Virus record (IMG/VR): IMGVR_UViG_3300022752_000020
Span: 1-64,000 of that record
DNA: 64,000 nt
Direction: 5' to 3' (one strand)
Source of the DNA: a virus
The notes below the pieces were generated by a model. That model saw nothing but the letters and a program-made list of their open reading frames with translations. It did not search any database and was not told the DNA's origin. Of the stretch, positions 1 to 64,000 are shown piece by piece. The first letter of the stretch is position 1, and the number at the start of each line of letters is the position of its first letter. A program made the translations under genes and the position numbers.

Positions 1-540
1 AATAAGTAAAATATATTTGTCTAAAGAGAAACTTTCGCCTTCTTGATACTGTATTTCGCACCGATACAGATTACTTTCATGCCATACATGTTGCCCTACT
101 AGATAAGGCAAATTTGGATACCATTTGACAATATCAATTCCTTGATAGATATGTTCAAAATCATCTGTATTAAATTGATAGCTATCCGAGGTGGTTTTAC
201 CTCGTAAAGGTTGTATATAATCCAGACGTAAAGGTTGTATATAATCCAGACCTTCTGCTATTTTTTTCCAAATAGAATGTTCATAATAAACTAGACTGCC
301 TACAGGATATTGATAATTTGGATTAAAATTTCCTATATCAGACTGATGAACTACCTTAATTAAGATATCAAAATAATCTTTATAATTAGGAAATTGCTTT
401 ATTAGCCAATCGAAACTATCTGTGACAAGGGCTATAGGAACATTCAAATGCTTTTTAGCCTGCTTTGCAGCATAGACAGCTATTTCAGTATAATCAATCT
501 GCTCGTTATTTAGAGCATACATTAATATACCTTTACTCAT
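1..540 (-). CDS. Partial (runs off left edge) putative glycosyltransferase-like protein with inserted CBM5/12-like modules
   Basis: Not in the ORF track. ATG at 540 overlaps the end of the 533..883 ORF and the frame stays open to position 1: MSKGILMYALNNEQIDYTEIAVYAAKQAKKHLNVPIALVTD... The N-terminus resembles GT-A sugar transferases. Modules FNPNYQYPVGSLVYYEHSIWK and WYPNLPYLVGQHVWHESNLYRC follow. Confidence 0.6.
   Translation of the reverse strand, partial: MSKGILMYALNNEQIDYTEIAVYAAKQAKKHLNVPIALVTDSFDWLIKQFPNYKDYFDILIKVVHQSDIGNFNPNYQYPVGSLVYYEHSIWKKIAEGLDYIQPLRLDYIQPLRGKTTSDSYQFNTDDFEHIYQGIDIVKWYPNLPYLVGQHVWHESNLYRCEIQYQEGESFSLDKYILLI
203..250. repeat. Perfect 24-bp tandem duplication (LDYIQPLR x2)
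   Basis: cgtaaaggttgtatataatccaga at 203-226 and 227-250, in frame in the minus-strand CDS. Confidence 0.95.
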
Positions 541-883
541 TGACTAGGGCCTCAACTGATCTATTCTTTTTAAGTATTTGATAATCATTATAATAACTAT
601 TACTAGCAATAAAATATTGATTAACAATATCTTCTAAAAATTGTTTCAAATCACTAATACGAATTGGCAGTTCATTATCATCAATGACTACTATATCATT
701 TATATTATCCAAATCAACTAAGGTTTTTATAAAAGTAATTAGCTCTTTGGTAATTGTAAATGTGCCCCCATTTTGGTAATAGACACAGTCATTACGATAT
801 TTTTCTTTAAGAGAGCGTTTTTGATTATTTAGAGTTACCATAAAATTGGCAAACTCGAGAGCTTTTTCTAAGCGTTCGTCCAT
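533..883 (-). CDS. Hypothetical phage protein
   Basis: 116-aa ORF with an AGGA SD and a TAAGTA late-promoter-like motif at 905-910; coupled to the downstream gene. Confidence 0.8.
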   Translation of the reverse strand: MDERLEKALEFANFMVTLNNQKRSLKEKYRNDCVYYQNGGTFTITKELITFIKTLVDLDNINDIVVIDDNELPIRISDLKQFLEDIVNQYFIASNSYYNDYQILKKNRSVEALVNE

Positions 884-935
884 ATATTTTCCTACATGAT
901 AACGTACTTATCTATGAAGAAAAATATAAAAAAAT

Positions 936-1832
936 TTATGGTCCAGAAGTTGTAGTAACTGTTGGCGCACTTAAGGTCACTGTAGCACCAGTTGGAGGTG
1001 TAGCTGCTTGAGGTCTATAAGTTTGAATTTTACTGTTTAAAGTTCCGTTTACATTTTCATCAACATTTTCAATTTGATCATCTCGATAAGTAATTTGCCA
1101 TGTCATTTGTGTTGCTGTTCCTGCACTATTACTTGCCACATTACATTTTGCTTCTACTTGAATGTCATTTTGAGAGTATGTTGCACCGCCTGTAATTGAA
1201 AATATAGTTTGATAAGTATTAGTTAAATCATACCAACCTACATTCGAGGCACTTCCTGCAGAAGCAGTCGTCGATTTATATTTGAATCTCATTGGACTAA
1301 AACTATTTGTTAGATTATACCAAGCTGTACCTTTACCTGCGCCATAACTTGAAATCGAGGGAGAAAATCTAATCTCTCCGCCAGCGTTAAAATAATATCT
1401 ACCTGCATCAGCACTAGGAAATGAAATAGTAACAATATGTACTATATTTCCATTCCAATTAGAAATTGAAGGGGACACTGCATCTCCTAAAGACATCTGA
1501 GCAGAAGAGGCATTAAATCTAGTACCAGTTAATGCTGTAATTGCATTTGAATATGCTGTCCAATCACTAGCATAAATTACACCTCCAGATGAGATTGTAG
1601 CTAGAGCAGGACTATACACAGCATTTGTCTGATGAATGGATATTGACTCTATATCTGCTTTTAAATTTATTAAGTGACTAGCTGCAACATTTGCCGCTAC
1701 AGCAACTTGGGAACTAGCCAGCGGTTGACCATATCCTTTATCACCCGTTCCAGTGCCTAAAATAGTGGCTACTGCACTTTGTATTCCATTATAATCTGCC
1801 GCAAGTATGGTATTTCCAACACCAATTGTCAT
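936..1832 (-). CDS. Putative virion structural (tail/baseplate-associated) protein
   Basis: 298 aa, rich in Thr/Ser/Gly/Ala with beta-type composition; GAGGG SD and TAAATA at 1849-1854. Confidence 0.6.
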   Translation of the reverse strand: MTIGVGNTILAADYNGIQSAVATILGTGTGDKGYGQPLASSQVAVAANVAASHLINLKADIESISIHQTNAVYSPALATISSGGVIYASDWTAYSNAITALTGTRFNASSAQMSLGDAVSPSISNWNGNIVHIVTISFPSADAGRYYFNAGGEIRFSPSISSYGAGKGTAWYNLTNSFSPMRFKYKSTTASAGSASNVGWYDLTNTYQTIFSITGGATYSQNDIQVEAKCNVASNSAGTATQMTWQITYRDDQIENVDENVNGTLNSKIQTYRPQAATPPTGATVTLSAPTVTTTSGP

Positions 1833-1945
1833 TGTATTTTCCCTCGCTTATTTAAAGGATAACTACTTCAGTCATAGATTTACCATTTATGCATCTATAG
1901 TACTAAAAAAGTTTCCTTTTTATCACTTATATTATTTATTAAAAA

Positions 1946-2398
1946 TTATAATGTAGCATCCTCCATTCCTGCTGTACGCAGTTTAATTACATTACTTAGC
2001 TGCCACTGCTTAACATCCAGGGCTTTTGTGATTCCTAACCACTTATTTCTGAGGAGAGCAAATTCATTGATTATTTTTTCCATATCAACTACATCACTCT
2101 CACCTTCTACATAACGGTCACAGTCTCTACTACTCAATGCTCTTTGATAATTTTCAAGATATTTACGAAAATGTTGACTTTTAAGTTGTCTTAACTCTAT
2201 ATTTAGGTATTCTAAAATAGCTTCGATTTCCTGTAGTTGATTAAATCTATGTTCAACTATGCCAGGCATACTTGCACTGGCTTTTTCTATATTTCCTTTA
2301 ATACGTGTATCTGCTTTGGCATCTTCTAACTCACTATTAAAGTAATCTATAGCATCAGTAAGTAAGGTAATATCCCTTATTATCTTAGAATACCACAT
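1946..2398 (-). CDS. uvsY: UvsY-like recombination mediator
   Basis: Helical 150-aa protein with KYLENYQRALSSRD..YVEGE and KALDVKQWQLSNVIKLRTAGMED, typical of T4-like UvsY; lies next to uvsX. Confidence 0.8.
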   Translation of the reverse strand: MWYSKIIRDITLLTDAIDYFNSELEDAKADTRIKGNIEKASASMPGIVEHRFNQLQEIEAILEYLNIELRQLKSQHFRKYLENYQRALSSRDCDRYVEGESDVVDMEKIINEFALLRNKWLGITKALDVKQWQLSNVIKLRTAGMEDATL

Positions 2399-2400
2399 GA

Positions 2401-2643
2401 TTAATAATCATCTTCCTCGTCATAGCCATCTTCGTAATCTTCATCTTCAGTATCATCCTCTAGATAATACTCTATAGCAGTATCAAGATCAGGATCAGTG
2501 CCTAAAGCATTTTCTAATACCTTATCCTTAATGCCAAAATCAGCCAATAAATCAACAAATCCTTCGGCAGCTAAAGCTATATCCTCTTTACGAAGGTACT
2601 CTTTAAAAAATGTCCAGGTTTCACTAATTTGTGTATCATTCAT
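2401..2643 (-). CDS. Small highly acidic hypothetical protein
   Basis: 80 aa with about 28 D/E; start overlaps the uvsX end. Confidence 0.75.
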   Translation of the reverse strand: MNDTQISETWTFFKEYLRKEDIALAAEGFVDLLADFGIKDKVLENALGTDPDLDTAIEYYLEDDTEDEDYEDGYDEEDDY

Positions 2644-3691
2644 GTTCTACAGTTTCCTCTAAAATGGTTTCCTCTTTAGGTTTGATATTGGGGAAATCCT
2701 CCATTATCATATCTAATTTATCATTTTTCCATTCTTTTCTGTAATATAAATGTTCTTTACCTTGACTATCAACAAATTTAAGTCTATTTCCTTGTTGAGT
2801 TAAGATACCTTTGCCCTCAAACAAATCCACTAATCCACTATAAGGATCCATGCCTGTAGCATATGGGATCTTAATTTGAATATTTTCAAAAGGTTTAGCA
2901 TATCTGGTCTTCATAATCTTACAAGCACTACGAATACCTTTTACTTCACTTACCTTATTGCCATCTTCATCCTCTTTTAGCTTGAGCTTCTTCATGGCAA
3001 CTACAATACTTGACGCATAGATAAAACCCTGACCACCACTGATCTTGTCATCTGGATCAAACATATCCTGACTGGCATAGGTATGATTAGTAGCAACTAG
3101 GCCTACATTATGACTACCGAACATATTAACACAGTTACGTACCAAACTGGTCAATGCCTTAGGTTTACGACCCATATCACCTTTCATATTACCTGCTTCA
3201 AACTGATCTACATCAGTAGGAGTCAATAACATACCCAAACTATCAATAACAAACAATACTTTAGGCTTGCTATCTTCTGGCATAGCCTTATATTCTTTCA
3301 TAAACTCACTAATAGTTTTAGCAACATCATCAATCATTGCCATATTCAGTTTGAGTAGTTTACTTTCGTCAGTATCAACACCTAATGCTTCTAACCAAGC
3401 CTTATCTAATGCGTTTTCACTATCAATCAATACAACAAAGATACCTTGTTCTTGAGCATTCTTAATCAAATTACCACTACAAATATAACTTTTGCCGGCA
3501 CCACTTTCACCAGCAAATACAGTGACTTTGCCTAATGGAACACCTTTCTTAAAATCACTGCTAATCAAATAGTTTAGGGCATAGTTACCAGTACTGACCC
3601 AATCTGTAGGATCATTAAAACCTACGCCAAGCCCATCAATACTCTTTGTCAAAGTTTTTCGAAACTTACTTAAGTCAAACGCCTTTATCAT
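2636..3691 (-). CDS. uvsX: UvsX/RecA-like recombinase
   Basis: Walker A GESGAGKS, IDSENALD, Walker B VLFVIDSLG, TNHTY and SGG motifs. Confidence 0.95.
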   Translation of the reverse strand: MIKAFDLSKFRKTLTKSIDGLGVGFNDPTDWVSTGNYALNYLISSDFKKGVPLGKVTVFAGESGAGKSYICSGNLIKNAQEQGIFVVLIDSENALDKAWLEALGVDTDESKLLKLNMAMIDDVAKTISEFMKEYKAMPEDSKPKVLFVIDSLGMLLTPTDVDQFEAGNMKGDMGRKPKALTSLVRNCVNMFGSHNVGLVATNHTYASQDMFDPDDKISGGQGFIYASSIVVAMKKLKLKEDEDGNKVSEVKGIRSACKIMKTRYAKPFENIQIKIPYATGMDPYSGLVDLFEGKGILTQQGNRLKFVDSQGKEHLYYRKEWKNDKLDMIMEDFPNIKPKEETILEETVEHE

Positions 3692-3708
3692 ATTATTATC
3701 CTATAATG

Positions 3709-3748
3709 AAAAGAACTCGAACCAAGAATCTTGTTCCCAGTCCGAGCC
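3709..3748 (-). terminator. Putative intrinsic terminator or hairpin between ssb and uvsX
   Basis: Minus strand reads GGCTCGGACTGGGA-ACAAGAT-TCTTGGTTCGAGTT-CTTTT: a 14-bp stem with G-U pairs that form only on this strand. Confidence 0.55.
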
Positions 3749-3758
3749 ATATTATTGA

Positions 3759-4742
3759 TTATTGTTGTTTATTACGATTACGGATCATAGATAAGATGTC
3801 GTTAGCACGACTTTCTGTACTCTTTGATTCGTCTGTAGTTTTAGATACAGCCTTTAATGCTGCTTTAGGTTGTGCTTTTGGTGTTTCAACTTCGTCATCG
3901 TGATCTTCAATTACTGCATCACTTGTACGACTAGAAACCATTGGATCACCGGTACGAGCACTAGCTCCGCTTGGTTTATAGTATTGTCCCCAACGATCCA
4001 TGTCAAATGCTTCTCCATCCACGCTGGCTTCAAACATTTCCTTGATTACCCTAAGTTCAATCTCAGTAGGTTTCTTAGGAAGGAAATCTTTAAGATTAAA
4101 CAATCCATATTCTTTCAATGCATCTTGTTCTTTCTCATTGAGTGGACGACTACGACGACTCCACTTGCTGGTGCCATAATCAGCATAACCACCTTTGCTT
4201 GATTTAATCATTTTGAAATCTACACCATTTACTACATCAGTAGGTAGATCTTCCATCTCTGGGTCCATCAAAGCCCCTTTGATAAGGGTAAAGATTTGAG
4301 GACCGATAATCAATCTACGGATAGGATTTTCTGGTATTTGATCTTCTTTAAGACCATCTTCTACTACAAAGCCTTGGAAAAGATAACTACGCTTTTTCCA
4401 ATACTTACGACCCATTGATTCAAGGTTAGGATCCTTAAACCAAGGACGTACTTCATTAAGAATTGGACAGGAATCGCCGTACATTTCCATACAAGGAACT
4501 TGTACTGCTACTTTTTTGTTGTCAGTTTCACCTTTGATACCAGCGAACTCAAGTTTAATAACAGCACGTTCTACCCAAAAGAAGGTATTGTTTGGATCGC
4601 CGTCTGGAAGGAATCTTACTGTACTTTCGCCGCCTTCTTTTAAATTCCAGAAGGGGTAAATGGTGAGGTCTCCGCCTCCTGTTGAACCGCCTTTAAGTTC
4701 TTGCTCTTTAAGTTTTGCCCTAATTTCTGCCAAAGTTGCCAT
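3759..4742 (-). CDS. T4 gp32-like single-stranded DNA-binding protein
   Basis: VRFLP, PC..YG..CP, RKYWKKRSY, G.DF...K..KGGYADY..SKW motifs; adjacent to uvsX. Confidence 0.9.
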   Translation of the reverse strand: MATLAEIRAKLKEQELKGGSTGGGDLTIYPFWNLKEGGESTVRFLPDGDPNNTFFWVERAVIKLEFAGIKGETDNKKVAVQVPCMEMYGDSCPILNEVRPWFKDPNLESMGRKYWKKRSYLFQGFVVEDGLKEDQIPENPIRRLIIGPQIFTLIKGALMDPEMEDLPTDVVNGVDFKMIKSSKGGYADYGTSKWSRRSRPLNEKEQDALKEYGLFNLKDFLPKKPTEIELRVIKEMFEASVDGEAFDMDRWGQYYKPSGASARTGDPMVSSRTSDAVIEDHDDEVETPKAQPKAALKAVSKTTDESKSTESRANDILSMIRNRNKQQ

Positions 4743-4821
4743 AGTTTTTCTCCTGTATTTGCCTATGTTTAAAATATTTGCCTATATGTCTGACACCTGT
4801 CAAACAAAACGCATACATGTT

Positions 4822-4850
4822 ATTGTATGCGTTTGTATTTATAAAATCAA
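4822..4850 (-). promoter_or_regulatory. Sigma70-like promoter with a nested T4-type late promoter upstream of ssb
   Basis: TTGATT(4850-4845)-N17-TACAAT(4827-4822); TATAAATA at 4843-4836 lies within the spacer. Confidence 0.6.
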
Positions 4851-4867
4851 GTAAAAAGGTGTATTAA

Positions 4868-7468
4868 TTATTGTTGTTTTGTCATTTGTTGAATTTGTTT
4901 CAACATACCTTTAGCTTGTTCTGGACTTAATTGCTCTGGATTCAATGTACCATTCATTAGATCACCCATCATTTTATTCAAATCCATACCACCCATATTT
5001 GGCATATTTCCTTGTACACCCTTCATCATATTGCCAGCTTGTCCTTGTACACCCTTCATCATATTGGTTACACTGCCACCAATATCATCTGGGTTGAATT
5101 TCATACCAAATGGTAATTTCATATTACCTGACATGCCCCTAAACTTATCCATTGCCTGATCATATCCTACTTCCTTACCATCAATCTGACCACTACTGGT
5201 ATTTGATTTGGTCATATTTTGAGCAGGAATTTTACTGGTAATGTCCTTCATCATTTGATCTGGATTTAAAAATTCTTTAATTCCCGATAATTTTAAAATA
5301 GCAGCCAATTCACCACTTTCTCTAGTGACTGGCTTGCCTTTTGGTGGGGGCGCTGTGGCACCATCTGGAGGACTTGGTATATTATTGATTACTCCTTTGT
5401 AATTAGGATTAGTTGGCTTTGGTGCTGCTGATGGTTTATTATAAGCCTGTGCTCCCCCACCTGCTCGTGCGCTTCCATAATTTGGGCTCATGTGTCCACT
5501 TACAATACCTTCTTCTGTATCTCTATCAAAACTTGGTGTTTTAATACCTGATAGTTCCAACATACGAGCCTGTTCATAACGTGCGTGATGACGCTCTTTA
5601 AGTTTACTCATAATTCGACCACAGGCACCTTCTACCATACGATCAAACATTTCTGCTTTAGGATTTTTTGGGTCAATACGATATTTTTCCTTTAACTCCT
5701 TACACATCTTGGTAACAAAGCCTTCTTCACCAATAGTAAATGTACCATTGTTCTCATTGAAGAACCCACTAACACGACTAAAAATTTCATCTACTATACG
5801 GTGCATCATCTTTCCTTCCATCATAGGAGCGGCAGGATTTGGGATCATTGGTCCAGGTGCTGCTCCACCGGCTGCTGCCATAGGATCCACTGGGGGTGGG
5901 GCTACTGGTGCTGCGGCTTCAGGAGGAGGTGCTGCTGGTTCTGGAGCAGGTGGGGGAGGTGGGGGAGGAGGTGCTGCTGGTGCTGCACTTGCCCCATCAA
6001 ATCCTAAACGATCACTCAAGTCTGTTCCATTCTCTGCATCATAACTTCTTAAAAACTCGTTGATGATTGGTCTAGCATCCATTTCATCTAAACCAAGATC
6101 AGCTAATAGAGCAAATGCTTTATTAAGTTTTTTCTCATCAATCATTCCAGCAACACTATCTATAGCATTTGATCCATTAGTACCTAATGGAAGTTCGCTG
6201 GAGAATAACTGTTTAAGTTGTTCCATAGCTTGATTTTGTACTTCTTCATCGCCACTAAAAACATCATCTGTTTCACTGACAATCTGATTCAAGTACTTTT
6301 CAAACATGCTAAATTCTTTAACATTTTTCATACCTTGTTGAGCAAGGTGTTTGGCACGACTATGTCCACCGTGTTTAGCTTTGTCCCCAGCTTCCTTACC
6401 CTTTTTAGGAGGATCTGGTTCAAATGGTGGATGATTGGGATTCTTAGGATCCCAAGGTTCTTTATCACCTTCTAGGATATCATCTAAACCAATTTCTTTA
6501 ACAGGCAATTGAGTTTCATCAACTAGTCTATAAATATAAGGAAAAGCATCCTTAAGTTCTTCATTAAAACTACGTACAGTTAACCGATCAATCCAATCAT
6601 TTAGAATATCTTCTGGTATATCATTTTTAGTTGCTACACTAAAATTTTCTTTAAACTGAACATAATGTTTTTGTACTTGTAGAGCATGTATCTCTTCTTT
6701 AATGTTGCCAATACGATCAATCACTTTAGTTTGTATATTGCCCATACTTTCACTTACTACAGGACTACGATCAACATAATTCTTAAATATTCTAAGTTTA
6801 CCTAATTCTTCACTTAGGCCAATAATATAATTACCAATGTCGTCAAAAAAACTACCACCTTCACTGATGTGTCGAGCCATTGCTCTTGCACCATTTAAAT
6901 GTTTAATAGGATATAAAAACCTTTCACCCATCATATTTTCAACATAGATGTGTTCAATATGCTGTGTTCTTCCATTAGGTGCGTTAAAATTAATAGGCTG
7001 CTTGTGCCTTACTATAATCTTTGCTTCACCTATCTCTTGATAACTGGTCTTGGTTGTACCAAATAATTTTGATTCATTCATGTTACCTTCCCCAACGGAA
7101 TGTCTTTTTACTAGATTACTTTGACTTGGATTTTGTGCATTAAAGTTTAAGCCATGTGTTTGAGCAAACTTAGGAAGTATACTACGAATAAACCTATCCC
7201 ATGCTCTATTTTGTACTTGATCAGTCCAAGTTACATCTAGTCCGGGTCCGCCACCCCCATCGTCTTTTTCATTTAAACTTACAGTTACATTAACTAATTT
7301 TTCACCATCTTCATCTACAAAGTCAAAGTTAAATTTTCTTGCATCCTCATCTGTTAAATTAACTCCATCTATAGGCTTATCATCTGCTGTACTACGCTGT
7401 AGGCTAGGAAATCTAGTCTGTAGTTGACGACCCAAATCTATAGCTATTCGTTCGAAATTTGCACTCAT
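4868..7468 (-). CDS. Large hypothetical protein, probable internal head/prohead-core protein
   Basis: 866 aa downstream of terL; Pro/Ala-rich linker, Met/Gly-rich tail, repeated LxLSGIK and many hydrophobic-x-E sites. Confidence 0.6.
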   Translation of the reverse strand: MSANFERIAIDLGRQLQTRFPSLQRSTADDKPIDGVNLTDEDARKFNFDFVDEDGEKLVNVTVSLNEKDDGGGGPGLDVTWTDQVQNRAWDRFIRSILPKFAQTHGLNFNAQNPSQSNLVKRHSVGEGNMNESKLFGTTKTSYQEIGEAKIIVRHKQPINFNAPNGRTQHIEHIYVENMMGERFLYPIKHLNGARAMARHISEGGSFFDDIGNYIIGLSEELGKLRIFKNYVDRSPVVSESMGNIQTKVIDRIGNIKEEIHALQVQKHYVQFKENFSVATKNDIPEDILNDWIDRLTVRSFNEELKDAFPYIYRLVDETQLPVKEIGLDDILEGDKEPWDPKNPNHPPFEPDPPKKGKEAGDKAKHGGHSRAKHLAQQGMKNVKEFSMFEKYLNQIVSETDDVFSGDEEVQNQAMEQLKQLFSSELPLGTNGSNAIDSVAGMIDEKKLNKAFALLADLGLDEMDARPIINEFLRSYDAENGTDLSDRLGFDGASAAPAAPPPPPPPPAPEPAAPPPEAAAPVAPPPVDPMAAAGGAAPGPMIPNPAAPMMEGKMMHRIVDEIFSRVSGFFNENNGTFTIGEEGFVTKMCKELKEKYRIDPKNPKAEMFDRMVEGACGRIMSKLKERHHARYEQARMLELSGIKTPSFDRDTEEGIVSGHMSPNYGSARAGGGAQAYNKPSAAPKPTNPNYKGVINNIPSPPDGATAPPPKGKPVTRESGELAAILKLSGIKEFLNPDQMMKDITSKIPAQNMTKSNTSSGQIDGKEVGYDQAMDKFRGMSGNMKLPFGMKFNPDDIGGSVTNMMKGVQGQAGNMMKGVQGNMPNMGGMDLNKMMGDLMNGTLNPEQLSPEQAKGMLKQIQQMTKQQ

Positions 7469-7473
7469 AGTAA

Positions 7474-7479
7474 TATTTA
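7474..7479 (-). promoter_or_regulatory. Late promoter TAAATA 5 nt upstream of ATG (leaderless arrangement)
   Basis: AATAAATA-TTACT-ATG(7468); no SD. Confidence 0.55.
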
Positions 7480-9057
7480 TTAGAAACTGCCAGAAACAAA
7501 GATTGGTAATGGTGCCACAAAATCCTCCTCTGTATGTACCCCGCTAAGGCTTTCAAATACTCTAGGATCCCAATCTGCTACTAGATTGCTCATTCTACAC
7601 AGTAGTAATAGGGCACTGACAAGATCATCGTGTTCACCTTCTTTAGCCTTAAAAGTAAATCCGTGTGCTATGAATGATTTTAATTCTGTAATCATAGGGC
7701 GACTGGCTATGTCCATTTGCCCTGTTTCGATAAGTGCTTTTAACCTAGCACAAGCAGCGATTTTAGCACTATGAGTAGTATTAAATCCTTTACGAAACTT
7801 GCGTACATGACCTTTGCGTATAGGTTCGCTGACCAAGAGTCCAGGAAACTTTTCTTCTCCTTGGTCACGTATTACAACAAGTCCTGCTTCTCCTACAGTG
7901 TTATTTTCTATACTCCAGTAAATATTTGTGGGATTTACTTTTTCAGCTAGATGATCTAATATATCTTTTAATACCTTAATCTGACCCTGTATTGGAGTAA
8001 TATTATGATACCACTCTGCTACTTGCTTAAATGTAGGAAGCTCAAACACTACAATAGCACTATAGTTTCCACCAGTGCCTAAACTAGGATCCAATGCTAC
8101 AAGATATAGCATTTCAGGATCTATCTTACGATACCAACGTGTTTGTCCCATTTTCCAGATAGGATCACGCCCAACAAGTTCACTTAATCTAATACTATTG
8201 ATTAGTGTTTCATCATAGATCAAAAACTCACAACCATATTCACGACGAAAACGTTCTTCACCAATACGACCTTGTTCTTCCCTTGCCCACTGCTCATCAC
8301 GATCTGGGTGCTCATTCCAACTACAGGTAAATGGAAAGAATCCATTCAATCCTAGTTCTGCCTCATTGCCAAACTCATCAAACTTGTTATTAGCTTCTTT
8401 CCATATGTTAGCAAAAGTATCCTCATCACTATTTGGTGTGCTAGTAATAATAGCACGACCACCAGTTGCCAATGTTGGGGATATTGAAGTCCAAAACTCG
8501 TCAGCAATGTTAGGTGGAACAAAAGCGAACTCATCACAATATAGTAGGGATATGGACATACCACGACCAGTATTACCAGTAGTTGTAGCACTGACAATAC
8601 GACTACCATTGTCAAATTCTATACTACCTTTGTTATAGTTTATAACACCACAACGAATAAAATCAGGGCATAATTCATAAGCATAACGTAGACGCTGCAT
8701 AATCTCATATGCACCAGTGTATTTGTGTGCTGCTATAAGAATTGTTTGGTCTGGATTAAACATAGCATACCATAACAAATAACACACAGCACAGGTAGTT
8801 TTACCCATCTGACGTGGTAACATGTTTACAGTAAATCTATGATTATGATAGGCATGCATAAGCCTTACTTGAAAATCAAAAGGATCAAATAATAACTTAC
8901 CTTGTACAGGATGTTGAATGTAATAAAAATGTTTACTAAAATATAGGTATCCAGTATCAGGATCGCTACATAGTAGCAAATCCTGAATCTGTTGTTCTGA
9001 AAATTTTTCTTTCTTGTGTGCTTTTTTAGTTAGTACACCATCTAACGACTTAACCAT
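7480..9057 (-). CDS. terL: Terminase large subunit (T4 gp17-like)
   Basis: Walker A PRQMGKT, Walker B LLYCDEFAF, ITSTPN coupling motif, RNase H-like LDPSLG and HDDLV. Confidence 0.95.
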   Translation of the reverse strand: MVKSLDGVLTKKAHKKEKFSEQQIQDLLLCSDPDTGYLYFSKHFYYIQHPVQGKLLFDPFDFQVRLMHAYHNHRFTVNMLPRQMGKTTCAVCYLLWYAMFNPDQTILIAAHKYTGAYEIMQRLRYAYELCPDFIRCGVINYNKGSIEFDNGSRIVSATTTGNTGRGMSISLLYCDEFAFVPPNIADEFWTSISPTLATGGRAIITSTPNSDEDTFANIWKEANNKFDEFGNEAELGLNGFFPFTCSWNEHPDRDEQWAREEQGRIGEERFRREYGCEFLIYDETLINSIRLSELVGRDPIWKMGQTRWYRKIDPEMLYLVALDPSLGTGGNYSAIVVFELPTFKQVAEWYHNITPIQGQIKVLKDILDHLAEKVNPTNIYWSIENNTVGEAGLVVIRDQGEEKFPGLLVSEPIRKGHVRKFRKGFNTTHSAKIAACARLKALIETGQMDIASRPMITELKSFIAHGFTFKAKEGEHDDLVSALLLLCRMSNLVADWDPRVFESLSGVHTEEDFVAPLPIFVSGSF

Positions 9058-9638
9058 TATCGTGTTTTAACTTCTTTGTACAAATTGGATAGCTTTTTAT
9101 ATAGGCTTTCATGCATTGGTGGATCTGCAGGATTTCTTGCAGGTGGAAAACTAGCTTTAGGTTTATCAATTCCTTCACCACTGCCATCGAATCCACCCAT
9201 ACGATCTACACCTGCTACCATAGACTCATCTGGTGAGTTTTCATATTCTTCATCAATGTCTGGATCTAAAAAATCATCTGCTGGGGATTTTGATAGAGGG
9301 CTCATTTCACCTCCATCTGGACCATCTCCATGACTATGCATGTCATGATCGTCTGGACCATCCATACCTATTAATATACCTGCTGGGCCTCCATCTGGAC
9401 CATCTGGTGAACTTATTCCATCATCACCTTTACCTTGTAGAATGTTTAATAATTCACGAATACCTTCTGCACCACTGGCATTCATATTAACACTCATTGT
9501 AGTTGGTCTGTCGTCTATTCCACCTAATGGGCTCATACCCATCATACCACATTCTTCGATAGGCTGTTGATTTTCTTTTAATACTTGACGTGGCTTGTCT
9601 AAATCTGCTATTGTTTTATATAATTTATTAAAGTCCAT
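9057..9638 (-). CDS. Acidic, low-complexity hypothetical protein (possible prohead/scaffold-associated)
   Basis: 193 aa rich in D/G/P; TAATG overlap with the terL start; AGGAG SD. Confidence 0.7.
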   Translation of the reverse strand: MDFNKLYKTIADLDKPRQVLKENQQPIEECGMMGMSPLGGIDDRPTTMSVNMNASGAEGIRELLNILQGKGDDGISSPDGPDGGPAGILIGMDGPDDHDMHSHGDGPDGGEMSPLSKSPADDFLDPDIDEEYENSPDESMVAGVDRMGGFDGSGEGIDKPKASFPPARNPADPPMHESLYKKLSNLYKEVKTR

Positions 9639-9647
9639 GTTAGCTCC

Positions 9648-10196
9648 TTATTTCTGTGCAGATCCTGTTGGAGCACTTTTTGCTAACAACTGATCATTTA
9701 TACCTTTAACTTGTTCACCTTTATGACTGTTCTTTGACAGCTCTTTGATAAAGGACATTAATCTTTTTTCACCTACTTGATCTTGAGCACTAACTGATTC
9801 TAAAGGTTTAAGCAATAACGATTCACCCTTTTTACCAATTCTATTATAATCTTGTTGATTACTTTGATACTCTAAATCTTCTGATTCACTTTTTACTCTA
9901 ATACGACTAGCATTAATTTGTAATTTTTCAGCTAACAATACACCCATTTCATGTGCTGTTGTTGGATAATTACAAGTAATATCAAAAATATTAACATGAC
10001 TGTATCTTTGATCTGGGAAATCTAAAGGTGTTTCAGTAATTGGTGTTCTTTTAGCACCGCTTACTTTGCCACAGTCATATTTGCTCAAAGCGATACGAAT
10101 TTGTTCGCTTACTTTTTTATCTACATCTCCGGCAATTTTTACCTTAAAATTATAGACTTTTGTACTCTCTGCTAGGTATTGTTTAAATGTGCTCAT
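9648..10196 (-). CDS. Hypothetical protein with a capsid-targeting-sequence-like N-terminus
   Basis: Starts MSTFKQYLAE; TAAATA at 10215-10220. Confidence 0.7.
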   Translation of the reverse strand: MSTFKQYLAESTKVYNFKVKIAGDVDKKVSEQIRIALSKYDCGKVSGAKRTPITETPLDFPDQRYSHVNIFDITCNYPTTAHEMGVLLAEKLQINASRIRVKSESEDLEYQSNQQDYNRIGKKGESLLLKPLESVSAQDQVGEKRLMSFIKELSKNSHKGEQVKGINDQLLAKSAPTGSAQK

Positions 10197-10217
10197 ACTA
10201 TTTCCAATATAGTATAT

Positions 10218-10694
10218 TTATTTCATATTCTTAAGTTTCTCTAAAAGGCTATTCCTATCTGCAACTATATATCCGTCGCCAGGGATGCTAACTCCTTTGG
10301 CTGCTTCTGATTCTGCATCTTGATCTAACTTGGCCTTTTTGATCTGCAATTCTATCATTTTTAATTTTTTATCCATCTTTGCTGCTTTAGCTTCAATGGC
10401 ATTTTTAAGCATGGTTCCTGCGACTTCAAAAATACGTCCGCTATAACGTGCTTCTACATTCATACCTAGATCCATTAAGTCATCATAGGCATTTGTAGCA
10501 CGTTCTGCTAGGTCATCAAATTCACTATCACTTAAATCACCTAAACCTTTTACCTGAGGCAATGCAGCACTTATTTTATCAAATTCAGCAATATCACGCA
10601 GAAAGGCTTCGGGTTTTTCACGTTCAGTCTTTTCTTCCTTAACTATTTTTTTATTTTCAGGTAAGTTTAAAACTTCTTCTAATTTTTTAGTCAT
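10218..10694 (-). CDS. Putative terminase small subunit (T4 gp16-like)
   Basis: 158-aa helical protein with GRIFEVA..ML...KLKMIELQ and C-terminal DRNSLLEKL; near terL and gp4. Confidence 0.55.
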   Translation of the reverse strand: MTKKLEEVLNLPENKKIVKEEKTEREKPEAFLRDIAEFDKISAALPQVKGLGDLSDSEFDDLAERATNAYDDLMDLGMNVEARYSGRIFEVAGTMLKNAIEAKAAKMDKKLKMIELQIKKAKLDQDAESEAAKGVSIPGDGYIVADRNSLLEKLKNMK

Positions 10695-10698
10695 ACCT

Positions 10699-10704
10699 TA
10701 TTTA
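10699..10704 (-). promoter_or_regulatory. Late promoter TAAATA 4 nt upstream of ATG
   Basis: GATAAATA-AGGT-ATG(10694). Confidence 0.5.
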
Positions 10705-11139
10705 TCTTACTCCGCCTTGGTGGAAAATATCTGTTTCATTTAATACTCTAAACTTCAGCCCACTATTTTTACACCAAGCATGAGCAGCGGCCCATTTAGC
10801 TTGATTAACAGCAAATGCAGTAGCTCTAGCACTATTGCGACCTACCTTTTCTATAAGCTGTTGACTACTAGGTTTGATCTCTATTATTTCACTAAGTAGT
10901 CTTCCTTTTTTATCCATATACTGTATAAAAAAATCAGGTACATAAATTGTCTGACGACCTGTTATAGGATTACGATAAGGTATTTTAACTGCTTCGCTAG
11001 CCCATGATTTTATATTAGGGTTGCTATCACAGAAATTCATAAAAGCCCATTCCCAGCTACTACGGTAAGTTGGACTAGTATTTCCTACATATTTTTGTGG
11101 ATTTTTGGGTGTGAATTTACCCTTGGCAAATTTGCTCAT
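10702..11139 (-). CDS. Head completion nuclease (T4 gp4-like, TnsA-type PD-(D/E)xK)
   Basis: YRSSWE, WASE..IPY, YVPDF, EIKP, NQAKWAAA..WC motifs. Confidence 0.9.
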   Translation of the reverse strand: MSKFAKGKFTPKNPQKYVGNTSPTYRSSWEWAFMNFCDSNPNIKSWASEAVKIPYRNPITGRQTIYVPDFFIQYMDKKGRLLSEIIEIKPSSQQLIEKVGRNSARATAFAVNQAKWAAAHAWCKNSGLKFRVLNETDIFHQGGVR

Positions 11140-11501
11140 TCTAAAATATTTCTATTTTCAAAAGCTTCCGAGGTTGATGTTATTTTATAACCTAATACAC
11201 TGGTCTTAGTTCTATAAAAATTTAAAACCTGTGTAACAATCTGTGTTAATTGAACGTTGTCATAATTTTTTAATTTATCTAATAATTCAAATACATTGAC
11301 ATTATCTATTCTAGATTGATTCAATAAAGTAATTCCTACACTACGGCTAGCCTGTGTTTCAAATCCTCTGCTTTCAAAAAAGCCAATTACAGCATCAATT
11401 TGATTACTGGGGAATGTGACTTCTTCAGTGAAATAATTATTAAAAAATTTTCTAACTTCTTTGTTAGAATTTTGACTAGTTATAGGTAAATTGGTATTCA
11501 T
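11136..11501 (-). CDS. Hypothetical protein
   Basis: 121 aa with ATGA overlaps on both sides. Confidence 0.75.
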   Translation of the reverse strand: MNTNLPITSQNSNKEVRKFFNNYFTEEVTFPSNQIDAVIGFFESRGFETQASRSVGITLLNQSRIDNVNVFELLDKLKNYDNVQLTQIVTQVLNFYRTKTSVLGYKITSTSEAFENRNILE

Positions 11502-12568
11502 GGTAGATTTATTTGACTGGCTGTAGGACCTGAGGCACTATTTGATGTAGGGAAAAATGTACCTTTCAAACTATTAATAGCAGACCCTGCTGCAAGTAAA
11601 GCACCTCCAGTTAACAACCCTACTCCCTCTTGTTTTATACCAGCTTTAGTAAGTCCTTTAATATTTTGTGCTGTATTAGCCACTGTAGATACAGTGTTTA
11701 TAATATCTGGGATACTACTAAACGCAGTGCCATTACTTATAGCACCAATTACATCTGCTGCACCTTCTATAACACCACCTACTCCAAATAGGCTGCGAGA
11801 TCCGCCGCCGGCTGCACTTAGAGGACTAGGACTCTTATCATAATGCTCTTGTGCAAATCCTTTGACCTTACCTGATCTAATACTGCCTACATCATATGTA
11901 ACTGCTTCGTAGGCCAATGTCATGCTACATTCTGCACCATTACTTCCTTGATCACTGCTATTAGGTGTGTCATGATTAAATGATTGTATTAAAGGGTTAA
12001 TTATTTTATAACTAACATATTCACGTTTATTAAGTTGATATAACATGATATAGTCAAAAAACGGTATGACGGAATTATTATCAAATCCGTAACTTCCTGG
12101 CACATAACTCCAAGATTTCATAGCATTACGCTTATATGCTCCTGCCATATTACCAATACTAGGATCACCATAATAATACATATAATATGATTGCCATAAT
12201 TGATTAACTATATGATTACGATCATCATGAAATCTTAATGTTAATGGGCTAAGATTATGGCTCATTTGTACAACTTTTTTTCTATTATATTGATTTACTG
12301 TAGCAGTCTTAAAAGTAAACTTGGGTAAATCTACACTTTTAACTAGTAGGCCAATTTCTGTAGCATGCCTCTCTGTTAACATTTTATGTACAAGAGCACT
12401 TTTGTTGATACTAAAATAAACGTGATATAAAAACTTAGATTTAGGAGCTAGTCTATATGTATCATCAACAAAGGTACGAGCTGCGTGTTGCCAATCACCC
12501 ATTTGGCCTTTGGGTCTTAGGAAACCGCTGCCTGCGCCGTCTAATAATCCTGTAAATGGTCCTGCCAT
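11498..12568 (-). CDS. Tail tube-related / baseplate-tube junction protein (gp54/gp48-like)
   Basis: Tube-fold-like pattern LVKSVDLPKF..NQYNRK..PLTLRFHDD..W..Y; adjacent to the tube gene. Confidence 0.6.
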   Translation of the reverse strand: MAGPFTGLLDGAGSGFLRPKGQMGDWQHAARTFVDDTYRLAPKSKFLYHVYFSINKSALVHKMLTERHATEIGLLVKSVDLPKFTFKTATVNQYNRKKVVQMSHNLSPLTLRFHDDRNHIVNQLWQSYYMYYYGDPSIGNMAGAYKRNAMKSWSYVPGSYGFDNNSVIPFFDYIMLYQLNKREYVSYKIINPLIQSFNHDTPNSSDQGSNGAECSMTLAYEAVTYDVGSIRSGKVKGFAQEHYDKSPSPLSAAGGGSRSLFGVGGVIEGAADVIGAISNGTAFSSIPDIINTVSTVANTAQNIKGLTKAGIKQEGVGLLTGGALLAAGSAINSLKGTFFPTSNSASGPTASQINLP

Positions 12569-12573
12569 AATAT

Positions 12574-12579
12574 TATTTA
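12574..12579 (-). promoter_or_regulatory. Late promoter TAAATA 5 nt upstream of ATG
   Basis: CTAAATA-ATATT-ATG(12568); no SD. Confidence 0.5.
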
Positions 12580-12617
12580 GTATATTGAATTAACTGCTAT
12601 TATATTGAATAGTCAAC

Positions 12618-12641
12618 AAAAAAGGGCCTAAGCCCCCTTTT
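12618..12641 (-). terminator. Intrinsic terminator after the tail tube gene
   Basis: Minus strand reads AAAAGGGGGC-TTAG-GCCCTTTTTT. Confidence 0.75.
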
Positions 12642-12654
12642 GTGTACGCTATTT

Positions 12655-13278
12655 TTAGCCCGAACCAGTTGCCATAGTACGTACAGTTCTTCCAATAGCA
12701 GCACCAACGCCACTGCCTTGTGGGATTTGTATACAATTATCTACCTGAATGGTCAGATCAATGGTTTGTGGAGCTGCTTCACTATAACTTAATGATTGCC
12801 AATTAGCCTGCTGTATATAGCAACCATAGCACTCCCAGGTTTCTAAAACGGTTGGAATATGTATTCCATTTCCACCTTCTGTTATTTCAATACGCATTAA
12901 GAACTTATAATCAATACCGCTAGCAGCACTGGCTTGCTCGAAGAAATCGAACTGTTTCTGCATTTGCTCACCGATCAACTTACTAACAATACCTGTAGCA
13001 TCGTCACGTAGACTAACTGCTATTGGATTCCAAGTTGGCTTACCAGCATAATTAATCTTGCTGTTATAAGTCTCAATGACCATATTTTGAAACTGTACAG
13101 TTGGCTTGGCAGCAGTTTGTACTTGCTTGGTCAATTCTGTTGATGGTGTGCTTACTCCAAAATTCTCAAACATAATTCTAAAACGATATTTGAGTTTTGG
13201 CATCAACATGCCTTGACTGCTGGCACTGGCGTCTGTTGCTAGTGGAACTGTAAATCTATTTAATGTTGCGATTGCCAT
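12655..13278 (-). CDS. Tail tube protein (gp19-like)
   Basis: Directly downstream of the sheath gene; YAGKPTWNPIAVSLRDD and ETWECYGCY..L.Y motifs; GGAG SD and TAAATA at 13300-13305. Confidence 0.85.
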   Translation of the reverse strand: MAIATLNRFTVPLATDASASSQGMLMPKLKYRFRIMFENFGVSTPSTELTKQVQTAAKPTVQFQNMVIETYNSKINYAGKPTWNPIAVSLRDDATGIVSKLIGEQMQKQFDFFEQASAASGIDYKFLMRIEITEGGNGIHIPTVLETWECYGCYIQQANWQSLSYSEAAPQTIDLTIQVDNCIQIPQGSGVGAAIGRTVRTMATGSG

Positions 13279-13309
13279 ATTTGTATGCTCCGTTGTTAAT
13301 ATTTATGCC

Positions 13310-16300
13310 TTATAGACCAGCAATTTCACCTGTGTTTTTCAATCTCAGTGGGATGTATATAAACTCAACTGCTTTAACTGGTTCAATAGCAATATCAACA
13401 TACAATTCATTTCTATCGATTCTACTAGGTGTATTATTTGACTCATCGCAAACTACAATGTAGTCATATAGTGCTCGTTGACCTACTAGCTCTAATAATA
13501 AACTTTCTGCTGCACCTTTGATTTCATCTCTTGTAATCTTATCGTTTGGTTCAAAGATATATGGCTTAGCCAGTATGTCTAATTGTCTACGTAGATAAAC
13601 AACAAGTCTAGCTACATTAATACGATCTAGAGCACTAGCGTTTTTAGCTCTTGTCTTTTGACCATAGTTAACTAAACCTACACCTGTAAAGAATGTAATT
13701 GGGTTGATCTTTACTTCATACAGTGTATCACGCTGTCCTGTATTTAGAGCAACAACTACAAATTCTCCTTCATCATCAATATAGCCTACATTACTAGCAT
13801 TGCTGATGCCTCCTCTACGTGTTCCAGCTGGTGCGAACCATGGATAACTTACGCTATCACTTAGAGCAATAGTTCTAAGCATCATGTGACTTGGTGGAAC
13901 TACAATGTTATTACCGTTTAGATCACTTGTGAATCCCCATGGATAGAACATGCCCATATATTCGTCATAACTAGGAGCACCTTTTTCATTATCCTCTACA
14001 CTTAATCTTAAATTATCACCCCAAGCTTTCAAGCTTGTAGCATCTGGAGTTAATCTAGCTGGTGTGTCGCCTACAACAAATGCTGTTAAACCACGATCAA
14101 AGTTCAAATTGATCATTTCACCTATTAGCTCTGGATATCCTGGGCAAGCAATTAAGTTGAATACTCTTGCTTCTTCTCGTATATCACGTGAGCTATTTGA
14201 TACTGCTTGTAGTGCTTGTACAACAACTCTACGCTGTGCATGACGTCCAAAATATCCAGCACCATCTTCTTGATTGCCACTAATTGTTACCCAACGATGT
14301 GGATAATAATCAGTCATTGACTCATCAATCATTATAGCATTTGGTCCCAATACTTGATATCTTGTGTTTACTTCGTTTACGTCAATATAGTTCTGTACAA
14401 ATTTCTTAACATTAAATCCACTACGACGCATATTCCATAGTAACATACCTTTTGGATATAGTGCAGGATCAGGACAATCTGGATCTACAAAGTCACTGGT
14501 TAATAGATCAGCGATTGAGCTTTCCTTATAACCTGCATTGGCTCCTTCTACTGTCCATCTAGCATCAGCAAATAATACACCGTCTTCACTACTTTGATCA
14601 GTCTTATCTACTGCTACCCATTTTGTAGCTACAGTTCCTGGACGGGTAGTGTCAAATCTATAAATCATTGGATAGTTATCAATATCACTAGTATCTATCC
14701 ATAGGTCACCGTCTACTAGAGCAGTTGCTCCATCACTCTGTGTTAATGGTTTTGTAGCTCTAACTTGTGGACCATTTGGATCTGTGTTACTAAATGCATT
14801 TCTATAGCCTACCCAATTATTACCATCATGAACCATAATATCTACTTGATCTGTTACACTGCTATACCATAATGTTTGATCTTTGGTCAATGATGTAGGA
14901 GCTGTTATACTAGCTGTAAATCTCAATGGTTCCCAATGGCTAATTTCCCAATTTGGCTGAAATGTTGCTGATGGATCATCAAAATCACTAGCATGTAGAT
15001 TAGCGTTCTTTTCACTGGCAAATAAAATTGTAAATATTTTTTCTATTGTAGCCTTGCTTTCCTCAATACGAATATCACCGCCTAATAAATGCTGAACAGT
15101 TAATCTATTCTGATCTGTAACTAGAGCTTTTACATTAGTAAGCGCAGTTTCATTATTAATTTGTGTAGCAATTTCTTCTGCATCTGCTGCTGTTCCTGTT
15201 AAACTTACACGAATAGTTACAGGTGCTGCATAAGTTTGACTACCTGCTTTAGTCTCTTGTATTGCAAAACTAACATTAACTGGAGATAATGTAGTACCAG
15301 TCAATGTACCTGCTGTAATTATTTTACTTGTTATACTAGTTATACCACTTGTGCTCTTTCTATAAAATCTAAAATCTGCACTTAAAGGACCAAGATCATT
15401 ACTTGGGTAAGTATATAAGTATTCTGTTTGATTTGTCTTAACATATATACTGCCTAAAGGCAATCTTTCACCACCTGATTTATCTAAACCATATATGGCT
15501 GCTGCTGCATTTGGATATAATGGGCATGTCATTGTTTCAAATACTTTAGCATCACTGTTATATTTCTTTAAAGCAAATTCTGCACCGCCATTAGCTGGTG
15601 TAGTTTTTAACCAAATACTACCAGTTGGTCTAGGAGCTGGATCTGTTGCCTTAAATAAAGGAACTCTTGTATGAGGAGCAATTTCTAATTTTGGACTAAA
15701 ATATTCACCTTCTGGAATACCTAAATTTGTACAGGCTGTACCACTTAGACTAAACTGTCCAGTTACTGAATATAACGCTAGTCTACCTGTGCTGGTAACA
15801 TCTGCTCTTACAAGTGTTGGTGCCCAAGCATTAATTTGAGCTGCTATAGTTGTTGCTGTAGTGCCGCTGATAGTAATTGTTTCACCTGAATCTAAAAAAT
15901 CACCATCACTGTTTCTATCTAATTTAAGATTTAGTCCTGCTGCTGAACTTATATTGTCTTTGGTACTGATTGCAGCAAAAACTCTGCCTGTTGAATCTAT
16001 ACCTTCAGCTGGCCAACTTAATCGCCAGTCATCTGAACCTACAACTACCCAACTTGTCTTATTTCTATACCATAGCTTATCAGGACCGCTATAACTTGTA
16101 CTAAGATTCATTCTACTTGTAATAGCATAATCACCTACAGTACCTACACTGCCTAAGGGACCACCCGTTGAACTATCAATCTTATTTGATTCAGTTACTA
16201 ATAATGGTTGTTTTTTAGTAAATGATTGACCTCTACCTACACCTTTAGCATCGCCATTCCATTCAAAAATACCCCAACTACTTTTGATTAGGTCAAACCA

Positions 16301-16708
16301 ATATGTTCCACCTTCTGGATTTGCCTGAGGAGCCAATGCTTTAGCATTAATAGCACCTAGATCAATATCTGCTCTAACAACATATGCTCTGTTGCTTACA
16401 CCTAATAAACTGTAAGCAGCCTGCAAACCATACTCATTTTGCTCTCCAGCATGAATAGGATTGTTATTTGAGTCTGTTTTGAAAACTGGGATACCAAATG
16501 TTTCTGCAAGGTCACGCTGACTAGTAATTAAGTATGCTAGTCCTGCATTTGCTTTTAATGTGCCTTTGGCTATTCCTGTGTTAGCACCATTTGCTTTATT
16601 TTCTGCAGATGCTACAATAATTAAGGGTACGGTACTTGGGGCAGCTGGTGTATAAAAACTTTCGTCGATAACGGTGACTGCTACGCCAGGTGAATTTAGT
16701 TGGGCCAT
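13310..16708 (-). CDS. Contractile tail sheath protein (gp18-like) with large inserted domains
   Basis: N-terminal SPGV.V..IDES; C-terminal WFAPAG..RG, INPI, LDRINVARL, FEPND, VCDESNN, IEPVKAVEFIYI; 1132 aa. Confidence 0.95.
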   Translation of the reverse strand: MAQLNSPGVAVTVIDESFYTPAAPSTVPLIIVASAENKANGANTGIAKGTLKANAGLAYLITSQRDLAETFGIPVFKTDSNNNPIHAGEQNEYGLQAAYSLLGVSNRAYVVRADIDLGAINAKALAPQANPEGGTYWFDLIKSSWGIFEWNGDAKGVGRGQSFTKKQPLLVTESNKIDSSTGGPLGSVGTVGDYAITSRMNLSTSYSGPDKLWYRNKTSWVVVGSDDWRLSWPAEGIDSTGRVFAAISTKDNISSAAGLNLKLDRNSDGDFLDSGETITISGTTATTIAAQINAWAPTLVRADVTSTGRLALYSVTGQFSLSGTACTNLGIPEGEYFSPKLEIAPHTRVPLFKATDPAPRPTGSIWLKTTPANGGAEFALKKYNSDAKVFETMTCPLYPNAAAAIYGLDKSGGERLPLGSIYVKTNQTEYLYTYPSNDLGPLSADFRFYRKSTSGITSITSKIITAGTLTGTTLSPVNVSFAIQETKAGSQTYAAPVTIRVSLTGTAADAEEIATQINNETALTNVKALVTDQNRLTVQHLLGGDIRIEESKATIEKIFTILFASEKNANLHASDFDDPSATFQPNWEISHWEPLRFTASITAPTSLTKDQTLWYSSVTDQVDIMVHDGNNWVGYRNAFSNTDPNGPQVRATKPLTQSDGATALVDGDLWIDTSDIDNYPMIYRFDTTRPGTVATKWVAVDKTDQSSEDGVLFADARWTVEGANAGYKESSIADLLTSDFVDPDCPDPALYPKGMLLWNMRRSGFNVKKFVQNYIDVNEVNTRYQVLGPNAIMIDESMTDYYPHRWVTISGNQEDGAGYFGRHAQRRVVVQALQAVSNSSRDIREEARVFNLIACPGYPELIGEMINLNFDRGLTAFVVGDTPARLTPDATSLKAWGDNLRLSVEDNEKGAPSYDEYMGMFYPWGFTSDLNGNNIVVPPSHMMLRTIALSDSVSYPWFAPAGTRRGGISNASNVGYIDDEGEFVVVALNTGQRDTLYEVKINPITFFTGVGLVNYGQKTRAKNASALDRINVARLVVYLRRQLDILAKPYIFEPNDKITRDEIKGAAESLLLELVGQRALYDYIVVCDESNNTPSRIDRNELYVDIAIEPVKAVEFIYIPLRLKNTGEIAGL

Positions 16709-16790
16709 TGTTAGATTTCTCCTAAATCTTACTCAATATATTTAGCGTAAAACGGCAAAAAACATCGAGTTGACTAAGGAAAAATGCTAT

Positions 16791-17459
16791 TTAAGCAGTA
16801 GTGGAATATATAAAAGCAACCTTTTTATCATAATCAAAAGTAACTTTATTCAATATAATACTTTCAATTTGATTATATAAATTATTTAAACTGCTATTAT
16901 TATCAATAACAATATCAAACTCTGTACCAATCCATTTCCATTCGCTAGGATGTATACCTAAATTCTGCATATACTTGCCTGCATTTAAATTGCCTTGATT
17001 AGCGTCTAGAGCAATATCATACCAATTAGGCAACTCACCTCTTTGTACCCATATGATAATACCATCGTTTTTCTTAATAGCCTTAATTTCATTTGGGAAT
17101 CTACAATCACTAATTACTACATTGTCCTCACTATTACGCAGTTTATTTTCTAAACTAGCGATCCATATATCATCATGAAATCCTTGACGACAAACTTCAG
17201 TCCCCCAATTTTGTAATACCCAACGTGGAGTGATTTTCATTCCTAAACGATTGCTCCACCAAAAATCCACTTGTTCACGCCATTCTCTACTCTGCTTAGT
17301 ACGACCTTCTAACATGTCTCGATCCCAACCAAACACAGCAGCTACCGCATCTTTCAAACTACGGGCAAAACTTTCTCTACGAAACTGATGAAGATTAACA
17401 AGATAATCAGCGATAGTATCTTTACCGCTACCAATTAAACCACAAATTCCCACTACCAT
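16791..17459 (-). CDS. Deoxynucleoside monophosphate kinase (T4 gp1-like)
   Basis: GLIGSGKDT P-loop, SFA..LK, TPR.VLQ.WGTE, ISDCRFPNE, HPSE. Confidence 0.9.
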   Translation of the reverse strand: MVVGICGLIGSGKDTIADYLVNLHQFRRESFARSLKDAVAAVFGWDRDMLEGRTKQSREWREQVDFWWSNRLGMKITPRWVLQNWGTEVCRQGFHDDIWIASLENKLRNSEDNVVISDCRFPNEIKAIKKNDGIIIWVQRGELPNWYDIALDANQGNLNAGKYMQNLGIHPSEWKWIGTEFDIVIDNNSSLNNLYNQIESIILNKVTFDYDKKVAFIYSTTA

Positions 17460-17477
17460 AGTCTACTCCTTTGTACA

Positions 17478-17510
17478 ATAGTAATTAAATTCTTGATGTA
17501 AGTCAAGAAT
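17478..17510 (-). promoter_or_regulatory. Sigma70-like promoter for the dNMP kinase, overlapped by an 8-bp inverted repeat
   Basis: TTGACT(17506-17501)-N17-TACTAT(17483-17478); ATTCTTGA-N6-TCAAGAAT at 17489-17510. Confidence 0.6.
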
Positions 17511-17514
17511 AATT

Positions 17515-18273
17515 TTAACCAATAACAAGAGTATACCCTGTACCACCTGCTACATAAGTATCAACTTCTTTCTCTAATTTTTCAATTTCTTCTTTAGCAG
17601 CATTTTTTAAATCCGCACCATTTAATCCACCAGCTCCACCTGGGCCAGCTATTTGACCAAACTTACTACGTGCTTCTCCTAGCATTAATTTACAATTGGC
17701 CAAAGTATAATCTTTGAACCATTGACTAGCATAAGTGTCCTGTAATAAGATATAATCTGGTCTGTGATTATAACCTCTGATTAAGACCTGTTCACCATCC
17801 CCATAACTACGTTGTAAAATACGTAGAGTATGTGTAGTTGGTATCCATTGAAATTCAATAAAAGCACCAAACATACGCCCTACTAGTTTTTGATATTGAG
17901 CAAACATATCATAAGTAGCTATACCACCTAACATAGTACTATTCAGTAGATATGTGTTTGTATAGGCTAGATTGAATGGTTCAAACTGTGTACCACCACT
18001 ACCACCTGCTGTTCTACTACCTATGGTACGTCGAAATATGCTGCGTACCTCTATAATTTCTTTGGGTAATCTGTAGTCGTTAGTATCTTCTTTCAACTCT
18101 AAAAAATAGTAAGCTTCTTCTACAGCATTTGGACTTTTTTGACGATACTTGGCCAAGGCACGATCTAGAGCTATTTCATAGTGATCTGGATCAAGTTCCA
18201 CATCGACCATACCGTCACCTAACATTAATCTACAATATTTGTATATTTTTTCACGCTCTTGTAATGTAGTCAT
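17515..18273 (-). CDS. Neck protein (T4 gp13-like)
   Basis: LG...VDVELD, W.KDY.LA.CK..LGEARSKF...GP.G...LNG motifs. The ORF-track ATG at 18288 is only 2 nt from the TAAATA motif; the ATG at 18273 has a GGAG SD, so I prefer it. Confidence 0.8.
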   Translation of the reverse strand: MTTLQEREKIYKYCRLMLGDGMVDVELDPDHYEIALDRALAKYRQKSPNAVEEAYYFLELKEDTNDYRLPKEIIEVRSIFRRTIGSRTAGGSGGTQFEPFNLAYTNTYLLNSTMLGGIATYDMFAQYQKLVGRMFGAFIEFQWIPTTHTLRILQRSYGDGEQVLIRGYNHRPDYILLQDTYASQWFKDYTLANCKLMLGEARSKFGQIAGPGGAGGLNGADLKNAAKEEIEKLEKEVDTYVAGGTGYTLVIG

Positions 18274-18290
18274 ATTTGCTGTCTCCATGA

Positions 18291-18310
18291 TATTTATCTG
18301 CTGATAAATA
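18291..18310. promoter_or_regulatory. Back-to-back divergent late promoters
   Basis: Perfect inverted repeat TATTTATC-TGCT-GATAAATA between the divergent gp13 and gp14 genes. Confidence 0.7.
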
Positions 18311-18314
18311 CCTT

Positions 18315-19619
18315 ATGCCCCGCATAAGTTTATATCGCCCAGAACGTGGAAATGATTACAAATTCATTGATCGTCAAATCAGTGAAATGTTTACTGTTGG
18401 CGGAACAGATTTTCATCTACACAAATATATTGGTGTGAATACGGCTCCAGAAAATGCCACAGCAGATCAGCCTCACTATGCTGAAACTAAAGAAAGCAAT
18501 ATACAGGATTTAATCCTATTGGAGAATCGTGACAGAAAATATGATCCCAGCATTTATAAAATAAGGGCTCATTACCAAGTACAAAATTTAGATTTTAATC
18601 TTAGTCAATTTGGTTTGTTTATAGATAATGATACTATTTTTGCTACAGTACATATAAACGATTGGATACGTACCGTGGGGCGTAAACCAATTAGCGGTGA
18701 TGTATTTGAAGTGCCTCATCTTGTAGACGAATATGCTCTAAATGATTATAATATAGCACTACCTAGATACTTTGTCATAGAGGATGTTAGTCGTGCTAGT
18801 GAAGGATTCAGTCAAACTTGGTGGCCACATTTATACAGATTAAAACTTAAGAAAATAGTAGACGGTCAAACATTTGCTGATATATTAGATAAACCTGCGG
18901 GTGAAAATACTAATCAAACACTACGTGATATTCTAAGTACGAAGTCTATAGAACTACAGGTCAACGAAGCCATCATAGCCCAAGCAGAAGCTGACACTGC
19001 TAAAAACGGATTTGAAACTAGACAATTTTATACTCTAGCAGTTGATCCAGTTAGTGGTGATCCTATAATTGAAACTGCTGATCAAATGAGTATAGACGCT
19101 AGTAATACGGGATTAGATTCAAGTAGACTATTAGGCCGTGCCACACGTAGCGGTTATGCTGGTTATTTGCTGGGAGATGGGTTCCCGCCAAATGGATATG
19201 AATTTGGTCACGGTATAACTTTTCCTAATAATGCTTACTTAAATGATTACTTTTTAAGAATAGATTTTAGTCCAAATAGACTTTTTAGATTTGATGGTCA
19301 GAGATGGGTTAAGGTGGAGGATGCTATACGTCATACTCTAACCAGCACAGATGCTAACTTTGCTACACCAAGAGGTGTTTTCAATGAAAATACATCTTAT
19401 GTACTTAATGATTTAATAAATTATGGCAACGTTCAATACATAAGTATAGTACCTAGCACAGGAAAGAATCCTATAGACTTTCCTAATTTTTGGAAACAGG
19501 TTAGAACTACACAAAAAACAGGCTTTATTAACAATGTTAATGCCAGCGTTATTAATGGAGAACTAGTTCCAGAACGCCAAGCATTGAGTAAGGCTCTAAG
19601 ACCTAAGGCAGATTTATAA
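18315..19619 (+). CDS. Neck/head-closure protein (T4 gp14-like) with a C-terminal CBM-like insert
   Basis: Divergent from gp13; IQDLILLENRDRKY, LSQFGLF, GRKP.SGDV.E.P motifs; module RGVFNENTSYVLNDLINYGNVQY..W at about 19371-19500. Confidence 0.7.
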   Translation: MPRISLYRPERGNDYKFIDRQISEMFTVGGTDFHLHKYIGVNTAPENATADQPHYAETKESNIQDLILLENRDRKYDPSIYKIRAHYQVQNLDFNLSQFGLFIDNDTIFATVHINDWIRTVGRKPISGDVFEVPHLVDEYALNDYNIALPRYFVIEDVSRASEGFSQTWWPHLYRLKLKKIVDGQTFADILDKPAGENTNQTLRDILSTKSIELQVNEAIIAQAEADTAKNGFETRQFYTLAVDPVSGDPIIETADQMSIDASNTGLDSSRLLGRATRSGYAGYLLGDGFPPNGYEFGHGITFPNNAYLNDYFLRIDFSPNRLFRFDGQRWVKVEDAIRHTLTSTDANFATPRGVFNENTSYVLNDLINYGNVQYISIVPSTGKNPIDFPNFWKQVRTTQKTGFINNVNASVINGELVPERQALSKALRPKADL

Positions 19620-19821
19620 TGCATATCTATAAGTTTACTCATATTGAAACAGGCAAATGTTATATTGGACTCGAAAGGACGGTGGTGCTATGAAAGGAAA
19701 GTATCAATCAAAAGACACAAAAGAAAAAATGAGAGATGCACATTTAAAATCAACTCATTGTCGAGGTAAAACATGGAAGCTCGTAGATGGTAAACGTGTT
19801 TGGATGGAGGCCTCGGTTTAA
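19619..19821 (+). pseudogene. Decayed GIY-YIG / NUMOD3 homing endonuclease (internal deletion plus frameshift)
   Basis: 19619-19693 encodes MHIYKFTHIETGKCYIG... (GIY-YIG motif). 19690-19821, in another frame, encodes MKGKYQSKDTKEKMRDAH...GKTWKLVDGKRVW (NUMOD3-like). The catalytic core is missing. Confidence 0.8.
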
Positions 19822-19836
19822 CGCCGTTGAATTATT

Positions 19837-21465
19837 ATTCAGTTTTTCTATGATGGTCAAATAAGAAGATATCTAGTACAAACTATACGACTATTAAGTA
19901 AATTTGTAGTTAAGTATGGAGATGGTAGACTAGTACCTGTACCTGTTATGTATGGTGACATGGATCGTCAAGTGGCCAACATAATTAAACAAAATAGTGA
20001 AAATAAGATAAACGGTGCTCCACGTATAGCAGTTTATATTTCACAATTAGAAATGGATAAGGAACGTCTCGCTGATCCTACATATGTTGGCAAAGTACAT
20101 ATTAGAGAACGTGCTATAGAAGATGGTGTATATACCAGTTCAGAAGGTGCTAATTATACAGTAGAAAGACTTATGCCTAGTCCATATAAACTCACTGTAA
20201 AAGCAGACATTTGGGCAGGAAACACAGAACAAAAATTACAGATCCTTGAACAAATACTAATGTTATTCAACCCTAGTTTAGAAATACAGACTACAGATAA
20301 TTATATTGATTGGACTAGTCTCAGTGTAGTATATTTAGAACAAGTTGATTTTAGTAGTAGACAAATACCAGTTGGTCAGGATAGTCCAATTGATATAGCC
20401 AGTTTAACCTTTAGTATGCCTATCTGGATAAGCCCTCCTAGTAAGGTTAAGAAATTAGGCGTTGTTCAAACTATAATGATGGGTATGTACACTAATATAG
20501 GTAGTCCAGCAGAAGGATATTTAGAAGGGTTTGGGCTAGATCCAAATGAAGGAACTAGACCGTTATATGATCAAGTACCAAATCCTATCAGTGTTAATAT
20601 TATTGATTATAGCCTAATAGTTTATAGTGGTAAAGCTAAAATTTTTTCACCCACTAAAGAGGGTCATTTACAACTACGAATAACTGAAACTGGTATAGAC
20701 AGCACTATGAATGTAAGCTGGTATGAGATAATGGAAAAATGGCCCAATGCTTATAAACCAGGATTAAGTAAAATATTTCTAATTCAACCTAGTGGGTTTG
20801 AAGTAATAGGTACTATTGCTATTAATCCTTTGGACCCAAGTATATTAGATATTAATTGGGATCCAGATACTTATCCTAGTAATACAGACATAATTACAGG
20901 TTATAGAAATAGTGCAGGAACTTTTGATGCTATTATTGATCCGCAAACCAAAGGTCCAAATCATGGCTTACCAATTCCTAGTATAGGAACAAGATACTTA
21001 ATTATTAATAATATAGGCGGTGGAGTAAGAGAAACTCTTATTGCTGATCGTGTAAGCAATAGAATAGATACCAATGTAGATTATAATAGAGTAAGAGGTA
21101 TAGAAGTTTATGTCAATGATGTGGCTGTAAGTTTTAGTGATCTTGACATAGATAGTAAACTAGTTATAAGATTAACTAGAGATGCTGATATAGATGACAT
21201 AATAACCTATGTTTTATATGTTGATCAAGATGGCCCAGATGCTTGGAAAAATTTAAACGGTACAGATTTTATAGCCAGCACAAACGATATTATTGAATGG
21301 AACGGATCTAAATGGTCTATAATATTTGACAGTCAAGCTAATAGAGATAATATTAAATACCTTACTAACATACATAGTAATGTACAATATAAGTGGGATG
21401 GTATAAGCTGGGTTAAAAGTTTTGAGGGCGAATATAGAAAAGGTAGCTGGCGATTAATTTTATGA
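19837..21465 (+). CDS. Tail sheath stabiliser / tail terminator (T4 gp15-like), probable non-canonical ATT start
   Basis: The frame is open from TGA(19828-30): ATT ATT ATT CAG TTT TTC TAT GAT GGT..., giving QFFYDGQIRRYL..VPVMYG. Later ERLMPSPY and QILEQIL.LFNP motifs. The ORF-track ATG at 19948 lies inside the conserved region. Confidence 0.75.
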   Translation: MQFFYDGQIRRYLVQTIRLLSKFVVKYGDGRLVPVPVMYGDMDRQVANIIKQNSENKINGAPRIAVYISQLEMDKERLADPTYVGKVHIRERAIEDGVYTSSEGANYTVERLMPSPYKLTVKADIWAGNTEQKLQILEQILMLFNPSLEIQTTDNYIDWTSLSVVYLEQVDFSSRQIPVGQDSPIDIASLTFSMPIWISPPSKVKKLGVVQTIMMGMYTNIGSPAEGYLEGFGLDPNEGTRPLYDQVPNPISVNIIDYSLIVYSGKAKIFSPTKEGHLQLRITETGIDSTMNVSWYEIMEKWPNAYKPGLSKIFLIQPSGFEVIGTIAINPLDPSILDINWDPDTYPSNTDIITGYRNSAGTFDAIIDPQTKGPNHGLPIPSIGTRYLIINNIGGGVRETLIADRVSNRIDTNVDYNRVRGIEVYVNDVAVSFSDLDIDSKLVIRLTRDADIDDIITYVLYVDQDGPDAWKNLNGTDFIASTNDIIEWNGSKWSIIFDSQANRDNIKYLTNIHSNVQYKWDGISWVKSFEGEYRKGSWRLIL

Positions 21466-21896
21466 AAGATTTAATTGTTTGTAGTGGTGCATTATTTTAC
21501 GCAAAAAAAACTGAAAAAATTTTATTACTACAAAAAGCAAATGGACGACATAAAGGAACTTGGAGTCTAGTTGGTGGCACTGCTCAAAACAACGAAAACC
21601 CTTGGAAAAATCTTATAAGAGAAATAGAAGAAGAAATAGGATTTATGCCAGAAATTAAAAAAAGTATGCCCTTAGAAACATTTGTTAGCAATGATCTAGT
21701 GTTTAATTTCCATACTTTTCTTTGTGTAGTGGATAAAGAATTTATTCCTAGCTTAAGTAGTGAACATATAGGATATAGTTGGACTACAATTGACTATGCT
21801 CCTAAACCTTTACATCAAGGACTACGCAGTAGTTTCAGTAATAGATTAATTAGGAATAAATTACAAACTGTTTTTCAAGTAATGAATATAATCTAA
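21462..21896 (+). CDS. Nudix hydrolase
   Basis: Nudix box G-x5-E-x7-REIEEEIG. Confidence 0.9.
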   Translation: MKDLIVCSGALFYAKKTEKILLLQKANGRHKGTWSLVGGTAQNNENPWKNLIREIEEEIGFMPEIKKSMPLETFVSNDLVFNFHTFLCVVDKEFIPSLSSEHIGYSWTTIDYAPKPLHQGLRSSFSNRLIRNKLQTVFQVMNII

Positions 21897-22672
21897 AAAC
21901 CTATATATTTTTTACGAAGAAATTCTAAATCATATCGTTGTTCAGTTAAATGATGTGCCTGCCCTAACCATGGTTCTACTGTGGGCCAACAGGTACGCCA
22001 GTGTTTATCCCATTTTGCAGTAAGATATTCAATGTTAAGATCTCTTGCATCATCTAATTTCTTCATTATCTCTGGATCGTGTCTGCGTGTGTTACCTCCG
22101 TGGAAATGATATTCAGTCTTGTCGCCATTACCATGTAAATAATTTTTAGTTAATCCTAGCTTTTTCTTTACACCTTGATGCATCATACGCATAATATAGT
22201 CATCATCTTCACTGTAAGCTGGGTACATGTTCTCATCAAACAGTCCAAATTTAGCTACCAAGTGATCACGCATTAAAAATAAATCCCAACTACCTACATT
22301 AAAATCACCTTGGCATGCGTGTACAATGCCTATCTCTGGATCTTCTGTTACAGTGTCATACATTTCTTTTAATAATCCAGGACCAAATGCTACATCATCA
22401 TTTACAATAATCCAATAAGGTGCCATCATATAACTTTTAATTATGAGATTCCAACTTGCAGGAACTCCTAAATTACAAGGCATATGAATTACATGTACCT
22501 TGTTAATATAACGACGTTTAATTTTGGCTAGTGAGTCTAAATTTTCTGTAATTTCACCTCGACCATTGTTATTGATAACAAGAAAATTTTCCACAGGAAA
22601 ATCTACACTGGCTAATAAACGTTCGACCCAATGTGTTGTAAAAACTACGCATGTACCTATTACTGGAATCAT
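21893..22672 (-). CDS. Glycosyltransferase, GT2-like
   Basis: VINNNG, NLGVPASWN, IVNDD (DxD-like) and GLFDENMYPAYSEDDDY. Confidence 0.8.
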   Translation of the reverse strand: MIPVIGTCVVFTTHWVERLLASVDFPVENFLVINNNGRGEITENLDSLAKIKRRYINKVHVIHMPCNLGVPASWNLIIKSYMMAPYWIIVNDDVAFGPGLLKEMYDTVTEDPEIGIVHACQGDFNVGSWDLFLMRDHLVAKFGLFDENMYPAYSEDDDYIMRMMHQGVKKKLGLTKNYLHGNGDKTEYHFHGGNTRRHDPEIMKKLDDARDLNIEYLTAKWDKHWRTCWPTVEPWLGQAHHLTEQRYDLEFLRKKYIGF

Positions 22673-22677
22673 AAAAA

Positions 22678-23931
22678 TTATCCTGCTAAAATATAATCTT
22701 CGCCCTTTTTAACTACTTGACGGCGATCTTTCATCACTAACAATACATCCTTATCTATATAATCTGGATGTACATACCAATCTTCATAAGTTCTCCATTC
22801 ATCTGGGGCGATATCATTTACCACTAGTACATAACCTTTTGATTGTATATACTCCCTACTTTGCTCACGTAGTTCTTTACGATCTGTGTTATAATAATCA
22901 TGCTCATAAGTGATTACTTTAAACTTATAATCATCAAAAGGAATACGTTTTAATATTTCAAATGTTACTTCTGGTGGGTCACAATCTAATTGAAGATAAT
23001 CTACTGCTGGTCCTAGGTTTAACTCTCTAATAATTTTACTATAATCAATTTCCAGTGCGTTTTTAATTAAAAATGGTGTTTTACGTTCTGTACTAACTTG
23101 CCTTTCATCCAAATCAATACTGATGCCTCTCCAATCAAACTGCTTTTCTAATAAGGCAGTATTGTTTCCATAAAATGGTCTACCTGCTCCTACCTCAATA
23201 AAAGTACCTTCTCTCTTACCTTTAAGTACACTAAGTACAAACATATCTTGATATGCTTCACTATAGTTTGTTTCAATGTTTTCAGCACCTGGAAATTTGA
23301 ATCTTAACTTGGAATATTTAGATTTGTCATATGCATCAAATGGTATTTCAACATACCCGCTCATAAATTTTAAATTATTATAAACTATTTTTTTATATTC
23401 ATCTGGTAACTGTCTACTACGCATAAGACCTTTAAAAATAGTACGACTTTCATCACACAGGCCACAATTATAAGCACTTAATGCTTTTTGAAAACGTAAA
23501 TGATCTTTGCCTAAATAACTTAAATCTGTTCTCAAACCTGCTTGAACATTATCTGCTACGCTTTCGCCAATGCTAGCAATCATGTAAGTGTCATTCCAAT
23601 GTCCATCATCTTGTTTATATTCATAGAATCTACTTAGATGATAATATGCTTCTGGTCTGGAAGGTATAATACTTACTGCATGTTGAAGCAATCCTTTTAC
23701 AGTAAAGTTTCTACTGCCCTGTCTTTCAAAACAAATGCTGGCTCTAATTAAACATTCATACTTTAATAAGTCATCTACAGCACGTTCAGCAGTTCTTAGG
23801 TAATAACTTACTGCACTGGCATGCTGACCCATCTGATCATACTCTAAAGCCATCATAAAATTTAGTTCAGGATCTGATGGATTTTGTAGATAATTCATCA
23901 GATTAGTTTGTAGTTTTGTGTTATCAAGCAT
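22678..23931 (-). CDS. TPR-domain plus FkbM-like SAM-dependent methyltransferase
   Basis: N-terminal TPR-like helices (PSRPEAYYHL); C-terminal YSEAYQD, GTFIEVGAG, NNT.LLE...W.G, DYLQLD.D, VITYEH. Confidence 0.75.
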   Translation of the reverse strand: MLDNTKLQTNLMNYLQNPSDPELNFMMALEYDQMGQHASAVSYYLRTAERAVDDLLKYECLIRASICFERQGSRNFTVKGLLQHAVSIIPSRPEAYYHLSRFYEYKQDDGHWNDTYMIASIGESVADNVQAGLRTDLSYLGKDHLRFQKALSAYNCGLCDESRTIFKGLMRSRQLPDEYKKIVYNNLKFMSGYVEIPFDAYDKSKYSKLRFKFPGAENIETNYSEAYQDMFVLSVLKGKREGTFIEVGAGRPFYGNNTALLEKQFDWRGISIDLDERQVSTERKTPFLIKNALEIDYSKIIRELNLGPAVDYLQLDCDPPEVTFEILKRIPFDDYKFKVITYEHDYYNTDRKELREQSREYIQSKGYVLVVNDIAPDEWRTYEDWYVHPDYIDKDVLLVMKDRRQVVKKGEDYILAG

Positions 23932-24667
23932 AATGATCTATATCCAATATTTTTAAATGTCTTATATCAACATTTCCAAGAAAATAATAATTGTTGACTA
24001 GTATAAGATGTAATATTCGTTCACCAAAAAAATCATAAAATCTTACCTGCTGATTTCTTCTATATATTTCAGGTAAAAAATTAGCATAATTACTATGGAA
24101 CTCAAATAATATTTGAAATAATACTTGACAAATACGATTAAAAGTTGTTCTATCTGCTGTAAACATATGGAATGGAATAAGATACTTATATGATCTAAGC
24201 TGATTGATCATTTCAGTAGTAATAGGAATACGATTATCACCGGCAAGTCCATACAATAACTGCCATCCTAAACTGTTATGACAATGACTAAAGTGATCAT
24301 ACACACTGTTAACATTAGGAGCATGTCCTTTTATAGCTGTAACTATATCTTTAGCCTCTGGTATAAACACTGTGTTTGGTCTAAGATTAAAATCTTCATC
24401 CCAAAATATTCTATATGTGTTTGTTCCCTTATATTCATGATCAGTATTTTTCCAAACCCAATATAATCCTGTAAGACTACCAAAATCATTGTTCATATGA
24501 CTAATATGCTCACCAATATGATCCATAAGAAATCCACGATTCTGCATATTCAAAACATCAATATGGTTATAATTGACCGAACCACACATTAGGTTACGTT
24601 GGTCATACTGATTTTTTTTTGGTTCTTTGCCTACATAGCAAAGACAATACATTCCTAAGTCTTGCAT
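23924..24667 (-). CDS. DUF4422-like putative glycosyltransferase
   Basis: GEHISHMN..FGSLTGLYWVWKN and FFGER, resembling polysaccharide-locus DUF4422 proteins. Confidence 0.6.
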   Translation of the reverse strand: MQDLGMYCLCYVGKEPKKNQYDQRNLMCGSVNYNHIDVLNMQNRGFLMDHIGEHISHMNNDFGSLTGLYWVWKNTDHEYKGTNTYRIFWDEDFNLRPNTVFIPEAKDIVTAIKGHAPNVNSVYDHFSHCHNSLGWQLLYGLAGDNRIPITTEMINQLRSYKYLIPFHMFTADRTTFNRICQVLFQILFEFHSNYANFLPEIYRRNQQVRFYDFFGERILHLILVNNYYFLGNVDIRHLKILDIDHYA

Positions 24668-24672
24668 AGTTG

Positions 24673-24717
24673 TAATTATCTATGCTAGTATTATATAGGA
24701 ATTTTTTATTTTGTCAA
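24673..24717 (-). promoter_or_regulatory. Consensus sigma70 promoter plus late-type motif upstream of the glycosylation cluster
   Basis: TTGACA(24717-24712)-N16-TATAAT(24695-24690); GATAATTA-CAACT-ATG(24667). Confidence 0.7.
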
Positions 24718-24719
24718 TA

Positions 24720-27700
24720 TCAAGCTAAACGTATTATTGTCAATCTAGTTCCAGTAGCACTGGGACTACCACCATTAACACGTAGGTTACTATTCATATA
24801 CCATGTCATTGTATCGTTTATTACAAATTGAATAATTTCACTAACAGTTCCTCGCTGTGCTCCATTATTTAGAATTTGACAATATTTTATTGTATCCAGT
24901 CCATTTTTCCTTACCCAACAATCTATTACAGGATATACACCAGCATCAATTAGATCAGTCACGCTATAATTTATTAAAATTTGATAAGTTCCACTAGCAC
25001 TAAAGGTAAATGTACCATTACCAGCACCATTCATTGTACCAAAACTTGATCCATCTGTAAATGTAGCACCAGCTGGTAAAGTGACTATGCCTGGATTATT
25101 ATTAAAAGTTTGATCACTGCCCTTATAATATGCTTGAATACTGGCAAGACCAGGGTTTACCCATGCTACACCAGTTACAGTACTAGCTAATAACTGACCT
25201 TGTAGCCCTGCTGTACCACCTGCTGTGACAGTTCCTGTAAGAATACTATCATTTAAGGTAGCAGTATTTAAAGTTTTATTGGTTAATGTTTGAGTAGCTG
25301 CTAAACTGACCACTTGACTAGCTGTATTTGATAACCCTGTTTGCCCGTATACATAAACGTCATTAGCATGTACCTGAAGTTCTACTCCTAAACCTCCTTT
25401 TACCTGTAAAGCACCTGTAGTTTTTGTAGTACTGGCTGTGTTGGCTGTTACTAATACTCTGCCGCCAGTGGCTGTAAGGGTAATGTTTCCAGTATTTTTA
25501 ACATTGGCCAGTGTAAAATTTACACTTGATGTAGATATTGTAGGATTATCCTCTAGTGTTTCGATATCAATATAATCACGATCTCCGCCTTCTGTATAGT
25601 TAGGACCTACTCTTACTTTAGCAAAAGGGTTTTGAATCACTAAACTATAACCTGTAAGTTCTGTTTCCGTTGGATTTCCATTTACAATAGTAGTATCTAA
25701 ATCATTTAGATAAACTGGTCCATTAATATATGCTGCTCCGCCTACTCCTATCCCACCTGTTATTACTGCTGCACCTGTTATTTGACTAGTTGAAACTGTA
25801 GCATTGGTTACTCTAAACAATCCACTGGCATTTAATGTCGTAAATGCTCCAGTGCTGGCTGCTGAACTACCAATAGGTGTAGATTGAATACTTAAGGCAT
25901 CAACTATACCAGTTACATTAAGATTACCACCTATATTAGTTGTACCTGCAATACCAACACCACCATTTACTACCAATGTTCCGGTAGTAGGATCTGTACT
26001 AGGAACATTAGATGACAGTGTAAGCACACCAACACCATCTAATGTAAGTTTGTCAATTACGCTTGCACCATCAAAATCATGATATCCAATTATCACTTTA
26101 TTATTAGCGTTGCTTGCGTCATCAATTAATTTAGTTACACGCCAAGCACCTTTGGTAATGTCATCTCTTGACCAAACTGTTCCATTATAATTAAGATTAC
26201 TAGTCCAATCAAATCTATTATTTTGTATAGTGTTAAATCTTGTATTGTAACTAGTAGATACTTGACTGGTTATAGTTATACTATCAGCATTAGTTGTTAG
26301 ATTAATGTTAGGATCTTTGATTAATGGATCAAGAATAGTTTTATTAGTCAATGTTTGAGTAGTATCTATGCCTACTAATGTTGTAGTATGATCAGGCAAT
26401 AGTATTTTTTGATCAGCACTAGAACTAACTACACTTAATCTTGTTTCAAAACCATTGGCAGTATCAGAATCTTCAAATATTATATTTGATCCTACATTAC
26501 TAGTGAAGGTCATAGCACCCGAAACTGTGCCAGCAGTAGTGCTAATAGCTGTTCCACCCATGGTTGTACTTAGAGTAAACTGACTGACTCCATTAGTTGC
26601 TGTTATAAAATATATAGAACCTGCTGAATCGTAAGATGTTATTACTCCATTTCCTCCATTACTTCCCACTACTCTAACAGCATCATGTATATTGAATACT
26701 ACCTTATCAAATCTAGCACCAACTACAGTTCCTACTGAAGTTGTTACAGCACTACCTCCTAAAGTTGTGCTTATAGTGAATTCTGTTGTGCCATTTGTAG
26801 CAATAATATAATAAGTTGTACCTGCACTGTTGTAACCTGTGATAGTTCCTGTTCCTGTATTAGCTCCACTAACATATATTCTATCACCGATATTAAAACT
26901 ATTAGAACTACAAAATATTTTACCACTAGCTCCAATACTAACACTGCTTAAACTGAATGGTGTACAAGTAAATGAGCCAGATGATCCTATTGCCGTACCT
27001 GTTAAGGTATAACTAAAGGGATTTAGTTTTGGTTCTGTTACTACAGGCTTGGTCAGTGTCTTTAATATTGTTGTTTGAGTACCATTTAGAGTGAGGTAAT
27101 TACTGAGATCTTGTGTCAATCCTTCAGGACCAGCTACACTAAATGTTATACTTACTGGTTCATTATCTGGAAAATTCTCTTTACCTGTTTCTACCCTAAC
27201 TATAGCAACTCCTATCTCAAACCAACCTGTATGGTCTGTTATAGTTTTCATTTCATAGATTTGAAAATAATTAGGATCATTCTCCTTTTCTATTTTAATG
27301 AAACCTCTACGATTATTATTACCATAACTACTTAAAGAATTTATAAAACTACTAATAAGATTATAATTTGGTACTCCTGGAGGATATACTCCATTAACAA
27401 TATAGTTTGGGTCACCTGCAATGCTATAACCACTAATAACTAAATTAGTTGTAGTACTCATTCCTGCTAGGAAATCTCTTGGAAATCTTACGAAGCCGCT
27501 GCCTGGGTTACTAACAAATGCACTTTCACTGACTCTATAATGAAATTTACTGGCATCAAGTACAGCAGGTGGTACCCAACTAACTGTGCCATTACCATTA
27601 GTCCTCAATATCCAATTAGCTGCTCCACCGTTGGGAAAGGCACTAACACCAGTAGTACCAGTATCCAACCATAAAAGTTTAGTGGCTATGTTACCAAAAT

Positions 27701-27827
27701 AGTCTCTAGGTTGAGTATCAGCAACGTGAATACTCTTTGAGATGACTGGACTGCCGTTAAGGATCAGACCATCTTCATCGGTGCTTAATAAATGCGCTGG
27801 GCCCGTCTGATCTAAATTAATTGTCAT
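24720..27827 (-). CDS. Tail fibre-like protein
   Basis: 1035 aa; repeated ST...TGAL.V.GG.G and TQTLTNKT motifs; C-terminal C1q/BclA-like beta domain; shares a domain with the 6481-aa protein. Confidence 0.75.
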   Translation of the reverse strand: MTINLDQTGPAHLLSTDEDGLILNGSPVISKSIHVADTQPRDYFGNIATKLLWLDTGTTGVSAFPNGGAANWILRTNGNGTVSWVPPAVLDASKFHYRVSESAFVSNPGSGFVRFPRDFLAGMSTTTNLVISGYSIAGDPNYIVNGVYPPGVPNYNLISSFINSLSSYGNNNRRGFIKIEKENDPNYFQIYEMKTITDHTGWFEIGVAIVRVETGKENFPDNEPVSITFSVAGPEGLTQDLSNYLTLNGTQTTILKTLTKPVVTEPKLNPFSYTLTGTAIGSSGSFTCTPFSLSSVSIGASGKIFCSSNSFNIGDRIYVSGANTGTGTITGYNSAGTTYYIIATNGTTEFTISTTLGGSAVTTSVGTVVGARFDKVVFNIHDAVRVVGSNGGNGVITSYDSAGSIYFITATNGVSQFTLSTTMGGTAISTTAGTVSGAMTFTSNVGSNIIFEDSDTANGFETRLSVVSSSADQKILLPDHTTTLVGIDTTQTLTNKTILDPLIKDPNINLTTNADSITITSQVSTSYNTRFNTIQNNRFDWTSNLNYNGTVWSRDDITKGAWRVTKLIDDASNANNKVIIGYHDFDGASVIDKLTLDGVGVLTLSSNVPSTDPTTGTLVVNGGVGIAGTTNIGGNLNVTGIVDALSIQSTPIGSSAASTGAFTTLNASGLFRVTNATVSTSQITGAAVITGGIGVGGAAYINGPVYLNDLDTTIVNGNPTETELTGYSLVIQNPFAKVRVGPNYTEGGDRDYIDIETLEDNPTISTSSVNFTLANVKNTGNITLTATGGRVLVTANTASTTKTTGALQVKGGLGVELQVHANDVYVYGQTGLSNTASQVVSLAATQTLTNKTLNTATLNDSILTGTVTAGGTAGLQGQLLASTVTGVAWVNPGLASIQAYYKGSDQTFNNNPGIVTLPAGATFTDGSSFGTMNGAGNGTFTFSASGTYQILINYSVTDLIDAGVYPVIDCWVRKNGLDTIKYCQILNNGAQRGTVSEIIQFVINDTMTWYMNSNLRVNGGSPSATGTRLTIIRLA

Positions 27828-27844
27828 CTCTAATCATCTCCTTA

Positions 27845-30800
27845 TTACAATTGTGCTACTCTACTTTGGAAGTCTGCGAAATCTGCGCTGGCTGCTACCA
27901 CGCTCTTAAATGTGGCCAGTGACAGTGTTCCAATAGTTCCGTCTATACCTTGTGCTCCAGTTGAACCTTGTGCTCCGGTTGAACCTTGAGTACCATCTGT
28001 ACCTTGTGGTCCTGGTAATCCCTGTAAACCTGTATCACCTGTAGTACCTTGGGCACCTGTAGCACCATAGTATCCTTGGAAGCCTTGTATACCTTGTTGT
28101 CCCTGTATACCTTGTTGTCCCTGTGTACCTTGGATACCTTGTTGTCCCTGTGTACCTTGGATACCTTGACGACCTTGTATACCTTGTTGTCCCTGTATAC
28201 CTTGTTGTCCCTGTGTACCTTGGCTACCTTGCGTACCCTGCTGCCCTTGGATACCTTGCGTACCCTGCTGACCTTGGATACCTTGCGTACCCTGCTGACC
28301 TTGGATACCTTGTTGTCCCTGTGTACCTTGCTGACCTTGGATACCTTGTTGTCCCTGTGTACCTTGTTGTCCCTGTATACCCTGTTGTCCCTGTGTACCT
28401 TGTGTACCTTGTTGTCCCTGTATACCTTGTTGTCCCTGTGTACCTTGGATACCTTGCGTACCCTGCTGACCTTGTATACCCTGTGTACCTTGTTGTCCCT
28501 GTATACCTTGTTGTCCCTGTGTACCTTGGATACCTTGACGACCTTGTATACCTTGTTGACCTTGGATACCTTGGATACCTTGTTGTCCAGCTGGATCAAA
28601 AGTTACTATTACTCTTTGACCGGCAGTGGGCGAACTACCATCTGTATCTACAAATGTTACACTTAGACTATACCATGTTGTGTTATTAGTTACAGCAGTA
28701 AGTGTACCTATCCATCTTACACCTGGATTACCTTCAGCAGTTAGTGTAACTGTTCCATGATAGCTATTAGCAGTTCCATAGTTAGTAAATGAGCTTAACC
28801 AAGTTGCACTAGCATTACCATCTGCATCAGTAGCACTGATATTAATTGTAGTACTTGTTCCTGTTGTAGTCCAAGCACGACCTAGAGCAACATCACTTGC
28901 ACCTGGGTCTACTACTGTGTTACCTGCATCCCATAAGTATGGTTTACTATTACCGCCGGCTGTACCAACAATACCTTGGATACCTTGACGACCTTGTATA
29001 CCTTGTTGACCTTGGATACCTTGTTGACCTTGGATACCTTGCTGTCCTTGGATACCTTGCTGTCCCTGTATACCTTGTTGTCCTTGGATACCCTGGATAC
29101 CTTGTTGACCTTGGATACCTTGCTGTCCCTGTATACCTTGCTGTCCCTGTATACCTTGTTGTCCTTGGATACCCTGCTGACCCTGGATACCTTGAATACC
29201 TTGAATACCTTGACTACTAATTTGATCCCAGTTAGCTGATTGATTTGGTGTTCCAGTAGCTCCACTTCCGTTGGTACTTGTATGAGCAACTTTACAAATA
29301 TAACTTGTACCTTGATAGAACACCATATCATTTACAGCATATGCTGTTGCTGCAAATGTTGTAGTATAGTTACTCCATACACCTTTCCAAGTTACACCAA
29401 AACCTTGTATACCCTGAATACCCTGCTGACCCTGAATACCCTGCTGACCCTGAATACCCTGTTGTCCCTGGATACCTTGTTGTCCTTGGATACCTTGCTG
29501 ACCTTGTATACCTTGTATACCTTGTTGTCCAGCTGGGGCAAATGCCACGCTCATTCTTGTGTCTAGAGCAGGAGCAGTGCCATCAGTCTCTATGAATGTA
29601 CAAGTAACAGCATAATATGTAGTTTGATTGCTGACAGCAGTTACACGACCAATTAAGCGTTTTGTTGGGTCACCGTTTACAAACAGGCTTAATGTGCCAA
29701 AATAACTACTGCTTGTACCAAATCCACTTAATGAGCTTAACCAGCTAGTTGTTGTATTTCCATCAGCATTACTATTGTTTAGATATACACTAAAGTTTGT
29801 GCCAGCTGTCCAACTTGTGCTTATTCTAACTTTGTTAGCTGTTGTTCCTGCTGCTGTTGATGATGAATCAAATAACCAATCTTGACTGTATCCACCAGCT
29901 GTACCATATATACCTTGTATACCCTGTTGTCCTTGGATACCTTGTTGTCCTTGGATACCTTGTTGTCCTTGGATACCTTGTTGTCCTTGGATACCTTGTT
30001 GTCCCTGTGTACCTTGGATACCTTGCTGACCTTGTATACCTTGTATACCTTGTTGTCCAGCTGGGGCAAATGCCACGCTCATTCTTGTGTCTAGAGCAGG
30101 AGCAGTGCCATCAGTCTCTATGAATGTACAAGTAACAGCATAATATGTAGTTTGATTGCTGACAGCAGTTACACGACCAATTAAGCGTTTTGTTGGGTCA
30201 CCGTTTACAAACAGGCTTAATGTGCCAAAATAACTACTGCTTGTACCAAATCCACTTAATGAGCTTAACCAGCTAGTTGTTGTATTTCCATCAGCATTAC
30301 TATTGTTTAGATATACACTAAAGTTTGTGCCAGCTGTCCAACTTGTGCTTATTCTAACCTTATTAGCTGTTGTTCCTGCTGCTGTTGATGATGAATCAAA
30401 TAACCAATCTTGACTGTATCCACCAGCTGTACCATATATACCCTGTATACCTTGGCTACTAATTTGTTGCCAAGATGTTGATGATGACTGTGGATATCCT
30501 GTTGCTGTATTAGCATTATTTGTACTTGTATGAGCAGTTACGCAGATCCAGCTTGTGCCTTGATAGAACACCATATCATTTACAGCATATGCTGTTGCTG
30601 CAAATGTTGTAGTATAACTACTCCAATTTCCTTTCCAAGTTACACCAAAACCTTGTATACCCTGAATACCCTGCTGACCCTGAATACCCTGCTGACCCTG
30701 AATACCTTGTTGTCCCTGGATACCTTGTTGTCCTTGGATACCCTGTTGTCCCTGGATACCTTGGATACCCTGTTGTCCAGCTGGGGCGAAAGATAATACT

Positions 30801-33800
30801 AGTCTCTCATTAGCACTTGGTGCAGTACCATCTGTTTCAATATATGATACTGTTAATGTATAGATACTTGATGCAACAGAAACAGCAGTTAATCTACCAA
30901 TCCATCTACGAGCTGGATCTTTTTCAACAAATAAACTTACTGTGCCAAAATAACTACTGCTTGTACCAAATCCTGATAAACTAGCTAGGAAGTTAGTATT
31001 ATCATTACTATCAGCATTGGTTGTATGTACATAGATACTTGTACTTCCTGCTGTAGTAGTAGCCCAAGCACGACCTAATCTAACTTGAGTAGCCGTCATG
31101 CCTGTTGTATCTGTAGCAGTGCTAAACAACCAATTACTGCTATAACCACCAGGGCTACCTACTATACCCTGTATACCCTGTTGTCCCTGAATACCCTGTT
31201 GTCCCTGGATACCTTGGATACCCTGTTGTCCCTGGATACCTTGAATACCTTGACTACTAATTTGTTGCCAAGATGTTGATGATGACTGTGGATATCCTGT
31301 TGCTGTATTAGCATTATTTGTACTTGTATGAGCAGTTACGCAGATCCAGCTTGTGCCTTGATAGAACACCATATCATTTACAGCATATGCTGTTGCTGCA
31401 AATGTTGTAGTATAACTACTCCAATTTCCTTTCCAAGTTACACCAAAACCTTGTATACCTTGTTGTCCTTGGATACCTTGTTGTCCTTGGATACCCTGTA
31501 TACCCTGTTGTCCAGCTGGGGCAAAAGATAATACTAGTCTCTCATTAGCACTTGGTGCAGTACCATCTGTTTCAATATATGATACTGTTAATGTATAGAT
31601 ACTTGATGCAACAGAAACAGCAGTTAATCTACCAATCCATCTACGAGCTGGATCTTTTTCAACAAATAAACTTACTGTGCCAAAATAACTACTGCTTGTA
31701 CCAAATCCTGATAAACTAGCTAGGAAGTTAGTATTATCATTACTATCAGCATTGGTTGTATGTACATAGATACTTGTACTTCCTGCTGTAGTAGTAGCCC
31801 AAGCACGACCTAATCTAACTTGAGTAGCCGTCATGCCTGTTGTATCTGTAGCAGTGCTAAACAACCAATTACTGCTATAACCACCAGGGCTACCTACTAT
31901 ACCCTGTATACCCTGTTGTCCCTGTATACCCTGTTGTCCCTGTACACCCTGTATACCCTGTTGTCCAGCTGGGGCAAATGCTACACTTAATCTTGTGTCT
32001 AGAGCAGGAGCAGTGCCATCAGTCTCTATGTATGTACAAGTGACTGCATAGTATGTTGTTTGGTTGCTAACAGCAGTTACACGGCCAATTAATCGTTTTG
32101 TTGGGTCACCGTTTACAAACAGGCTTAATGTGCCAAAATAACTACTGCTTGTACCAAATCCACTTAATGAGCTTAACCAGCTAGTTGTTGTATTTCCATC
32201 AGCATTACTATTGTTTAGATATACAACAAAGTTTGTGCCAGCTGTCCAACTTGTGCTTATTCTAACCTTATTAGCTGTTGTTCCTGCTGCTGTTGATGAT
32301 GAATCAAATAACCAATCTTGGCTATAGCCGCCAGCTGTACCATATATACCTTGTATACCCTGTTGTCCTTGGATACCCTGTTGTCCTTGGATACCTTGGA
32401 TACCCTGTTGTCCTTGGATACCTTGACTACTAATTTGTTGCCAAGATGTTGATGATGACTGTGGATATCCTGTTGCTGTATTAGCATTATTTGTACTTGT
32501 ATGAGCAGTTACGCAGATCCAGCTTGTGCCTTGATAGAACACCATATCATTTACAGCATATACTGTTGCTGCAAATGTTGTAGTATAACTACTCCAATTT
32601 CCTTTCCAAGTTACACCAAAACCTTGTATACCCTGAATACCCTGTACACCTTGTACACCCTGTACACCCTGTACACCCTGTACACCCTGTACACCTTGTA
32701 CACCTTGTACACCCTGTACGCCTTGTACTCCTTGTACTCCTTGGATACCCTGAATACCTTGACTGGTCATCTGGCTCCAATATGTACTGTTAATTATAAG
32801 TGTCTTGTTAACATTATCAAATACAGCAGGTCTAATATTAAAGAATACTGTTGCACCATTACTATGGCTTGCTGCTATTGTTGAACTTGCACCTCTAGTT
32901 AATCCATTTAGAGTGTTGACTGATTTACTAGTATATGTGATATACTCATTATCAATAACAATTTGACCTGAACTTGGGAAAGCACTGGCATTAGTCAATA
33001 CAATTGATGTTGAACTTGCTGTTATTGCTCCGTTTAATGTTGTACTTGTGCTACTGAATGATCCATTTGAGAATGGGTAAACAGCAATATATGAAGCACC
33101 ATCATAGAATACAATATCATTTTGAGTGTATGTAGTAGAAGTATTGAAAATACCTCTATAAGTTACACCAAGACCTTGAATACCCTGTACGCCTTGTACG
33201 CCTTGTACGCCTTGTACGCCTTGTACGCCTTGAATACCCTGTACGCCTTGTACGCCTTGTACACCCTGTACACCCTGTACACCTTGTACACCTTGTACAC
33301 CTTGAACGCCCTGTACACCTTGTACGCCCTGTACGCCCTGTACACCTTGAATACCTTGAATACCCTGTGAACCTGCTAGCTCCCATCTTTCTAAATCAGA
33401 CTCGGGACTTGGACCAATTGCATTATAAATTGTACTTGTATGATAATTAGGAACATAAGTTGGGAGATAGAAACTAATACCTGTACTTGTACCTGCTGTA
33501 CTGGTTATAGTTGCTCCATCTGCTCTAAATGTAATTGCTCCATTAGTTGTTGCTGAAGTGCTTATGGTAATTTGAGTAGCACTATCTACACTAACAATAG
33601 TTGGGGCTCCATTGAAAACACCAGTACCTGATGTTTTGGTTAAAACCATTCCAGCATATAACAATGTTGTACTGGCTAATCCAGTTATTGTTGTACCAGT
33701 TAATGTACCTGTTAAGTTGGTTCTTGGTGCAGTTAAACTCAGTGTTACTGTAGTACGGCCAGCACTAGGTGTGTTAACAGCAGCAGTCTTGACATAGTAT

Positions 33801-36800
33801 ATTACTCCTGTGCTTGAATAGCCTTGTAATACTCCTGTACCAGTCTTGGTATTAATACCATATAAGACCTGACCTACAGCAGCAGCACTTGTTGGATTAT
33901 CAAAGCTGATTTGACCACTACTTAGTATTGATACATTGGCCAATAACTGTGGTGTATATTGTGACAAGCTAACATATGTACTACCCAAGTGTGAAACCAT
34001 ATCACTAACAGCATAGTCATTCTCTGGCTTCCAAACACCACGCCACTTAAAGCCTGAACCTTGAATACCTTGTTGACCTTGTACACCTTGAACGCCTTGT
34101 ACGCCCTGTACACCCTGTACGCCCTGTACACCTTGTACGCCCTGTACGCCCTGAACACCTTGGACACCTTGACGTCCTTGTACGCCTTGAACACCTTGAA
34201 CGCCTTGTACGCCTTGAACACCTTGAACGCCTTGGACACCTTGTACGCCCTGAACACCTTGAACGCCTTGGACACCTTGTACGCCCTGAACACCTTGAAC
34301 GCCCTGTACACCCTGTACACCTTGTACACCCTGTACACCTTGCACACCCTGTACACCTTGTACACCCTGTGTAGTTAATTGATTCCAATATGTAGTATTG
34401 ACATAGAAACCACTGGTATTTGGTGTACCATATGCAGGTCTTGTATCTAATAATACCCTTGCACCATTGCTATGTGTTGATGCTGTAGTTCCTTGATATC
34501 CTCTTGTTGTTATAGTTAATGTATTACCTACTATACCATTATACAACATTCTTTCAGCAGTAGCAGGCATTGAGTCTATTGATGCTGCACTGGCTACACG
34601 AATTACACCGCTAGTTGGGAATCCTACTACACTTGTTAATGTTATAGTACTCTGATTTATAGTTGTGATAGCAGCACTTAATGTTGTACTTATGTCACCT
34701 CTAAATGTCCCACTTGAGAATGGATAAACAACAACATAACTTGATCCATCATAGTATACAACGTCGTTTTGAGTATAGTCATAATTATTAACATAGGTGC
34801 CTCTCCAAGTAAAGCTTAAACCTTGAATACCTTGTACACCCTGTACTCCTTGTACACCTTGTACACCCTGTACTCCTTGTACACCCTGTGCTCCTTGTAC
34901 ACCTTGTACACCCTGTACACCTTGTACACCCTGTACGCCCTGTACACCTTGTATGCCTTGAATACCTTGGCTTGTTAATTGATTCCAGTAAGTTGTATTA
35001 ACTATTAGTTGTTTTGTACCTGCATTGTATATTGAAGGTCTTGTGTTCAACCAAACTGTAGCACCATTATTATGGCTTGCTGCTACAGTACCGTCGGCAG
35101 CCCTTGTTAATCCGCTTAAGGTATTTGAGGTCTTTGTAGTGTATGTAACATATTCATTATCAATAACTACCTGACCTGAGCTTGGGAATAAGCTAGCATC
35201 AGTTAATACTATTGATGTTGAACCTGCTGTAAGAGCTCCGTTTAATGTAGTACTAGTATTACCAAATGATCCGTTAGTATATGGATATACAGCAACAAAT
35301 GCAGCACCATCATAGAATACAATATCATTTTGAGCATAGCTTCCAGAAGTTGTCCAATTACCTTTGAATACTAATCCAAATCCTTGGATACCTTGTATAC
35401 CTTGTGTACCCTGTACGCCCTGTACACCCTGTACACCTTGAACTCCTTGAACTCCTTGAACTCCTTGAACTCCTTGAACACCTTGAACACCCTGAATACC
35501 TTGTGTACCTTGAACACCCTGTAGACCCTGTACACCCTGTACACCCTGTACACCCTGAATACCTTGAATACCTTGTGTACCTTGAACACCCTGTACACCT
35601 TGACGACCCTGTACACCTTGTACACCTTGGATACCCTGAATACCTTGGATACCCTGCGTACCTTGAACACCTTGAACACCTTGTACTCCTTGTGTACCTT
35701 GTACACCCTGTACACCTTGTACGCCTTGAACGCCCTGTACACCTTGAACACCCTGTACACCCTGTACACCCTGTACACCCTGTACACCCTGTACACCTTG
35801 TACGCCTTGTACACCTTGAATACCTTGACGTCCTTGTACACCTTGTACACCTTGTACTCCTTGTACACCCTGAATACCTTGTACGCCTTGTACACCTTGT
35901 ACACCTTGTACACCTTGGACACCCTGTACACCTTGTACACCTTGAACGCCCTGTACGCCTTGTACGCCTTGTACGCCTTGTACACCCTGTACGCCTTGAA
36001 TACCTTGTTGACCCGCAGGCTGGAAGCTGATTCCTAATTTTTGTCCAACTATTGGTGGTGTTCCTGCACTATCAACAAATGTTAATTGTAGTCTAAAATA
36101 ACTTGCATAATCAAATACTGTGGTTATAACACCTGTCCAACGCTGTAAAGTAGCACCTTCTGGCATAATTGTTATAACACCAAAATAACTACTTGAACTA
36201 CCAAAGAACTTAATAGAATTTACCCAAGCTGCACGATCTTGTCCATCAGCATCGTATTTGTCAAGATTAACGTATACTTGGCCACCGGTTTGATCTGTCC
36301 AAGCACGCTCAATTGTAACATTACCTACTCCTGGATCGCCAATAGCTGTACTATTGCTCCAAGCATAATTAGCTGTATAACCACCAGGAGTACCAATAAT
36401 ACCTTGTATACCTTGTACGCCTTGTATACCCTGAGTACCTTGTATACCTTGTATACCTTGTACACCTTGTATGCCTTGTATACCTTGTGTTCCTTGTACT
36501 CCTTGAACACCTTGGACTCCTTGGACTCCTTGAACACCCTGTATGCCCTGTATACCTTGAATGCCCTGTATGCCCTGTATGCCTTGAATACCCTGAACAC
36601 CTTGAGCACTAATGATCAACCATGGAACAGCTTTAAATGTTAATCCTGTTAAGCTACCTGTTCCAGTTGTTAAGATTGAAGCTACAGCAAATTGACTTCG
36701 TCCAAGGCTAAATGTTGTAGTTGGATTATTTGGATAATCAATTACATAATAATCATTATCAATTTTATCGCCAGCAGCATAAAAGGTTGGAGCTAGTGCA

Positions 36801-39800
36801 GGACTATCTGGATTCTCAATGGTAAATCCAACTGGTACTATACCACTTACTCTAATAATTTCTGATTTATAAATGTCTACTGGATTACAACTGAATTGAC
36901 CATTTCCAGTTAAGCTAACATTTGATAAAGGTACAGTTTGACCAGGAATTTGACCTACATTTACATAGGCGCCACCGGTATAAGTTTCATCACCATATGT
37001 ACTAGTATATGCTGATCCATTATAATATACAGAATCATTCTTAATGTATCTTGAAATTGAGCTCCACTCACCTAAGAATGTAAATCCTTCACCTTTAGTG
37101 CCTTGGAAGCCTTGTACACCTTGGATACCCTGAATACCTTGGATACCCTGCGTACCTTGAACACCTTGAACACCTTGTACTCCTTGTGTACCTTGTACAC
37201 CCTGTACACCTTGTACACCTTGTACGCCTTGAACACCCTGTACTCCTTGTACACCTTGAACACCCTGTACGCCTTGTACACCTTGAACACCCTGTACGCC
37301 TTGTACACCTTGAATACCTTGAATACCTTGGACGCCTTGGATACCTTGATTGCCTTGTACGCCTTGTACGCCCTGTACACCCTGTACGCCTTGAACGCCC
37401 TGTAGACCCTGTACACCTTGTACACCTTGAACACCTTGTACGCCTTGAACACCTTGTACACCTTGAATACCTTGGACGCCTTGGACGCCTTGGACGCCTT
37501 GGACGCCTTGGACGCCTTGATTGCCTTGTACGCCTTGTACGCCTTGTATACCCTGAATACCTTGTGTACCTTGTACGCCTTGTACGCCTTGTACGCCTTG
37601 AACGCCTTGTACACCTTGTACACCCTGTACGCCTTGGACGCCTTGGACGCCTTGGACGCCTTGGACGCCTTGGACGCCTTGGACGCCTTGTAAACCTTGG
37701 CTGCTCATTAAATTCCAATAGGCTGTATTATCTAAAGTAGGCTCTTGACCATTCCACGAACCTAAAGTGCTTACTCCTATCCAACTAGATCCTTTATAGG
37801 ATACAACATCATTAAAATTATATGTTGTAGTAGAATTATAAATTCCTCTCCAAAGAATACTGAATCCCTGTATACCTTGAACACCTTGAACACCCTGTAC
37901 GCCTTGGACGCCTTGAACACCTTGGACGCCTTGTACGCCTTGTATACCCTGTACGCCCTGTACGCCCTGTACACCTTGACGTCCTTGTACACCTTGTACA
38001 CCTTGTACGCCTTGTACGCCTTGTACGCCTTGGACACCTTGAACACCTTGAACACCTTGAACACCCTGTACGCCCTGTACGCCCTGTACGCCCTGTACGC
38101 CTTGAACACCTTGTACGCCTTGGATGCCTTGGATGCCTTGGACACCTTGGACACCTTGGATGCCTTGAGCAGATACTTGATTCCAATAAGTTAGTGAAGT
38201 TAAAGGTATATTTCCTAAATTATTAGATTGAATAGCTATATAGGAACCACCACTGTAATAGACTACATCATTGATAGTATAACTTAAATTGGCTAGCCAA
38301 TCACCTCGCCATGTAATTCCAACACCTTGAATACCCTGTACACCCTGTACACCCTGTACGCCTTGTACGCCTTGTACGCCTTGTACGCCTTGTACGCCTT
38401 GTACGCCTTGTACGCCTTGTACGCCTTGTACACCTTGTACGCCTTGTACACCTTGGATACCCTGACGACCCTGTACACCTTGAACGCCCTGTACACCTTG
38501 GACACCTTGAACGCCCTGTAGACCCTGTACACCTTGTACACCTTGTACACCTTGTACACCTTGGATACCCTGAATACCTTGGATACCCTGAATACCTTGA
38601 TCACCCTGTACGCCTTGTACACCCTGTACACCCTGTACACCCTGTACACCTTGTACACCTTGAACGCCTTGAACGCCTTGAACGCCTTGTACGCCTTGTA
38701 CGCCTTGTACACCTTGTACACCTTGAATACCCTGTACACCCTGTACGCCTTGTACACCCTGTACGCCCTGTACTCCTTGTACACCCTGTATACCTTGAAT
38801 ACCCTGAATACCTTGATCGCCCTGTACGCCTTGTACACCTTGTACGCCCTGTACTCCTTGAATACCCTGAATGCCTTGGATACCCTGAATACCTTGATCA
38901 CCCTGTACACCTTGAACGCCTTGTACACCTTGAATGCCTTGAATACCCTGTATACCTTGAATGCCCTGTATGCCTTGGATACCTTGGCTAGCCAAGGTAT
39001 CCCAAACAGTTGATCCTACTGTAGGTATATTACCTAGATTAACTGTTTCACTTACGCTGATCCAAGAACTGCCGTTATAAAATACAGCATCATTTTTAAT
39101 GTATTCCTTGGTTACATCGTACATTCCTCTCCAAGTTACACCGCCACCTTGAATACCCTGTTGTCCTTGTACACCTTGGATACCTTGTACACCTTGTACA
39201 CCTTGTACACCTTGTACACCTTGAACGCCTTGTACACCTTGTACACCTTGAATACCTTGAATACCCTGTATTCCCTGTATACCTTGGTCACCCTGTACGC
39301 CTTGTACACCTTGTACACCTTGAATGCCCTGTATACCCTGTACGCCTTGGATACCTTGATCACCTTGTACGCCTTGTACACCTTGTACACCTTGTACACC
39401 TTGAACGCCCTGTATACCTTGGATACCTTGGACACCCTGTAGACCTTGGACTCCCTGTAGACCTTGTACACCTTGGATGCCCTGTATACCTTGAATACCT
39501 TGAATACCTTGATCACCCTGTACGCCTTGTACACCTTGTACACCTTGAATACCCTGGATACCTTGGATGCCCTGTATACCTTGATCACCCTGTACACCCT
39601 GTACACCTTGTACGCCTTGTACACCTTGTACACCTTGTACACCCTGTACACCTTGGATACCTTGAATACCTTGGATACCCTGTATACCTTGATCACCTTG
39701 TACACCTTGTACACCTTGAACGCCTTGAATACCCTGTACACCCTGTACACCCTGTACACCCTGTACACCCTGTACGCCTTGAATACCCTGTACGCCTTGG

Positions 39801-42800
39801 ATACCTTGAACACCCTGACTAGCTAATCTTTCCCAATAACCATCGTTATCTTGTGGTCCTGGAATTGCTGCTGGATCATTTATTCCTTTTGGAACTCCCT
39901 CGACTCCAGAATAACGTACTATCCAACTATTGCCGTCATAGAATACAACTTCGTTTTGGAAATATGTAGTATTAAAATCATAATATCCACGCCAAATGAC
40001 ACCAAATCCTTGGATACCTTGAACGCCCTGTACTCCCTGTACACCTTGAATACCTTGGGTACCTTGTACACCTTGTACACCTTGAATACCTTGAACGCCC
40101 TGTATACCCTGTACACCTTGGATACCTTGTAAGCCCTGTACACCTTGGATGCCTTGTACGCCTTGAACGCCCTGTATACCTTGAATGCCCTGTACACCTT
40201 GTACACCTTGTAAGCCCTGTACACCTTGGATGCCTTGTACGCCTTGAACGCCCTGTATACCTTGAATGCCCTGTATACCTTGATCGCCTTGTACACCCTG
40301 TACACCTTGAATACCCTGTACACCTTGAATACCTTGTGTACCTTGTATACCTTGTGTACCTTGTATACCTTGAAGGCCTTGGACGCCTTGTATACCCTGA
40401 ATACCTTGTACGCCTTGTACACCTTGTACGCCTTGTACACCTTGTACGCCTTGTACACCTTGGATACCTTGTACACCTTGTACGCCTTGTACACCTTGTA
40501 CGCCTTGTATACCCTGAATACCTTGTGTACCTTGTACACCTTGTACGCCTTGTACGCCTTGAACGCCTTGTACACCTTGTACACCTTGAACACCCTGTAC
40601 GCCTTGAACGCCTTGGACGCCTTGGACGCCTTGTGTACCTTGTACACCTTGGACGCCTTGTACACCTTGTACGCCTTGTACACCTTGGACACCTTGTACA
40701 CCTTGGACACCTTGTACACCTTGGACGCCTTGGATGCCTTGTACGCCTTGTACGCCTTGTACGCCCTGTACACCTTGTACACCTTGTACGCCTTGTACAC
40801 CTTGAACGCCTTGTACGCCTTGTACGCCTTGTAAACCTTGGGCAGTCATTCTAGCCCAATATGTGCTATTTAGAGTTCCTGGCTCTCCATATACTCCAAT
40901 AACCTCAGGTACCTCACCACTAAACTGACTTCCAGGTACATCATATGGATCAATTGGCCAAACAGCAATAAAACTAGTACCATTATAATAAACTACATCA
41001 TTTTGTTGGTACTGTGCAGCATTATTATAAATGCCTTTCCATACAATACTAAAGCCTTGAATACCTTGAACGCCCTGTACACCTTGGACTCCTTGGACTC
41101 CTTGGATACCTTGCAATCCTTGGACACCCTGTATACCCTGTACACCTTGTACACCCTGAGCAGCAATGATATCCCAATCTGAACCTAATGTTACTGGAGG
41201 CAGATTTCCTAAATTATCCATAATTAAGGATACATAGGATTCCCCATTATATCTTACAGCATCATTCTTAGCATAAGATTCTGTTGGGACCCATTGACCA
41301 CGCCAATTAAATCCAAGACCTTGAATACCTTGTTGACCCTGTACACCCTGTACACCTTGAACGCCCTGCACACCTTGAACGCCCTGCACACCCTGTGTTC
41401 CTTGTACGCCTTGAACACCCTGTACGCCTTGAACACCTTGTATACCTTGTGTACCTTGGATACCTTGTTGTCCTAGTACACCTTGAATACCTTGTACACC
41501 TTGAACGCCTTGTAAACCTTGAATACCCTGTATACCTTGGTCACCCTGTACACCTTGTACGCCTTGTACGCCCTGTACACCTTGGATACCTTGGATGCCC
41601 TGTATACCTTGATCACCCTGTACACCTTGAACACCTTGAACACCTTGAACACCCTGTACACCTTGAATACCCTGTATTCCCTGTATACCTTGGTCACCCT
41701 GTACACCTTGAACACCCTGTACACCCTGTACACCTTGGATACCTTGAATACCTTGGATACCTTGATCACCCTGTACACCTTGTACACCTTGTACGCCTTG
41801 TACACCCTGTACACCCTGTACGCCTTGTACACCCTGTACGCCTTGTACACCCTGTACGCCCTGTACGCCTTGTACACCCTGTACGCCTTGAACGCCTTGA
41901 ACGCCTTGAACGCCTTGGACGCCTTGGACACCTTGTGCTGTCATGCGCTCCCAATAAGTATCATTTACATCGCCTGGACTAAATTCTGGAACTTGATTAC
42001 TAAACTTTCCATAAGGAGATGTTAGACTAATTGGATAAACAGCAATAAAACTATTACCGTCATAATAAACTACATCATTTTGTGAATACTCTACGTCTGG
42101 TTGCCAAATACCACGCCATGTAAAGCTAAAACCTTGAATACCCTGTACACCCTGTACGCCTTGTACGCCTTGTACACCTTGAACACCCTGTACACCTTGG
42201 ATACCTTGTACACCTTGGATACCTTGTACACCTTGTAAGCCCTGTACACCTTGAATACCTTGATCACCCTGTACACCCTGTACACCCTGCACACCCTGTA
42301 TACCCTGTACACCCTGTACACCCTGTACACCCTGTACACCTTGGATACCTTGGATACCTTGGATACCTTGGATACCTTGGATACCTTGGATACCTTGATC
42401 ACCTTGGACACCTTGTACACCCTGTATGCCTTGTATGCCTTGGATACCTTGGATACCTTGAATACCCTGAATACCTTGATCGCCCTGTACACCTTGAACG
42501 CCTTGGACACCTTGAATACCCTGAATACCTTGGATACCTTGGATACCTTGATCACCCTGTACACCCTGTACACCCTGTACACCCTGTACACCCTGTACAC
42601 CTTGGATACCTTGAATACCTTGGATACCTTGGATACCTTGATCACCCTGTACGCCTTGTACTCCTTGTACACCCTGTACTCCTTGTACACCCTGTATACC
42701 TTGAATACCCTGAATACCTTGATCGCCCTGTACACCCTGTACACCCTGTACACCTTGTACACCCTGTACACCCTGTACACCCTGTACACCCTGTACACCT

Positions 42801-45800
42801 TGTACACCTTGTACACCCTGTACACCTTGGATACCTTGAATACCTTGGGTACCTTGGATACCTTGTATACCTTGAACAGCTAACCTATTCCAGTAAGTAT
42901 CATTTAATGTACCTGGCTCACCATTATTTCCTATGTATTCTGGAACTTGACCACTAAATTTACTACCTTCTAGGTCATAAAAATCAATTGGATATACAGC
43001 AATATAACTACTACCATTAAAATAGACTACATCATTTTGTTGATATGAAGCTGTAGAATCGTAAGGACCTTTCCATACTAGGCTAAAACCTTGGATACCT
43101 TGGACACCTTGAACGCCCTGTACTCCCTGTACACCTTGAATACCTTGGGTACCTTGAATGCCTTGAATACCTTGGATACCTTGGATACCTTGGATACCTT
43201 GAATACCTTGATCACCTTGGACACCTTGAACGCCCTGTACGCCCTGTACGCCCTGTACACCTTGTATGCCTTGAATACCTTGAACACCCTGTACACCTTG
43301 AATACCTTGAACACCCTGTACACCCTGTACACCTTGAATACCTTGGATGCCCTGTATACCTTGATCACCCTGTACACCTTGTACACCTTGAATACCTTGG
43401 ATGCCCTGTATACCTTGGATGCCCTGTATACCTTGATCACCCTGTACGCCTTGTACGCCCTGTACGCCTTGTACGCCCTGTATACCTTGGATGCCCTGTA
43501 TACCTTGATCGCCTTGTACACCCTGTACACCTTGGACACCTTGGACACCCTGAATACCTTGGATTCCCTGTACACCTTGTACGCCTTGTACGCCCTGCAC
43601 ACCTTGGATACCTTGTACACCTTGTACACCTTGTACACCTTGTACACCTTGTACGCCTTGGATACCTTGTATACCTTGATCACCTTGGACGCCTTGAACA
43701 CCTTGAACGCCTTGTACGCCTTGAACACCTTGAACGCCTTGTACACCTTGTACACCTTGTACGCCTTGTACACCTTGTACGCCTTGTACACCTTGTACAC
43801 CTTGTACACCCTGTAGACCTTGGATACCCTGTGCGGTCATCCTATTCCAGTATGTTGTATTAACTACTCCTGGATAGCCTGCTCCTGGTTCGCTTAATAA
43901 TGGACGAGTAGCCTCGCCACTAAATGTGTTGTTTACATCACCTGTGATGGCAATAAATGTATTACCATCATAGTAAACCATATCATCTGTTGAATACTTC
44001 TCAGTTGGACTCCAATCACCTTTCCAAACTGGGCCACGACCTTGGATACCTTGGACACCTTGAATACCTTGAATACCCTGTAATCCTTGAATACCCTGAA
44101 TACCCTGTACACCTTGAATACCTTGATCGCCTTGTATGCCTTGTACACCCTGTATACCTTGAATGCCTTGTACACCTTGAATGCCTTGTACACCCTGTAC
44201 ACCTTGAATACCTTGTACGCCTTGTATACCCTGTACACCTTGTATACCTTGATCACCCTGTACACCTTGAACGCCCTGTATACCTTGAACACCCTGTACA
44301 CCCTGTACACCCTGTACACCTTGAACACCCTGTACACCTTGAATGCCTTGTATACCCTGTACGCCTTGTATACCTTGATCACCCTGTACACCCTGTACAC
44401 CTTGTACGCCTTGTACACCTTGAATACCTTGTATACCCTGTACGCCTTGTATACCTTGATCGCCTTGGACGCCCTGTACACCTTGGACGCCCTGTACACC
44501 TTGAATACCTTGGATGCCCTGAATACCTTGTATACCTTGATCGCCTTGGACGCCCTGTACACCTTGGACGCCCTGTACACCTTGAATACCTTGGATGCCC
44601 TGAATACCTTGTATACCTTGATCGCCTTGGACGCCCTGTACACCTTGTACGCCTTGCACACCTTGTACACCTTGTACACCTTGTACACCTTGTACGCCTT
44701 GAACTCCTTGTACACCTTGTACACCTTGCAAGCCCTGTATACCTTGACTTACAATCATATCCCAAGCACGAGGATCAAAAACTAGATCTGGTTGTTTACC
44801 TATATTACCATCATATAAGCTATTGTAAGCACTACCATTATAAAATACGGCATCGTTCGTAAAGTAGGTTGCTGTTGGATCCCAAACACCTTTCCAGTTA
44901 AATCCAAGACCCTGAATACCCTGTATACCTTGTATACCCTGTATACCTTGTGTACCTTGAATACCCTGGATACCTTGGATGCCCTGTATACCTTGATCGC
45001 CTTGGACACCCTGTACACCCTGTACACCCTGTACACCCTGTACACCCTGTACACCCTGTACACCCTGTACACCTTGTACGCCCTGTATACCTTGAATACC
45101 CTGTACACCTTGTATACCTTGATCGCCTTGGACGCCCTGTACACCCTGCACACCCTGCACACCCTGTATACCTTGTATACCTTGGATACCCTGTATACCT
45201 TGATCGCCTTGGACGCCCTGTACACCCTGTACACCTTGAACACCCTGTACACCTTGAACACCCTGTACACCCTGTACACCTTGAACGCCCTGTACGCCTT
45301 GCACGCCCTGTACACCCTGTACACCTTGAACGCCCTGTACACCCTGTACACCTTGCAAGCCTTGAATACCTTGGCTTGCTAATAGTTCCCAATATGTGTC
45401 ATTATATTCTGGGCCTGGTACCGTTGTTGGGTCTTGTATTCCAGGAGTAAGACCATCCACATCCTTGTTAATAACAATCCAACTTGCACCGTTGTAGAAT
45501 ACTACCTCATTTTGATAATACCTTGTATTAAAGTCATATTGGCCTCGCCAAATTAGACCAAAACCTTGAATACCTTGAATACCTTGAATACCTTGTACGC
45601 CTTGTATTCCCTGTTGACCTTGAACGCCCTGTACACCTTGTACACCTTGTACACCTTGAACGCCCTGTACACCTTGTACACCTTGTACGCCTTGTACGCC
45701 TTGTACGCCTTGTACGCCTTGTACACCTTGTACACCTTGTACACCTTGTACACCTTGTACGCCTTGTACGCCTTGAATACCTTGGGCACTCATTAATGAC

Positions 45801-47290
45801 CAATGAGCATCCTCTGTCACTGGCCATTCTGGTGGTTCATTATTGAAATTGTTATCGTGTAAACTAATCCAGCTGCTACCTCTGTGGTAAACAACATGAT
45901 TAGTGTAATATGCTACATTTGGATACCACTGACCTTGCCATAAAATACTGAAACCTTGGATACCCTGTATACCCTGTATACCTTGTACGCCTTGAATACC
46001 CTGTATACCTTGTATACCTTGATCACCTTGTATACCCTGTACACCCTGTACACCCTGTACGCCTTGTACACCTTGGACTCCTTGTACACCCTGTACGCCT
46101 TGTATACCTTGTACACCCTGTACGCCTTGTATACCTTGTACACCCTGAGCAGCAACAATATCCCAATCTGTTCCAAGATATAAATCAGGTTGTTTGCCTT
46201 GATTAAATCTTGTCAAACTTACATAACTGAAACCATTATAGTAAACGGTATGATTTATATCATAGACACCATCTACGCTCCAAGTGCCTTTCCATTGGAA
46301 GCCAACACCTTGAATACCCTGTACGCCTTGTACGCCTTGTACACCTTGTATGCCTTGTACGCCCTGTACACCTTGAACGCCTTGGATACCCTGACTGGTC
46401 GATTTTTCCCAATTATTACTACCAAAATATGGTCTATTATTAATATTATTATCAGTGATACTTACCCAGCTACCACCATCATAATAAACCATATCTCCAA
46501 TAAAATATTCAGCAGTAGGAGCCCAGTATCCTTTCCATAAAATACTGCGTCCTTGAATACCTTGAATACCCTGGATACCTTGTAAGCCTAAGTCACCCTG
46601 TAAACCCTGTGTACCTTGTGGTCCCTGTGGTCCCTGTGGTCCTAAGCGACCTTGTATACCTTGAATACCCTGTGGTCCTTGGGCTGTCATTATCTGCCAA
46701 TAAGCACTACCTACAAATGGAGCAGGTTGTCCTTGATTGGGCTGTAGAGCTACCCATGATCCACCATTATAATATACAACATCATTAAAGCTATATGTTT
46801 CGCCTGCTTGCCAAAGACCACGCCATACAAAGCCTAAACCTTGAATACCTTGTTGACCTTGTATACCTTGACGACCTTGAATACCTTGTGGACCAAGACC
46901 ACCTTGTATACCCTGTATACCCTGTATACCCTGTATACCCTGTAGACCACCACCACTAGTAATAGCAGCATAACCAGCTTGTGGACTGGAAAATACAACA
47001 CGAATATTACCAGCATCCAAAAATTCAATATATGGACTTCCTGGTAAACCCTCTCTTATACTTTGTTTATTAAGATCGCTGAGTTGTACAACAACAATTT
47101 CAGCGCCTAATCGATGATTAATTTCCCATACTGTAGCAGCAGTAAGTTGTTTGTGTAGGAAGAATCCACCAACAGCACTATCACCTTGGAGACCTTGAGC
47201 ACCTTGGGCTCCTTTTTCTCCAATCATTACGGAGCGCCAACCGTCTTGGACTCCTTGTATGCCTTGGAAATATCGCTTTAGTACACTCAT
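27845..47290 (-). CDS. Giant collagen-like (Gly-X-Gln) fibre protein with CBM5/12-like beads
   Basis: 6481-aa uninterrupted ORF. GVQ/GIQ/GQQ tracts are separated by 24 WxGxW/Y..Y..NDxVxYxGxS(W/Y) modules and 7 domains of about 128 aa. AGGAG SD for the downstream gene follows the stop. Confidence 0.9.
27940..46945. repeat. Interrupted 9-bp microsatellite-like coding repeat (consensus CCTTGTACA)
   Basis: Encodes the Gly-X-Gln triplets; higher-order units occur, e.g. an 81-bp period at 44461/44542/44623. Confidence 0.95.
29531..32623. repeat. Near-identical dispersed cassettes within the collagen-like gene
   Basis: A (about 384 bp): 29531, 30059, 31967. B (about 390 bp): 30779, 31514. C (about 200 bp): 30451, 31251, 32423. 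Confidence 0.9.
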
Positions 47291-47523
47291 CTGCTATTTC
47301 TACCACTACTGTCCAAAGCAAGGCGAGTTATATCGTTGTTAGGCCAATAGTGTGAAGAAAATAGCTCGTTAAATTTTATTTGTAGTATGCTATCGACATC
47401 ATATTTTACTGGCTTACAGTAAAAAATATTCTCGTAATTGTTATCTAATAGAGTTAAAGGATCCTGAACATAGTTAAAACCTATGTCTATGGGCATTAAA
47501 CCAATGTTCCAGCGCAACGTCAT
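47287..47523 (-). CDS. Small hypothetical protein coupled to the giant fibre gene
   Basis: 78 aa with an AAGGG SD, an ATGA overlap with the 6481-aa gene and GATAAATA at 47559-47566; no recognisable motif. Confidence 0.45.
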   Translation of the reverse strand: MTLRWNIGLMPIDIGFNYVQDPLTLLDNNYENIFYCKPVKYDVDSILQIKFNELFSSHYWPNNDITRLALDSSGRNSR

Positions 47524-47535
47524 CGTCGTCGTCCC

Positions 47536-48945
47536 TTAAGTCTCGTAGATATCCAAAGTATTTATCGCTACCAACCATTTGATAGTTTTATCTGGATCAC
47601 CTCCACTTAATTTGGAAGGACCCTTAACTAATATTTTAATCGATCCATTAGAAGTGTCTGCTTCAGCTTTTACTGCCCAACTATAAGTTCTTTGATCAGC
47701 AGGTGTAAGATATTTATCAGCAGTACCTGTACCAGTACCCACTGTACTGTTAGCTGTAAACACTGTACCTACTAAGTAGTCCCTTGTTTCACCATCTGTG
47801 CTTAATGCAGCCCAGTTGGTTCCAGTTCCTAATGTTTTGATTTTATATACGTTACCACTAATTAGTGATGTAGCTGCAACTGTTACTGTAGTTACTGTGG
47901 TCGTAGGTGACCCAGCAACTTTTTCCGTAATTGTGTTTCCTATAATAGCTGTTGTCGATGCATTGGCTCCTCTGGTTGCTAATAAATCTATGTTCCATAT
48001 GGCACTCTCTGTGCCGCCGTCTAACCTACCTGTTATGTTTACATTAATCTTATAGGTCGTATGATTAGATAGATAAAATCTATTTGTTACACTTGGTGGT
48101 AATCCATCTAATGTAACTTCTAATTCTTGACCATTTGTAGTACTGGTTCTTGCTAATAAACTTGTTTTTTCATATAAAGTATTAAAAGGATTATCTGGAT
48201 CATAATTATCACTGGTTAATGTATCAGTTGCATGTTGAGTAAATCTACTACCCTGTAGCCTAACTACACCATCTAATCTTGGCTGAATTATAACATCGCC
48301 TGTGTCAGGATCATCTGAACTATCTTTATTAACAGCAACAATAGTATTATCAATCAACTGTAAATTACCAAATTTACCTTGTTGTTGATCTGAAATACCT
48401 ACAAATCCAATATATCTATAACCTCTAACCCATATACTATTACCACCTAATCCATCTGGTATTACATTACTATTATTACCATTATCTAAATAATTAGTAA
48501 AATTAAGCACACCTGACATATAGTCAAAATAGTATGCACCTTTGTCATTAATACCAGCATCAAATATTTTAGTACCACTACTAGCAGGATTGCCTATAAA
48601 AACTTCAATTAAATACCCAGGGCCAAACTCTGGTGGAATCCAATTAGTGTATCTTGTAGCACCTGCTTTGGCTATCCATGTAGGGTAGATACCGCTAATA
48701 GGTGTTGTTGTATTATCTGCTATACATTCTATTGTACGATATTCAACTATATTAGGTACAGCAGCTGGAGCTGATGGTGGCTGTAAAATACTATTACTTT
48801 GAGTCCATACTGTGTCACCGCGGATCAGTGCTGGACTGGGTATAACCTCGTTGCTAGCACCTTTTAGTGTGTTAAAATCAGTCTTTGCTACACCAAATAG
48901 CTTTTTATATAAGAGGTCAACCTTCTGTTTATCAACAACAGCCAT
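47536..48945 (-). CDS. Putative virion structural / fibre-associated protein
   Basis: 469 aa; TAATG-coupled; carries an inserted G..YKIKTLG.TNW..GTVFTA module also found in the right-end giant protein. Confidence 0.65.
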   Translation of the reverse strand: MAVVDKQKVDLLYKKLFGVAKTDFNTLKGASNEVIPSPALIRGDTVWTQSNSILQPPSAPAAVPNIVEYRTIECIADNTTTPISGIYPTWIAKAGATRYTNWIPPEFGPGYLIEVFIGNPASSGTKIFDAGINDKGAYYFDYMSGVLNFTNYLDNGNNSNVIPDGLGGNSIWVRGYRYIGFVGISDQQQGKFGNLQLIDNTIVAVNKDSSDDPDTGDVIIQPRLDGVVRLQGSRFTQHATDTLTSDNYDPDNPFNTLYEKTSLLARTSTTNGQELEVTLDGLPPSVTNRFYLSNHTTYKINVNITGRLDGGTESAIWNIDLLATRGANASTTAIIGNTITEKVAGSPTTTVTTVTVAATSLISGNVYKIKTLGTGTNWAALSTDGETRDYLVGTVFTANSTVGTGTGTADKYLTPADQRTYSWAVKAEADTSNGSIKILVKGPSKLSGGDPDKTIKWLVAINTLDIYET

Positions 48946-51056
48946 TAGTTAGTTGCTCCTGATAGTGTTAATGCTGTTACAACATCACCTGCCTGTAGTT
49001 TAATCCTTATATATACTTCTTGTGTAGCTGTTCCACTGGTGCTCAATGTACCAAATGTACATGTTCTACTCTGTGTAACATTACTGCCTAAAGTGACTAC
49101 ACCGCCCAAGCTACAACCATTTGAGCCATTTCCACCTGTGCCTGTTCCAGGAACACCTGAACCAGCATATGGTTGATCCATTCTCAACCATCCATTTAAT
49201 CCGTTGTTTGTACCAATACCAGCTGGTACTGCTACCCATAATCCTCTGATAGTTCCAGTAATATTGATATTAAACTTACTAACAGCACCTCTTACAAAAG
49301 CAAAAGTAAAGTATTGATTTGCTGCTTGTCCGCTTCTATTTGGCCCTACTGGTAAAAATCCTGTGCTATAATCTGTAGCGTCATGCTTTAACACTGCTTG
49401 ATTACCTTGTCCTACCACTACAGCATCATAAGTTTCTATAGTACCTGACTGGCTGTTAAAGGCTGCTGCACTGGCTGTAAACGAAGGAGTATCACCGCTT
49501 CCTGGATTTACAATACGATATGCACTGGCACTTCCACTACCAAACCCCGCAGCAGCCGCTATATTAGTTTCTTCTATAGTATTTGTATTACTTGTTCCTG
49601 TTTTGAATAATACACCACCGCTAGGAGTAAAATTCTGTGTAGTTGAACCATAGCTATTAAGTGCTTGCAATGTTACAGGTGCGTTACTAAGTCCAACACC
49701 ACTTTTTACAGTAACAGTAGTTGATAAACTTAGTGTTGAACTAGCCAAATAGTTTCTTGGTAATGGGGTCGTTATCCCTGCACTAGTATAGGTCAATGGA
49801 GTTGGTGCGTTAAATGCTCCGCCGCCTCCGCTAGTTATAAATGTATCACTTACTGGGTACATGTCACCACTTAATTTGGCAATATCAAAACTTAGTGTAA
49901 ATGTTGTAGCATTTGCATAATGTGGAATTCCGCTACTATATGTTAATGTTGCTGATGTAGGAGTAAATGCTACATTAGTAAATTCTGGGCTACCTGGGGC
50001 ACTGGCATCATAATACCAAACTGCTGTGTTGGTTGTGCCTGTTGTTGCTGGGACTGTTTCTGGAAATAAATTATTATGTCTAATATATACTTCATTCCAG
50101 CCTTCTTGGACTGAACCTGATGCTGTAGCGTCAAATGTTTGCCAAAATAATGGACTTATTGCTGGTACTGCTATACGTGAATAATCCTGATCATCTGTAA
50201 TAACTAGATCACCATAAGTACCATTATCTGTTCCTAGTAAATATACAGCACTGCTTTCATTTTCACTCTCTTGTAAACCATCAGTGAATGTCTTATTTCC
50301 GCTAGCTACACCATTTTTCCATACTGTTATACTTCCTCTATCACCTGGTCCACAGTCCTGTATAGTACTAGATGTATATGTATTACTGCGTCTAGTCACA
50401 CTGACTACAGTTCCGCCTGCAACGCTTTTATTTTGTCCAGGTGTACGATCAGTTTGAGTAAAATTACACATTCTATAACTAGATACACCTAATATAGACA
50501 GTGTTTGACTATTACCATTTTTAAGTTTAGGGAAATTTGGAGGTGGTTTAGGTACGAGTTTACCCAATATAAAATTCATTTGTGCCATTCCTCTGCTTAC
50601 AGGTGTGGCTGTATTCATTGCTACTGCTCTACTTACTAGTCCTGGTTGATCTGGGTTTCCTATTTTTACACCCATAGCACTGTCAAATTTAACTAGACCA
50701 GTAGTTTGTAGGTCTCCAGCAGTGTCAAGTGTTATATCTTCGCCGTAGAATCTAGCTTCTATGCCCTGATCAGTTAATTGAATTCTTTCTGTATGAAATG
50801 CTTCTGCTTGAATTTGTCCAGTGGCTTGAAAATCGCCATTATCATCTATCTGTAGAGTATCACTCCAATAGCGTTTACCATATTTGTCTGTGAGCAGAAC
50901 ACGTCTGACATCTGCACTATCAGTGGTCTCTGGGACTCCTAGATCAGGTTCCGCTTCACTTAACTTTAAAAAGTCGTATCTTTGTTCACTGACTTCAGTG
51001 GGTTTGATCTTTTTGACACGGCCACTGAACAGTTCTACTCTTTGTTGTGCAGCCAT
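48945..51056 (-). CDS. Putative virion structural / fibre protein
   Basis: 703 aa, rich in Thr/Ser/Gly; N-terminus shared with the 326-aa neighbour; GGGAG SD. Confidence 0.7.
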   Translation of the reverse strand: MAAQQRVELFSGRVKKIKPTEVSEQRYDFLKLSEAEPDLGVPETTDSADVRRVLLTDKYGKRYWSDTLQIDDNGDFQATGQIQAEAFHTERIQLTDQGIEARFYGEDITLDTAGDLQTTGLVKFDSAMGVKIGNPDQPGLVSRAVAMNTATPVSRGMAQMNFILGKLVPKPPPNFPKLKNGNSQTLSILGVSSYRMCNFTQTDRTPGQNKSVAGGTVVSVTRRSNTYTSSTIQDCGPGDRGSITVWKNGVASGNKTFTDGLQESENESSAVYLLGTDNGTYGDLVITDDQDYSRIAVPAISPLFWQTFDATASGSVQEGWNEVYIRHNNLFPETVPATTGTTNTAVWYYDASAPGSPEFTNVAFTPTSATLTYSSGIPHYANATTFTLSFDIAKLSGDMYPVSDTFITSGGGGAFNAPTPLTYTSAGITTPLPRNYLASSTLSLSTTVTVKSGVGLSNAPVTLQALNSYGSTTQNFTPSGGVLFKTGTSNTNTIEETNIAAAAGFGSGSASAYRIVNPGSGDTPSFTASAAAFNSQSGTIETYDAVVVGQGNQAVLKHDATDYSTGFLPVGPNRSGQAANQYFTFAFVRGAVSKFNINITGTIRGLWVAVPAGIGTNNGLNGWLRMDQPYAGSGVPGTGTGGNGSNGCSLGGVVTLGSNVTQSRTCTFGTLSTSGTATQEVYIRIKLQAGDVVTALTLSGATN

Positions 51057-51084
51057 TTATCAAACTCCCACTCTATCAGTGCAT

Positions 51085-51118
51085 ACAAAAACGGGCCTAC
51101 TCAAAGACCCTTTTTTGC
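51085..51118. terminator. Bidirectional terminator-like hairpin
   Basis: Minus strand reads GCAAAAAA-GGGTCT-TTGAGT-AGGCCC-GTTTTTGT. Confidence 0.55.
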
Positions 51119-51201
51119 TCAAAATAATAGATTCAATACATTCATGGATCATTTTAACTCTTTGATTCAAAAGTCTTTACAGACTATTTAACAAATTTTG
51201 G

Positions 51202-52182
51202 TTAGTATGTTCCGCAATCTACTATGTTGCTAAAATAAGGTCTACCCCCTTTGTCACTTTGCAATAAACTACCATTGACCAATGCTGGATTAGTAACTCC
51301 TAATGGACCATCGCCTTGTCCAAAAAGCATACCGCCTTCTGGTAATTCAACACGACCTGTACCACCATATGCTACCTCAATCACATCAGCTTGCCAACTA
51401 CCTTGTGTAATAGCACTTTCAATGACCACTGTGCCAGTACCACTTGGTGCAATTCTTAAATTCTGATTAAGAGCTGTAGTAATATTCTCAGTTTGTAAGT
51501 TTGGAACTTGAAAAGCACCTTCACTTGTTCCACTGTCACCAGTAAATATTTCATTATTATTAGTACCACTGGGTATGAATGTAAAAGTCTTAGTTGCTGC
51601 TTTAAAACCAAAAAAACCTAATTTGGCCTTACCTAAACCATCATTTGCGTCTGGATCCCACCAACGGAATTCAATACCACGATCTTTGCCTCCATCATAC
51701 TCTTGTGGGGGTGTATCACCACCAATTGTAATGATAGGATCATCAATTGTAGTTTGAACTGTGTTAACTTCTACGGTAGTTCCATTAACAAACAAGTTGC
51801 TATTAATGATCATGTTGTCATTGGCATCAATAGCAATTTTATTGGTCCAACTTCTATTACCATAATTGTCTGATACCAGCATAGCACGTAGAGTAGTGCT
51901 TGTAGGTGCTGTCATACCAGCATAGAAATCAGCTGTAACACCAACTACAGATTTTGGATTTTGATCTGTAGCAATGTTAGTTTCTGGATCAACTGTTCTC
52001 CATGGTACAAACAAGTTTGGTTCAGCTTCTGCTAACTTTAAATAACCATTCTTTTCTGGTTCGCCTGGGGTGCGTACTTCGTATCTGCTTTTACCAGATC
52101 CAAAGCCCTTGGTCATTATATCACGAGCCGGGACTTTTCTTACACGACCACTAAATAATTCAACTTTGGGTTGAGCTGCCAT
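51202..52182 (-). CDS. Tail fibre-like structural protein
   Basis: 326 aa; NL.VNGTT..VN....IDDPIITIG, DRGIEF, YGGTG and terminal DCGTY fibre-type motifs. Confidence 0.7.
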   Translation of the reverse strand: MAAQPKVELFSGRVRKVPARDIMTKGFGSGKSRYEVRTPGEPEKNGYLKLAEAEPNLFVPWRTVDPETNIATDQNPKSVVGVTADFYAGMTAPTSTTLRAMLVSDNYGNRSWTNKIAIDANDNMIINSNLFVNGTTVEVNTVQTTIDDPIITIGGDTPPQEYDGGKDRGIEFRWWDPDANDGLGKAKLGFFGFKAATKTFTFIPSGTNNNEIFTGDSGTSEGAFQVPNLQTENITTALNQNLRIAPSGTGTVVIESAITQGSWQADVIEVAYGGTGRVELPEGGMLFGQGDGPLGVTNPALVNGSLLQSDKGGRPYFSNIVDCGTY

Positions 52183-52214
52183 TTTTATCTATCCTTTATT
52201 AGTCCTTTGGACTA

Positions 52215-52553
52215 TTAATCGTTAGCTGATTCTAGAATACTTAAAGTAACTTTCAATGCGCCATTTTGACTACCTTGCACACGAAGACTATCACCTGATT
52301 CTAATACCAACTTTCCTGCAACAAAGCTAATAGCATCGCTGTTTGGAATTTCAAAATCATTAACTAATTCACTACTTACAACACCACGAACATGCCATGC
52401 TGTGAATGCTGCACTTGTACTATCTGTTATGTTTGTGACCTGGGTACCAAGTATAATACCTGTTACACCAGCTGGTGTTGTGTAGATATTAGTTGGGCTT
52501 GCTGTTACGCTTGCTGTCACGGTTTTAAATGCGTTTAAGGGTACTGTTGCCAT
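52215..52553 (-). CDS. Small beta-rich virion-associated protein
   Basis: 112 aa; IYTTP, GKLVLESGDSL; AAAGGA SD. Confidence 0.7.
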   Translation of the reverse strand: MATVPLNAFKTVTASVTASPTNIYTTPAGVTGIILGTQVTNITDSTSAAFTAWHVRGVVSSELVNDFEIPNSDAISFVAGKLVLESGDSLRVQGSQNGALKVTLSILESAND

Positions 52554-52578
52554 TTATTAAATCCTTTCTTTATTATTT

Positions 52579-52610
52579 GTTACTTACCTGCCTCCTGACA
52601 GGTAAGTAAC
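52579..52610. promoter_or_regulatory. Perfect 12-bp intergenic hairpin with a CAGGAGG loop
   Basis: GTTACTTACCTG-N8-CAGGTAAGTAAC; no U-tract on the coding strand. Confidence 0.6.
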
Positions 52611-52622
52611 CCTTTTCAACTA

Positions 52623-55600
52623 TTAACTCTGCAATGCTAGGATGTATGGTGTCACTACCCCTAACAAGCTCTTGTTAAATGCTCTACCTATAATACTACC
52701 TGAGTCACGCTTGATTGTTAAGTCTGGACCAATTCTAAAGTCACCCTTTTCATCTGTACTGGTGAAGTTAATAAATCCGCCCTTGTCACTTACAAGCTGA
52801 TTCTGGGGTTTTGGTACACCGCCGTTGTATGGTAAAGCACTATCTACGTCAATACCAGTTCCAACCCACTCTAGTGTGTGACCAGTTGTAGTAATTGTAC
52901 TAACTTGGTGGAATGTTGCGTATGTATTATCATTTACAGCACTTGTAAATGTTGCATCTAGCTGTATTACACTGATGTAACCATTTGTCAAGATATCTGT
53001 GAATGCATCAAACAATATTCCTAGGTTAGTAACTTCACTACTTGTAGCCGCTGTATTACTCTTGTCTTGATCTACATAGTTTTGGAAAGTCACTATTGGT
53101 TCGTTTCTTACAACTTTTGCAGCCAATGCACCTAGATATACAAAGCAAGCCACTGTAGCACTCTTACTATCAGCTGGGATCTGGAAACGACCACCACTGA
53201 AGTACTGTTCAGCAGCAAACTTGGTTCTACTATTACCACCATAGATCAAGTCATATGCTACAGCATCAATTGTAAGTCCTACATCACGCTTACATGTGTC
53301 TTGTAAGTAGCCAAATCCAGCATATGTTTCATTGATGAATGTAATTGTCTCTGCTGCGATTCTAGGAATAGCATCACGAGCTACTGCACGGATAATCAAG
53401 TATTCTGGATCAACTGTCTTATTAGCAATAACATCTGGTTCAACTAGAGCTGGTAATGTTTGACCTTTTAGTGCTTGATTAACATAACCAGCCTTTGTTA
53501 CAACATTTGAAATTGTTGTAGCATCAGAGACCACTGTTGTTGTTACTGGGGTTTGATTATTGCCTGCTGTTTTTGCTAGACCAGTTGTACCATTATTCAT
53601 TGTACCATCTAGTACATCTTCAAGGATAGCTTCTAATCTCTTGAATCCGCCAATAGTTGGAGCCTTTGTTGCTAGAGGAATAACTAGTCCGCCCTTGTAA
53701 GCATATTGTAATGCTACTTCTCTTGACTCTTTATTACCACCATGTAGTGCATCAAATGCTAGACCTTCTACAACAAATCCTACATCCTCTTCACACTTGG
53801 CTTGTCTGTATACAAAGAACTGAATCTTTGTACCAGTACCATCACCATTTGTATCCATGAATGCTTTCTTGATTTCAATACTTACTAGTGACTTCAAGCT
53901 CTGATTACCTGCCGTTCCACTATCAGCATCTGTCTTCAATCCTAATAGAGTAGCATTTCCACCTGTTGTTGGATTTGCTGGAGCTGCTATAGAACTTGCG
54001 GCTGCTGCTGTTAGAGCTGCTGTTAAATCAGCACTATCAATAATATCAATGATTCTATCAATAGCATTGCCAGCTTGTGTTGACTTAGTATTATCTCCTG
54101 CACCTGCTACACGACTTGTTATACTTTGTAACACTGTATAAGCACCATTATTTAATAGAGCCTGTACCACTGTCTTGAGTTGAGCGTAGGCTGCTAGAGT
54201 AGCTTCCTTCTCATTCTCACCACCTGTTATATCTGGATCATCAATATCAGTTGCATGTGTACCTAATGTTAGGCTGTTACCCTCCCAATATGCTAGACCA
54301 GCTTCAGTTGTAGCATTATTGCCACCATATGCAATATCATAACGTAGTGCATCTAATATTAGAGCAACGTCACGCTCACACTTGGCCTTGTTATAATCAA
54401 GCTCTGGATAATTTCTATCAATGAAAGCACGTACTTCAGCTTTGACAAAGTCATAGTTATTAGTTATAACAGTTGTTGCTGCATTAGCTGTGATACTTAA
54501 TGCTGGAGCTGCAACTGCACCACGATTCACGATATCAATGATTTCATTCATTCTAGCACGAGCTCTAGCAAGAGCTGTTGCATCTCCGCTTAATGCTGTT
54601 GAAAACACTTTCTTGATAAAGTATAAAGCACCAATTGTAGCTGATTTTTGCTCTGCTGTTACAACTTTACTATAACTTCTTAAGTATGACAAGCCTGCTG
54701 TTACACTTCTATAGTTAGTATTATTAGCAACATCTAATGCTACACTATCTACAATAATGTCAACATCACGTTCACACTTACCAACAATAGTTGTTGCATC
54801 GCCAGCATTACCTGTATAATCAAGATATGGTCTGCTGTTCATATACTCGAACACTTTCCATTGATTTAGTTCAGCTGCATTGGCTAATATTAGTGCTGCT
54901 GGAGCATATGTGCCATAACCATCTGGTAAGTCAAGAGCTGTCATACTACTAAAGCTTTCAGCAGTTACTACAGCAATGATTATATCAATCAATGTGTTTG
55001 CATCAGCTGATAATGTACCTTGTGTCAAATACCCTGTAGCTATAGTATTACCTCCTGATATACTATTACCACCAGTTGTGAATGGAGCACCTCCAGTACC
55101 ACTAGCTAATACAACTTTTAGAGCTGCCAACACTGCTAACATTGTAGCCTTCTCACCTGTAACATTACCAAGTGTTAGAGCATTACCTGTAATATATGCA
55201 CGGGCAGCAACTCTTGTAGCAGTATTACCACCATGATATAGATCATGAACAATTGCATCTACAATAAGCTTAATATCTCTTTGACATTCATCTAATTTAC
55301 CTGCTGCTGTTAGAGCTTGATAGGTAGAATTAAATTGATCCTGCATATATTCTGACAGTGCATCACTAATTTTATCTTTTGATGCTGTTAGAGCTAGTGT
55401 ATCAATCTGAGTTTTTTCAGCTGCTGCTCTGCCTGTGCTTGCTGCTGCTAGATCAACTGTGACATTTGCATTTGACTCTTCGTTAAGAATATCAATAACT
55501 ACCTGTAGTCTTGAACGAATTCTTGCACCTGCATCAGCATTGGTACTTACTAGATCACCAAGAGCTGCTTTTGCATACTCAAGAGCAGCAATGTGTGCCC

Positions 55601-58600
55601 ACTTCTGACGTGGTGTCTTGGCTATTGCATTGCTTGCAAGATTACGTAAGTATGCTTCACCAGCAGTCTTTGATAAGAAGTTACTGCCTGTAGCCACATC
55701 ACCGTAAATAGCCTCTAGTATATAACCTAGATCACGCTCACACTTCAATACATCATATACAAAGTATGCTCTATTATTGACCCAACGAATTACCTTATCC
55801 TGAGCGTTCTTCTTATTGCTTAGTAGAACATTTCTTGATACTTCTTTAGCAGTATCACTGCCTAGTAGTTCTGGATACTCGATAGCTGGTAGAGCACTTA
55901 AACCACCTGTGATTGTAGCTCTAATGATCTCAATCAATTGGCCTACTCTTGTAGCTGCTGTTACACCATTTACTGTACCACCAATATTAGCTAGTAAATC
56001 TATCTGTGTCTTTAAGTAGTTATAAGCTGCTAGAGTAGCTGTAGTCTCATCACTGTCAGGTCCTAGTTGGTTCGCTGTACCTACATAGTAGCTGCGAGCA
56101 TTGATTACAGTTGCCCAGTTTCCACCATGTGTTAGGTCATAACGTAATCCTTCTAGGATATACTGTAAGTCTCTTCTACATTTAGCCACAGTGTAAGCAC
56201 TTGGAGGATTATTAGCACCAATCCATGCGATAACATCATTAATAATAGTATCAATAACTGTTCCAGTAGAACCATTAGCACCTGCTAATGTTGTTGCTGT
56301 CCATTTTGCTGGGGTTGGAGCTGTACCGTAGTTCAGTGCTGGAACAGCATATTCACCACTAGCAGCAGCAGTTGGAACACCACCTACTAGACTTGAACCA
56401 TATAATACCTTGGTTATTGTCTCGATTCTGTTCTTAACTTCTGTACTGGCAGTTGCATTATTACCAACATAATTACCTAGTAACTGCTTGAGATACTTCA
56501 TTGCTAGTAATGTGATATGCTTCTGTTCTGCATCAAATACTTTTACAGCATTAGCACGGAGATAACCTTGAGCAGCACGAACTGTCATATAGTTACCACC
56601 TTGTACCATATCATAACCAACAGCTTCTGTAATAAATCCTACATCACGATAGCAACTAGCTTCATTGTACTGATACTGATTATAAGTTGCATTTATGTAA
56701 GCACTAATTTCCTTCTGCAAGAACGTCTTATTATTGATTAGAGCCTTAGCAGCCTTTTGTGCATTAGTTGTTGTAGCACTTGGCCAATTGATTGCTGGTG
56801 TTGCTTGATCATTTAGACCATTCTGGATTATCTCTAGGATAATGTCCATGTTAGCTGTCACACGCTCGTATGCAATACTATTTGTAGCACTAATACTTTG
56901 TAGTCTATCCTTCAAGTATGTAAATGCTGCTATAGTTGCTGACTTTTGTTGTTGAGTTGCTAGAGCATCTGCATTGAGCATTACTGCATTTCTCCAATAG
57001 CTACGTCCTGCTGTTACGCTACGGAAGTTGCTGTTCAATAACATATCCCAACGAACTGCATCAATTAACAATCCTGCATCACGTACACACTTATCCTTCT
57101 GAGTAGAAGTCATTAAGCCTGGGAAATTGGTATCTACATAAGCACCAACATCTGTCTTAATTGTGTTAGTCTGTAGTCTCATTGCTACACTGATTTCCTG
57201 TAGAGGAACTTCAGCCCAGCTTGCATCAGCTACTACTTCCTTAACACTGGTGTCAGCAGCACTAGTGATCAACTGATTAACTGTGTCAATCAATGCATCA
57301 ACGGCTGTCTTAACAGCAGTACCATTTCCAGCACTGCTTAATTCAGCTTTGATATATGTACCTAACTGTGTAAATGCTGTTTTTGTTAGATTTATATGAG
57401 CAGTAGTTCCTACTTCATTAGGTGCTGTACCTGTTGGGCCTAACACTGCACCACTGTAATAGCTCTGACCTGCTACCCATGATTCCATATTACCACCATA
57501 AGTTAGGTCAAATCTAATTGCATCAATCAAGTATCCAACATCACGTAAACAAGTTGCTTCATTATATCCTAAGAAGCTTGTTGTTTGTGTACCTAACCAT
57601 GTCTTCATTGAAGCTAGTAGACTATCCTTCTTGGCAGCAATTGTAGCTACTGCTGCTTGCCAGGTTGGATTGTAAGCGTTACGTGCATATGTATCTGTAC
57701 CATAATCCATTGTACCACTTACAGTTACTCCATACTCTAATACATCAATTACAACATTCATTGCAGCTCTTACTCTATTACTTGCTGTTTGATTGTTACC
57801 TGTTACAGCCAATAATAGTGACTTCAAGAATCTAAAGCTGGCTAGTGTTGCTTCTTTTTGTTGTAGTGTAGTAAAGTTTCCTGTTACTACTTGACTACGT
57901 AGGTATGCACGACCAGCTGTCCAGCTGCGGAATACATTACCAAACATCATGTCATAACGTACTGCATCAACTACATATCCAACATCACGCTGACACTTGG
58001 TTTTATCATAACTAAATCCTTGGAATGTAGCATCAATATAGTCAGTTACCTGTAGTCCCAAGCTTGTTTTACGATCTAACATTGTACTTGCGAACAATGC
58101 TAGATTATTGTCAACCCAACTTGTACTTGGTTTTGTAGCTGTTGGCTTATTAGTTATTGTACTATCCAAATAATCTCTTACAATGTTTACAAGAGCTTTA
58201 GCTTGAGCAGCAGCTTCAGCACTACCTGCATTTAAACTCCTAATTTGAGCAATGCTGTGACTTGCACTTTCATTAACATCTGTGTTCAATATCACTTGTT
58301 CGATCACTGTTGCTATTCTACTAAATGCATTTTTAGTAGCTGTTAGTTGTGCGAGTGGTAAACTATCAGGTACTGCTGCATCTGGGCTGTTAGCCTCATA
58401 GTATGCAATAGCTGCTGTTACAGTTTCTAAACTACCACCGTAGGTTAAATCATATAATACAGCATCTAAAATCAAGCCTACGTCACGCTTACATTTAGCT
58501 ACATTATATCCAGCTGGAGGACTATTCGCCTGTACAAATCTATAAGCTTCTTCAATTAAGTATTCAAAGTTAGCTTTAACAACATTTGTAGCGTTCAAAT

Positions 58601-61600
58601 AACCAATGTCCACTGCATTTGGTGTAGCACCATATGGAGTTGAAATTTGTGGTATAGCTCCAGTACCTGTATTTAGAATATTTAGAACTAGATCCATTAG
58701 AGCTGCAACACGATCTTTGGCTAAATCATCGCTCTTAACGATTTCATCAAGAGCAACTTTAACTACACCAAAGGCTGCTATTGTAGCTGGCTTTTGACTG
58801 CCACTACCATTACTACCATTTGTGAATGTACCAGTAAGCACTTGACTACGATAATAGCTACGAGCAGCAACGATAGTTCTAAAGTTACTGTTAAACATCA
58901 TATCCCAACGTACAGCTTCAACAACCAACTGTACATCACGCTGACATTTTTCTATGTTATAGTTTCCTGCTAGTACTGGGAAGTTAGCATTCACATAGTC
59001 TGTTGTAGCTTTAGCTACTGTAGCAGCTTCAGATTTTAACTTGTCGCTGAATACATATAACTCACTATCAACCCAACTTGTGTCTGCTTCAACTTTAATT
59101 GGATCTTCAATCTTTGGATCAATGAAACTGATTATTTGATCAACCAATGTAGTTGCTGTAGCTACTGCACCACCTGCTGCTGCTGTAGTAATCAAGTTCT
59201 TAAAGTAAGCATATGCATCTGCTGTACCTAATTTTTCTGTACCAAGAGCTTCACCATCATAGTAGGCCTTACCTGCTACAATAGTTTCTTGATTACCACC
59301 ATAGGTCAAGTCATATGTAATTGCATCTAATATAAACTTGATATCTTGACGACACTTGGCCTTATTGGCGTTGCTATTTTGCGTCCAATATGTTTCAAAA
59401 GTTGTGTCAAAATTACCGTTTTTATTAGTAACTTGATCATCAATCCACTGTATTAGATCTCTTTCAAGAGTCAGTCTAGCTTGATTAATCTTATTTCTTG
59501 CTGTGATTCTTGATGTTTGATCAGCTACAGCAGCATCATAATCAGCTTGTACATCAAAGTCATTTACATCTAATACTGGAGTTGGATGGATATAGAACGA
59601 TGCGGTGCTATTCTTAACTACTGCACCACTAGCATGACTAAATCCTTGTCTTACTGTGGCACCGTTGATAGCACTGGCAGCAGTTGTAGTACCACTACCT
59701 CTGGTTAAACCTACAAATGTAGTAGCAGTTTTACCTGTGTATGTAATCTGCTCTGTACCAATTACTAGGAAACCTTTATTTGGGAATCCAGTTGTGCTGG
59801 CCACTGTGATTGCTGTGACACTAGCATCTATGGCACCATTCAATGTTGTTGTAGCAGCACCAACTGCTCTTGTACATCCAGTAAATGTATTTGATGTTTT
59901 ATTTGTATAACTAATAGTTTCATCACCAATTACTATACTACCTGCACTTAAGAAATTAGCTGTACCATTATTCACTGTTGTAATTGTACCAACTACAGCA
60001 TTGTTAATAGCACCTAGTGTAGTAGTTACATAACCATCCTTGGCTGGTGTATCTAGACCTGTATCTAAATTAAAGCCTAGGCTTGTTAATGTAGCATTAC
60101 CAGCATCACCTTGTAAAATTGCTAGGAAGATATCAAATAATCTTTCTGCTCTTTCACGTATAGCTATTGTCTTAACTTGACCACTACCACCTGTTGTTGT
60201 ACTTGGAGTACCTGTAGCAACAAACACTTGGTTAGCACTATTACTTAAAGCACCTAACTTGGTATAATCTGTGATATAACGAGCAGTACCTGTACCTGAA
60301 CCAATATCAGCAGCAGTAAATTCATTACCAGCTGCGTAGGTAATACCTGTTGTACCAGCAGCACCATTAAAGTCTGTAATACCTAGTAATACAACCTTAT
60401 ACTTGCCACCAACTACAAAGCTACCTGCTGTTTGTACATCAGCACCTTCTGTTACAATCTTATACTCAACACCTGGTCTCAATGCATCAGCAGCAACTTT
60501 AGCATCTAGAGTTTGTGTATCTAACAAGCCCTGTGTAATAACTTCATCTAATACATCTAGACTTGGTCTTACTTCAAATGTTAGACCTGCTGTAGTACCT
60601 GGAGTTACTCTAATTGGAGCACCATCAATAGTTTCACTTAGCTGGAAACTGGTTGTTGTTGGTGTACCAATGATGTAGTAGGTCTTTGGCTGTGTAGCAA
60701 TGTTGCTGAAATCCTCAAGAGTAGCTGTACCTGTTTGATATGTACCTGCAACACGAACTGGAAGGTCTTTTCTTAATAGACCTGCTCTTGTAGTTGTAGT
60801 ATCTGTACATGTAAACTTGCCAGTAGTTCTTGTGAATATTAGACCAGTTGTGGTATTATTAGCACCAGTAATGGTTGTTACAGCAACAGGATTTGTAGCA
60901 GTTGAACTCAACTTCAACAGTGTTAGTGTTGTAGTATTTGCACCTTTGGTGATTGCACTGACTTTAAATGTCTGTGGTGCTGTGAATTGAGCACCAGCAG
61001 TTACAGTATCATCATCAATGCTTGCTGTACCTGTGGTTACTGTACCTGTTACAGTGATATAATCAGTAGGAGCAATATCTACGGCTGGATTAGGGAAAGT
61101 AATCTGACCAGTAGTATTGTTAATTGTAACAATACTGCTTGTAGCACTTTGAACAAATGTAATTATATCATTAGCGCCATGTGCTTCTGCCACTGTACCG
61201 CCAGTAGCTCTTGTTACACCAGTAAATGTTGTTGCACCTTTACCTGTATATGTAAAGAACTCTGCTCCAATACTAATTGTACCAGCTGTTGGGAATCCAA
61301 CTGTGCTGGCCACTGTTATTGTACCTGCACCTGCTAGTGTATCACCAGATAAAATACCTGTGCTTAGAGTAGTTGTACCAGCATTAAGCACTGTACTATC
61401 TACTGTAACACCACTTAATTTCTTACCTAAAATTCTTTCCTTTAATTCTTGGAATGCTTTTAGGTTAGCAGCAGCTTGAGCACCACTGTTTACCACGTTA
61501 GCAAAACTTCTGCGATAGCTACGTCCTGCACTGATTGTTCTAAAGCTTGTACCAAACATCATATCATAGCGAATAGCATCTAGTACTAGTCCAACATCTC

Positions 61601-63998
61601 TACGACATTTTTCAACATCATAGTTATTTGGTATTTGTACCACATTATTAGTAAATGTATTGATATTGTTTACATAATCAATAATATTGTCTTGATATAT
61701 AGACTTATTATTGTTTAGGGTACTGCTAATTTCCTGTAGCAATGGATCAACCCAAATTTGACCTGGAGCTGTTACACCTGGGATAGCATTATTTCTAGCA
61801 TCAATTAAATTTCTAACTAGTAAAATTAAATCTCTAGCTTCGTTACTAATTTCTGCACTTGCAATTGTAATATCAGCAAGAAGAATAGCTCTAACCTGTT
61901 CTGCTAGGAACTCATAAGCAGCCATTGTTGGCTTAACTTCTGCATCTTGTAGGCTATCAGTAACACCGTCACCTGTACCTTCATAATAAGCATAACCTGC
62001 ATTGAGAGTTTCCATGTTTCCGCCGTAGGTTAAATCATATGCTATAGCATCAATAATAAATCCTACATCTTCTTCACACTTGGTTACTCTTGTACCAGTA
62101 TATGTAAATGTGTACCAAATACTGTCAAGTGGTTGTCCTGCTGCGCTATCATTAATCTGTGTAGTAATCCATGCACTTACAGCAGCCTTCAAATTGGCTT
62201 TTTCATTGCGTAATTTAGTAGCAGCTAGAGCATATTTTGGATTACGTGTTCTGATACCAGCTGGTCTTGGTAATGCATATACACTACCACCAGGAATTGG
62301 CATAGCTGGGCTCTTTGGAACACTGCCACCACCAATAATACTACTGATTAATTCAAAACTCTGTGTTACACTTGCTATAGCAGCAGCATCGTCCAATAGC
62401 TCAACTAGTTTATCCTTGGCAAAATCAATACCACCTAGTGTTTCTTGTAGTTGATCTGTTAGAACCAAGCTACTTGCTGCGCGACGATATGATAGACCTG
62501 CCTTAACACTGTTATAATTTGTACCTAGTAATAGGTCATATAAAGCAGCGTCAATGATCAATCCAACGTCACGACTGCAACGACTTTGATCATAGGTCTT
62601 GTAGTTAGCTGTAATATAAGCAACCACTTCTTCCTTCAAGAATTCCTTATTAGCGATCAAGCTAGCAGCAGCGTTTACAGCATTTGGATTAAATGCAGCA
62701 CCTAATGGAGCTGTATTAACTATTGAGGGAGCTACTTCTACGCCCTTATCAATAATGTCAAACATTAGATCAAACAAGTTTGTAATACGTGCTATAGCAG
62801 CCTCATTCTTTACTAGAGGTGGCTTCTGGCTAACTGCAATTACCTGATCACGAATAAACTTGATAGCCTGTAGTTGTGGACCAATCTGTGTGCTTGTTAC
62901 AACTTGTGCAGCCTTCTGTAAGTATACGCTACCTGCTGTTACACTTTGGAAGTTACTGTTTAGTACCAAGTCATACATAGCAGCATCTATGATCAAGCCT
63001 ACGTCACGAGCACATTTTTCTGTGTTGTATTGTAGGATAAAGCTATCAATATAGTCTGCAATACGAGCCTGTAGTTCACGCTTCTGTTCTTGTACTGCAA
63101 TGCGTACATAGGCCAGTGTTTCGTCACCTGCTAGGAAGTTTGGTTCTTCTCTAACTGGTACTTGTTTTACACCACCTTTAACAACATTAATTACAATGTC
63201 AATTAATTGACTTAATTTCTGTGCTGTTTCTACGCTACCTGCTGTACCTCTGATCTGTTCTAGTTCTGACTGTACACTCTTAACAGTTACATTTTTAGCA
63301 ACGTCAGCTAAAATATAACCAAGATGATTGTAAGCACGGATTGTTGCTTCTTTTTCATCAGATTGCACACTGTCATTTACTGTTACACCTGAGTAGTAGG
63401 CTAGACCAGCTGTATAGCTTTCCATATTACCACCATAGGTTAGGTCGTAATACACAGCATCTAGAATAAAGTCAATATCTTCCTTACACTTAGTTCTATT
63501 GAATACAAATGGACTTGCGAAGCCTTCTCTGTTTTCACGCTTCTGTTGATCAATCCAAGCAATTAATTCTGCTTTGATGAACTCTCTATTTTCTTCAATT
63601 AGATCACGAGCAAGACGATAACCTTCATCTCTACTATTGTTTAAGCCGCCACCTGGTAATGGTAAGCTATATGGTTTCTGTGGTAGAGCTGCTAGTAGGG
63701 CTGCTTCATTTGCTGCCTGTGTAGCATCAATAATATAGTCCATCAATGTGCCAATTCTAGTATAGGCTACACTGTTGGCTACAATACCTGGAATACCGCC
63801 GCCACCTGCTGCATAACCAGCAGCATTTTCATAGGTCTCACCTAGTGTACGCATTCTTGTCTTCAAGAATTCAAACAATAGTTCAGTTGGTTTTGTCTGT
63901 GGATAGTTACTTAGGCTGGTACTACCTGTTGCTAGAGCAGCATTAGCCTGTTGTCTCCAATAGCTACGAGCAGCAGTAATTGTACGGAACTGTGTATT
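52623..63998 (-). CDS. Giant virion-type protein (partial, >3,790 aa) with at least 19 phycobiliprotein-like CxxD helical repeats
   Basis: The frame stays open beyond the ORF-track TTG to the window edge (NTQFRTITAARSYWRQ...). Repeat consensus KCxRDVGxIxDAxxYDLxxGGN; C-terminal TSTDEKGDFRIG..TPYILAL domain. Confidence 0.85.
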   Translation of the reverse strand, partial: NTQFRTITAARSYWRQQANAALATGSTSLSNYPQTKPTELLFEFLKTRMRTLGETYENAAGYAAGGGGIPGIVANSVAYTRIGTLMDYIIDATQAANEAALLAALPQKPYSLPLPGGGLNNSRDEGYRLARDLIEENREFIKAELIAWIDQQKRENREGFASPFVFNRTKCKEDIDFILDAVYYDLTYGGNMESYTAGLAYYSGVTVNDSVQSDEKEATIRAYNHLGYILADVAKNVTVKSVQSELEQIRGTAGSVETAQKLSQLIDIVINVVKGGVKQVPVREEPNFLAGDETLAYVRIAVQEQKRELQARIADYIDSFILQYNTEKCARDVGLIIDAAMYDLVLNSNFQSVTAGSVYLQKAAQVVTSTQIGPQLQAIKFIRDQVIAVSQKPPLVKNEAAIARITNLFDLMFDIIDKGVEVAPSIVNTAPLGAAFNPNAVNAAASLIANKEFLKEEVVAYITANYKTYDQSRCSRDVGLIIDAALYDLLLGTNYNSVKAGLSYRRAASSLVLTDQLQETLGGIDFAKDKLVELLDDAAAIASVTQSFELISSIIGGGSVPKSPAMPIPGGSVYALPRPAGIRTRNPKYALAATKLRNEKANLKAAVSAWITTQINDSAAGQPLDSIWYTFTYTGTRVTKCEEDVGFIIDAIAYDLTYGGNMETLNAGYAYYEGTGDGVTDSLQDAEVKPTMAAYEFLAEQVRAILLADITIASAEISNEARDLILLVRNLIDARNNAIPGVTAPGQIWVDPLLQEISSTLNNNKSIYQDNIIDYVNNINTFTNNVVQIPNNYDVEKCRRDVGLVLDAIRYDMMFGTSFRTISAGRSYRRSFANVVNSGAQAAANLKAFQELKERILGKKLSGVTVDSTVLNAGTTTLSTGILSGDTLAGAGTITVASTVGFPTAGTISIGAEFFTYTGKGATTFTGVTRATGGTVAEAHGANDIITFVQSATSSIVTINNTTGQITFPNPAVDIAPTDYITVTGTVTTGTASIDDDTVTAGAQFTAPQTFKVSAITKGANTTTLTLLKLSSTATNPVAVTTITGANNTTTGLIFTRTTGKFTCTDTTTTRAGLLRKDLPVRVAGTYQTGTATLEDFSNIATQPKTYYIIGTPTTTSFQLSETIDGAPIRVTPGTTAGLTFEVRPSLDVLDEVITQGLLDTQTLDAKVAADALRPGVEYKIVTEGADVQTAGSFVVGGKYKVVLLGITDFNGAAGTTGITYAAGNEFTAADIGSGTGTARYITDYTKLGALSNSANQVFVATGTPSTTTGGSGQVKTIAIRERAERLFDIFLAILQGDAGNATLTSLGFNLDTGLDTPAKDGYVTTTLGAINNAVVGTITTVNNGTANFLSAGSIVIGDETISYTNKTSNTFTGCTRAVGAATTTLNGAIDASVTAITVASTTGFPNKGFLVIGTEQITYTGKTATTFVGLTRGSGTTTAASAINGATVRQGFSHASGAVVKNSTASFYIHPTPVLDVNDFDVQADYDAAVADQTSRITARNKINQARLTLERDLIQWIDDQVTNKNGNFDTTFETYWTQNSNANKAKCRQDIKFILDAITYDLTYGGNQETIVAGKAYYDGEALGTEKLGTADAYAYFKNLITTAAAGGAVATATTLVDQIISFIDPKIEDPIKVEADTSWVDSELYVFSDKLKSEAATVAKATTDYVNANFPVLAGNYNIEKCQRDVQLVVEAVRWDMMFNSNFRTIVAARSYYRSQVLTGTFTNGSNGSGSQKPATIAAFGVVKVALDEIVKSDDLAKDRVAALMDLVLNILNTGTGAIPQISTPYGATPNAVDIGYLNATNVVKANFEYLIEEAYRFVQANSPPAGYNVAKCKRDVGLILDAVLYDLTYGGSLETVTAAIAYYEANSPDAAVPDSLPLAQLTATKNAFSRIATVIEQVILNTDVNESASHSIAQIRSLNAGSAEAAAQAKALVNIVRDYLDSTITNKPTATKPSTSWVDNNLALFASTMLDRKTSLGLQVTDYIDATFQGFSYDKTKCQRDVGYVVDAVRYDMMFGNVFRSWTAGRAYLRSQVVTGNFTTLQQKEATLASFRFLKSLLLAVTGNNQTASNRVRAAMNVVIDVLEYGVTVSGTMDYGTDTYARNAYNPTWQAAVATIAAKKDSLLASMKTWLGTQTTSFLGYNEATCLRDVGYLIDAIRFDLTYGGNMESWVAGQSYYSGAVLGPTGTAPNEVGTTAHINLTKTAFTQLGTYIKAELSSAGNGTAVKTAVDALIDTVNQLITSAADTSVKEVVADASWAEVPLQEISVAMRLQTNTIKTDVGAYVDTNFPGLMTSTQKDKCVRDAGLLIDAVRWDMLLNSNFRSVTAGRSYWRNAVMLNADALATQQQKSATIAAFTYLKDRLQSISATNSIAYERVTANMDIILEIIQNGLNDQATPAINWPSATTTNAQKAAKALINNKTFLQKEISAYINATYNQYQYNEASCYRDVGFITEAVGYDMVQGGNYMTVRAAQGYLRANAVKVFDAEQKHITLLAMKYLKQLLGNYVGNNATASTEVKNRIETITKVLYGSSLVGGVPTAAASGEYAVPALNYGTAPTPAKWTATTLAGANGSTGTVIDTIINDVIAWIGANNPPSAYTVAKCRRDLQYILEGLRYDLTHGGNWATVINARSYYVGTANQLGPDSDETTATLAAYNYLKTQIDLLANIGGTVNGVTAATRVGQLIEIIRATITGGLSALPAIEYPELLGSDTAKEVSRNVLLSNKKNAQDKVIRWVNNRAYFVYDVLKCERDLGYILEAIYGDVATGSNFLSKTAGEAYLRNLASNAIAKTPRQKWAHIAALEYAKAALGDLVSTNADAGARIRSRLQVVIDILNEESNANVTVDLAAASTGRAAAEKTQIDTLALTASKDKISDALSEYMQDQFNSTYQALTAAGKLDECQRDIKLIVDAIVHDLYHGGNTATRVAARAYITGNALTLGNVTGEKATMLAVLAALKVVLASGTGGAPFTTGGNSISGGNTIATGYLTQGTLSADANTLIDIIIAVVTAESFSSMTALDLPDGYGTYAPAALILANAAELNQWKVFEYMNSRPYLDYTGNAGDATTIVGKCERDVDIIVDSVALDVANNTNYRSVTAGLSYLRSYSKVVTAEQKSATIGALYFIKKVFSTALSGDATALARARARMNEIIDIVNRGAVAAPALSITANAATTVITNNYDFVKAEVRAFIDRNYPELDYNKAKCERDVALILDALRYDIAYGGNNATTEAGLAYWEGNSLTLGTHATDIDDPDITGGENEKEATLAAYAQLKTVVQALLNNGAYTVLQSITSRVAGAGDNTKSTQAGNAIDRIIDIIDSADLTAALTAAAASSIAAPANPTTGGNATLLGLKTDADSGTAGNQSLKSLVSIEIKKAFMDTNGDGTGTKIQFFVYRQAKCEEDVGFVVEGLAFDALHGGNKESREVALQYAYKGGLVIPLATKAPTIGGFKRLEAILEDVLDGTMNNGTTGLAKTAGNNQTPVTTTVVSDATTISNVVTKAGYVNQALKGQTLPALVEPDVIANKTVDPEYLIIRAVARDAIPRIAAETITFINETYAGFGYLQDTCKRDVGLTIDAVAYDLIYGGNSRTKFAAEQYFSGGRFQIPADSKSATVACFVYLGALAAKVVRNEPIVTFQNYVDQDKSNTAATSSEVTNLGILFDAFTDILTNGYISVIQLDATFTSAVNDNTYATFHQVSTITTTGHTLEWVGTGIDVDSALPYNGGVPKPQNQLVSDKGGFINFTSTDEKGDFRIGPDLTIKRDSGSIIGRAFNKSLLGVVTPYILALQS

Positions 63999-64000
63999 AA

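Follow-up and report, generated by a model that had tools for sequence, protein, structure and literature searches.

A GIY-YIG endonuclease cassette at the gp14/gp15 junction may provide the translation initiation region of the tail gene gp15

Introduction

Split ribosome binding sites were reportedly described for bacteriophage T4 genes 38 and 25 by Nivinskas and colleagues in 1999 and by Malys and Nivinskas in 2009. In these genes the effective spacing between the Shine-Dalgarno (SD) sequence and the start codon is shortened from 22 to 5 nt (gene 38) and from 27 to 11 nt (gene 25) (PMC3014915). A second kind of precedent is found in the seg and mob homing endonuclease genes of T4-type phages, which embed signals of neighboring genes, for example the gene 32 promoters inside segG (PMC2988022). 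A third is provided by mobA and gene 60, where a short translation element rides with a homing endonuclease, restores expression of the essential gene that was interrupted and persists after the endonuclease has gone (bioRxiv 10.1101/2022.08.31.505936). With respect to start codons, AUU, AUA and AUC in E. coli reach approximately 0.1–3% of the initiation seen with AUG, and AUU is the start codon of infC and pcnB (bioRxiv 10.1101/063800).

Here we describe a junction from a viral genome at which an endonuclease cassette separates the tail gene gp15 from its ATG. We hold with moderate confidence that the 3′ end of this cassette is the gp15 initiation region, composed of a GGAGG motif, a folded spacer, a 7-nt linker and the near-cognate codon ATT at 19837. 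If so, it would be a natural case of a selfish element on which translation has come to depend: the cassette takes away the start codon of an essential gene but brings its own initiation region, and the host has to retain 34 nt of cassette sequence after the endonuclease is lost. Such a case would broaden a pattern known from promoters lying within seg/mob genes and from the mobA/gene 60 bypass cassette.

Sequences and searches

The stretch analyzed, referred to as the window, is 64,000 nt long and corresponds to positions 1–64,000 of IMGVR_UViG_3300022752_000020; all coordinates refer to it. The orthologous junction set contains 158 unique gp15 junctions from a protein-homology-based sample, in which 135 junctions were empty and 20 occupied. 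The set for the 3′ block, the conserved sequence at the 3′ end of the insert, contains 42 sequence variants, partly retrieved by pattern, which originate in dozens of viral contigs from at least 16 samples. Alignment tallies were made on 41 of these variants, and conservation and start-codon tallies on 43 unique 94-nt sequences. Orthologues of gp15 are found in hundreds of viral contigs.

A pattern scan of metagenomes returned mostly GC-rich chance matches, the pattern being too loose, with four gp15 junctions of which none was new. A blastn search of 19000–20600 against cultured phages gave no match. The closest isolates by protein are jumbo phages at 33–35% identity, and consequently there is no annotated reference junction. 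Literature searches found no description of an endonuclease/gp15 junction.

Results

The cassette lies between the gp15 ATG and codon 2

The features of the junction are listed in Table 1. The protein encoded in the gp14 position has no Pfam match; its C-terminus and the TAATG junction that follows are conserved across orthologous loci. In 135 of the 158 unique orthologous junctions TAATG is followed directly by CAG or CAA at the start of gp15 (empty-junction sequence ...GATTTATAATGCAGTTT...), and the insert-free form predicted in the initial annotation, TAATG-CAG-TTT, is present in 66 of the 72 nearest loci. As described there, the gp14-position stop of the window (TAA 19617–19) overlaps an ATG (19619–21), and 218 nt separate this former gp15 ATG from codon 2. 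The occupied site is always located between the gp15 ATG and codon 2, forming a presence/absence polymorphism among related genomes that is scattered across gp15 lineages and changes state at least 24 times on the gp15 tree. Functional-looking inserts are found down to 33 nt (L130, L150). The insertion anatomy and the canonical junction in relatives support the earlier proposal that the endonuclease took the gp15 ATG.

Table 1. Features of the gp14/gp15 junction in the window. Element positions are counted from the first base of GGAGG.
Feature	Coordinates	Strand	Basis or remark
Virion structural gene, gp14 position	18315..19619	+	ORF; PHROG 11591 "virion structural protein", E 4e-76
Endonuclease 5′ fragment, on former gp15 ATG	19619..19693	+	24 codons, MHIYKFTHIETGKCYIG..., stop TGA 19691–93
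TTGGAC, retained copy of 6-nt direct repeat	19665..19670	+	Alignment to L101
Endonuclease 3′ fragment	19690..19821	+	Frame ends TAA 19819–21; in frame with gp15
GGAGG, putative SD (element positions 1–5)	19806..19810	+	96% mean pairwise identity, 43 unique 94-nt sequences
Proposed structured spacer, closing pair C19811:G19829 (positions 6, 24)	19811..19829	+	Both bases invariant, 41/41
Small hairpin CGGU-UUAAC-GCCG (positions 9–21)	19814..19826	+	TAA 19819–21 in loop
8-bp hairpin of the initial annotation, alternative fold	19815..19833	+	Mutually exclusive with small hairpin
Out-of-frame mini-ORF, TTG AAT TAT TAT TCA GTT TTT CTA TGA	19827..19853	+	Directly after small hairpin
AU-rich linker, 7 nt	19830..19836	+	Length invariant in all variants; 81% A/T, 5% G
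ATT, proposed gp15 initiation codon	19837..19839	+	Near-cognate, presumably read by initiator tRNA; comparative position
gp15, tail sheath stabilizer/tail completion, codon 2 to stop	19840..21465	+	Pfam PF16724, E 4e-26; PHROG 227/11196

The endonuclease gene has been deleted in the window

The window holds a remnant of a GIY-YIG endonuclease, as initially annotated, rather than a member of the family, because only residues 1–18 (89% identity) and 124–175 (77% identity) of the intact homologue survive, in the 5′ and 3′ fragments respectively, and the catalytic domain is missing. An intact endonuclease gene is found at the same site in five contigs (L101, L001, L103, L113 and L129), and Pfam PF01541 is matched by the intact siblings L001, with 26.2 bits, and L139, with 24.1 bits (cut-off 22.6). 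The sibling contig L101, which is identical to the window at 499 of 500 positions outside the gap, harbors an intact 175-aa gene. In the window 325 nt have been deleted between two TTGGAC repeats (junction 19664/19665), and the alignment to L001 shows the same gap; the alignments indicate a very recent microhomology deletion. The 5′ fragment ends at its TGA because the deletion shifted the frame, and this TGA is overlapped by ATG 19690 as ATGA.

The initial annotation had further suggested that a role in gp15 initiation could explain why the ends of the element persist without the nuclease core. At the level of the family, the 3′ end of the cassette has indeed been kept through approximately 18 independent endonuclease decays, but in the window the very short time since the deletion is explanation enough for their persistence: the whole gene is still present in a sibling of 99.8% identity. 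A native origin of the 3′ block, as the gp14 C-terminus of some clade, was rejected: the upstream ORFs are endonucleases with two C-terminal subtypes.

gp15 is translated from its N-terminus without a canonical start codon

Position 2 of the PF16724 profile aligns to the residues directly after 19840. The in-frame run before CAG 19840 reads TAA (19819) CGC CGT TGA (19828) ATT ATT ATT and contains no ATG, as the initial annotation had it; between TGA 19828–30 and the conserved gp15 N-terminus there is only ATT ATT ATT, and no canonical start. The 36 codons ahead of ATG 19948 (gp15 codons 2–37) show 14 synonymous and 4 non-synonymous codon differences from L001; across relatives the counts are 14/4, 12/2 and 10/2. 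Because these codons are under purifying selection, gp15 must be translated from a point at or just before 19840; a start at ATG 19948 is very unlikely. Every block-type contig has a full-length gp15 ORF.

In the 43 unique 94-nt sequences the start position is occupied by ATT (11), ATA (9), ATC (8), ATG (1, in L458) or TCG (14). ATH thus occupies it in 28 of 43 (the 12-nt-spacer class), against a fraction of 0.15 expected from the composition of the linker. Since the position holds ATT, ATA or ATC in most variants and ATG in one, the restart of gp15 at ATT 19837 that was originally put forward is likely on comparative grounds; the stricter formulation that the position is never ATG is disproved by L458. 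Near-cognate initiation cannot be the whole story, because UCG replaces AUH in 12 of the 42 variants, and these have full-length gp15 ORFs but offer no near-cognate codon in frame.

The 3′ block has a fixed order and geometry

The 3′ block occurs in 42 variants, and in each it precedes a gp15 lacking its ATG, with the distance between the two kept constant; this recurrence is far beyond chance. GGAGG comes first and is followed by a 4-bp hairpin whose loop contains the endonuclease stop. Next are a G that never varies, the AU-rich linker of 7 nt, the codon at the start position and finally gp15 codon 2. The GGAGG motif and its 26-nt gap to ATT (last base 19810, first base of ATT 19837) were found as first reported; SD sequences are regarded as split when they lie at a non-functional distance, more than 20 nt, from the start. 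Other genes in the window have GGAG or AGGA 5–10 nt before ATG. The variants CGAGG, AGAGG and GGGGG retain pairing potential. By segment, pairwise identity is 33% upstream, 96% in the putative SD, 94% at positions 6–21, 53% in the linker and 48% at gp15 third positions, values in which the apparent invariance of the block is partly inflated because retrieval was pattern-based. The 20 junctions recovered by protein homology alone share the same block core. A 1-nt insertion, found in three variants, falls within the structured segment, and the linker downstream stays at 7 nt. No sigma-70 promoter or terminator was found above background in the block, and a reading of the spacer as a late promoter or leaderless start was rejected because a transcript from there would carry no start codon.

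At positions 22–24, directly after the hairpin, 29 of 41 variants have TTG, five ATG, four TCG and three A+CTG. The length and stop position of the mini-ORF beginning here are not conserved. In the window TTG 19827, a better start codon, is out of frame and could capture ribosomes.

Two weak folds compete in the spacer

The 8-bp hairpin (GGTTTAAC/GTTGAATT, 19815–33) that the initial annotation placed between GGAGG and ATT can form all 8 pairs in the window (−3.1 kcal/mol), but it is not a conserved fold. Across variants 5–8 of its 8 pairs are possible, at energies from +8.6 to −5.5 kcal/mol; 81.7% of cells are paired, and two pairs are broken in 27/41 and 15/41 variants. No compensatory change was found for it among the 41 variants. 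The small hairpin, by contrast, is 100% pairable in all 41, with a change from U·G to U-A at 12/18 as the sole substitution, and is the core of the minimum free energy structure in nearly all variants (−3.0 to −3.3 kcal/mol). Together with C19811:G19829 it would leave the same 7-nt effective spacing as the 8-bp hairpin. Covariation cannot test the small hairpin because its bases are invariant, and compensatory base changes are found for neither candidate fold in the 41 variants. Both folds are weak, at about −3 kcal/mol, and the 86-nt region of the window folds no better than shuffled sequences (z = +1.2). Two further structures were discarded, a UUCG tetraloop hairpin at positions 3–14, in which position 7 can be any of the four bases, and a pseudoknot between loop and spacer, for which there is no consistent complement.

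Discussion

A proposed route to gp15

A free-standing GIY-YIG cassette inserted precisely between the gp15 ATG and codon 2, the endonuclease gene reusing the old ATG that overlaps the gp14-position stop. We propose that gp15 is then translated from a 34-nt initiation region at the 3′ end of the cassette, in which GGAGG would act as the SD and the spacer 19811–29 (the 4-bp hairpin plus the C:G closing pair) would bring the gap down from 26 to about 7 nt. The initiator tRNA would read ATT as a near-cognate start, so that the protein would have its normal N-terminus, Met-Gln-Phe-Phe, but be made at a low rate. The stop codon of the endonuclease, in the hairpin loop, would keep upstream ribosomes off the gp15 start and may hand some of them on. 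In the window, the endonuclease was destroyed very recently by the 325-nt deletion, with the putative initiation region left intact. The sequences themselves show how the cassette is inserted, the deletion, a conserved block of fixed geometry and a translated gp15 N-terminus; the roles of GGAGG as SD, of the spacer as a fold and of ATT as start codon are inferred.

Comparison with known systems

The gp15 junction resembles T4 genes 38 and 25 in being an intercistronic junction before a late structural gene of a T4-type myovirus, with the SD sequence 22–27 nt from the start and an intervening structure proposed to bring it near. It differs in its non-AUG start and in its candidate structure, which is much weaker (~−3 kcal/mol) and invariant rather than covarying. 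Also unlike the T4 sites, the gp15 element arrived with a mobile endonuclease cassette and is scattered over gp15 lineages rather than being a clade trait.

Similarities to the seg/mob endonucleases include the lack of a promoter in the GIY-YIG cassette, the overlap of its ATG with the stop codon before it (TAATG, compared with UAAUGA at nrdA/mobE) and an essential downstream gene that would be expressed via cassette sequence. Retention of the cassette would be favored because the host needs this sequence for expression of an essential gene. The captured signal, however, would be a translation initiation region with a start codon rather than a promoter. Because only the last 34 nt would be indispensable, the endonuclease gene can decay fully, and repeatedly does.

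With mobA/gene 60 the locus would share a short translation element that travels with a homing endonuclease, rescues an interrupted essential gene and outlives the endonuclease, as well as an SD-like motif, a stem-loop that contains a stop codon and a 3′ part rich in A and U. In contrast to that system, the gp15 element has neither take-off/landing pairs nor a dependence on an upstream nascent peptide, appears to work in several lineages without any upstream ORF, and is proposed to act in initiation, not bypass. Finally, gp15 is comparable to infC and pcnB in its proposed near-cognate AUH start with no canonical alternative, and the low expected output would suit a few-copy protein. It is unlike them in that there is no evidence of IF3 autoregulation for gp15 and in that AUU, AUA, AUC, AUG and UCG interchange among relatives. 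If the proposal is correct, the dozens of natural long-spacing SD variants with AUU, AUA, AUC, one AUG, and UCG are a test series for start-site choice.

Alternative explanations

Instead of being initiated by fresh 30S subunits, gp15 could owe most of its translation to ribosomes that have terminated upstream and resume at ATT 19837, held there by GGAGG. They would pass from the gp14-position gene through TAATG into the 24-codon ORF, through ATGA into a 43-codon ORF and on to TAA 19819 in the loop. This path is compatible with the initiation region proposed above and is unbroken in the window (TAATG 19617–21, ATGA 19690–93, TAA 19819–21); at termination, GGAGG would be 5 nt 5′ of the P-site codon GTT. 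Approximately 18 distinct remnants have a 5′ start, and all but that of the window are in frame to the loop stop; moreover, the sole variant without the loop stop (L346) is also without an upstream ORF. However, in-frame retention is equally explained by a need to halt upstream ribosomes before the gp15 start, and in at least six contexts (L085, L127, L131, L170, L328, L346) no ORF beginning with ATG extends to the loop stop, the upstream gene there stopping 0–6 nt before the putative SD. A restart also still requires a start codon and does not account for the UCG class. We judge it unlikely that restarting ribosomes are the main source of gp15.

The UCG class bears most directly on a second possibility, that distance from the 24-nt block of SD and structure fixes the reading frame, the P site being set on whatever triplet lies 7 nt past the structure (AUH, AUG or UCG) or, alternatively, that "AUCG" is the start, AUC being re-phased by +1 in this class. 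All 12 UCG variants have full-length gp15 and carry AUC exactly one nucleotide out of frame, and the spacer they share, (T/C)TGTACTAAATCG, does not differ between divergent gp15 lineages or between SD variants. The length of the linker is invariant while the codon varies, and L081 and L112, which belong to one gp15 clade, look as though two 1-nt indels had offset each other, the distance from block to codon 2 being kept. Cassette recombination could mimic such indels, though, and the strong enrichment of AUH together with the one AUG implies that codon identity matters in most lineages. No bacterial precedent is known to us in which a codon that mismatches the initiator anticodon at two positions initiates efficiently. 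Improbable as we consider it, this reading would amount to largely start-codon-independent or quadruplet-like initiation in bacteria, with ~30% of variants on UCG/"AUCG", spread by a homing endonuclease.

A start at TTG 19827 (effective SD spacing ~3–5 nt), with a +1 frameshift into the gp15 frame within four codons, appears highly improbable. Positions 22–24 are TTG or ATG in 34 of 41 variants, with CTG shifted by one nucleotide in three more, and nine variants have a start, one or two codons and TAA-A, so that ribosomes slipping by +1 at the stop would arrive in the frame of gp15. Against this, TCG is present at 22–24 in four variants, there is no common slippery motif, the mini-ORF ranges from 1 to >20 codons with a non-conserved stop, and the window sequence TTG AAT TAT TAT TCA gives no +1 re-pairing. 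The ATG at the −1 position of L458 suggests direct initiation there.

That gp15 is N-terminally truncated or dead is very hard to reconcile with the data: ATG 19948 is the first canonical in-frame start, but the 36 codons upstream fit the family profile from its second position with mostly synonymous change, the Met at 19948 is conserved in ATG-type orthologues too, and block-type ORFs are full length. If the proposed start is correct, automated gene prediction will either shorten gp15 to a start at ATG 19948 or overlook its N-terminus in every such phage.

Least credible of all is removal of the insert by splicing or its skipping by gene-60-like ribosomal bypass from the upstream ATG. The exact position of the insert between ATG and codon 2 and the stop codon in a hairpin loop would suit such a process, and T4 mobA travels with a 50-nt bypass cassette (bioRxiv 10.1101/2022.08.31.505936). 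On sequence grounds, RNA splicing appears excluded by an Rfam scan of 18000–21500 (E up to 1) with no intron and no match of any kind, by the 33-nt inserts and by several variants without any upstream ATG. For bypass, too, the window has a frameshifted upstream ORF and at least six contexts have none, GTT or TCG take-off gives incompatible frames, and the take-off and landing codons do not match, GTT preceding the stop and ATT, ATA, ATC or TCG occupying the landing site.

Endonuclease insertion at the gp15 start codon

The gp14-position gene and gp15 are separated by an insert (Table). The TAA stop of the former overlaps ATG 19619, which begins MHIYKFTHIETGKCYIG... and reads on to TGA 19691-93, and a second frame runs from ATG 19690 (an ATGA overlap with the preceding stop) to TAA 19819-21. 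All coordinates in the initial annotation were correct on rechecking. Orthologous gp15 loci were collected through protein homology, giving 158 unique junction contexts. TAATG is followed directly by gp15 codon 2 in 135 of these, as had been predicted for insert-less orthologs, and an insert lies at exactly this ATG/codon 2 point in 20. In the related contig L001, the insert is an intact 175-aa ORF beginning at TAATG and encoding a GIY-YIG protein (PF01541, 26.2 bits against a cut-off of 22.6; PHROG "homing endonuclease", E 3e-26). L101, another related contig, matches window 19501-20000 at 499 of 500 positions and has a complete 175-aa endonuclease gene; otherwise they differ only by a frame-shifting 325-nt deletion in the window between two TTGGAC repeats (junction 19664/19665). 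Only endonuclease residues 1-18 and 124-175 remain in the window's own record, and no second copy was found in the whole 159,920 nt. The insert's placement and the intact genes in L001 and L101 bear out the proposal that a homing endonuclease remnant took the gp15 ATG; judged by these comparisons, the window insert is a decayed homing endonuclease.

The empty junction (...CCTAAGGCAGATTTATAATGCA...; window 19596-19625, orthologous loci L002-L080) shows unusual DNA conservation across gp15 lineages with just 45-75% protein identity, and is a plausible candidate for the recognition site of the endonuclease. At window 19690-19693 (ATGA), the stop of the frameshifted 5′ endonuclease fragment overlaps an ATG from which reading resumes in the original endonuclease frame, and AAGGA lies 10 nt upstream. 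Short coupled ORFs thus form a relay, formally intact in the window, that leads from the gp14-position gene to the gp15 start. The gp14-position gene has no Shine-Dalgarno sequence (SD) within 25 nt of its ATG and diverges from a minus-strand head-tail adaptor gene (PHROG 211, 17515-18288) 26 nt away. Two giant minus-strand ORFs are also present, 27845-47290 (6,481 aa) and 52623-63854 (3,743 aa).

A conserved module at the 3′ end of the insert

The 3′ end of the insert, from GGAGG to the proposed gp15 start, is a conserved module. Pattern scans and the protein-homology sample yielded 42 sequence variants, every one directly upstream of an ATG-less gp15. Mean pairwise identity is 96% in the SD, 94% at positions 6-21 and 53% in the linker, compared with 33% in the 24 nt upstream and 48% at gp15 third codon positions; the invariance owes part to pattern-based searching. 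The same core is found in the 20 junctions retrieved through protein homology alone. Three variants have one extra base between the hairpin and G24, so that the 7-nt linker length is unaltered.

Table. Features of the gp15 junction. Element position 1 is the first G of GGAGG; position n corresponds to window coordinate 19805+n.
Feature	Position	Strand	Description
gp14-position gene	18315-19619	+	PHROG 11591 "virion structural protein"
T4 gp15 tail sheath stabiliser	19840 onward	+	Pfam PF16724, E 4e-26; PHROG 227 concordant
SD	element 1-5		GGAGG; rarely CGAGG, AGAGG, GGGGG
C	element 6
Two variable bases	element 7-8
CGGU-UUAAC-RCCG hairpin	element 9-21		endonuclease stop codon at 14-16, inside loop
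Triplet after hairpin	element 22-24		TTG 29, ATG 5, TCG 4, A+CTG 3 (of 41 variants)
Invariant G	element 24
AU-rich linker	element 25-31		seven bases
Proposed start	element 32-34		single codon
gp15 codon 2	element 35 onward

The probable gp15 initiation site

PF16724 profile position 2 aligns immediately after 19840, and the preceding codons in the gp15 frame are TAA CGC CGT TGA ATT ATT ATT. The first canonical in-frame start is ATG 19948. The 36 codons before it match the gp15 family profile and differ from relatives mostly synonymously (synonymous/non-synonymous differences 14/4 against L001, 12/2 against L027 and 10/2 against L117), which argues that they are translated and against initiation at ATG 19948, the alternative raised in the initial annotation.

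Among 43 unique 94-nt sequences of the 12-nt-spacer class, the codon at element 32-34 is ATT in 11, ATA in 9, ATC in 8, ATG in 1 and TCG in 14, where linker composition would give an ATH expectation of about 0.15. In the ATG-bearing sequence, L458, this codon stands in place of the ATA of its relative L328. The ATH surplus (28 of 43) and this replacement point to element 32-34 as the gp15 initiation site, marked in the window by ATT 19837, in agreement with the restart at ATT suggested initially; the two ATTs upstream are not conserved in other variants. SDs of other window genes are GGAG or AGGA at 5-10 nt, so the host is likely to read SDs.

Among block-type junctions, L458:103-150 alone has ATG as its start-position codon. 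A second ATG, at element 22-24, opens a mini-ORF (ATG AAT TAA) that ends one base before the gp15 ATG.

Twelve variants, from at least 16 samples and with full-length gp15 ORFs (451-499 aa), carry UCG at the start position and have no in-frame near-cognate codon downstream of the last stop. In all 12, an AUCG places AUC one nucleotide off the gp15 frame, and nine, from divergent gp15 lineages, have the same spacer, (T)TGTACTAAATCG. Many variants have TTG or ATG right after the hairpin (in the window, TTG 19827), but out of frame, and the mini-ORF is not conserved. Ribosomal bypass was excluded, as was RNA splicing across the insert, which the initial annotation had set against its own reading. 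No single mechanism was found that covers all variants.

Other non-canonical gp15 junctions were observed. L365:1140-1220 (IMGVR_UViG_3300032239_000728) has a different endonuclease remnant at the same site, ending TTAGGAGGT-TAGGTAA-GTG, a perfect SD-N8-GTG. This GTG precedes a 7-T run and lies one base off the gp15 frame. Either an error in sequencing the homopolymer or a -1 slip on U UUU UUU would account for this, and a run of 8 T would give the canonical product M-D-F-F-Y-D-G. L334:1170-1205 and L367:1170-1205 lack both block and endonuclease and start at TTG, in L334 as TAGGAG, 7 nt and TTG.

Possible folding of the spacer

The 8-bp stem of the initial annotation (19815-33) forms in the window (-3.1 kcal/mol) with suitable spacing, but is not retained across variants: 5-8 pairs are kept, energies range from +8.6 to -5.5, and two pairs are lost, one in 27 and the other in 15 of the 41 variants. 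What recurs instead as the MFE core is a 4-bp hairpin at element 9-21 (-3.0 to -3.3 kcal/mol), often closed by C6:G24 and pairable in 41/41 variants, the sole change being G18 to A, which still pairs with U12. Either fold would leave about 7 nt between SD and start, the same logic as the split SDs of T4 genes 38 and 25 (PMC3014915). No compensatory changes occur for either fold across the 41 variants, and the 86-nt window region gains no folding stability over its shuffles (z = +1.2); shortening of the gap by folding is consequently plausible but unproven.

Gain, loss and retention of the cassette

Switches between the block and ATG states number at least 24 across a tree built from 188 unique gp15 N-termini, compared with 41 when the labels are shuffled, which fits a homing element gained and lost repeatedly. 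The endonuclease may be intact (in either of two C-terminal subtypes), shortened through a variety of deletions, down to a few codons, or entirely gone, with the stop of the gp14-position gene 0-6 nt ahead of the SD; the 34-nt module is retained in every state. Of about 18 distinct remnants that still have the 5′ start, all except the window keep an open frame as far as the loop stop codon (chance about 1e-7 by our own estimate, which assumes independent deletions). Termination there could feed ribosomes to gp15, or the stop could halt ribosomes arriving from upstream before they reach the start. Both roles are compatible with the window, whose out-of-frame remnant terminates early (19693); in L346 the loop stop is lost and the upstream ORF is also absent. 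The family-wide pattern lends support to the suggestion that the insert's ends are kept for gp15 initiation, but for the 3′ end only; in the window itself, the deletion is so recent that both ends could persist without selection.

The individual pieces are already known. Free-standing GIY-YIG endonucleases can have an ATG overlapping the upstream stop and can harbour signals that serve essential neighbouring genes (PMC2988022), split SDs have been described (PMC3014915), AUH starts reach about 0.1-3% of AUG (bioRxiv 10.1101/063800), and mobA is accompanied by a translation element (bioRxiv 10.1101/2022.08.31.505936). Our literature search did not find their combination described: a cassette that deprives an essential gene of its start codon, substituting a conserved, long-spacing, non-AUG module, with a proposed role in initiation, that outlives the endonuclease.

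The window's own sublineage (L117:600-800 and L027/L090/L099) has identical or near-identical 34-nt modules and displays four endonuclease states: the gene is intact in L101, carries the out-of-frame deletion of 325 nt in the window, and persists as remnants of 28 codons (in frame) in L117 and of 12 codons in L027.
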